Source: a virus
Direction: 5' to 3' (one strand)
Virus record (IMG/VR): IMGVR_UViG_3300009285_002085
DNA length: 40,691 nucleotides
Shown: positions 1 through 40,691 of the stretch, in pieces
How the letters are laid out: the number at the start of each line of letters is the position of its first letter
Numbering within the stretch: the stretch's first letter is position 1
Program-made: the position numbers and the translations under genes
Notes under the pieces: model-generated
What the model saw: only the letters and a program-made list of their open reading frames with translations
Database searches by the model: none
What the model was told of the DNA's origin: nothing

Positions 1-70
1 CTGGCCGGTTTATCCAAAGGGCTATCGCACCCAGATAGATAAGGAGCAGAAGGAAGCCGATTATTATTTT
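1..70. repeat. Terminal overlap copy 1, identical to 40622..40691 (circular closure or terminal redundancy)
   Basis: Base-by-base comparison of the two window ends. A minus-strand ORF reads in phase across the junction. Confidence 0.95.
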
Positions 71-82
71 TAGGAGGTTCAT
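1..82 (-). CDS. 5' part (27 codons) of a junction-spanning gene for a small N-terminally membrane-anchored protein. It continues in frame at 40691->40299, giving 134 aa after circularisation.
   Basis: ATG at 82..80 lies 7 nt after the upstream stop (90..92) and follows AAGGAAA. The translation MNLLKIIIGFLLLLIYLGAIALWINRP is hydrophobic. The frame matches the open frame at the right end. Confidence 0.55.
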   Translation of the reverse strand, partial: MNLLKIIIGFLLLLIYLGAIALWINRP

Positions 83-89
83 GGTTTCC

Positions 90-887
90 TTATTCAAATA
101 ATACCGTTTGGTCGGGACATATCCCCTTGGGGCTTTTCTCCGACATCCACCAATCCCACATATCGTCGCCGCTGTTCCATATTACCCGCAATGGATGTTT
201 GGAGTGCCACTCCAGGGGACGATTTCTTCTTGCCTCAACTGCTTGCTGAAACGCTCTTCGGTAAAGCGTCTCATATCGGGGCCACCGCTTAAATTCTTCA
301 TATCTTTTGGTATTCATAGGGCACCCAATACATCCCAGCCGCTTAAAGCCCTCATCATAAAGACTACAATAAGGGACATTATTCATATGGATGTATTCCC
401 AGACATCCGCTGCCGTCCAGTCGATGATGGGGTGAAAATATGTTTTTAGTTTATCTCTGGCACATATCTCAAGCATTCTCCGCCGGCCACGGCGAACGCT
501 TTCCGCCCAGCGGATTCCGGTTACGACTATCCGTCCAACTCCACCCCCTTCTTTTAAATATTCACAACAAAAACGGGCCGTTCTCGTTGGCGGCATCATT
601 TTTTTGGCAATCAACGCCCACATGGTTATTTCCGGCCTATGCCGCTGGACTTCGGGGTGTTGGTCGCGAATGAAATAAAATAATTCTGGTGGATCAACCC
701 CGGTAATATTATAATGAGCATCAAACTTCACCCCGGCCTGCTTCACAAGGTCAAGGATAACAACGGAATCCTTGCCCCCCGAGAAGGCAACATAGTATCC
801 CTCTTTAGGCTCAAATGTCTTTATCCGCTCTAACGCTATTTTCACCTTGTCCCTTATCCCAAACAATCCCGTCTCTTGTAGGCTCAT
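90..887 (-). CDS. PAPS reductase / DndC-like PP-loop ATP pyrophosphatase family protein
   Basis: Contains the PP-loop motif SGGKDS, FCCEYLKE and a C-terminal LGCIGCP cysteine pair. ATG at 887 overlaps the upstream stop (TAATG). The longest ORF would extend to 941. Confidence 0.85.
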   Translation of the reverse strand: MSLQETGLFGIRDKVKIALERIKTFEPKEGYYVAFSGGKDSVVILDLVKQAGVKFDAHYNITGVDPPELFYFIRDQHPEVQRHRPEITMWALIAKKMMPPTRTARFCCEYLKEGGGVGRIVVTGIRWAESVRRGRRRMLEICARDKLKTYFHPIIDWTAADVWEYIHMNNVPYCSLYDEGFKRLGCIGCPMNTKRYEEFKRWPRYETLYRRAFQQAVEARRNRPLEWHSKHPLRVIWNSGDDMWDWWMSEKSPKGICPDQTVLFE

Positions 888-1195
888 TACCAAATCACCC
901 CATTCTCTCTCGGTTCGTACAGACAACGCTTGTAACCGCATTTTTCACAGTATCTGTAGCTTTTCCCATTGACCACTGCGTATCTTTTTGCTTCCTGTCT
1001 TGTGAGTGAATAATCTTTTTGGCATGAGGGGCAATGGGCCATCACAGGCTCCGGTTTTGGCTTGACAGTCCGGCGAACGTTTGTATGAGACACAATATAT
1101 CTACAGTCCGGGCAGTAACGGGCTTCAGAGGTTCCGAGAAAAGTCTTTCTGCAACCCTTTCTCTGACATTTGATCTTGCGTTTCTGTTCAGGCAT
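887..1195 (-). CDS. Cys-rich double zinc-ribbon-like protein, function unknown
   Basis: 102 aa with cysteine pairs C-x4-C, CPDC, CPSC and CEKC. It is basic. An AGGGGT RBS precedes the ATG. Confidence 0.6.
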   Translation of the reverse strand: MPEQKRKIKCQRKGCRKTFLGTSEARYCPDCRYIVSHTNVRRTVKPKPEPVMAHCPSCQKDYSLTRQEAKRYAVVNGKSYRYCEKCGYKRCLYEPRENGVIW

Positions 1196-1261
1196 TCAAC
1201 CCCTATAACCCGGCTTCCCTTTTAGGCACGCGCCGGGAGCGTTCTGGGAGGTGGAGAATCG

Positions 1262-3631
1262 TTATGTCCATTGCGGGTTTTTCCCGTGCGAAAACTCAAG
1301 GATATGATCAGCCATTGCCCGACAACTTTCCTTGTGGCTGATGTAACAAAGCTGAGATAGTCCGGCTTCCGCCATAAACGGCCTGTAAAGCGCCGTAAAC
1401 TTCTCCGCATTGTCAGCGTCAAGTGCCCCGTCCGCCTCGTCTCCACAATAGTAATCGAACTTCTTTCCGCCCTTCTCTTGATTCAGCAGAGACATGGCCA
1501 ACGTAATTGCCTGCACGCACCACACCCGCTGCCCGCCGCTGATGTCATCAAGGAATATTTCGTTGCCGTTCTCCATGATGATTTTGATGCTCATATCCTC
1601 GCGGCCCTTTTCGTCCTGATCCTGGAGGCGCACGGAATAGAGGGCATTGAAAGCCTGAGATAAAAGCCGGTTGGCATTATGGACGATCATTGGCGCTGCC
1701 GCGCCCATCCGCAGATTCTGCAACCCATTCTTCCCGCAGGAGTTTTGCAAATATCTCCACGAGGATACGTTTCTGACAAGCAGCTCCCTCTGGTGCATGA
1801 CCTCCACTAGCTCCGTTTCCGCTTCCGCAATCCGGGCCAGTTCGGCTTCGAGGGCGGCTATTTTGTTCCGGGCGGCCTGGATTTCGGTTTCGAGGGCGGG
1901 GAGCTTGCTGGTTTCAATTTCCCTGATATCCCACTGAACCCCCTGGAGCTTTGTTTCGGCCCCCGCAAATTCAAGGAGCTGGCCGTCAATTACCATTCTA
2001 TCGTCGCAGAGTTCATTGATCCGTGTATGGTAGACGTTTTCTTTTGCAACCCACAAATTCTTTTTGTCGGTTCCTTGTTCCGTCACTTCTGCAAGTTGCT
2101 TTTCGAGGTCGGCCTTTCTGATCTCAGCGAACCGGACATCCGGCAGCCGATCCGCGAGGGCTTTCTGCGCGGCTATCTCCTGCCTGATTGAAGTCAGTTT
2201 TTCCCGGTGCATGGTCAAGAGTTCGGTCGTGTTGATTAAAATTTGCCGGGCGTTCCCAAGGTCGTTGGTGGCGGTCTTTATTTGCTCGTCGAGGGCAAAT
2301 TTCGCAGTAACAATGGACTTTTTGCGTGCCGCAAGGGTTCCCTCGATGTCTCTCTTCTGAAATTCCAATTCCGGTATCTCTTTTTCGGCCTGCAATGCCG
2401 CCACGATGAAGGAACAGGTGGTCGATGCGCAATCCTCCGCCCTGTCCGCGAGGGGTTTTGACAGGTCGAATTTGTTCCCGAGCTGCCCCGTGATTCGGTG
2501 CAATTCCCTGTCAAGGGTGGCAATTTCACGGTCGTTCTCCAAATCCTTCACCTGCTGCCGGAGTTCCGCAAGGTCGGTTTCGAGGTCGTGGCCCCTCTTC
2601 TGATAAACCGGGACGTTCTGATTCTCCTCTTCGATCTGCGCTACCAATCCGGCAAGAGAGGATTCGAGTTCCCGCACATTGTCCGCTGCCTTCTCGATGG
2701 ATTCTTTCAGGGGCGCCGGGAAAAACTGCTTGTCGATATCCAGCTTGATTTCCCGATACTTCACGGCCAGGGCGCTGATCTCCTTTTCCACCGTCTCTTT
2801 CTCCTCCACCAGTTCCGCTTCCACTCTCTCAATCTGTGCCTGTAAATCCTTCCGGCGTTCGAGGGCGACGGCGTTCTGCTGGATGGTGGCTTTCAGGGCA
2901 TCGATGGTGGTGCGTTTATCGATGATTGCCTGCTTAAAAATAGAAAGCTCGTCGGTCTTTATCGAAAGGTGGTTTTGGGCAAGAGCAACATCAACCTTCT
3001 TTTCCTCCTTGACAGAGATGTTCTCCTGCAGCACCGTAATCCGCGCGTCCAACTGACCAGCTTTCCCCTGGTAGATGTTTGCTGCCTGTTTCGCGGTATC
3101 CTCATAGACAGAGTACTTTTGCAGGTTCAAAAATTCTCGAAGTAATTCACGGAAGACGCCGACCGTGAGATTTTCTAACTGCATGTCCTTGGTCGCCTTA
3201 CTTTTTTGAGGGCAGAACTGGCTCCTGAAATAAACGAACGGCTGTCCAAAGATTTCGTTGACCGCTTCTTTGTACTGCGTGATTTTTCCATTGCAAGTAG
3301 GCTTCCCGTTAACCCACAAGTAGCCCTCCTGTTTCTGTTGCTCACAATCCATTTTTATGAGGCTTCTGTAGCTGTTCCCCATAAAATCACATTCAAACTC
3401 TTTCTCAGCGTCACGGCCTACGAAGTGGCTCCATAATGCACCCGACCTCGATACAAGCTGTGGGTACATGTGCAGGTTTTCAAGGACGGAACTTTTTCCC
3501 GAACCATTTTCTCCATCGAAGCCGATCAGCCCAGTTTTGCCCGTAAAGTCAATTTCGATCTCGGGGATGCCATCCCACGTTAATTTCGGGCCAGCAAGTA
3601 GGCCCTTCGCTCCTTTCAATCTCAGCTTCAT
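1262..3631 (-). CDS. SbcC/Rad50/SMC-like ATPase (recombination nuclease ATPase subunit, T4 gp46-like)
   Basis: Walker A GENGSGKSS near the N-terminus, a long central coiled coil, signature-like ISGGQR and Walker B YYCGDEADGALD near the C-terminus. The start overlaps the SbcD-like stop. Confidence 0.85.
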   Translation of the reverse strand: MKLRLKGAKGLLAGPKLTWDGIPEIEIDFTGKTGLIGFDGENGSGKSSVLENLHMYPQLVSRSGALWSHFVGRDAEKEFECDFMGNSYRSLIKMDCEQQKQEGYLWVNGKPTCNGKITQYKEAVNEIFGQPFVYFRSQFCPQKSKATKDMQLENLTVGVFRELLREFLNLQKYSVYEDTAKQAANIYQGKAGQLDARITVLQENISVKEEKKVDVALAQNHLSIKTDELSIFKQAIIDKRTTIDALKATIQQNAVALERRKDLQAQIERVEAELVEEKETVEKEISALAVKYREIKLDIDKQFFPAPLKESIEKAADNVRELESSLAGLVAQIEEENQNVPVYQKRGHDLETDLAELRQQVKDLENDREIATLDRELHRITGQLGNKFDLSKPLADRAEDCASTTCSFIVAALQAEKEIPELEFQKRDIEGTLAARKKSIVTAKFALDEQIKTATNDLGNARQILINTTELLTMHREKLTSIRQEIAAQKALADRLPDVRFAEIRKADLEKQLAEVTEQGTDKKNLWVAKENVYHTRINELCDDRMVIDGQLLEFAGAETKLQGVQWDIREIETSKLPALETEIQAARNKIAALEAELARIAEAETELVEVMHQRELLVRNVSSWRYLQNSCGKNGLQNLRMGAAAPMIVHNANRLLSQAFNALYSVRLQDQDEKGREDMSIKIIMENGNEIFLDDISGGQRVWCVQAITLAMSLLNQEKGGKKFDYYCGDEADGALDADNAEKFTALYRPFMAEAGLSQLCYISHKESCRAMADHILEFSHGKNPQWT

Positions 3632-4836
3632 GCCGCACCCCCTGCAACCCTCTGCAAAAGTTCCTCCCCCGGAACCCCCTCAAGCAATTCGGCCTTGAGG
3701 AGGACGTCAGCCTCGATCTCCTCTTGCCTCAGATCCGCCATCGCCTTGATCTCGTCCCGGAGGGTTTCAGCCGCAAGAACCGACTCCGCGCGGACATTCT
3801 CCCGGGGGATGGCGGTAATTCTTACTTCTACCGATTCGGCTCCCCACCTTTTCAGGTTCTCGATGATGGTTTCTTTCGATACAAGCCCTGTTTCGTCCTG
3901 GTATGCCGTGACCTCGACCCTGACCGTTGCTCCGGCAATTCCCTCAAATGGGATGGTGATTTTTTCCCCGGCGGTCATGTCGAACTTGTACCTGGCGATT
4001 CTCTTGCAGGGGGTTTCGACAAACTTTGATTGAATTTGCTGCTGACCGTCGGTCTGGCCGATCTCGTGGATATAGAAGCCGTGCCTGTGATCCTCCCCGA
4101 TGTTGTTGGCGTAAATAGAGCCCGAATAGAAGATGCTACCCGGAAGCTCCTGGGGAAGGTGAAGGTGCCCACAAAGAATCAAATCGGCCCCGGACATTGC
4201 CAGTTGATCGCGGCTCACTTCAATGTCGCGCCCCGTCATTACCTGACCATTTGCCGCCTTCCCCCCGGAAACACACCCATGATAAACAAGGACGTGCGGA
4301 ACTCCCGGATACTCCGCAGCAGCGGCACCAAGCCCGGCGAATAACCCGCTCATCGCCGCCCCGATCTCCTGATCAGAATCGGCAACTCCCGCCGTAGTCT
4401 GGAAAAACTGCTTCGTTGGCTGAGGTATGAGGGTAATGATCGCGGCGAAAATAGGCCCGCCTTCCCCGCCCAACTCATGGAAGCAATCCCCGATCGGGAA
4501 AAATCCAACCTGCTCCGGAAGGGTCGAAACGTGAATCGGCCATTGTCCCCGTGCAAACCTCAAAATCTCCGGCGAGTTCCCGTCGTGACTTGGCGTTCCC
4601 TTGATGATCGCAACCGGGGCAATGTCAGCCAGGGCAGAAATGAAACCGATCGCAGCAAGGGCAGAACGGGAACCCATCTTCACGTCCTGAGAATCAAACA
4701 AATCTCCCGCGGAAATGATCAGGTCGGGTTGTTCGGCTCGGGCAGTTTCAACGATAAAGTTCAAACAGATCGCTATTTCGTCAATGTCGCGGTCGCGTAG
4801 ATGTTCGTCACTTACGTGGATGATCTTCACAGTCAT
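3628..4836 (-). CDS. SbcD/Mre11-like metallophosphoesterase nuclease
   Basis: Calcineurin-like phosphoesterase motifs IHVSDEHL, AGDLFD and GHLHLP. It is translationally coupled to the SMC-like ATPase gene. Confidence 0.85.
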   Translation of the reverse strand: MTVKIIHVSDEHLRDRDIDEIAICLNFIVETARAEQPDLIISAGDLFDSQDVKMGSRSALAAIGFISALADIAPVAIIKGTPSHDGNSPEILRFARGQWPIHVSTLPEQVGFFPIGDCFHELGGEGGPIFAAIITLIPQPTKQFFQTTAGVADSDQEIGAAMSGLFAGLGAAAAEYPGVPHVLVYHGCVSGGKAANGQVMTGRDIEVSRDQLAMSGADLILCGHLHLPQELPGSIFYSGSIYANNIGEDHRHGFYIHEIGQTDGQQQIQSKFVETPCKRIARYKFDMTAGEKITIPFEGIAGATVRVEVTAYQDETGLVSKETIIENLKRWGAESVEVRITAIPRENVRAESVLAAETLRDEIKAMADLRQEEIEADVLLKAELLEGVPGEELLQRVAGGAA

Positions 4837-5021
4837 TCCCCCTTCTCCGCGAACTTGCGGATGTGGTCGATATTTGCGAGTATCGCCTTCGCCTTGCGCA
4901 CCCCAAAAGAAATCGATTCCTCCATGTTCGTGTCGGTTTTCTTGTCAAACCATTCATGGCCGGTGTAAATCTTGATCAGGTCATGGCCCTTGTAGGTTTC
5001 GTAATCGGGTGATTTACTCAT
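4833..5021 (-). CDS. hypothetical protein (62 aa)
   Basis: ATGA overlaps at both ends within a coupled operon. No motif recognised. Confidence 0.55.
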   Translation of the reverse strand: MSKSPDYETYKGHDLIKIYTGHEWFDKKTDTNMEESISFGVRKAKAILANIDHIRKFAEKGE

Positions 5022-5266
5022 ACCTCTACCTCCCCATACGTCTTTAGCTCTTTCGTGATCCTATTGCGGAACGATTCGATCGCGGCCTGTTGCGATGGCC
5101 GATGAGTACAGGAACCGTTCTGTCTAAAAAAGCACTCTTCATCGCCGTCAGGAGGCATGGTCGAACAGAGCGCAAACCGGCACGTCTCAGCCCCGGCACA
5201 GTCAAACCCGATCTGAAATTCTCCATCGTATAGAGTAGCGTTGACGTTCGCTTTTTCCGACTTCAT
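5018..5266 (-). CDS. hypothetical Cys-rich protein (82 aa)
   Basis: Coupled by ATGA overlaps. It has six cysteines and no recognised family. Confidence 0.55.
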   Translation of the reverse strand: MKSEKANVNATLYDGEFQIGFDCAGAETCRFALCSTMPPDGDEECFFRQNGSCTHRPSQQAAIESFRNRITKELKTYGEVEV

Positions 5267-6432
5267 GCCGCCACCTTCCCCTTCTCGACATCCGGCAGCG
5301 CAACCAGAAAATCATATATTTCCAGTCGTTTCTTGGCGCTGATCGTCTCCATGGTGTTATTCGGGGCCTTGAGTTTCGTAAGCCACCCCTGGAAATAGTC
5401 GACCTTCCCCTTTTGCTCACAGAGAGAAGTCAGGACTTTGCACTGGCCAGCAACTTCGCAGTTTTCGAAGTCAAGCCGCAGCGAGGCGGCTGGATCGGGA
5501 GTGTTGTCCAAGCCAAACGGGACATCATCCTCACTATTAAGGTGATAACGCTTGTCGCCTTGTGTTTCTTCGGCATCAATGACATCGGCATCCCCCGTGC
5601 ATTTATCCGCGGGAATATTGGCCTCGTAGGAAATGGCCGGCTGATCGTTGGGTGCTTCGATCCTTTGTTGTTCCGGCATCTGGCCGCCGAAAAGCGAGGT
5701 AATTGCCATCTGTTTGACGTTCATTTCAGTGACCAGGCGACGGGTGTATTCGTCGCTCATATCCAGCCACGGGATAACGCGCACCGCAATAAAGGGCTTA
5801 GACAGCGAAGCGACGGTATAGGTGCCATCAACGCCGAGTATCTTCCGGATGATTCGGTTCCGGGCGCCACTGATACAGAGCTTGGTCTGATTGGCCTTTT
5901 TCTGCAGCAGATCGCGACCAACCAAAAAATCCTTGCTCTTGCTTTTGGAATATTGGGATTCCAGTTGCTCCTGAACGATTTCCAAATCCATCCCGTAGGC
6001 ATCAGCCAGACGATAGAATGAAAATCCGTCCGGCATACGAACAGCCCCGGCAAGCTCGCAGAGCTGCCGCCCCTTGTGTTCCTTGTCGATCATTACATGG
6101 GGCTTATCCCACACAAGAGCGGTATGCTGGGCGAGCTTTTCAAGACCCTGCCCCGATACCCGGACGAGTTCTGCCTGGGGATCGATCTTCCGTTGGTATT
6201 CTCCCTGCCCCGCCGTCCTGTGCCACTCGTTTGCCTTCGCGTCATAGCTGGTGGTATCGTGCGGGTAAACATCCTTATCCTTCGGGTGCGGCCTGAGAAA
6301 AACCTGAGTTACAATCAACCGGAACCCTGCTGCCACCTCCGCGATCTGATCCATGCAGGGCACCAGCATGTGGCAACCGTCTGACTTATATTTAGCCAGA
6401 TCCTTCAATGCTTGCTCATTGACTTTATCCAT
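5263..6432 (-). CDS. hypothetical protein, possibly a recombination (single-strand annealing-type) protein
   Basis: 389 aa with RBS AAGGGGAGGG. It heads the operon that contains the SbcCD-like genes. The basic helix ANQTKLCISGARNRIIRKILGVDG resembles SSAP signatures only loosely. Confidence 0.6.
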   Translation of the reverse strand: MDKVNEQALKDLAKYKSDGCHMLVPCMDQIAEVAAGFRLIVTQVFLRPHPKDKDVYPHDTTSYDAKANEWHRTAGQGEYQRKIDPQAELVRVSGQGLEKLAQHTALVWDKPHVMIDKEHKGRQLCELAGAVRMPDGFSFYRLADAYGMDLEIVQEQLESQYSKSKSKDFLVGRDLLQKKANQTKLCISGARNRIIRKILGVDGTYTVASLSKPFIAVRVIPWLDMSDEYTRRLVTEMNVKQMAITSLFGGQMPEQQRIEAPNDQPAISYEANIPADKCTGDADVIDAEETQGDKRYHLNSEDDVPFGLDNTPDPAASLRLDFENCEVAGQCKVLTSLCEQKGKVDYFQGWLTKLKAPNNTMETISAKKRLEIYDFLVALPDVEKGKVAA

Positions 6433-6553
6433 TTTCCTACCCTCCCCTTTTAGTTGGCGAGAGACGCAAATTTCGATAACGTCCCCCGCCAGACTACTAC
6501 TATTTTTCTTCCCCCCGGTTTCGTCGGCTTCTCCGGGAACCGTTCAAGAGTCG

Positions 6554-6697
6554 CTATTCCTCATGCACCGGATACTTTTCTGACGCTACCACCTCCCTTT
6601 CTTTTCGTGTTGGTTTCTTGTGTAACGAGTACCCAGGGCAAAAAACCCTGATAATCCACCTGATAAATGCGTATTCCTCGTCTTTTGCTTTCATCAT
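6554..6697 (-). CDS. small basic ORF (47 aa), not in the ORF track
   Basis: ATG shares a base with the upstream TAA (TAATG). Translation is MMKAKDEEYAFIRWIIRVFCPGYSLHKKPTRKEREVVASEKYPVHEE. Confidence 0.3.
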   Translation of the reverse strand: MMKAKDEEYAFIRWIIRVFCPGYSLHKKPTRKEREVVASEKYPVHEE

Positions 6698-7014
6698 TAC
6701 CCCCTCAACTCATATAACCACTGCCCATCCGTCCCCGGAACCGGCTGCGCCTTGACATCCATCAGGTGAGGTCGCAGGGCCTTTCTGATATCGGAAATCC
6801 TGCCAGTTGAGTTCAGCACGCACATATCGCGCACGATCTCGACATTCGTTACCGGGCCTTTCAAAAGACGCCCGTAGAGGCGGGCATTCTGGCTCCCCGG
6901 TTTAAACAAATCTTCAGGCATTGGACGCGTGAAACTAATCGAGGTCTGCGCCATTCTGCCAAGTTTGCCCAGACGCCGGGCATCGTCGATCTGGCTTTCC
7001 GTTAAAAGATTCAT
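6697..7014 (-). CDS. winged-helix/HTH-type DNA-binding protein (105 aa)
   Basis: Internal ATG at 7014 is preceded by GGAGGTGGGT and overlaps the upstream small-ORF stop (ATGA). The segment GPVTNVEIVRDMCVLNSTGRISDIRKAL is HTH-like. The longer 143-aa ORF start was rejected. Confidence 0.65.
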   Translation of the reverse strand: MNLLTESQIDDARRLGKLGRMAQTSISFTRPMPEDLFKPGSQNARLYGRLLKGPVTNVEIVRDMCVLNSTGRISDIRKALRPHLMDVKAQPVPGTDGQWLYELRG

Positions 7015-7154
7015 ACCCACCTCCCCGGCTTCTTGATCCAGCGACGATCCATGAGATGCAGGATTCCAAGGCCGATCACATGGACAATAATCACCCCACC
7101 AACCAAGGCCGTAACCAAAACCGCGCAAACAAAGATGTTCTCCGTGAAATCCAT
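7011..7154 (-). CDS. small single-pass membrane protein (47 aa), not in the ORF track
   Basis: ATG at 7154 is preceded by GGAGGGGG. Translation is MDFTENIFVCAVLVTALVGGVIIVHVIGLGILHLMDRRWIKKPGRWV. Its stop overlaps the next ATG. Confidence 0.5.
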   Translation of the reverse strand: MDFTENIFVCAVLVTALVGGVIIVHVIGLGILHLMDRRWIKKPGRWV

Positions 7155-7165
7155 ATCCCCCTCCA

Positions 7166-7372
7166 TTAGGTTTCTATGAAAAAATCGTTGGGCTCCTTGC
7201 CCAATGCTGCCGCAAGAACTTGGAGACTCGCCGTAGTCAGCGACCTATCCCCTGCGTTCTCCCAGTTCCATATTTGTTGTGGTGAGAAGTTTGTTTTTTT
7301 TGAAAGCTCCGTGATTGTGAGACCGACTTCCTCACGAAGTTTTTTGATTTGGCTGATCTGGAATTGTTTCAT
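7166..7372 (-). CDS. XRE/Cro-type helix-turn-helix transcriptional regulator
   Basis: 68 aa with LTITELSKKTNFSPQQIWNWENAG, a typical HTH_3 pattern. It is the first gene after a strong promoter. Confidence 0.85.
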   Translation of the reverse strand: MKQFQISQIKKLREEVGLTITELSKKTNFSPQQIWNWENAGDRSLTTASLQVLAAALGKEPNDFFIET

Positions 7373-7391
7373 TTATACCCCCTGTGATGGA

Positions 7392-7433
7392 GGTATAAAC
7401 AAACTAATTTACAATGTCAAGCATTATTTTTAA
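7392..7433 (-). promoter_or_regulatory. sigma70-like early promoter: -35 TTGACA at 7420..7415, 17-nt spacer, -10 TATACC at 7397..7392, with an A-rich upstream element
   Basis: Read on the reverse complement. The 19-nt core TTAAAAATAATGCTTGACA is identical to 36401..36419. Confidence 0.6.
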
Positions 7434-7438
7434 ATTTA

Positions 7439-7936
7439 TTAATTTATTTTTTTGATCTTCTTCGCCGGCGCCGGCACAACCCAGAACGGTTCAGATTCAA
7501 CTGTCTTAGTGATAATTCTTCCGTTCGGCCCGACTGGGTACCTGTATGTTCTGATCATTTTGTACTGTCCGTAGTCGGCGGCACGAGGGATTCTCAATGG
7601 GAAAACACAGGTCTGTTTTACGTTCAAAGGTTTGCTCGCCGGGGGGTCTACTGTGATTGTATAGACCACATAGTTTACAAGTTGGCAACTGATCGATGGA
7701 ATTATGTCCATCTTTTTTGTATAGGTTATCTGCCAGAAAAGGTCTTCTCCGGGATAAACTTTGGGGTTCAGGATTTTAACTTTCCCCTCAATTATAAGAG
7801 GCTCGAAGTTTCCATATTTCCAGTAGAGCCTTTCGCCCTGCTCTTCCAGAGCCAAAATAATCAACAGGAAGAGAATGATAAAAGAGAGCCATTTCAGTTT
7901 CGAAAATCCGTTAAAGTAATGTTTAATTTTTTCCAC
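7439..7936 (-). CDS. N-terminally membrane-anchored protein (165 aa), function unknown
   Basis: GTG start with GGAGG 6 nt upstream. TM segment LKWLSFIILFLLIILAL. Low-GC gene. Confidence 0.7.
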   Translation of the reverse strand: MEKIKHYFNGFSKLKWLSFIILFLLIILALEEQGERLYWKYGNFEPLIIEGKVKILNPKVYPGEDLFWQITYTKKMDIIPSISCQLVNYVVYTITVDPPASKPLNVKQTCVFPLRIPRAADYGQYKMIRTYRYPVGPNGRIITKTVESEPFWVVPAPAKKIKKIN

Positions 7937-8153
7937 GGTTCGCCTCCCGCTCCGCCCTTATGGCGGCTGCTACTTGTTTTCTGGTATCAATTTCATCCGC
8001 CTGATGCTTCTCGCAATCTACAATATCTACCTTTTTGTCCACCTTTTTTTTGAGTTCTTTATAGTCTTTGCGAATCTCAATAATCAGCCAGCATATAAAC
8101 CCTATCCCGGCGGCCCACGGGATAACTACTCCGGTATCGATGATTAATGGCAT
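7923..8153 (-). CDS. small membrane protein (76 aa) with a charged C-terminal tail
   Basis: RBS GGAGGAGG. TM segment VVIPWAAGIGFICWLIIEI followed by a K/E-rich helix. Low-GC gene. Confidence 0.65.
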   Translation of the reverse strand: MPLIIDTGVVIPWAAGIGFICWLIIEIRKDYKELKKKVDKKVDIVDCEKHQADEIDTRKQVAAAIRAEREANRGKN

Positions 8154-8220
8154 TCAACGCGTCCTCCTCCATCAAGTCTGTTAACTAAGATTCAAAGATT
8201 TACTCCCGTTAGATCAAATA

Positions 8221-16469: not shown

Positions 16470-18214
16470 TCAACCACCCCTTCCGCTCGATAGCGTTTAA
16501 TCCAGTTTTCCTGATCTGCACCCTTGACACCCTTTTCCGTAAGACGTTTCCGGGCCGTGGCTTCATCCATTGCGGCGGAAGGAACAGCCGGAGCAGGAGC
16601 CTGTTTCGGCGCAACATAGCTGTCACCGCCCCCAAATAATGAACCGACCGCATCCAGGACCTTCTGAAAGGTCGTTTCGGTGAGCGCCTTGCGGTTCGCT
16701 TGATAGACCTCAAAGACTTTGGGATCCGAAATCCGGAGGTTATCTTTTTCCATTTGCTGACGTAAGGTTTCCAGCATCTTCGGCTTCATGTCCTGTAACT
16801 CGCGTTTTTTTGCCGTTCCTTTGGTGGTGGAAATAAGCCTGTCCCAATCCTGTTCGGCCTGTTGAAAGAAGTTCACAGCGCCGGAATCTTTCTTGACTCC
16901 CCGGAATGTCCCCAAGGCGTCATCGAGGAAACCGCTCGTGTTGGTCAGGCCTTCCCTGATTACCGCATTGGTTACTTCCTGCTCAGTCTTGTATCCCCCT
17001 CCAAGAATCCGCTGTTTGATCTGGGCCTTGATCTTGTCTTCCAGATCAATCCGCAGTGATCTCTCTTGAGCGCTCATCAACGAGTTTTGCCGCAGATGCG
17101 AATCCAGGGCGTTCTGCAGGGCAAGAGCGGCTTGTGGGTCAACATCATCGACTGTCCGGATTGCCTTCAGTGCCCCCACGGGGTTTGTGATTGCCATATC
17201 CCGTATCACGTTCAGTTTTGCTTCCTGCCGCTCTTTCGTGTCGCGTTCTTTTTGCGCAGCAATCGCGCCGAAACTCTGGGCAATGTTCTGAGCCTGATTG
17301 ATGGTCAGCTTGTGTTCCTTCATAAACTCGGGGCGAAGAACCTCTATCTTTGCTTGATTCGGGTCGCTCCATTTCAGGGTTGCCGCCCCGTAGGCGTTCG
17401 TTTCTGCTTGCTCCTGCTGCTGTTTATCCACCTGATTCTGGGCCTTGCCAAGTAGCGATGAGTAAGTTGCCGCCGGTAAAAACTCGTTGAACTTACCCGA
17501 CTTCAATTCTTCCAGCGCCTGAGCAGCGTTGTTTCTTGCCAGCAGACCATCGAAGTGATTGAGCGTAATTGCCTGGTCGCTTTTAACGATCGCGTCTTCC
17601 GCGAGTTGGGCAGAAATAATGCCGGTAACATGCAGCGAGGTTATTTTCTCCCGGGCGGAGGTCATCGCGTCAAGAGGGTCGGCGCCCTCTCGGGCATTCA
17701 CGGTAGCAATATTTATTGCCTTGTCCGCTTCATTCCCGGCGAATGCCTTGCGAGCATTGGCCTGATAAACGGACGTATGGTCGAGAATGTGGCCAACCGC
17801 AGCGTTCCGGTACGCCTCTATGCGTAATTTCTGTTCAGGACTGGAAACATTGGCAAGATACTTCGTGTCCAGATCGGCCTGGAATTTGTCAACCGCTGCT
17901 TTTGTGAAATCTTGAAGGCCGGCCGGGTCAGTGTCGCTTTTATTGGCATCGGCGTCATAGGTCTGTTTGAACGCTCTGGTATCGGTATCGATCGCGTTCT
18001 GAGTCTTCAGCACCGCCATAGCGTCGTTTTGTTTTTTTAATTCCGCGTCCCGACGGATGATCAGATCCCCAAGATTATCAGCAACAGCCATCCCGGTTTT
18101 TCCGAGTTGCGCGATCGAGGCGCCGACTACCCCCGCACTCCCCACATCCTGCATAACATTTCCGGATTCACCGGGGATTGAAACCTGTCTCTTGTAGGTC
18201 GGTATTACTGGCAT
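16466..18214 (-). CDS. internal virion protein (T7 gp15 position)
   Basis: About 582 aa, alpha-helical and rich in Q/A/K. ATG at 18214 lies 1 nt after the upstream stop. The longer start at 18235 lacks an RBS. Confidence 0.65.
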   Translation of the reverse strand: MPVIPTYKRQVSIPGESGNVMQDVGSAGVVGASIAQLGKTGMAVADNLGDLIIRRDAELKKQNDAMAVLKTQNAIDTDTRAFKQTYDADANKSDTDPAGLQDFTKAAVDKFQADLDTKYLANVSSPEQKLRIEAYRNAAVGHILDHTSVYQANARKAFAGNEADKAINIATVNAREGADPLDAMTSAREKITSLHVTGIISAQLAEDAIVKSDQAITLNHFDGLLARNNAAQALEELKSGKFNEFLPAATYSSLLGKAQNQVDKQQQEQAETNAYGAATLKWSDPNQAKIEVLRPEFMKEHKLTINQAQNIAQSFGAIAAQKERDTKERQEAKLNVIRDMAITNPVGALKAIRTVDDVDPQAALALQNALDSHLRQNSLMSAQERSLRIDLEDKIKAQIKQRILGGGYKTEQEVTNAVIREGLTNTSGFLDDALGTFRGVKKDSGAVNFFQQAEQDWDRLISTTKGTAKKRELQDMKPKMLETLRQQMEKDNLRISDPKVFEVYQANRKALTETTFQKVLDAVGSLFGGGDSYVAPKQAPAPAVPSAAMDEATARKRLTEKGVKGADQENWIKRYRAEGVVE

Positions 18215-18215
18215 A

Positions 18216-18707
18216 TCAGTATTTCCCCGCCGCATAGTCGCTGTTTACTGTCTGAGATTTCAACTGGCCACCCTTGGCGCTTGCCGCGCCGGACAAGAGC
18301 GTGCTTCCCGCCTGAAAATAACTCGCCGTCATTGCTGTGCTGCCCTGCATTCTTGACAGATTCGCCGCGCTTCTATTCCGCGCTGCATTCACATCCCCGC
18401 CGTACCGGATCGCCAAAGCATCAAGCTCGCCTTGGGCGGCAGTGTCTTCCATCACCAAAAGCGGAGAACCGGCCATCTCAACGCCTGATTTCCCGTACAA
18501 GGCCCGTTGAGCGCTCAGCAGTTTCTTGACGCCTTCCCGGTGCATCTGTTCATCATACGCGGCCTTCTGTTGCGCTGCAATCGCGTTTTGTTCTGAAATA
18601 GCAGCATTCGTGTCAGCCGCCTTCTTCTGCTGCACCCCGGAATAAACCGTCCCGGCAGCGGCAACTGCAGCAGCGATCAGAGCATATGTTGCTGTAGCGT
18701 AAGCCAT
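18216..18707 (-). CDS. internal virion protein with an N-terminal hydrophobic helix (T7 gp14 position)
   Basis: ATG at 18707 follows AAGGAGG and forms an ATGA overlap with the GNAT stop. The N-terminus is MAYATATYALIAAAVAAAGTV. Confidence 0.6.
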   Translation of the reverse strand: MAYATATYALIAAAVAAAGTVYSGVQQKKAADTNAAISEQNAIAAQQKAAYDEQMHREGVKKLLSAQRALYGKSGVEMAGSPLLVMEDTAAQGELDALAIRYGGDVNAARNRSAANLSRMQGSTAMTASYFQAGSTLLSGAASAKGGQLKSQTVNSDYAAGKY

Positions 18708-19171
18708 CAGCAAACCTCCTTTTCATAGGCTACTTCCGCGACCGTGTAGCCAAGCCCCTCGTAAAGGGCCTTGTTTTCCCCTGCACGGAGATCGGCCAGA
18801 TGGGCAAGCCGAACGGCGGTTGCGTTCTTCATCTTCGCCCACGCCTCAAATGTGTTGATCAGAAGCCCGCCATAGCCCTTATGCCGACACTCCTTGTCCA
18901 CAAACCAGAAAACCTCTTGGGCGATCATCCGACCACTTAAGGGGTCGGGATAGCACATCCCGGAAATAATGCCGACGATAACCCCCTCTTCCTCAACGAC
19001 AAATATGCAGGCAAATCCGGAAGAAACAAACCCTTCCCAATTTGCTTTGACAGTGGCGATGTCGATATCGATCAGCGTCCGGCTGTGTTCATAGTATCCA
19101 CGAATCTTTTCAGCCAGCGCGTTCAGATCGTCGTTGTTCATCTCGCTTAGGTCAAGGGGCCTGATGTTCAC
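18707..19171 (-). CDS. GNAT-family N-acetyltransferase (copy 2)
   Basis: The core VGIISG...FWFVDKECRHKGYGGLLINTFEAWAK...LYEGLGY fits the acetyl-CoA binding pattern. The likely GTG start at 19171 overlaps the upstream stop (GTGA) with GGAGG upstream. An alternative ATG is at 19141. Confidence 0.75.
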   Translation of the reverse strand: MNIRPLDLSEMNNDDLNALAEKIRGYYEHSRTLIDIDIATVKANWEGFVSSGFACIFVVEEEGVIVGIISGMCYPDPLSGRMIAQEVFWFVDKECRHKGYGGLLINTFEAWAKMKNATAVRLAHLADLRAGENKALYEGLGYTVAEVAYEKEVC

Positions 19172-21885
19172 GTTATGCTTACCTCCGGTATGATGGCCAC
19201 CACGGTCAGCGGCATTGGTTTGTCCTGCACAATCATAATCCGCGCGTTCTTTTCCCACCTGTCATCGTATCCGATAGGCAAATCTCCCGTAAAAAGATCG
19301 TATGGCGCGCCAAGGGTAATAACCCGATCGCGGTCGACCAAAACATCAAGATTGCTCTCGTCTCTGCCCACCTTAAACGTCGCAGAGCGGTAAACCCGCA
19401 CGTTGACTTCATGTATCTTTTTCAGCCTGCCTTGCGCCGTTCCATCGCGCATAGCAGCCTCTAAACGCATGGGCTGAAGGATGCCTGTATATGCAAGCCC
19501 GGCATGCACTACCGTCGCGGCGGCGCTGAGGGTAATCTGTCCACTGGCCACAACCTTGCTTGTCTGAATGTTCCCATCGGCAAGAATTGCCACGGTTTCG
19601 CCTTCGAGGTGCGAAAGCCCGGTTATGGTGGAGGTCGAAGCGCCGTTGTAGGTAATCCCCGAGTCCACAAAGAAAGCATTCAGCCCCTTGTTTGTGATGT
19701 AATCCGCTGCGCTGTCATCGAATACGTCTTCCAGCATTTCAACATACCGGACAGTGACCCCATTGACGGTGCGTTTGATGACTGCCCAAAGTTCGTCATA
19801 ACCCGTTCCGGGAATAGTCGCCAGGCTTTCTACCTCGGCAGTTCCCATCGGATGGCGGTGCCAGCCGACAATGTCCTGCTCCCGTAGATAGGTCATCGCG
19901 ACCAGGGAGCCGTCGGTAAGAAACGCCCACAAGATCGACGCCGGTTCCTGCTGGTAGGCCATGCCTGCAATGCCGCTCTTCATAACATGTTCGGCGAGAA
20001 TTGTCAGATCGGGCGCGACGTAGCCGTTCGATTCCCATTGATAGGTAAATTCCCGAACCTTCTTGCCGGCGCGCTGCAGAAACAATGTCGATGAAGCCAC
20101 CGACTCGGGCATCAATGAGTAACAGCCAAACGCCGTCTGCTGTTTCGCAACCACGTTCAGAGGTGTAAGCGCTTGCCCGGTATCTTCGGGGCCTAAGCGC
20201 CATTCCGCGCCTGCCGTGCCGATGATCAGATATTCCCTCGGCTCAATCCACTGGATGACATTTACCTGTCGGCCGGCGAGGGTGAACTCGAATGAATCCG
20301 ACGCATCCACCCCCGGCATGAAGTTTTCATAATCGCCAACCACCGAGCCCCATATCGTTTCCGGATAGGCGCTCGACCCGGCAACGCACAGTCTTTCCTC
20401 AAAGAATGTACCGCAAGACGGATAACCATTCGTTGAATTCCAGACCTCGGCTTCCAATGTCCAGTTGACCGTTGCCGTTATCGGGTCGGGGGCGTCGGAT
20501 AACTCCTTGAGTATTTCCCCACTTACTTCAGTTGCGGACGTATAAGAGGTGATCTTTATAAACCCGCTGTAAATGCGGACATATTTGCCAACGTCAGAGC
20601 TGCGGAAAAGATCACCCGTCGCAGTGACAATCGAACTCTTGATATAATCAGGGTCTGGAGTCAGAACCGGACTTTTTGAGTCTGGATCGCTTCCGTCGCT
20701 CAGGCGGATATAGATCGTATCGTATCCGAGGGCGTCATTGTCGCCCCACGCCCACTGCGAAACCCCCAGCGTCCCCAGGGCGCCTTCTACAGATTCAACG
20801 CCGTTGATGTAGACCTTGTCGGGCTTGGTGGCAGAGTAAAACGTTGCGGTATTGACAATATAATATTCGGTAGTTCCCGACCCCGACAAAAGCCAGTTGT
20901 TGTCAGCATCAGTGGTGAGCAGGTTCGTAAAAGCCTCGGAGGCGCTGCTCGACGTGAGTGTGCAGATGCCGCCTGCAGGACTTGCGATAGAAGGCAGGAC
21001 GCTTCCATCCGGGCTTCCAAGCAGACTCCATGACTGCGACGCGATCGGCCCTACAGTGGGAAAATCGTCAATTATGTCGCACGTGACCTGTGTCGTGGAG
21101 TTGAATGAGATAATTGAGGCCCGGCCAACCCCGGAGGTAATCAGGCGATTAACATCCCCGGACTGGAACACGGCGGCGCCTGCGGTAAAAACTATGCCGC
21201 TACCAGTCGCGGCGGCAAGGGTCAGCGTCGTGGCGGGTTTTATCCCCTGTTCTTTTGTGGCAGGCGACCGGAAGTTGATTGTCGATAGCGTCCATGATGT
21301 ATGGCCGGTGCGGGAAAGTTTCCGGGGCGCATACTCGGGATGGAACAAATACAGTACATCAGCGCTCTGGCAATATTTTATCTCGGAAATATCCGCCTCA
21401 AGATATGGGGAGGGAATCTCATAGGCAAGATCGGTGGCGCCAGCTGAAACAACCCATTTTACGGCGGCAAGGTCTGTGGCAAAAGCCGCTGCCGCAGTAT
21501 GTGCAACGATACACCGATAATAACTGCCGGCATTCGTAACCAGCGCCCCCAGAGCGTACACCGTTCCCGTTACCCATGCCGCGTATGCAACCTGGATTCT
21601 CCCCTGATTGCGATAGAACCGGATGTACTGGTCGCCAAATTCGAGGATGTACGCCTGTGTCGTACTGAACTCGAAGGGCAGCAACCGGGACGCCTTGGCG
21701 TTCGTTTTCGTGCCGGCTATATAACGGAATCCCGGGCGGTAGTAAGCGGGGCCTCGGGGATCGATGACAAAATTCTCCATGCGGTAAGCTGCATTCTGGT
21801 ATTTTGCCAGATCGACACGCCCTTCGAGGCGATCACTCCATTCGCCGCCGGTAAAATTCGTCTGTATGAAATGCGCAGCGCTCAC
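19168..21885 (-). CDS. tail tubular protein B / nozzle (T7 gp12-like)
   Basis: The N-terminus NFTGGEWSDRLEGRVDLAKYQNAAYRMENFVIDPRGPAYYRPG parallels the T7 gp12 N-terminal pattern. Size is 905 aa and it sits directly after the gp11-like gene. It has a GTG start. Confidence 0.8.
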   Translation of the reverse strand: MSAAHFIQTNFTGGEWSDRLEGRVDLAKYQNAAYRMENFVIDPRGPAYYRPGFRYIAGTKTNAKASRLLPFEFSTTQAYILEFGDQYIRFYRNQGRIQVAYAAWVTGTVYALGALVTNAGSYYRCIVAHTAAAAFATDLAAVKWVVSAGATDLAYEIPSPYLEADISEIKYCQSADVLYLFHPEYAPRKLSRTGHTSWTLSTINFRSPATKEQGIKPATTLTLAAATGSGIVFTAGAAVFQSGDVNRLITSGVGRASIISFNSTTQVTCDIIDDFPTVGPIASQSWSLLGSPDGSVLPSIASPAGGICTLTSSSASEAFTNLLTTDADNNWLLSGSGTTEYYIVNTATFYSATKPDKVYINGVESVEGALGTLGVSQWAWGDNDALGYDTIYIRLSDGSDPDSKSPVLTPDPDYIKSSIVTATGDLFRSSDVGKYVRIYSGFIKITSYTSATEVSGEILKELSDAPDPITATVNWTLEAEVWNSTNGYPSCGTFFEERLCVAGSSAYPETIWGSVVGDYENFMPGVDASDSFEFTLAGRQVNVIQWIEPREYLIIGTAGAEWRLGPEDTGQALTPLNVVAKQQTAFGCYSLMPESVASSTLFLQRAGKKVREFTYQWESNGYVAPDLTILAEHVMKSGIAGMAYQQEPASILWAFLTDGSLVAMTYLREQDIVGWHRHPMGTAEVESLATIPGTGYDELWAVIKRTVNGVTVRYVEMLEDVFDDSAADYITNKGLNAFFVDSGITYNGASTSTITGLSHLEGETVAILADGNIQTSKVVASGQITLSAAATVVHAGLAYTGILQPMRLEAAMRDGTAQGRLKKIHEVNVRVYRSATFKVGRDESNLDVLVDRDRVITLGAPYDLFTGDLPIGYDDRWEKNARIMIVQDKPMPLTVVAIIPEVSIT

Positions 21886-22479
21886 CTAATGCCCCTCAGT
21901 CTGCCACGAATAGTTTCCATTATCCAATGTCTGCATGTCCTTGTGTCTCGGCGGATTCCCCTCTACCGCGTTCAGCGAATACGCATCCGGCAAGTGCTTC
22001 GTGTAAAGCTCCTGCAATAACGATTCTCGCAGTTTTGGATTATCCGCCAGCTTCCCGGCCAGCTCCGCGCCAAGCCTGGTCGCCAAACAGTTTGCAAAGG
22101 ACGGGCTGTAGCGCCCTGTTTCGGTTACGAGTTTGATGTACCGGATGTAAATTTCTTCATCCTGATTCGTCAGCAGTTCCCCGCCTTCGACAACCCACTC
22201 CGCGTCAGTCCCGTACAACTCCCAGACACGCAGGCAATCAGCAGGGATAGTGTAGGCGTAATCCCACTGAAAAACAGGGGTCGTTACCAGTTGGGCGCTG
22301 ATATCCGCCCGGGACATCGCAAAATTCCATGGGTGCGCGGCAAGAAGTTCGTCTCGCAAGATCGGGTAGAGGACGTTGCAGGCCCGGCCCTCCTTTGTGG
22401 CATCTGTCAGCGCCGTGATTGACAGATTGCCAACTTTCAGCAGGGCCAGATTGCAGATTTGAACCTCAGATATCGACAT
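21886..22479 (-). CDS. tail tubular protein A / gatekeeper-adaptor (T7 gp11-like)
   Basis: 197 aa. ICNLALLKVGNLSITALTDATKEGRACNVLYPILRDELLAAHPWNFA parallels T7 gp11 (196 aa) VNDILASIGEPPVSTLEGD...RGWTFN. Confidence 0.8.
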   Translation of the reverse strand: MSISEVQICNLALLKVGNLSITALTDATKEGRACNVLYPILRDELLAAHPWNFAMSRADISAQLVTTPVFQWDYAYTIPADCLRVWELYGTDAEWVVEGGELLTNQDEEIYIRYIKLVTETGRYSPSFANCLATRLGAELAGKLADNPKLRESLLQELYTKHLPDAYSLNAVEGNPPRHKDMQTLDNGNYSWQTEGH

Positions 22480-22488
22480 ATTTTCCCC

Positions 22489-22575
22489 CTATCCGAGCAA
22501 GCCCTTGATGGCACCCATCAGGAACAACAGCAAGACAAGCGCGGCGTAAAATAATTCGCTGCCCGGGTCTCTCAT
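22489..22575 (-). CDS. tiny hydrophobic peptide ORF (28 aa), not in the ORF track
   Basis: ATG lies 1 nt after the upstream TAA. Translation is MRDPGSELFYAALVLLLFLMGAIKGLLG. It fills an otherwise non-coding 97-nt gap. Confidence 0.3.
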   Translation of the reverse strand: MRDPGSELFYAALVLLLFLMGAIKGLLG

Positions 22576-22576
22576 C

Positions 22577-22942
22577 TTACAGCCCCCGTACCTTTTTCGC
22601 CTTTACCAGCTCGTTTTCCAGCCGGGGAAGTTTCCAGCGGCGATCATAGGCCGCGCCCATCTCATCCATCTCGGCGCGAACGGTTGCGGTTCGTAATGCC
22701 TCCTCATCGGCATCGTCAGCCCCATCGTCGTCGGAATCTATGGGCATTCCCAGCGCGGCGGCAGCGGCATCATCTTCGGGGCTGCAATGGTTCAAAAGAC
22801 CGGAAAGCCATGTTCCCCGTGTAGGATGTTTCCCTTTGGCGACTTCTGCCGCCAGATCGGCTTTGGATATCGTCAGTACGCTTCCGCTTTTTCGAACGTC
22901 ACCCATAAACTGGAACGTGTCATTCACTATGAATTGTGGCAT
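22577..22942 (-). CDS. hypothetical protein (121 aa) with an acidic central tract
   Basis: ORF in the operon. It has a D/A-rich linker and no recognised motif. Confidence 0.6.
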   Translation of the reverse strand: MPQFIVNDTFQFMGDVRKSGSVLTISKADLAAEVAKGKHPTRGTWLSGLLNHCSPEDDAAAAALGMPIDSDDDGADDADEEALRTATVRAEMDEMGAAYDRRWKLPRLENELVKAKKVRGL

Positions 22943-22987
22943 GTTATTTGACCTCCTTTTTGGTGTATGTTTTAGAAACGGTTTCGC

Positions 22988-23425
22988 TCATAATTTATCC
23001 CTTACTCTTTTTTTGTGGTAGGCAGTCCAGCCGCCAAGCACTACGCCCCAATACATAGGGTAACAAATCCGCAAGGGCTTCCCAGTTGCCTTCATCGCCT
23101 CAAGGAAAACATCGTTGGCCTGTGAATAAGTTGCCACCGGGACGCTATCAATCCGGTAAAGGTAGTCATGTATCACGGCTTCACGGTGCGCCCTGTCTCC
23201 CCAGGCCTCGTATGCAAAAGGAACGCGCGGAACGGAGGCAAAATCGGTTTCGAAGAAAGACGGCTCTCCTTCCGGGTCGGGTTCTTTTGTCTCAAACCAC
23301 GGCGGAACGACAATCAGGCGGTCAAGAAGTCTGCTCCAATACTTCAGCGGTTTGGTAACGATCCAAACGCAATCGTTGTCTGATTTAAGTTCTACGCTGA
23401 GGCTTGTAATAAATCCTGACTTCAT
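22988..23425 (-). CDS. DUF1353-like protein
   Basis: FETDFASVPRVP and HDYLY match my recollection of the DUF1353 signature. Not searched. Confidence 0.65.
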   Translation of the reverse strand: MKSGFITSLSVELKSDNDCVWIVTKPLKYWSRLLDRLIVVPPWFETKEPDPEGEPSFFETDFASVPRVPFAYEAWGDRAHREAVIHDYLYRIDSVPVATYSQANDVFLEAMKATGKPLRICYPMYWGVVLGGWTAYHKKRVRDKL

Positions 23426-23434
23426 GCCCTTACC

Positions 23435-23893
23435 TCATACCAGAAAAACATGATTCCCAATCTCTGCAACAACCTTCATCTTGTCATCCCACGTTACGCC
23501 GCCAAGGCCCGCCTTTGTCGCATACTGGCAACAATGGCTTGCCGCAATCTCGGGAGTCCGGGGAATGTTATAGCTCACCAGTCCCAGCGCGATCCCCCAG
23601 CAGCTATTCAGCGCCGCGTTGGTCGCGATCTCTTCATCCCACTGTTCGGCAATGTGCAGGAGCTTCCCGTAATTCGGGTCGTTCTCGTTGAAGCAGGAGA
23701 ACTGCCATTTCTTCAGGCAAACCTCCCGGATTGTCTTGCCGTCCCAATTTCGATGATCGACACGCTCAAGGATCACGCTTCCCACGGCAATTTGTCCCTC
23801 GACGCTTTCGCCTCGGGCCTCGCCGTAGATGGTAAGAGCCATGATCTGCGCGTCGGACAATTTCAGAAAAGACTTGTTATCGCTTACGCTCAT
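23435..23893 (-). CDS. endolysin, SleB/Hydrolase_2-type cell wall hydrolase
   Basis: IMALTIYGEARGESVEGQIAVGSVILERV is the characteristic SleB-family N-terminal motif. It is coupled (ATGA) to an upstream TM protein gene. Confidence 0.8.
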   Translation of the reverse strand: MSVSDNKSFLKLSDAQIMALTIYGEARGESVEGQIAVGSVILERVDHRNWDGKTIREVCLKKWQFSCFNENDPNYGKLLHIAEQWDEEIATNAALNSCWGIALGLVSYNIPRTPEIAASHCCQYATKAGLGGVTWDDKMKVVAEIGNHVFLV

Positions 23894-24096
23894 CCTCGTT
23901 CTCCGTGAGGGATAATGACATTCCCTGTTTTCAGCGTTTTACATGCGTCGTTCGCGCAAGAGACCTCATGATAGTGATTGTTCATCCGAGTCCAAATAGC
24001 GCCGATTTCTCCCTTAATTCCAGTGAGTATGAAGATGACGATCCCCTGCATAAACCCTACGCAAATTCCGATCACGGTGATTACAGTTGTTTCCAA
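23890..24096 (-). CDS. holin candidate (about 68 aa, single long TM segment)
   Basis: TM segment TVITVIGICVGFMQGIVIFILTGI. It lies immediately upstream of the endolysin and overlaps it. The likely TTG start at 24096 follows AAGGGG. The ATG at 24138 lies inside a strong hairpin. Confidence 0.45.
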   Translation of the reverse strand: METTVITVIGICVGFMQGIVIFILTGIKGEIGAIWTRMNNHYHEVSCANDACKTLKTGNVIIPHGERG

Positions 24097-24121
24097 TTTA
24101 TCCCCTTTCGCGCAATTTGTT

Positions 24122-24153
24122 GTACCGCCGGGAGGCAATCCTCCCGGCGGTAC
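24122..24153 (-). terminator. perfect 14-bp GC-rich hairpin (4-nt loop) downstream of the capsid/cement genes
   Basis: GTACCGCCGGGAGG caat CCTCCCGGCGGTAC. There is no clear U tract, so it may be a partial terminator or an mRNA stabiliser. Confidence 0.4.
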
Positions 24154-24163
24154 GGTTAGAGGG

Positions 24164-24622
24164 TTATGCCCTGTACGGCGTCTGGTTTTTGGTCGTTGAG
24201 CCGGGGATGATCTCCGCGTAAAAAGTGCCGGCGGAAAGCGACCAGTCCCCCGTAGTCGTGTAGAGGATATGCAGGAACTCCCTCAGCCCCCGGGGAAGCG
24301 GGACGTTAAGGATTTCATACCCGGGCACGAGCGTTGCAATCGGGATCGCATTGGCCACATCAACGCCAATACCGGTCGGCTTATAGGAGCCGCCAACCGT
24401 CGCACAGTCCTCCAGGTCAAGATAGAGGGCCGTCCCGGCAGTGGGCGCAACCCCAACTGTAATTACCAGCCGGTCGTTTCCGTTCTCCGGGCCATGCGAC
24501 AAAAGCGCAGTCCCGACGTGATCGTACATGACGCCCAGGTCGACTACGTTTGTGGATGCAACCGTTGTTGCATTCGCTGTGATGATCTGACCATCCGAAA
24601 ATACTAATTGAGAATCTCTCAT
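24164..24622 (-). CDS. capsid decoration/cement-like protein (Bbp16-like by position and size)
   Basis: 152 aa and beta-rich, directly downstream of the major capsid gene. The assignment rests on recollection of BPP-1-type head modules. Confidence 0.5.
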   Translation of the reverse strand: MRDSQLVFSDGQIITANATTVASTNVVDLGVMYDHVGTALLSHGPENGNDRLVITVGVAPTAGTALYLDLEDCATVGGSYKPTGIGVDVANAIPIATLVPGYEILNVPLPRGLREFLHILYTTTGDWSLSAGTFYAEIIPGSTTKNQTPYRA

Positions 24623-24655
24623 TATGCTTTCTCCTTTCTGTCTAAGATGGAGCCA

Positions 24656-25630
24656 TTAGGAAATGGCATCCTCCGTGTTAAGCAGAATTTCACGCGAAAT
24701 CTGACGAATAGGCGTCCCCTGGAAATACAGGGGCGGTTCTCCGGAAAGCGCGTTCCCGCCGGCGGTGAAATACACGTTCGACTTGTCCTTCATCCTGATC
24801 TGCATCTGGGTAAGGATAGTCTCGTTGACGTAGATTCGCGTTCCGGCGCCGGTGTTCATGTTGTTCAGGAGCGTGATCAGATCATCCTCGTCAAACGTGT
24901 TGTCAGCTCCGGCGCTTTCGATATTCGCCACCCGACCAATCGCCCGCGGATCGCGAACCACCAGACCGCAGCGAATAACAAAATGGTCGCGGTAGACCTC
25001 CATCAGACCCGTGGACAGTTCAGAAGTGATCTGCCCTTTATCCTCATGCTGAACCCCCAGCGTTGCAGCCATGTTCTTCGGGTAGATCAGAAAGGCGCTC
25101 GTCTGCCCCCAGGTGACAACGTAGGCGCTGGTTACATCAGAGCCTGTGCCGCCGCCCCCGATGACAAACCGGGCATCGAGCGTACCCAGACGAGGGGCCA
25201 GCCCGTGCATGGAATCGGGGTTTGTGTTGGCGTTGCCGTAAAGAATATCCGACGCGATGGTTTGCCCCAGACCCTCAATGAACGCATCTACCTCGCCTGC
25301 GCGGAAGAGCGCCGGGGAAGGCATGGAATCGACCAGGGCTGCATCGACATCGCAGTAGTCTTCCAACTGCTCGATGACATCCATGATCTCCGTGGTGCGA
25401 GACACGGACTGAGTTACCCGCGCGTTCAGCTTGCGGCGTGATCCGGTCGGCAGAGAGCCCCGGCGCGTGGTCTTGTTTGTCCACACATCGTTAGAGGGCA
25501 TCCAAGGCGCTTCCTGAAGAATGCTGCCCATCTTCCGGTTCAATACTTCCGCAATCAAAGCCTGATTGCCGGAAGGGTCGATTCGTTTTGCCTGCTCGAC
25601 CATGCTGTATGTGCTTGTTAAAGTTGCCAT
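24656..25630 (-). CDS. major capsid protein
   Basis: 324 aa and follows the scaffold gene in the portal-scaffold-capsid order. The composition is typical of capsid proteins. Confidence 0.85.
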   Translation of the reverse strand: MATLTSTYSMVEQAKRIDPSGNQALIAEVLNRKMGSILQEAPWMPSNDVWTNKTTRRGSLPTGSRRKLNARVTQSVSRTTEIMDVIEQLEDYCDVDAALVDSMPSPALFRAGEVDAFIEGLGQTIASDILYGNANTNPDSMHGLAPRLGTLDARFVIGGGGTGSDVTSAYVVTWGQTSAFLIYPKNMAATLGVQHEDKGQITSELSTGLMEVYRDHFVIRCGLVVRDPRAIGRVANIESAGADNTFDEDDLITLLNNMNTGAGTRIYVNETILTQMQIRMKDKSNVYFTAGGNALSGEPPLYFQGTPIRQISREILLNTEDAIS

Positions 25631-25645
25631 TTGTTCGGCCTCCTT

Positions 25646-26404
25646 TTAAGTTTTATTGTAGGTTTTGGGGAATCGGGACTTCGCCTTATCCTCATCCGAT
25701 AGTTCGTTTCCGCTGCCGCCCCGGTCGCCCAATGCCAGCGAATCATTAGAGACGGCCTTTCCGATCGCGGCAAATACCCGCAGAAACGTGGGATGATTGC
25801 CGAGAGGAAGGCCGCCGACCTTCGTTTCCTCGATGAACTTCTGGACTTCCGGAGTATCGCCCCCGAATTTCTTGAAGGCTCGGGCCGCAAGTTCCGTGTT
25901 GACTTTGAACGTGTCGCCCTTCCATTCATCCTTGAGGGTGTTTATTGCAGCCTCGTTTGCCTGCTGTTCGGCCTGCTGCGCCTTGGCCTGCCCCTCTTTG
26001 GCAAGGCCCCAGTACCAGTTGTAAATCTCTTTCGCCTGAGCGTCAGGTAGGCCCTTCTCGAAGGCAAACTGCTTAAAGACTGATTCGATTGCCGGGTCAT
26101 ACGGAACCCCCTCGGGGAGATCCGCAGGTTTGGCGACACTGTACTTGTCCGCTGTTTCCGGCCTTCCCAGTTTCTGGTAGAAAGCCGCCCTGTCTGCATC
26201 GGTCGAATTTGCGTCAGGAATGACAATCGCTTTCCCTTCGGCCTTAAGCAGCGTGTCGAACTTGTCCCAGACCTGTGCAGGTTCTTTGAACTGGGCAAAG
26301 GTTTCGTTCTGCTTGTGGGCGTCCGGCAATGAAGCCATCCATCCGGGATACTCAACCGCTCCGCTTCCTCCGGCATTGTTTCCGCCGCCATCGTTGTCTG
26401 CCAT
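25646..26404 (-). CDS. capsid scaffolding protein
   Basis: 252 aa, acidic and helical, with a G/N-rich N-terminus. It lies between the portal and the major capsid genes. Confidence 0.75.
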   Translation of the reverse strand: MADNDGGGNNAGGSGAVEYPGWMASLPDAHKQNETFAQFKEPAQVWDKFDTLLKAEGKAIVIPDANSTDADRAAFYQKLGRPETADKYSVAKPADLPEGVPYDPAIESVFKQFAFEKGLPDAQAKEIYNWYWGLAKEGQAKAQQAEQQANEAAINTLKDEWKGDTFKVNTELAARAFKKFGGDTPEVQKFIEETKVGGLPLGNHPTFLRVFAAIGKAVSNDSLALGDRGGSGNELSDEDKAKSRFPKTYNKT

Positions 26405-26405
26405 T

Positions 26406-26684
26406 TTACAATTCCTCCTTGTCTGATTTTATGATCGGCTGTTTCATCAGCCGCATCGTGAATGCCTGCATGTTTTCAACTATAATGCCGCCACCGCCTA
26501 AAATGGCAAGCAATTTCATGGCCCAATTCCTAAGCGCAATCGCTTCCGCCGTTGCCGGGATAGGGTCGAATGCGCCCATGTCTCCAAGCATCCACATCAG
26601 GGTTGCCTGCCCCGTCCGGGTGGAAAACGTCTGCCGGGCCTGGGAAATGATCTCTTGATCGGCAAGGTTAAGCGGCTGCGGCAT
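26406..26684 (-). CDS. hypothetical protein (92 aa)
   Basis: ATG at 26684 has GGAGGG 7 nt upstream. The GTG at 26699 was rejected. Confidence 0.55.
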   Translation of the reverse strand: MPQPLNLADQEIISQARQTFSTRTGQATLMWMLGDMGAFDPIPATAEAIALRNWAMKLLAILGGGGIIVENMQAFTMRLMKQPIIKSDKEEL

Positions 26685-28368
26685 CTGGCATCCCTCCACT
26701 CAACGCTGCATCCAGACCTTGAGACAACTTTCCGCCCATGTTCCGATCGGCCTCGCTTGCCGTTTTCAATCCCTGCAATGCACTCATGGCGTCCTGCTGC
26801 TGCGACTCCAACTGCTGCGCTTGCATCCGGCCCTGCCGGATTTTTTCCACCGCCTCTTTTGGGCGTACGATCGCCGCGGGGACGCGGTTCGAATCAGCCA
26901 GCACCCGGCCAGCCTCATCGAGATCGAAGTTGTCAAGTACCTCTGGGTTGATATCTATAAGCGGCGCGATCTCTGCCATGAATTTTCTGATTCCGTCTTT
27001 CGAAAACCGCTCTCGCTGTGCCTGAGCCAAAGGCCCCATATAAACAGGGTCAAACCGCAGACTCCTGTCTTGCTGCCCCATCTCAATTAAGATATCCGGC
27101 ACCTTCGGCATGCGAGAAACGGACTGATTGGTTTCAATGTCATAAACCGAATCCAAGAGCCCATCAAGCGCCGTGTTGAAACTCCCCAGCTCCGCCCCCA
27201 AGACAGCCGCCTTCTCTGCCATCATCTCCGAAACTTCGTAGGCCGTGCGCTGCCCACCGTCCATCTGCGACAGCATCAGGAAGGTGTCAACATGGAAACG
27301 CTCCCGGATTGCCCGCTGTTTAGCCTGCTCCCGATCAACGCCGATCGGGAATGACGCCCCGGTATTGACCGGCGTGATCCGGTCGGATGGATTTTCCATG
27401 TAGTTCAACCCGCGAGGCTTGAGCTGTGTCTTGCCGAGTAGATACGAGGGCACGTTGTAAGCCGGGTCAATAGCCAGCTGCGCAGCGCCGAGAAGCGTCT
27501 TCGACATCAGGTTAATGCCCTTGATATCCGCCATTGCCAGCATTGCAGGGCTTAACCCGTAGGGCTCTTTCCCGGATTTCAGATATCGCCAGACATGATA
27601 GGGGAAAAGGCTATATCCGCCTTCTGCGCAGATATGGTTTCCGGCTGTCATCAGCCAGACCGAGGCGAAAGGTTTATTCTTCGCGTCCTGCTTCCGATCG
27701 TCGTATTCCACGCGGGGAAATACGGCATGGATTACCTCGAACTCTGTGAACGGGTTCGTCTCGTAAGCCTGCTTGACGGCATCGGTAACGTTATCCTTAC
27801 CGAACATCTCGACCATCTGCTTAGCCGACAGCTTGCGTTTCCGGTGCAGAACATCGACTTCGCCATATTTATTTTCCGCGATGAATATCTCTCCGGGATG
27901 ACAGGCCTCGAAAACAATCCGCTCTTTGGCGATATCCTCTTGCGCGTACATCGCCGCAGTGCCGAGAGTGAATCCGTCATAGATGTAAGACCACATCTCA
28001 TTGTAGAAATTCGACCTGTTTAAGGCCATGTACATGTTGAACTCAATTTCATCCAGCCAGACGCCAACCTCGGGAAGCGTGTTCACCTTCTTACGGTTCA
28101 TCTGGTACTTGAACCAGGCAAACGCGGGGCTGACGTGATAGCCGTGAATGCCATCCGTGGCCAGAACGGCGGCGCCGACGGCAGTGCCGTCGTAAATCTT
28201 TGTCCCCTTCCGTTCGCCCTTCATCAGGACGCCGCGGATATCGTCCCGGTAAGGACTGACATAATCCGCGACATCCTGCATGCGGTCATTGAAGTTGGCC
28301 TTGTCGGTTTCAAGTTTGTTCTGCCGACTCATCACCAGCGTCTTTAGTTTTTGATCTTGCTCGATCAT
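26668..28368 (-). CDS. portal / head-to-tail connector protein (T7 gp8-like)
   Basis: The start MIEQDQKLKTLVMSRQNKLETDKANFNDRMQDVADYVSPYRDD and a Q/A/M-rich C-terminal tail resemble the gp8 family. It precedes the scaffold and capsid genes. The upstream 42-codon extension lacks an RBS. Confidence 0.85.
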   Translation of the reverse strand: MIEQDQKLKTLVMSRQNKLETDKANFNDRMQDVADYVSPYRDDIRGVLMKGERKGTKIYDGTAVGAAVLATDGIHGYHVSPAFAWFKYQMNRKKVNTLPEVGVWLDEIEFNMYMALNRSNFYNEMWSYIYDGFTLGTAAMYAQEDIAKERIVFEACHPGEIFIAENKYGEVDVLHRKRKLSAKQMVEMFGKDNVTDAVKQAYETNPFTEFEVIHAVFPRVEYDDRKQDAKNKPFASVWLMTAGNHICAEGGYSLFPYHVWRYLKSGKEPYGLSPAMLAMADIKGINLMSKTLLGAAQLAIDPAYNVPSYLLGKTQLKPRGLNYMENPSDRITPVNTGASFPIGVDREQAKQRAIRERFHVDTFLMLSQMDGGQRTAYEVSEMMAEKAAVLGAELGSFNTALDGLLDSVYDIETNQSVSRMPKVPDILIEMGQQDRSLRFDPVYMGPLAQAQRERFSKDGIRKFMAEIAPLIDINPEVLDNFDLDEAGRVLADSNRVPAAIVRPKEAVEKIRQGRMQAQQLESQQQDAMSALQGLKTASEADRNMGGKLSQGLDAALSGGMPDAAAA

Positions 28369-28399
28369 ACCATCGCCCCTTACATGAACAATCGCCTTA

Positions 28400-30427
28400 C
28401 TACGGGGTCTGCTGCGTCCAGGTTCCGGTGTACGATGTAGCAATCCAGTTGGTTCCATCCACCGCGACAAGACAAAGGGCTTCACCAACAGCATTTGCCG
28501 TCCAGTATTCAGCCGCGTCGCCGGCTGTCCCCGCGATATTGATAACGTCCCCCGCTGCGGGGGTTACCCTAAGTTCCTGGGCCGCCATGACCACGAAGCA
28601 GTAGTTCAATCCTGCAACCGCTGCCGGAAGGGTCTGTGCGGCGGGGGCTCCTGAACCCGCATTTGTCAAGACAATTCCACTCTCTGCGGCAAGAACAGCG
28701 TGGGCATCAGTGTCGTCGGTGACTGTTTTCAAGAATCCGCCCAGGGCCGCTGTACCGTCGCCGGTAATCGCGTCGCCGGTCGTAATCCCCGAAGATGCGT
28801 TCAGGGCTATCCCTCCTGCAGTTGCCGTCAGAGTAATGGCCCCCGCATCAGTTCCCTGAGTGTTTGTGACGACTATGGTTTCAGCAACACCCTGATTTGT
28901 TGTGAGTGCGATTGCCGAGGCTCCTGTGGTCTTCGAAGAGATAAGAACCTGCCCGCCAGCTATGTCCACATCTTTGCCGGTTGCTGCGTCAATGTTCACA
29001 CCACCCGCCGAGGACAGCAAGGTGATTGCACTTTCTGACGTTCCCTGAGTGTTGGTGACAGTAATCGTCTCAGAGGTTCCAATGTTCGCGGTAAGGGAGA
29101 TGGCCCCAGCCGCATCGTCTTTGGAAACAAGCTTTACCTGTCCACCCGCAATATCTACGTCTTTAGCTGCGGCAGCGTCAACATTCACACCACCTGCGGT
29201 AGACAAAAGGGTAATTGCACTTTCGCTTGTCCCCTGAGTATTAGTCACAACGATGGTTTCCGACACGCCAATATTCGCCGTCAAAGAAATGGCGCTGGCT
29301 GCGTCGTCCTTGCTTACAAGGGCAACCTGTCCGCCTGCAATGTTGACATCCTTTGCGGCAGCTGCGTCAATATCAACACCGCCCGCGGTAGCCAATGCCT
29401 TGATCGCATCTTCTCCCGTTCCCGCTGAAGAAAGAATCACACTGGAATCGTTTGCCCCCGTGACGGAAATGGTCAAATCGTCGGCAGCGCCGTCAGACGC
29501 CAGCGTGATTGTCATCGCTTCCCCGGCGGTTCCTGTGATGTCCGCGATCCCGGTAAGCGCCCCCGTTGTCGAAATATCCCAAGTGGTGGAGTTTACGGCT
29601 ACGGTCTCGTCGCCGTCGCCAATGGCCACCGCAATAACGTCCCCATTGGTCAGTGTAATCCCCGGCCTGTAGGTCGTGTTGTCAACGTCGTATGCTTGAA
29701 TCAGCATAGTTTCGGCGGTCGTCGTGCTGGACTTGATCCCTTTGGTAGTGGCAAAGGTCGCGTCGCCGGTCAGCGCCATCGAGGCAACCCCGGAGAAGGC
29801 TCCCGCCGATGATACGTCCCAAGAAGAGGTCGCAACCGCAACCGTGCTTGTCCCATCACCAAGCGTTGTGGCCCCGGTAACGCCGAAGCTCGCGGAACTC
29901 AGCGCCCCCGAGAAGGCTCCGGACGCCGCCGTGATCGCACCTGCCTTCGTAACGTACCACGTCCCGGAAGTCCCGTTGATGTCATACCCGGTTCCGGCGT
30001 TGGTGATCTGAAATGCATCCCCGGTGCCTGCCGTCTTGTTGATGAAAAATGTATCGTTGCTGGCATGGCTGCCATTGAGCTGCACCGCGCCCTGGTCTAC
30101 CGTGATAGTCCTGCCTGCTCCCGCTCCACCCTGATCATAGGACGCATCGAGGGTATTACCGGACCCGACCGTCAGCAGATTTGTCGCAGTACCAGCCGAA
30201 TCTTTGAAGAAAAGTGCGGTCGTGGCCGCTCCATCGTCTGCGATATAGAGACGCCCCTTGTTTGCCGCGGGATTGCCCGGCGCTGAAATTTCGGGAAATT
30301 CCAGGTATGACCGGAACTCCACGGGCTTGTAATAATGCATATCGTCTGTGACGTTCCCGGCCAGCGCCGGAGACGCCGTGACAATCAGCATCAGGTAAAC
30401 CGACAACCATGCAATATACTTTTTCAT
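28400..30427 (-). CDS. exported beta-helix-like repeat protein (675 aa) with a Sec signal peptide
   Basis: MKKYIAWLSVYLMLIVTASPALA|GN shows n-h-c regions and an AxA site. AAGGAGG lies 7 nt upstream. It has three 63-aa tandem repeats and is rich in G/T/A/S. Confidence 0.8.
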   Translation of the reverse strand: MKKYIAWLSVYLMLIVTASPALAGNVTDDMHYYKPVEFRSYLEFPEISAPGNPAANKGRLYIADDGAATTALFFKDSAGTATNLLTVGSGNTLDASYDQGGAGAGRTITVDQGAVQLNGSHASNDTFFINKTAGTGDAFQITNAGTGYDINGTSGTWYVTKAGAITAASGAFSGALSSASFGVTGATTLGDGTSTVAVATSSWDVSSAGAFSGVASMALTGDATFATTKGIKSSTTTAETMLIQAYDVDNTTYRPGITLTNGDVIAVAIGDGDETVAVNSTTWDISTTGALTGIADITGTAGEAMTITLASDGAADDLTISVTGANDSSVILSSAGTGEDAIKALATAGGVDIDAAAAKDVNIAGGQVALVSKDDAASAISLTANIGVSETIVVTNTQGTSESAITLLSTAGGVNVDAAAAKDVDIAGGQVKLVSKDDAAGAISLTANIGTSETITVTNTQGTSESAITLLSSAGGVNIDAATGKDVDIAGGQVLISSKTTGASAIALTTNQGVAETIVVTNTQGTDAGAITLTATAGGIALNASSGITTGDAITGDGTAALGGFLKTVTDDTDAHAVLAAESGIVLTNAGSGAPAAQTLPAAVAGLNYCFVVMAAQELRVTPAAGDVINIAGTAGDAAEYWTANAVGEALCLVAVDGTNWIATSYTGTWTQQTP
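28851..29417 (-). repeat. three tandem 189-bp (63-aa) coding repeats
   Basis: GTTCCCTGAGTGTTTGTGAC, GTTCCCTGAGTGTTGGTGAC and GTCCCCTGAGTATTAGTCAC recur at 28851, 29040 and 29229. The protein repeats read GGV(D/N)(I/V)DAA..KDV.IAGGQV..VSKDDAA.AISLTANIG.SETI.VTNTQGTSESAITLLS.A. Confidence 0.9.
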
Positions 30428-30441
30428 TTCAAATCCTCCTT

Positions 30442-30885
30442 TTAGTGATACCAAAATTCAACTGCCAGTTGCCCGGCTCCATTTCTCGCTTGCACAACCA
30501 CGGGGTTCTGCGCTGCTGCCGTGCTGACACAAATTTTGGCGTTGGCACAGGCTACCCCGACTACTACGTTTGCCGTCCCACGGATCAGCGACACATTGCC
30601 ATCCGACCCGACCTCAAACTCCGCACTCTCGGAAATTACACCTGCTGCGGAAACCCGGACAAATCCATGCCCGGAGTAATTTGCGGTAATCGTGGGAAGT
30701 GTCACAGACCCCTCATCATCGACCGCAGTTGCCGATGACCAGTATGTCCCCCCATTGATTGTTACCGAGGACGCGGATATTGCGCCCAGCGCCCCGGTGT
30801 TGATTCCCTGTGTGATCGGAGGCCCAGCCCATACTGAGCCCGTGATCAGGATCAGGATTATCAGAAGTGAAAGTAGTTTTCTCAT
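30442..30885 (-). CDS. exported protein (147 aa) with a Sec signal peptide
   Basis: MRKLLSLLIILILITGSVWA|GPP. RBS AGGGGG. Confidence 0.75.
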   Translation of the reverse strand: MRKLLSLLIILILITGSVWAGPPITQGINTGALGAISASSVTINGGTYWSSATAVDDEGSVTLPTITANYSGHGFVRVSAAGVISESAEFEVGSDGNVSLIRGTANVVVGVACANAKICVSTAAAQNPVVVQARNGAGQLAVEFWYH

Positions 30886-30893
30886 AGCGCCCC

Positions 30894-31373
30894 CTACTTC
30901 GACAGCAACAGCTTAACAGTTCCGGTGGCGCTGACAACGCTCTGGCCCGTAATCACCAGAGTAAGCGCCCCGTCGACCAGCGATCCGCCATAGAGCGAGG
31001 CCGTCGCGTCCAGTTTAGGGATGACCCGCTCCGTTGCTGTTGCCGATCTATTTGCCAACTGACCGCCGGCAATATCGAACCCGCTGGCATCGTTGATGAC
31101 AATGTCGTACAGGGTAGTCGGCGCCACCGACCCGGGATCCGTTTCAATCGCGTAGACATACCAGCCGGAAATCTCCGTCGTGATCGCGGCGTTGGTCGCC
31201 GTCGACGGTACGGTTCCGTTCGCTGCATCGCCAGTCCATGAAAATGTCACCGCTTTCATGTTACCGTTGGGATAGCTCTTGATTGCCTGGGTCACCGATC
31301 CGGCAGCGTCGGCCTGGCAGGCGAGGAACACAAGCGCCATCAGGATCAGAATTGCCGTGAATAGTCTTTTCAT
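30894..31373 (-). CDS. exported protein (159 aa) with a Sec signal peptide
   Basis: MKRLFTAILILMALVFLACQADA|AGS. RBS AAGGGGG. Confidence 0.75.
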   Translation of the reverse strand: MKRLFTAILILMALVFLACQADAAGSVTQAIKSYPNGNMKAVTFSWTGDAANGTVPSTATNAAITTEISGWYVYAIETDPGSVAPTTLYDIVINDASGFDIAGGQLANRSATATERVIPKLDATASLYGGSLVDGALTLVITGQSVVSATGTVKLLLSK

Positions 31374-31407
31374 AGTTTGTCCCCCTTAATTCGTCACTAA
31401 ATACCCA

Positions 31408-31608
31408 TCAAACCCGCTCTTCCCGTCTACATCCGCCGCGCTCGCCGTAGCCTGCACCTTGATTATACAAGGGCCGGGGAACGATGGCGGTAGCGGGTTC
31501 CGGCATTGTGGTCTGGATCGGATTGTCAGCGCTAACCGGAGAACCCTTATAGTTTTTGATATCTACCGGCTGCGTTGCCAACGGCACTTTTTGATTTCTG
31601 CTGCTCAT
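31408..31608 (-). CDS. hypothetical protein (about 66 aa)
   Basis: ATG at 31608 lies 2 nt after the upstream stop (or GTG at 31614). The RBS is weak. Confidence 0.45.
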   Translation of the reverse strand: MSSRNQKVPLATQPVDIKNYKGSPVSADNPIQTTMPEPATAIVPRPLYNQGAGYGERGGCRREERV

Positions 31609-31610
31609 CG

Positions 31611-31802
31611 TCACTGTCCCAAAAGCGTCTTTTTTGTTCCAGGGTCTTCAAGCCCCAGACCGGATGTCAGGATGGTTGAGCTTCTACCTTTGCGCAACCT
31701 TGCCAGCGCCCGTTCTTTTTCCATCGAGGCCTGCACATCAGCATCACTCACCTTGGGAGCCGGGGTCGCCGGCGCTACGTTACCGCCACCACCAAAACAC
31801 AT
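31611..31802 (-). CDS. hypothetical small protein (63 aa)
   Basis: TGATG overlap with the GNAT stop. It has a Gly-rich N-terminus MCFGGGG and a C-terminal RKGRSSTILTSGLG...KKTLLG motif that I recall from small podovirus proteins. Unverified. Confidence 0.55.
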   Translation of the reverse strand: MCFGGGGNVAPATPAPKVSDADVQASMEKERALARLRKGRSSTILTSGLGLEDPGTKKTLLGQ

Positions 31803-32245
31803 CAGCGTACCTCCATCATCAACTGAACTCCACTTTTCCGGAAGCCCATGTCTTCATAGAATTTGGCCACATACTCATTATCGATTCCCGCTGTGACTCC
31901 AACCAGGATAACCCTCACCCCCCGAGCTTTTGCCCATCGGATGTAATCGGTCACCATTCTGATTGCCGCAATGCCCCGGTTGTCGGGCTTGAGATACAAA
32001 ACGTAGTCAGCCGCGATCAACTCATCCGAAAACGCGGGTTGATAAACCGACCCGCCCATCACACCGACAATCTCGCCGTCGACGACGTAGACCACTGCAT
32101 AGCCATTTGCCATTGCGTCCCGGCAGGTCTCAGCGACCCGGCGAGGAGAATACAACAGCTCCCGGTAATTCGGGCTCTCGCTATGCATCTCGCGCAGGAG
32201 ATCGACCACGGCGGGGATATCGGCTTCTGTCATGTGTCTAAGCAT
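31802..32245 (-). CDS. GNAT-family N-acetyltransferase (copy 1)
   Basis: IVGVMGG...LYLKPDNRGIAAIRMVTDYIRWAK...FYEDMGF. ATG at 32245 has GGAG 8 nt upstream. The 180-aa longest ORF was rejected. Confidence 0.75.
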   Translation of the reverse strand: MLRHMTEADIPAVVDLLREMHSESPNYRELLYSPRRVAETCRDAMANGYAVVYVVDGEIVGVMGGSVYQPAFSDELIAADYVLYLKPDNRGIAAIRMVTDYIRWAKARGVRVILVGVTAGIDNEYVAKFYEDMGFRKSGVQLMMEVR

Positions 32246-33719
32246 CGAACGGGCTCCATTCTGCAGCTTCAGTGATGTTCTTCTGCTGACCACGCGTTCC
32301 GGCCTTTTTGTCCACCGGATAGGCAAAGGACAATGCCAGTGCATCGGCCCGGTTTGGTGAGGGAACTCTCCGCTTCTTCATGTCCTTCTTTGATTCGATT
32401 TGAATTTTACCATCCAAACGCGGAACCGTCTCAGGCCCGATTAGGTCATCATGAAGGACGTTATCCTCCGGGATTGCCCCACCTTCCTTCAGCCAGTCGC
32501 GCATCAGCTTCCACATTTCGGCGCGTTTGTTGATACACCCATTATCGGTCGATTTTTCTGCAAACCAGACGAGCCGCCAGTGGTTACGCTTCAAAACCTT
32601 CCCAGCGCTAACAATCCCCGTTCCATAGCCGGCATCAATAAAAACAGCGTCCGCCCCCTGTTCGTCCTCCAGGTTCGCAAGGAGCGTTGCGATGGTGATG
32701 TCATTGTCGTTTTTGGCTATTGTGCGGAGGATCTTGAAAACGAGCCCTTGCCGGAGGCCGATAACTAATTCGTCGTCGCCTTCCCAGGCGGGATCACAGG
32801 TCAGAATCTTCGGCGCGAACATATACTGTTCCGGCCTGATCGATTTTCCAAAAGCCTTATCCACGTCCTCCAGAGAAATGAACTGTTTTACCGACAGGGA
32901 GGGGAACATCCCGCGAACACGAACCTTGACAAAATCGCTATCAACACCATAGTCGTCAATCCATTCCTGGATTTTAGCTTTATTGGCTATCATGCAGGAA
33001 CGGGAATCTATCTGCCGGGTAATCCAACGATGACGGAATCGGCCAAAACATTCCTTAAATCGACCAGTGTTCCGCGTGGGATTACCGAAGGCCCCCCAAA
33101 TGATTTCAGTTTCGCTGTCCAGCATGGCGCCCTCAGCCACCTCCCAGATAACATCGGGAATGGATGACGCCTCATCGAACAGTAATAGTACCCGCTTCCC
33201 CTCGTTGTGCAGCCCGGCAAACGCCTCAGTGTTTGTTTCCGACCAAGGGACTGCATCTGTGCGCCAGGTCTTTTCGTGATCCTTGGCGACAGAAAATATC
33301 GCTGTGGCTGTCACCGTGAACCAATGGCGATTAATGGCTAAGCGGTGCCATTTTGCGAGTTCTGGCCATGTCTTTGTCCGTAGCTGGGATTCGGTATTTG
33401 CTGTTACTACGCCACGGGTATCCTCCCTGGTACTCATCGCCCACAGTATTAACCAGGCTACCAACGCTGACTTGCCGATATCGTGTCCCGAGGCGGTCGC
33501 GATCTGGATCGCCTGTTGTAGAGAAATTAACCCGGCGCCTATGTCGTTCAAAACATCAATTTGCCAGCTGTCGGGGCCTTGGTGATTTTTTAGCTCACCA
33601 CTCCCCCAAGGGAAGGCATACAGAACATACCCGAGTGGATTCTTGGAGAATCCAGCAATGTCCTCGATTAACTCTAACTCTGGGTCAATCCTTTGTGCGT
33701 TCCCTTGATGCACGCTCAC
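32238..33719 (-). CDS. terL: terminase large subunit
   Basis: Walker A-like ATASGHDIGKS, Walker B VLLLFDEAS, and a C-terminal nuclease-like region with conserved acidic residues. It is preceded by a small-subunit-sized gene. GTG start. Confidence 0.9.
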   Translation of the reverse strand: MSVHQGNAQRIDPELELIEDIAGFSKNPLGYVLYAFPWGSGELKNHQGPDSWQIDVLNDIGAGLISLQQAIQIATASGHDIGKSALVAWLILWAMSTREDTRGVVTANTESQLRTKTWPELAKWHRLAINRHWFTVTATAIFSVAKDHEKTWRTDAVPWSETNTEAFAGLHNEGKRVLLLFDEASSIPDVIWEVAEGAMLDSETEIIWGAFGNPTRNTGRFKECFGRFRHRWITRQIDSRSCMIANKAKIQEWIDDYGVDSDFVKVRVRGMFPSLSVKQFISLEDVDKAFGKSIRPEQYMFAPKILTCDPAWEGDDELVIGLRQGLVFKILRTIAKNDNDITIATLLANLEDEQGADAVFIDAGYGTGIVSAGKVLKRNHWRLVWFAEKSTDNGCINKRAEMWKLMRDWLKEGGAIPEDNVLHDDLIGPETVPRLDGKIQIESKKDMKKRRVPSPNRADALALSFAYPVDKKAGTRGQQKNITEAAEWSPFDA

Positions 33720-34110
33720 GAGCCTCTTTTAATTTATCGTAAAGATTGAGATTCCCTGATAACTCAAGTTTTTCAGTGGGATACGCATTGTCCAACTTCT
33801 GAGCATCCATCCGGGCTCGCTGCCTTGTTCCCCAGTCCACCTCATCCCAAGTGACCACCGATTCCCCGTCCGAATAGTCGCGAGCCCCGTCAGCCATGCT
33901 GACGATAACACCCGTGACAGCCATCACCTTCACTCCCCGCGGCAGTGCGCTGTTGGAGATTGCGCCTTTCACCTTCAGGGTCTTTGAGACTTTGGCTTTC
34001 GATTCTGCTTTGAGCTGCCTAGCCCAGTACAGTGGGGTTAGGCCCAGAGATTCCCGGGCCGCGATGTGGGGATGGAGTAAATCTTGGATTAATTGCTCAC
34101 CTGTTGGCAT
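33685..34110 (-). CDS. terS: terminase small subunit (by position)
   Basis: 141 aa. It overlaps terL by 35 nt and has a helical N-terminus and a basic C-terminal tail. No motif-level proof. Confidence 0.55.
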   Translation of the reverse strand: MPTGEQLIQDLLHPHIAARESLGLTPLYWARQLKAESKAKVSKTLKVKGAISNSALPRGVKVMAVTGVIVSMADGARDYSDGESVVTWDEVDWGTRQRARMDAQKLDNAYPTEKLELSGNLNLYDKLKEARERASRERTKD

Positions 34111-34130
34111 AAATTCCCCCGTTTGGGGGA

Positions 34131-34159
34131 AGGCTACTGAAAACTGAAAATTCTGTCAA
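34131..34159 (-). promoter_or_regulatory. candidate late promoter: -35 TTGACA at 34159..34154, 17-nt spacer, weak -10 TAGCCT at 34136..34131
   Basis: Read on the reverse complement. It lies 3 nt downstream of the iteron array and upstream of terS. Confidence 0.4.
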
Positions 34160-34162
34160 ACT

Positions 34163-34224
34163 GACGCTACAGAGGTGACGCTACAGAGGTGACGCTACAG
34201 AGGTGACGCTACAGAGGTGACGTG
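34163..34224. repeat. iteron array: 14-bp unit GACGCTACAGAGGT x4 plus a partial fifth copy (GACGTG)
   Basis: Four perfect head-to-tail copies at 34163, 34177, 34191 and 34205, in an intergenic position. Confidence 0.95.
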
Positions 34225-34244
34225 AAAAAATATTTTAACTATTT

Positions 34245-40691: not shown

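What the first reader, a model, noticed from the sequence alone, without database searches (positions are those of the whole stretch)
28400..31373. Three consecutive Sec-signal-peptide proteins between terminase and portal
The genes at 30894..31373, 30442..30885 and 28400..30427 each start with a textbook n-h-c signal peptide and an AxA-type cleavage site: MKRLFTAILILMALVFLACQADA|A, MRKLLSLLIILILITGSVWA|G and MKKYIAWLSVYLMLIVTASPALA|G. Each has a strong RBS. They sit inside the head-morphogenesis part of the late operon and share its GC content. Virion components assemble in the cytoplasm and normally lack export signals. These are therefore either exported late proteins (cell-surface remodelling, adhesin-like, or exclusion functions expressed with the virion genes), or an unusual class of structural proteins whose hydrophobic leader has another role. 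The largest is a beta-helix-like repeat protein resembling adhesins.
Basis: partly seen in the sequence, partly recalled or inferred. Interest (0 to 1): 0.72.

Follow-up and report, generated by a model that had tools for sequence, protein, structure and literature searches.

The report
Phage fibre proteins carrying export signals
In this uncultured short-tailed phage the three genes between terminase and portal, and also the phage's own tailspike, are fibre-type proteins that begin with cleavable secretion signals, which suggests that the outer fibres of the virus are made outside the cytoplasm and join the particle only at lysis.

Summary
Genes A (30894..31373), B (30442..30885) and C (28400..30427) each start with an n-h-c leader ending in a small-x-small site, have strong RBSs, and sit tightly packed between TerL and portal.

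The phage's canonical tailspike (8834..11134) carries the same kind of leader. These four are the only strong leader candidates among 45 genes.

All four are fibre-type proteins:
- C models as a triple-beta-helix-like shaft plus knob; its best fold match is a phage capsid spike.
- B is a short fibre with a tip domain that also occurs on collagen-like fibres.
- A is a jelly-roll domain.

In each family, leaderless relatives start exactly at the predicted cleavage site. Conserved cysteine pairs occur almost only in leader-bearing members. In the tailspike adaptor, 67 of 80 leader-bearing members have the pair against 4 of 70 leaderless ones.

Best reading: the leaders are real Sec signals. The peripheral fibres would be exported, cleaved and oxidatively folded in the periplasm, and would meet the cytoplasmic core particle at lysis. 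That step is inferred, not shown.

The main rival is that the trio are exported non-virion proteins, for example receptor masking. I found no precedent. The host is unknown.

The parts
30894..31373 (-). Gene A, 159 aa. A leader (aa 1-23) is followed by a jelly-roll beta-sandwich domain with the conserved motif TNPG..APT.LYD..D..G.D..GG.LANRSATATE.
   Evidence: ORF and RBS. It has 71 homologues, 56 of them with a leader. The AF2 model has pLDDT 95, with helix 2-18 followed by a beta-sandwich. PDB fold hits are weak (E >= 1e-3): phage capsid accessory chains, CBMs and Ena pili. There is no Pfam or PHROG hit.
31305..31373 (-). Leader of A: MKRLFTAILILMALVFLACQADA, predicted cleavage A|AGSVTQ.
   Evidence: Leaderless family members start MAGTVTQ / MAGEVTQ, which is the predicted mature N-terminus. 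The Cys is not in a lipobox context and is not conserved.
30442..30885 (-). Gene B, 147 aa. A leader (aa 1-20) is followed by the conserved GPPITQGINTGALGAI segment and a C-terminal fibre-tip domain with a C-x5-C pair (Cys113, Cys119).
   Evidence: Longer homologues insert fibre-shaft repeats (ITDTGLTASLPVFTDGSKVLTS). Leaderless homologues have collagen-like N-termini (P0221 carries PF01391). The Cys pair is present in 22/25 leader-bearing members and in 0/6 complete leaderless members in which the tip segment could be located.
30826..30885 (-). Leader of B: MRKLLSLLIILILITGSVWA, predicted cleavage A|GPPITQ.
28400..30427 (-). Gene C, 675 aa. In order: a leader (aa 1-23), the N-terminal motif NVTDDMHYYKPVEF, the beta-hairpin motif EISAPGNPAANKGRLY, a long repeat shaft (three ~62-aa repeats), and a C-terminal beta knob (aa ~586-675) with co-varying Cys610/Cys652.
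   Evidence: More than 448 homologues. AF2 model. Foldseek PDB best hit is the Pa223 capsid spike 9ny6_C (E 2.9e-5), followed by CBA120 TSP4 and tailspike depolymerases. BFVD hits are fibre proteins of uncultured phages. Some distant homologues carry PF13884. The two knob Cys are always both present or both absent.
30359..30427 (-). Leader of C: MKKYIAWLSVYLMLIVTASPALA, predicted cleavage A|GNVTDD.
   Evidence: The leaderless homologue P0053 starts within about one residue of the equivalent mature N-terminus.
8834..11134 (-). Tailspike / tail fibre, 766 aa. A leader (aa 1-20) is followed by an epsilon15/T7-type tail-docking adaptor (aa 21-~150, with Cys33/Cys93) and a beta-helix-like body.
   Evidence: The PHROG tail-fibre adaptor match begins right after the leader. 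The start ATG at 11134 has a GGGGG RBS. Relatives begin M-TVS without a leader in 74/76 IMG/VR loci. In GenBank phages all listed matches begin at query residue 19-28, that is, after the leader.
11075..11134 (-). Leader of the tailspike: MKRIVGVIWLLLLMAVPAFA, predicted cleavage A|TVSVETT.
32238..33719 (-). Large terminase (context).
31802..32245 (-). GNAT acetyltransferase, conserved next to TerL in relatives (context).
31611..31802 (-). Conserved 63-aa protein (phrog_831), context.
31408..31608 (-). 66-aa ORF. It is the N-terminal remnant of a 275-aa leaderless protein found in relative L087 (context).
26668..28368 (-). Portal (T7-type head-tail connector), context.

Best explanation
A, B and C are accessory fibre/spike-type proteins of a BPP-1/epsilon15-like podophage. 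Like the phage's own tailspike, each is made with a cleavable Sec (type I) signal peptide.

Proposed sequence of events:
1. Late in infection the four proteins are translocated across the inner membrane of a diderm host.
2. Signal peptidase I cuts at the small-x-small site. This gives the same mature N-termini that leaderless relatives have.
3. Their cysteine pairs are oxidised in the periplasm, and the proteins fold and trimerise there.
4. The core particle (capsid, portal, tail tube, internal proteins) has no leaders and is built in the cytoplasm.
5. The two pools meet only when the holin opens the inner membrane, so fibre attachment would be the last, extracytoplasmic assembly step.

Shown by sequence comparison: the leaders, their precise junction with the mature domain, the fibre-like nature of the proteins, and the link between leader and cysteine pair.

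Inferred: actual export and cleavage, disulfide formation, attachment of A, B and C to the virion (head or tail), and the timing of attachment.

A possible rationale is that disulfide-stabilised fibres can only be oxidised enzymatically in the periplasm if the habitat is anoxic. The related contigs come from assemblies whose MAG bins are named after anaerobic taxa. This rationale is speculation.
For: 1. Only four of 45 genes have strong leaders, and all four are fibre-type: A, B, C and the tailspike.

2. Tailspike junction. The window and its two closest IMG/VR relatives read leader-A.A|TVS. The other 74 of 76 relatives start M-TVS at exactly that position. GenBank phage homologues also align from about residue 21.

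3. The same junction rule holds in the other families. Leaderless A members start MAGTVTQ. The leaderless C homologue P0053 starts at the equivalent mature position, in the same gene slot of a related phage.

4. Cysteine pairs follow the leader.
- Tailspike adaptor: among the 150 best 50%-identity cluster representatives, 80 have a leader. Of those, 67 have both Cys33 and Cys93, 13 have neither, and none has only one. Of the 70 without a leader, 4 have both, 23 have one and 43 have none. Fisher p = 4e-24. The association recurs in many separate clades of a rough NJ tree.
- B tip: the C-x5-C pair is in 22/25 leader-bearing members and in 0/6 complete leaderless members in which the tip segment could be located.
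- C knob: the two Cys are always both present or both absent. The pair is present in 14 of 24 members scored as leader-bearing, plus P0080, whose leader lies behind a mis-called start (15 of 25). It is present in 0/4 complete leaderless members.
- A: seven members have two Cys near the mature N-terminus, and all seven are leader-bearing.

5. The A-B-C trio with leaders is conserved in the same order in the closest relative, L087. More distant relatives (portal 36-47% identical) also carry leader-bearing proteins next to the portal or MCP genes. Some of these have N-termini like C or known C-family members (L088, L089).

6. The genes are translationally packed in the late operon with no sign of a promoter or terminator of their own.

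7. The endolysin (PF07486) has no leader, so lysis should need a hole-forming holin. This is inference.
Against: - There is no experimental evidence of export, cleavage or virion incorporation.
- No trained signal-peptide predictor was run.
- Attachment of tailed-phage fibres outside the cytoplasm has no precedent that I know of or could find. It would seem inefficient because of dilution at lysis.
- The host is unknown, so a diderm envelope is only inferred from the T7-type internal virion proteins and the peptidoglycan hydrolase.
- 13 of 80 leader-bearing adaptors and 10 leader-bearing C knobs lack the Cys pair, so disulfides cannot be the whole reason for the leader.
- No docking site on the virion is known for A, B or C. 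The fold matches are modest: TM-scores of 0.14-0.40 for the best hits.
- The cysteine statistics are not properly corrected for phylogeny.
Confidence: 0.5

Rival explanations
1. A, B and C are exported but never join the virion. They would be fibre/RBP-derived periplasmic or surface proteins that bind the host's own receptor or envelope glycans. Their role would be to block superinfection and stop progeny from re-adsorbing to lysed-cell debris, analogous in function to T5 Llp, or otherwise to remodel the envelope.
For: - The leaders look functional.
- RBP-like folds could bind surface structures.
- The content of the slot is modular and variable between relatives: A plus a 204-aa protein without C in L004, C alone in L002, and four leader proteins in L084. 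This is typical of accessory genes.
- No virion docking domain was recognised in A, B or C.
Against: - The tailspike, which has a recognised tail-docking adaptor and is the only obvious receptor-binding protein, carries the same leader and the same Cys-pair signature. A leader therefore does not mark a protein as non-virion in this phage.
- The genes sit in the late structural operon without a promoter of their own.
- A leaderless C homologue sits in the same slot in L081.
- The conserved mature N-terminal motifs (GPPITQGIN..., ..D.M.F..PV..) look like attachment segments.
- There is no lipobox or membrane anchor, unlike the known exclusion proteins.
Confidence: 0.27
2. The hydrophobic N-termini are not export signals. 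They would be retained helices of cytoplasmically assembled virion fibres, for example for docking in the particle or for inserting into the host membrane at infection.
For: - All four proteins are fibre-type, and virion proteins normally assemble in the cytoplasm.
- AF2 models the leaders as helices.
Against: - The leaders have the full n-h-c layout, with h-regions of 12-16 residues and small residues at -3/-1. They end exactly where leaderless homologues start.
- Leader sequences are not conserved beyond their composition, whereas the residues just after the site are.
- Cysteine pairs track the leader, which makes sense only for an oxidising compartment.
Confidence: 0.08
3. The trio are morons or lysogenic-conversion genes, like lambda lom and bor. 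They would be surface proteins expressed from a prophage for the benefit of the host and merely lodged in the late region.
For: - There is precedent for signal-peptide proteins inside late operons: Lom (PMC12309495).
- BPP-1 and epsilon15-type phages are temperate (own knowledge).
Against: - The GC content matches the neighbours.
- There is no promoter or terminator of their own.
- The genes are tightly spaced with RBSs like those of the neighbouring genes.
- The folds are fibre folds, not an OM beta-barrel or a lipoprotein.
- No integrase was seen in the window, and no prophage copies were found among 185,579 species genomes. The only hits were phage-length MAG contigs.
Confidence: 0.05
4. 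Annotation artefact: the real start codons lie downstream and the leaders are not translated.
For: None beyond the general possibility.
Against: - Strong RBSs lie 5-8 nt before the leader ATGs.
- There is no in-frame start codon at the junction.
- The leaders are conserved in composition across hundreds of homologues with diverged DNA.
Confidence: 0.02

Closest known systems
Epsilon15 gp20 / T7 gp17-type tailspike and tail-fibre proteins (N-terminal tail-docking adaptor)
   Same: The window's tailspike has this adaptor domain (PHROG tail-fibre families, E down to 5e-37). It aligns to epsilon15-group, Ralstonia-phage and pelagiphage tail fibres, and it sits at the end of a T7/epsilon15-like structural module.
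   Different: All listed deposited phage homologues align only from the residue after the window's leader. The IMG/VR relatives whose start I inspected begin M-TVS with no leader. The window's clade adds a 20-aa Sec-type leader and a Cys pair inside the adaptor.
Pseudomonas phage Pa223 capsid spike gp52 (PDB 9ny6; bioRxiv 10.1101/2025.06.11.659172)
   Same: This is the best PDB fold match of C (Foldseek E 2.9e-5). Both have a short N-terminal attachment segment, a triple-beta-helix-type shaft and a C-terminal knob. Both are accessory spikes of a podophage. C is encoded next to the head genes.
   Different: TM-score is low (0.14/0.30) and sequence identity is 12%. gp52 is built from residue 2 in the virion, and the paper does not mention a signal peptide. 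C is more than twice as long. Whether C sits on the capsid is unknown.
Filamentous-phage coat proteins pIII and pVIII (Inoviridae)
   Same: These are virion proteins, including the receptor-binding protein, that are made with cleavable Sec leaders and matured outside the cytoplasm before joining the particle. pIII needs periplasmic disulfide formation. (Own knowledge.)
   Different: Inoviruses assemble at the membrane and are extruded without lysis. Here the particle is a tailed, DNA-packaging capsid that must be built in the cytoplasm. There is no homology.
Lambda Lom/Bor, and T5 Llp or Cor-type exclusion lipoproteins
   Same: These are phage-encoded proteins with signal peptides, sometimes lodged among tail genes. 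They act at the host envelope.
   Different: They are an OM beta-barrel or lipoproteins with a lipobox, they are expressed from their own promoters or early, and they are not fibre-like. None of these features is present here.
SAR endolysins, the antiholin RI and spanins (lysis proteins with signal or signal-anchor sequences)
   Same: These are late phage proteins that use the Sec system.
   Different: A, B and C have no muralytic domain, no lipobox and no coiled-coil periplasmic domain. They are not next to the endolysin at 23435..23893.

Membership tests
Sec-dependent type I (SPase I-cleaved) signal peptide | Positively charged n-region | tested here: met
   MKR-, MRK-, MKK- and MKR- in A, B, C and the tailspike. 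The same is seen in homologues.
Sec-dependent type I (SPase I-cleaved) signal peptide | Uncharged hydrophobic h-region of about 7-16 residues, shorter than a membrane anchor | tested here: met
   Uncharged stretches of 14-16 residues with mean Kyte-Doolittle 2.2-2.9. These are the most hydrophobic segments of A, B and C.
Sec-dependent type I (SPase I-cleaved) signal peptide | c-region with small residues at -3 and -1 | tested here: met
   ADA|A, VWA|G, ALA|G and AFA|T. The site coincides with the start of leaderless homologues.
Sec-dependent type I (SPase I-cleaved) signal peptide | Not a lipoprotein (lipobox) signal and not a Tat (twin-arginine) signal | tested here: met
   There is no RR motif. 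The only Cys near a site (FLAC in A) does not fit L-[AS]-[GA]-C and is not conserved.
Sec-dependent type I (SPase I-cleaved) signal peptide | Positive call by a trained predictor; experimental export and cleavage | not testable with these tools
   SignalP and DeepTMHMM are not available and there are no wet-lab data. Indirect support comes from the cysteine-pair covariation.
Epsilon15/T7-type tailspike or tail fibre (the fourth gene) | N-terminal tail-docking adaptor domain | tested here: met
   phrog_1640 E 5e-37, plus 11 further PHROG families, six of them annotated tail protein, tail fiber or tail spike. The match starts right after the leader. Alignment.
Epsilon15/T7-type tailspike or tail fibre (the fourth gene) | Position at the distal end of the structural module, after the internal virion proteins | tested here: met
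   Gene order: portal, scaffold, MCP, cement, tubular A/B, internal proteins, tailspike.
Trimeric phage fibre/spike (triple beta-helix shaft plus knob), e.g. Pa223 gp52 | Fold similarity of shaft and knob | tested here: inconclusive
   The top PDB and BFVD hits are phage spikes and fibres (E 2.9e-5 and 2e-13). TM-scores are low (<=0.3 over long alignments), and the monomer model of the shaft has no regular secondary structure.
Trimeric phage fibre/spike (triple beta-helix shaft plus knob), e.g. Pa223 gp52 | Homotrimer; presence in the virion | not testable with these tools
   Only monomer prediction was available. There is no proteomics.
Moron / lysogenic-conversion surface protein (lambda Lom/Bor type) | Own promoter and terminator; deviant base composition | tested here: not met
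Moron / lysogenic-conversion surface protein (lambda Lom/Bor type) | OM beta-barrel or lipoprotein architecture | tested here: not met
   The models and homologies are fibre-like or jelly-roll, and there is no lipobox.
Spanins / SAR lysis proteins | Lipobox (o-spanin), coiled-coil periplasmic domain (i-spanin) or muralytic domain (SAR endolysin); location in the lysis cassette | tested here: not met
   The proteins are beta-rich and have no Pfam or PHROG lysis hit. The endolysin is 5 kb away.

The most novel reading that the evidence does not exclude
A large, uncultured clade of podophages builds its core particle in the cytoplasm. It sends all of its peripheral fibres (the tailspike plus accessory head- or tail-associated fibres) through the Sec system, so that they are cleaved and disulfide-bonded in the periplasm. 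Virion assembly would then be completed outside the cytoplasm at lysis. This would be a two-compartment assembly pathway not described for tailed phages.
Probability: 0.4. Interest if true: 0.88.

Novelty: new variant of a known kind. Interest (0 to 1): 0.78.

Why it matters
Tailed-phage assembly is regarded as wholly cytoplasmic. If receptor-binding fibres are routinely exported in a widespread phage clade, several things follow.
- It would define a new last step of assembly.
- It would explain how phages from anoxic habitats could obtain disulfide-stabilised fibres.
- It would remove fibre proteins from the reach of cytoplasmic sensors and proteases.
- It would change annotation practice. 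A signal peptide is commonly taken as evidence against a structural role, and in viromics it is used to flag 'auxiliary' or 'host-interaction' genes.
- It would affect heterologous production of such tailspikes, which would need periplasmic expression.

The leader-plus-cysteine-pair signature is also a simple marker that can be surveyed across metagenomes.

Tried and rejected
- **Annotation.** Pfam, PHROG and PDB sequence searches of A, B and C gave nothing useful. The only PDB 'hit' of A was an antibody light-chain construct matched over A's leader and first strands.
- **GenBank phages.** No DNA relative of the region. No protein match for C or B. A had one weak hit, to Methanosarcina virus MetMV. 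That protein is leaderless and lies in what looks like a tail or fibre region, next to a ~3000-aa protein.
- **Host assignment failed.**
  - The portal found no close relative in 185,579 species genomes.
  - A portal profile found only phage-length contigs binned into unrelated MAGs: Methanoperedens, Methanolobus, Syntrophaceae, Spirochaetes and Oscillospiraceae.
  - I rejected an archaeal host because of the PF07486 peptidoglycan hydrolase and the Shine-Dalgarno usage.
- **Lipoprotein, spanin, SAR and Tat readings** were considered and rejected (see the membership tests).
- **Promoter and terminator scan** showed no moron signature.
- **Total cysteine content** of exported versus core proteins was uninformative. 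Only position-specific pairs carried signal.
- **Co-occurrence.** I could not test whether leader-bearing tailspikes co-occur with leader-bearing A/B/C beyond the window. Loci are capped at +/-10 kb and the two regions lie 17 kb apart. IMG/VR held few C relatives.
- **Literature.** Six searches found no report of Sec leaders on tail fibres.

Full report
**1. The observation**

The window is a nearly complete ~40.7-kb podophage genome, with almost all genes on the minus strand.

| Gene | Coordinates | Length | N-terminus | RBS |
|---|---|---|---|---|
| A | 30894..31373 | 159 aa | MKRLFTAILILMALVFLACQADA\|AGS | AAGGGGG |
| B | 30442..30885 | 147 aa | MRKLLSLLIILILITGSVWA\|GPP | AGGGGG |
| C | 28400..30427 | 675 aa | MKKYIAWLSVYLMLIVTASPALA\|GNV | AAGGAGG |

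- Each RBS lies just upstream of its start codon.
- In each protein the leader is the most hydrophobic segment.
- The genes are 8 and 14 nt apart. GC equals that of the flanks, and there is no excess of promoter-like or terminator-like sites.
- Upstream lie TerL (32238..33719), a GNAT gene and two small ORFs. Downstream lies a T7-type portal (PF12236, E 2e-109).

The leader calls rest on rules, not on a trained predictor.

**2. The phage**

The structural module is of the T7/epsilon15/BPP-1 type. In order it contains:
- portal, scaffold and MCP;
- a Bbp16-like cement protein;
- a PF07486 cell-wall hydrolase;
- tubular proteins A and B;
- a second GNAT;
- three internal virion proteins;
- a tailspike whose N-terminal domain matches PHROG tail-fibre adaptor families.

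No deposited phage is close at the DNA level.

**3. A fourth leader, on the tailspike**

A rule-based scan of 45 minus-strand genes gave four strong leader candidates: A, B, C and the tailspike gene.
- The tailspike's real start is the ATG at 11134, behind a GGGGG RBS.
- The N-terminus reads MKRIVGVIWLLLLMAVPAFA|TVSVETT.
- The PHROG adaptor match begins immediately after this leader.
- Among 76 IMG/VR relatives of the adaptor, 74 start M-TVS(T/S) with no extension. Only the two closest (73% and 62% identity) have a leader, and their A-x-A site falls exactly where the others start.
- All listed GenBank phage homologues (epsilon15 group, Ralstonia phages, pelagiphages) align from residue 19-28.

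A protein that must dock on the tail therefore carries the same kind of leader as A, B and C. Cleavage would recreate the canonical N-terminus.

**4. What A, B and C are**

*C*
- It has more than 448 homologues in metagenomes. Distant ones carry the PF13884 tail-fibre chaperone domain.
- The AF2 model (pLDDT 73) has a leader helix, a long shaft without regular monomer secondary structure, and a confident C-terminal beta knob.
- The best PDB match is the capsid spike gp52 of phage Pa223 (E 2.9e-5), followed by CBA120 TSP4 and tailspike depolymerases. gp52 is a trimer with an N-terminal attachment segment, a triple beta-helix and a knob.
- BFVD matches are fibre proteins of uncultured phages, Mtd-N, collagen-repeat and lambda Stf-repeat proteins.

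*B*
- It has a C-terminal tip domain that also ends leaderless, collagen-like fibre proteins.
- Longer leader-bearing versions insert typical shaft repeats.

*A*
- It models with pLDDT 95 as a leader helix plus a jelly-roll sandwich.
- Fold matches are weak: phage capsid accessory chains, CBMs and Ena pili.
- A leaderless relative lies next to a ~3000-aa protein in Methanosarcina virus MetMV, in what looks like a tail or fibre region. Another lies in a P22-portal-type phage.

All three are fibre-module proteins, not bacterial adhesins.

**5. Conservation and modularity**

| Locus | Relationship | Gene order in the slot |
|---|---|---|
| L087 | closest relative; C 76% identical | TerS, TerL, GNAT, 63 aa, 275 aa, A, B, C, portal; A, B and C all have leaders |
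| L004 | related podophage | A plus a 204-aa leader protein, whose mature N-terminus resembles C's; no C |
| L001, L002 | related podophages | C homologue after the portal; L001 also has an A-like leader protein |
| L081 | related podophage | leaderless C homologue in the same slot, starting at the equivalent mature position |

More distant relatives (portal 36-47% identical) also carry leader-bearing proteins beside the portal or MCP genes. Some of them have N-termini like C or like known C-family members (L088, L089).

With the crude predictor, leaders are present in 78/120 C, 56/71 A and 25/33 B homologues. Leaderless A members start MAGTVTQ, which is the predicted mature end.

The leader therefore behaves as a module that is added to, or lost from, the exact N-terminus of an otherwise equivalent protein.

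**6. Evidence that the leaders work: cysteine pairs**

*Tailspike adaptor.* An exhaustive phmmer search found 28,624 homologues at E <= 1e-3. The 150 best 50%-identity cluster representatives split as follows:

| | Both Cys33 and Cys93 | One only | Neither | Total |
|---|---|---|---|---|
| With leader | 67 | 0 | 13 | 80 |
| Without leader | 4 | 23 | 43 | 70 |

- One of the four leaderless proteins with both Cys is a truncated leader call.
- Fisher p = 4e-24, not corrected for phylogeny.
- On a rough NJ tree of the mature domain the association recurs in many separate clades.

*Other families.*
- B tip: the C-x5-C pair is in 22/25 leader-bearing members and in 0/6 complete leaderless members in which the tip segment could be located.
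- C knob: the two Cys are always both present or both absent. They are present in 14 of 24 members scored as leader-bearing, plus P0080, whose leader lies behind a mis-called start (15 of 25). They are present in 0/4 complete leaderless members.
- A: seven members have two Cys near the mature N-terminus, and all seven are leader-bearing.

Strictly paired cysteines that appear with a leader are what one expects if the leader delivers the protein to an oxidising compartment.

**7. Mechanism proposed**

Shown:
- The leaders have full Sec type I anatomy.
- They have a precise junction with the mature domain.
- The proteins are fibre-type.
- Leader and Cys pair are coupled.
- No core-particle gene has a leader.

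Inferred:
- The four proteins are exported late.
- They are cut by signal peptidase I.
- They are oxidised, folded and trimerised in the periplasm.
- They attach to the cytoplasmically built particle once the holin opens the inner membrane.

Two points fit this model. The endolysin has no leader, so a hole-forming holin is expected. Fibre addition is the last assembly step in T7-type phages (own knowledge), which makes a late, separate supply of fibres feasible.

Why export at all is unknown. Possible reasons:
- enzymatic disulfide formation where no oxygen is available (the MAG bins that hold related contigs are named after anaerobic taxa);
- avoidance of cytoplasmic sensors or proteases;
- avoidance of premature interactions.

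All three are speculative.

**8. Rivals**

- *Exported, non-virion proteins (receptor masking, anti-readsorption, envelope remodelling).* This remains plausible for A, B and C (0.27). Their docking site is unknown and the slot is modular. However, a leader does not mark a protein as non-virion in this phage, because the tailspike has one too.
- *Retained hydrophobic helix (0.08).* Contradicted by the junction and by the cysteine data.
- *Lom/Bor-type moron (0.05).* Contradicted by composition, spacing, fold and the absence of signals.
- *Mis-annotated start (0.02).* Contradicted by the RBSs and by conservation.

**9. Comparison with what is known**

The nearest functional analogy is the filamentous-phage coat, where pIII and pVIII have Sec leaders and mature in the periplasm. 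That is a different kind of virus, with membrane-associated extrusion.

Signal peptides in tailed phages are known for lysis proteins, exclusion lipoproteins and morons. The features that define those groups were tested and are not met here.

I found no report of Sec leaders on tail fibres or tailspikes in six full-text searches. All listed homologous adaptors in 50,697 deposited phage records aligned only from after the window's leader.

**10. Verdict**

- As sequence features these are a new variant of known things: phage fibres plus Sec leaders.
- The implied two-compartment assembly pathway would be new for tailed phages. I give it about 0.4.
- Main weaknesses: no predictor or experiment, unknown host, modest fold matches, and statistics not corrected for phylogeny.

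Noticed in passing
window 31408..31614 (-); L087 8218..9045: The 66-68-aa ORF just upstream of gene A (MSSRNQK...) is the N-terminal remnant of a 275-aa leaderless protein that sits at the same place in the closest relative. The window phage appears to have lost most of this gene.
   Followed up: partly
window 31802..32245 (-) and 18707..19258 (-): Two GNAT acetyltransferase genes lie inside the structural module. The one next to TerL is conserved at that position in relatives L004, L081 and L087. Their targets are unknown.
   Followed up: partly
window 31611..31802 (-): A conserved 63-aa protein (phrog_831) starts MCFGGGG (MCGGGGG in L087, MCGGSYP in L004) and has an RKGRSSTILTSGLG motif. It is always found between TerL/GNAT and the portal region. 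Its function is unknown.
   Followed up: no
window 11145..16469 (-): The 1774-aa internal virion protein carries an ART-PolyVal ADP-ribosyltransferase domain (aa 473-582). This suggests an injected enzyme.
   Followed up: no
window 19168..21885 (-): Tail tubular protein B has a CBM_5_12 carbohydrate-binding insertion (aa 103-134). The same weak hit is seen in relative L087.
   Followed up: no
window ~7000..10000: A low-GC island (0.39-0.44 against ~0.53). It covers the C-terminal part of the tailspike, a 138-aa ORF (8407..8823), three small membrane proteins (7923..8153, 7439..7936, 7011..7166) and what looks by eye like a helix-turn-helix protein (7166..7372). It looks like a horizontally exchanged receptor-binding, lysis or accessory region.
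   Followed up: no
window 90..941, 1262..4836 (-): A PAPS-reductase-like gene and an SbcC/SbcD-like nuclease pair lie at the left end of the genome.
   Followed up: no
L004 1..669: A related phage contig carries an IS605 OrfB/TnpB (Cas12f-like) gene.
   Followed up: no
L001 5823..5990: A relative encodes a 55-aa protein with a lipobox-like N-terminus (MKRAIYLFFVLLICG|C) between terminase and portal. This is another envelope-targeted small protein in the same slot.
   Followed up: no
L089, L092 (genome contigs); L097 (MetMV): Phage-length contigs of this group are binned into Methanoperedens and Methanolobus MAGs. A's only GenBank hit is a Methanosarcina virus. This is probably a binning artefact plus a widespread domain, since the window encodes a peptidoglycan hydrolase. 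The host remains unresolved.
   Followed up: partly

Follow-up and report, generated by a model that had tools for sequence, protein, structure and literature searches.

Tandem GTCAC repeats at the early/late gene border of a phage genome and a small winged-helix protein as their candidate ligand

Four identical 14-bp units lie head to tail in the gap between a small gene that closes the replication block of a phage genome and the genes for its terminase. What are these repeats for, and which protein reads them? A sequence-only reading of the locus had proposed tandem sites for the neighbouring helix-turn-helix protein at a late promoter, and had named a packaging array and origin iterons as alternatives. 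Beyond a few model phages late-gene control is poorly understood, and next to nothing is known of it in the phages of uncultured anaerobes. We refer to the whole stretch of DNA analysed (40,691 nucleotides, IMG/VR record IMGVR_UViG_3300009285_002085) as the window. Comparison of the window with related phage loci and bacterial genomes leads us to the view, held with a probability of roughly 0.6, that the array represents the binding sites of a new small late-gene activator, the 74-aa protein encoded beside it.

The array and its promoter in the window

The window represents a circularly assembled phage genome of 40,621 bp, with 70 identical bases at both ends; the breakpoint of the circular assembly is arbitrary. 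On the early side the minus strand encodes a helicase, RusA, a replisome organiser of the Lin1244_N/DUF4373 type, a Zn-ribbon protein (63 aa), a 48-aa protein and the 74-aa protein. Past the array the late side follows with a 141-aa protein, TerL (phrog_2), a GNAT protein, the portal, the major head protein, tail proteins and a tail fibre. This gene order places the array exactly at the border between the early/replication genes and the late genes. The features of the region are as follows.

34245..34469, minus strand: last gene of the early/replication block, encoding the 74-aa winged-helix protein that is proposed to bind the array
34225..34247, minus strand: A/T tract TAAAAATAGTTAAAATATTTTTT, 23 nt, at the promoter-distal edge of the array
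34161..34224, minus strand: array, consisting of a partial CAC, four perfect GTCACCTCTGTAGC units (34221..34166) and a promoter-proximal partial GTCAG (34165..34161)
34154..34159, minus strand: -35 hexamer TTGACA, separated from GTCAG by a single T
34131..34136, minus strand: -10 hexamer TAGCCT, with a 17-nt spacer from TTGACA
34114..34131, minus strand: inverted repeat TTCCCCC-AAAC-GGGGGAA, read from the sequence, which holds the ribosome-binding site
34110, minus strand: ATG of the 141-aa gene, downstream of the inverted repeat
33685..34110, minus strand: 141-aa gene at the place of terS, which opens the late operon and overlaps the start of TerL
32238..33719, minus strand: large terminase TerL (phrog_2, E=8e-32)

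The repeats were recovered by Tandem Repeats Finder with a period of 14, 4.4 copies, 100% matches and a score of 122 at 34162-34222, in full agreement with the four perfect units and partial fifth copy described before. On the minus strand the array ends 1 nt before TTGACA when it is counted in the register of the GTCAC core, which corresponds to the 3 nt given in the register used earlier. When the whole window was searched, the exact 14-mer was found at a single site, the array itself, and allowing up to three mismatches added just two further matches, which is the chance level. The spaced pattern GTCAC-N7-9-GTCAC occurs three times in the window, always within the array, where 0.09 occurrences are expected. 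A separate set of 11-bp repeats was found by the same program at 35345-35373, inside the replisome organiser gene. GC skew is monotonic across the window and thus uninformative on the origin.

The hexamers correspond to a sigma-70-type promoter (TTGACA-17-TAGCCT), being 16-18 nt apart and conserved although the spacer diverges. TAGCCT scores three of six positions, below the minimum of four of six per hexamer of a simple promoter scanner, which therefore missed the promoter in the window. Transcription is predicted to start about 7 nt past the -10, near 34124, and the C-rich arm of the stem would then remain outside the mRNA. Stems of other sequence are present in L002 (TAATCCC...GGGATTA) and in several further loci, and are absent from L015, L016 and L021. 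An Rfam search of the window region returned sub-threshold noise alone. No terminator was found in the window's intergenic region between the 74-aa gene and the array, so terS is perhaps also reached by read-through from the early genes.

The positions given earlier for the flanking genes were correct, and their labels stood in part. The 141-aa gene is terS by position only: its product is without a Pfam, PHROG or NCBIfam match, a profile search of the PDB gave no match, and the structural model is poor (pLDDT 67) and yielded no fold match. The family is rare, with seven proteins found. TerL is 53-56% identical to the TerL of Uetakevirus-like coliphages and of Microcystis/Nostoc phages. The Uetakevirus and Microcystis-phage relatives have a different TerS and carry no comparable annotation of an intergenic array, and a DNA search of cultured phages returned only a 71-nt match in TerL. 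For the neighbouring protein the label HTH came without a family match and is supported by a winged-helix model, as described below.

A conserved cassette in related phages

Fifteen further loci combining a homologue of the 74-aa gene with an array were collected from contigs carrying homologues, from pattern scans and from profile scans; all of them are metagenomic. The 16 phage loci were aligned on the -35 hexamer, with TerS identity as low as 43%. Each array consists of three to six units (mode 5, the partial unit counted) with a GTCAC core followed by pyrimidines. The period is 12, 13 or 14 bp and is mixed within a single array in L031 and L033. In 13 of the 16 loci the last core starts exactly 6 nt before the -35 hexamer; in L015, L016 and L021 it lies 19-20 nt before it, approximately one period further. 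The -35 reads TTGACA in 13 loci, TTGCAA in two and TTGATA in one. A -10 of the TAnnnT type follows at 16-18 nt in 15 of the 16 loci. It is TAGCCT in five diverged loci whose spacers differ, TATAAT in four, and TATCCT, TACAAT, TATTTA/T or CATACT in the remainder, with none in L020. The earlier argument from a weak -10 to activator dependence therefore applies to TAGCCT in the window and fails for the four relatives with TATAAT.

In every phage locus aligned, a AAAATATTTTTT-like (or AAAATATTTTT-like) tract directly adjoins the first unit. Displacement of the 74-aa gene, as in L021 and L030, leaves the contact between tract and array intact. The loci differ widely in their unit tails and in the sequence of the spacer. 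Because the core, the junction and both hexamers persist while the sequences around them diverge, they are under selection, which argues for a real promoter with position-locked upstream sites. Unit number is polymorphic, since near-identical genomes contain two units (L003-L006, in k=141 assemblies that span the array) or four (the window and L012). Short contigs ending in the array are products of small-k assembly and thus no evidence of DNA ends. In L027 an extra GTCACCTC is located between the -35 and the -10, a repressor-like position.

The AlphaFold model of the 74-aa protein (pLDDT 90) predicts three helices, a beta-hairpin wing and a C-terminal helix. A fold search with this model matched generic winged-helix proteins only. 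A profile search gave a weak match to an Lrp/AsnC-type HTH (E=0.018), and in Pfam, at E-values up to 10, weak AsnC-type or HTH_24 matches were the only ones. The protein belongs to no Pfam, PHROG or NCBIfam family, and in these collections it showed no membership in the RinA, ArpU, LtrC or sigma-70-region-4-like groups. tblastn against cultured phages found no match, and a scan of genome contigs with the profile of the family found no relative. Like those of the 141-aa protein, its homologues are rare and come solely from metagenomes. In 15 loci the homologous gene lies directly upstream of the array, while two distant homologues (L034, L035) are encoded away from terS and without an array.

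Residue 25 of the recognition helix differs only in loci with a changed core, that is GGCAC or GACAC in L015 and L016 and mixed cores in L017. Covariation of repeat and HTH protein had been proposed as a check. Helix residue and core base do shift together, and with about two independent events and lineage-specific changes of TerS in the same loci, this sequence covariation is suggestive rather than conclusive.

The genes around the cassette vary. L027 retains the winged-helix (wHTH) homologue, the array and TTGACA, and its next gene encodes a 169-aa HTH_7-like protein that is not homologous to the 141-aa family of the window (hhalign probability 0.2%); its TerL is phrog_38. In L016 the cassette is paired with a Terminase_3 TerL. 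In L030 the insertion of a FitA-like gene has separated the wHTH gene from the array, which remains with the promoter. In total, the first gene behind the array is of at least four unrelated kinds, and TerL comes from three families. The replication genes beside the wHTH gene are likewise of at least four types (Lin1244_N/DUF4373, phrog_16167, DnaD-like phrog_2514 and DnaB-like). As packaging and replication genes both change around the cassette, neither a TerS-specific site nor initiator-specific iterons would account for its distribution. Judged from these loci, the array is co-inherited with the 74-aa gene and the promoter rather than with packaging or replication genes.

Arrays in bacterial genomes and a remote homologue

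The pattern GTCAC-N7-9-GTCAC-N7-9-GTCACTTTGACA was scanned in the genome collection, where 16 places were found, together with three in viral contigs. Nearly all of the 16 are in MAGs labelled Syntrophorhabdales, Syntrophaceae or "uncultured delta proteobacterium". In the MAGs the cassette consists of an (A)TGCTTTTT tract, four to six units of 13 bp (GTCACCCCTGGTT or ...CTCCTT) and the junction GTCAC-T-TTGACA. TTGACA is present in all MAG copies with the searched junction, and the A/T tract abuts all of them. The -10 is a weak xAxxxT at 17-18 nt, e.g. TAAGCT, CATACT, GATACT, CAAACT or GAAAAT. Syntrophorhabdales-type genomes with the cassette have between two and about ten arrays each, and the reversed control pattern yielded approximately none. 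The following were found behind the arrays.

L051: a phrog_2538-type small terminase
L046, L056: an unassigned 111-aa protein, followed by TerL (phrog_2) and portal (phrog_156)
L055 (viral contig): TerL, directly behind the array
L044 and the divergent second arrays of L074 and L076: endolysin/M23-like and transglycosylase-like proteins
L052: a PHP-ATPase, by sequence inspection only
L049: a phrog_38705 protein
Some MAG arrays: a multicopy non-coding element of about 470 nt with a boxA-like sequence

The MAG elements gave no Rfam match and contain no tRNAs. Since lysis and other non-packaging genes lie behind arrays, packaging recognition cannot explain the range of targets. A set of late and lysis promoters can.

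A close relative of the 74-aa protein was not found near the MAG arrays by tblastn, and a first search for homologues in the MAGs gave weak matches only, with no array within 1.5 kb. Array-bearing MAGs typically encode one such protein of about 90 aa, as does L055 (alignment A5). When A5 was compared with the alignment of the 74-aa family (A3), hhalign returned a probability of 94.2% and E=1.1e-7 over 60 columns covering the HTH, the wing and the last helix. This profile-profile comparison identifies the weak matches as true remote homologues. The A3 and A5 proteins are about 20% identical, and the GTCAC core and the GTCAC-T-TTGACA junction are identical between the two groups. The best-conserved stretch of the proteins is the predicted recognition helix, xR(A/T)(C/A)(M/I)R(R/H)(K/R). 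In Pfam, at E-values up to 10, the ~90-aa proteins matched nothing relevant, the PrtN family included.

Protein and array tend to occur together. Among 96 genomes of the order, ten have the protein and 13-bp arrays, one has the protein only, one has arrays only and 84 have neither (Fisher p=1e-11 order-wide and 3.5e-4 in the closest 22 genomes, in statistics that ignore phylogeny). The array-only genome, with 13-bp arrays and no detected wHTH homologue, is a 3-Mb MAG that is possibly incomplete (G005). GTCAC arrays of 12 or 14 bp likewise occur without a detected homologue in G025, G035, G062, G063, G071 and G089.

In the MAGs the wHTH gene adjoins a gene for an HTH_31 + Peptidase_S24 (CI/LexA-type) repressor. 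In L055 the order is repressor (on the opposite strand), Zn-ribbon, wHTH, about 500 nt, array-TTGACA, TerL and portal. These neighbourhoods raise the possibility, to which we give somewhat less than an even chance, of an undescribed clade-wide circuit. In this circuit a CI/LexA-type repressor would control a winged-helix activator of 74-95 aa, which in turn would act on head-to-tail GTCAC arrays of 12-14 bp set in a constant register with TTGACA promoters. Its targets in Syntrophorhabdales-type bacteria would be up to about ten scattered loci, comprising prophage-like packaging/portal operons, lysis enzymes, defence-like ATPases and the ~470-nt element. Free phages of the clade would, as part of the same tentative proposal, carry a private version that times their late genes.

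Candidate mechanism, rival readings and known systems

The A/T tract, the array and the sigma-70-type promoter would together form the control region of a late operon running from the terS-position gene through the tail genes. The array would offer head-to-tail candidate sites, roughly one 9-bp GTCAC(Y)(Y)(Y) per 12-14 bp. Produced from the last early gene, the 74-aa protein would accumulate and occupy about one unit per monomer; its recognition helix would lie on GTCAC and its wing on the pyrimidine tail. Since 12-14 bp is not one helical turn, neighbouring proteins would spiral round the DNA. The protein would fill the array up to the site touching the -35, where it may recruit or stabilise sigma-70 RNA polymerase and thereby switch on the packaging and structural genes. 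The promoter, which combines a perfect -35 with a weak -10 and a discriminator rich in C, would be an assisted one. We infer binding of the 74-aa protein to the repeats, and activation rather than repression as its effect. The original proposal of tandem sites for the adjacent HTH protein at a late promoter gains support from the fixed register, the linkage and the MAG set, all of which are observations on sequence.

Several observations do not sit easily with an activator. Four relatives have a consensus TTGACA/TATAAT promoter that should need none. The -35 is perfect, while at classic activator-dependent promoters it is usually poor. L027 has its extra core in the spacer, a terminator is missing before the array, GTCAC arrays occur in genomes without a detected wHTH homologue, and L034 and L035 encode the protein without an array. 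Some of these points would suit a protein that binds the array and represses or throttles the promoter, or that has a dual function, for instance by blocking access to the -35. The site nearest the promoter extends over the edge of a perfect -35, and both the consensus promoters and the core in the L027 spacer fit such a role. A repressor made from the last early gene would, however, silence the late genes when they are needed. In addition, the sites lie upstream of the core promoter without covering it, the -10 is weak in most cases (TAGCCT, CATACT, GAAAAT, CAAACT; none in L020), and in the MAGs and L055 the gene itself lies under a CI/LexA-type repressor, which is the place of an activator in a de-repression cascade. 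We regard repression as quite improbable. It is also conceivable, yet unlikely, that the array is part of the promoter and has a host factor or RNA polymerase itself as its reader, the 74-aa protein having another role. MAG arrays at many chromosomal sites, megabases from any wHTH gene, would agree with this, as would a core and junction that stay identical between proteins only ~20% identical, and the arrays of 12, 13 (G005) or 14 bp in genomes lacking a detected homologue. Against it stand the strong co-occurrence of array and wHTH across the 96 genomes and the position of the wHTH gene next to the array in phage loci. Moreover, the recognition helix is the part best conserved between the protein groups, which fits the unchanged core, and the changed cores of L015, L016 and L017 coincide with the change at helix residue 25. 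These observations favour the 74-aa protein as the reader of the array.

The two alternatives named in the sequence-only reading both lost ground. Were the array a pac or cosB-like packaging site recognised by the small terminase, it would be well placed immediately upstream of the terS-position gene, as lambda cosB is immediately upstream of its terS gene; many short contigs also break within the array. Such breaks are, however, expected from k=31 assembly combined with copy-number variation, and k=141 contigs span the array. A pac or cosB site should be co-inherited with its small terminase, but this array is found ahead of four or more first genes that are unrelated to one another (the A4 family, the HTH_7-like gene of L027, the phrog_2538 TerS and the 111-aa protein), is followed directly by TerL in L055 and by lysis-type and other non-packaging genes elsewhere, reaches up to about ten copies in one bacterial genome and keeps a fixed register with the -35. 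A packaging function is therefore very improbable. An origin function is equally improbable; in that case the repeats would be iterons next to an A/T-rich element for unwinding, and either the replisome organiser or the wHTH protein would bind them. Direct repeats do stand beside an A/T tract with replication genes nearby, and the wHTH model weakly resembles the N-terminal domains of phage replication initiators (E 0.03-0.06). Iteron origins go with their own initiator, an unwinding element and one origin per replicon, whereas here the initiator families differ among loci while the core is constant, the A/T tract is short (~15-25 bp), and up to about ten copies per chromosome are always in register with a promoter. 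The 11-bp repeats inside the organiser gene are a better origin candidate. On the activator reading, the array would drop out as a candidate pac site or origin in the annotation of these genomes.

If the 74-aa protein is indeed the activator, it would form a compact and portable switch together with a cassette of ~100 bp. GTCAC arrays abutting TTGACA would then serve as a late-promoter signature in metagenomes, and this signature would link such phages to Syntrophorhabdales-type genomes with the same cassette. The chromosomal version would represent a second, independent phage-type cascade over many chromosomal loci, beside PrtR/PrtN.

The proposed arrangement can be compared with several known systems. 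Short direct repeats beside terS are known from the R-sites of lambda cosB, and origin iterons lie beside an A/T-rich tract and replication genes; the present array differs from both in being independent of TerS or initiator identity, fused to a promoter and multicopy in related chromosomes. The winged-helix proteins PhoB (on pho boxes), OmpR and AfsR bind as head-to-tail monomers to direct repeats extending as far as the -35, where the proteins contact RNA polymerase. Their repeats recur every 10-11 bp, which is one helical turn, and stand in for a poor -35. In contrast, the arrays described here have a variable period of 12-14 bp and a consensus -35, and the 74-aa protein lacks a receiver or any other additional domain.

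The closest likeness in gene arrangement is to the late regulators RinA, LtrC and ArpU, which bind two to four direct repeats just distal to their own gene and upstream of the terS promoter (PMC3753634). These Ltr repeats are specific for the cognate protein and are required to fire the late operon from packaging to lysis (PMC3753634, PMC3152322). As in those phages, the putative regulator gene of the window closes the replication module and directly precedes terS, with direct repeats immediately distal to it and before the terS promoter. The Ltr proteins are of ~130 aa and fall into detectable families, whereas the window encodes a 74-aa winged helix without a family match; their repeats are of 7 nt with a terminator-containing spacer, whereas here units of 12-14 bp run contiguously to the -35 without a terminator. 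The Ltr systems are those of Gram-positive phages, while the host clade of the window is an uncultured anaerobic lineage, apparently of Desulfobacterota type. In Pseudomonas the pyocin activator PrtN binds the P-box, which consists of four repeats of 10-11 nt in tandem, and is controlled in turn by a RecA-cleavable repressor, PrtR (PMC4905994, PMC4684702). The likeness consists in a small activator and four tandem repeats upstream of several scattered phage-derived operons, and it extends, in the MAG and L055 relatives, to an activator gene beside a CI/LexA-type repressor and to 2-10 arrays per genome; the window has a single array. The consensus of the P-box, ATTGnn(n)GTnn(n), bears no relation to GTCAC(Y)3, and the repeats of 10-11 nt differ from the units of 12-14 bp found here. 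The P-box is located 60-100 bp upstream of the ribosome-binding site and is not described as abutting the -35, whereas the present arrays abut TTGACA; neither the 74-aa nor the ~90-aa proteins match the PrtN family in Pfam at E-values up to 10. Thus, a late activator gene combined with tandem repeats and a terS promoter is already known as a kind of system. The novelty lies in the family of the protein, in a contiguous GTCAC array of 12-14-bp units that is locked to the -35, in the clade of hosts and in the chromosomal multi-promoter version.

Array copy number and paired cassettes

Among near-identical phage genomes the number of units in the array is the sole difference, with 2 full units in the viral loci L003-L006 versus 4 in the window and in L012. 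In natural populations the array expands and contracts. Two further related loci, L074 (about 2313-2392 and 3005-3072) and L076, carry two complete array-promoter cassettes, which are divergent and about 650 nt apart. One cassette is predicted to drive a 111-aa gene, TerL and portal, and the other a transglycosylase-like or M23-like gene.

Variation around the promoter and the early/late border

Window 34114-34131: stem including the ribosome-binding site, also found at the equivalent position in relatives.

The stem is retained with differing sequences in several relatives, for example as TAATCCC/GGGATTA in L002. Since its 5' arm lies within the discriminator/+1 region, the stem may be incompletely transcribed, or it may exert its effect as DNA. 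In the related locus L027 (TTGACAAGCTTTTCATGTCACCTCTACAAT), and at this locus only, 8 nt between the -35 and -10 elements match the unit core once more (GTCACCTC), a possible site of autoregulation or repression.

In L030 (1134-1355) the winged-helix gene and the array are separated by a FitA-like ribbon-helix-helix gene that lies on the opposite strand, a moron-like insertion where early and late genes meet. At L014:208-1689 a DDE transposase gene directly precedes a TerS homologue of 48% identity. This transposase occupies the expected place of the winged-helix gene and array, and the contig ends before showing anything beyond it.

GTCAC arrays and winged-helix paralogues in other contexts

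L064-L072 and L079 (loci of MAGs G002 and G004), from about 75 nt before the -35 to about 390 nt past it: non-coding element of ~470 nt.

This element is present in about nine copies in one MAG, and the sequences flanking the copies are unrelated. It consists of a GTCAC array and promoter and, after them, a conserved transcribed region in which a boxA-like CGCTCTTTGACAA occurs together with GATTCGC repeats, a run of poly-C and two copies of GTGCACTTTCG. Rfam and tRNA searches with the element gave no match. Other genomes carry 12-bp GTCACC...GGAA-type units (G025, G035, G062, G063 and G071) or 14-bp GTCAC-core units (G089). In these six genomes the GTCAC core is kept while period and tail differ, and no protein of the A5 type, the ~90-aa remote winged-helix homologue, was detected. 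The partners of these arrays may be still more divergent binding proteins.

Two tandem winged-helix-family paralogues of 70 and 72 aa were observed in a non-phage-late context (L034:117-547). Behind them lie a consensus-like promoter and then a hairpin; the region of this pair contains no GTCAC array.

Repeats in the replisome-organiser gene

Window 35294-35373: repeats inside the replisome-organiser gene, (TCTTTA)x6.3 and TCCCGAGCAAC x2.6.

The (TCTTTA)x6.3 repeat encodes a (DK)n linker. For the phage origin, the 11-bp repeats within this initiator gene offer a more conventional candidate.
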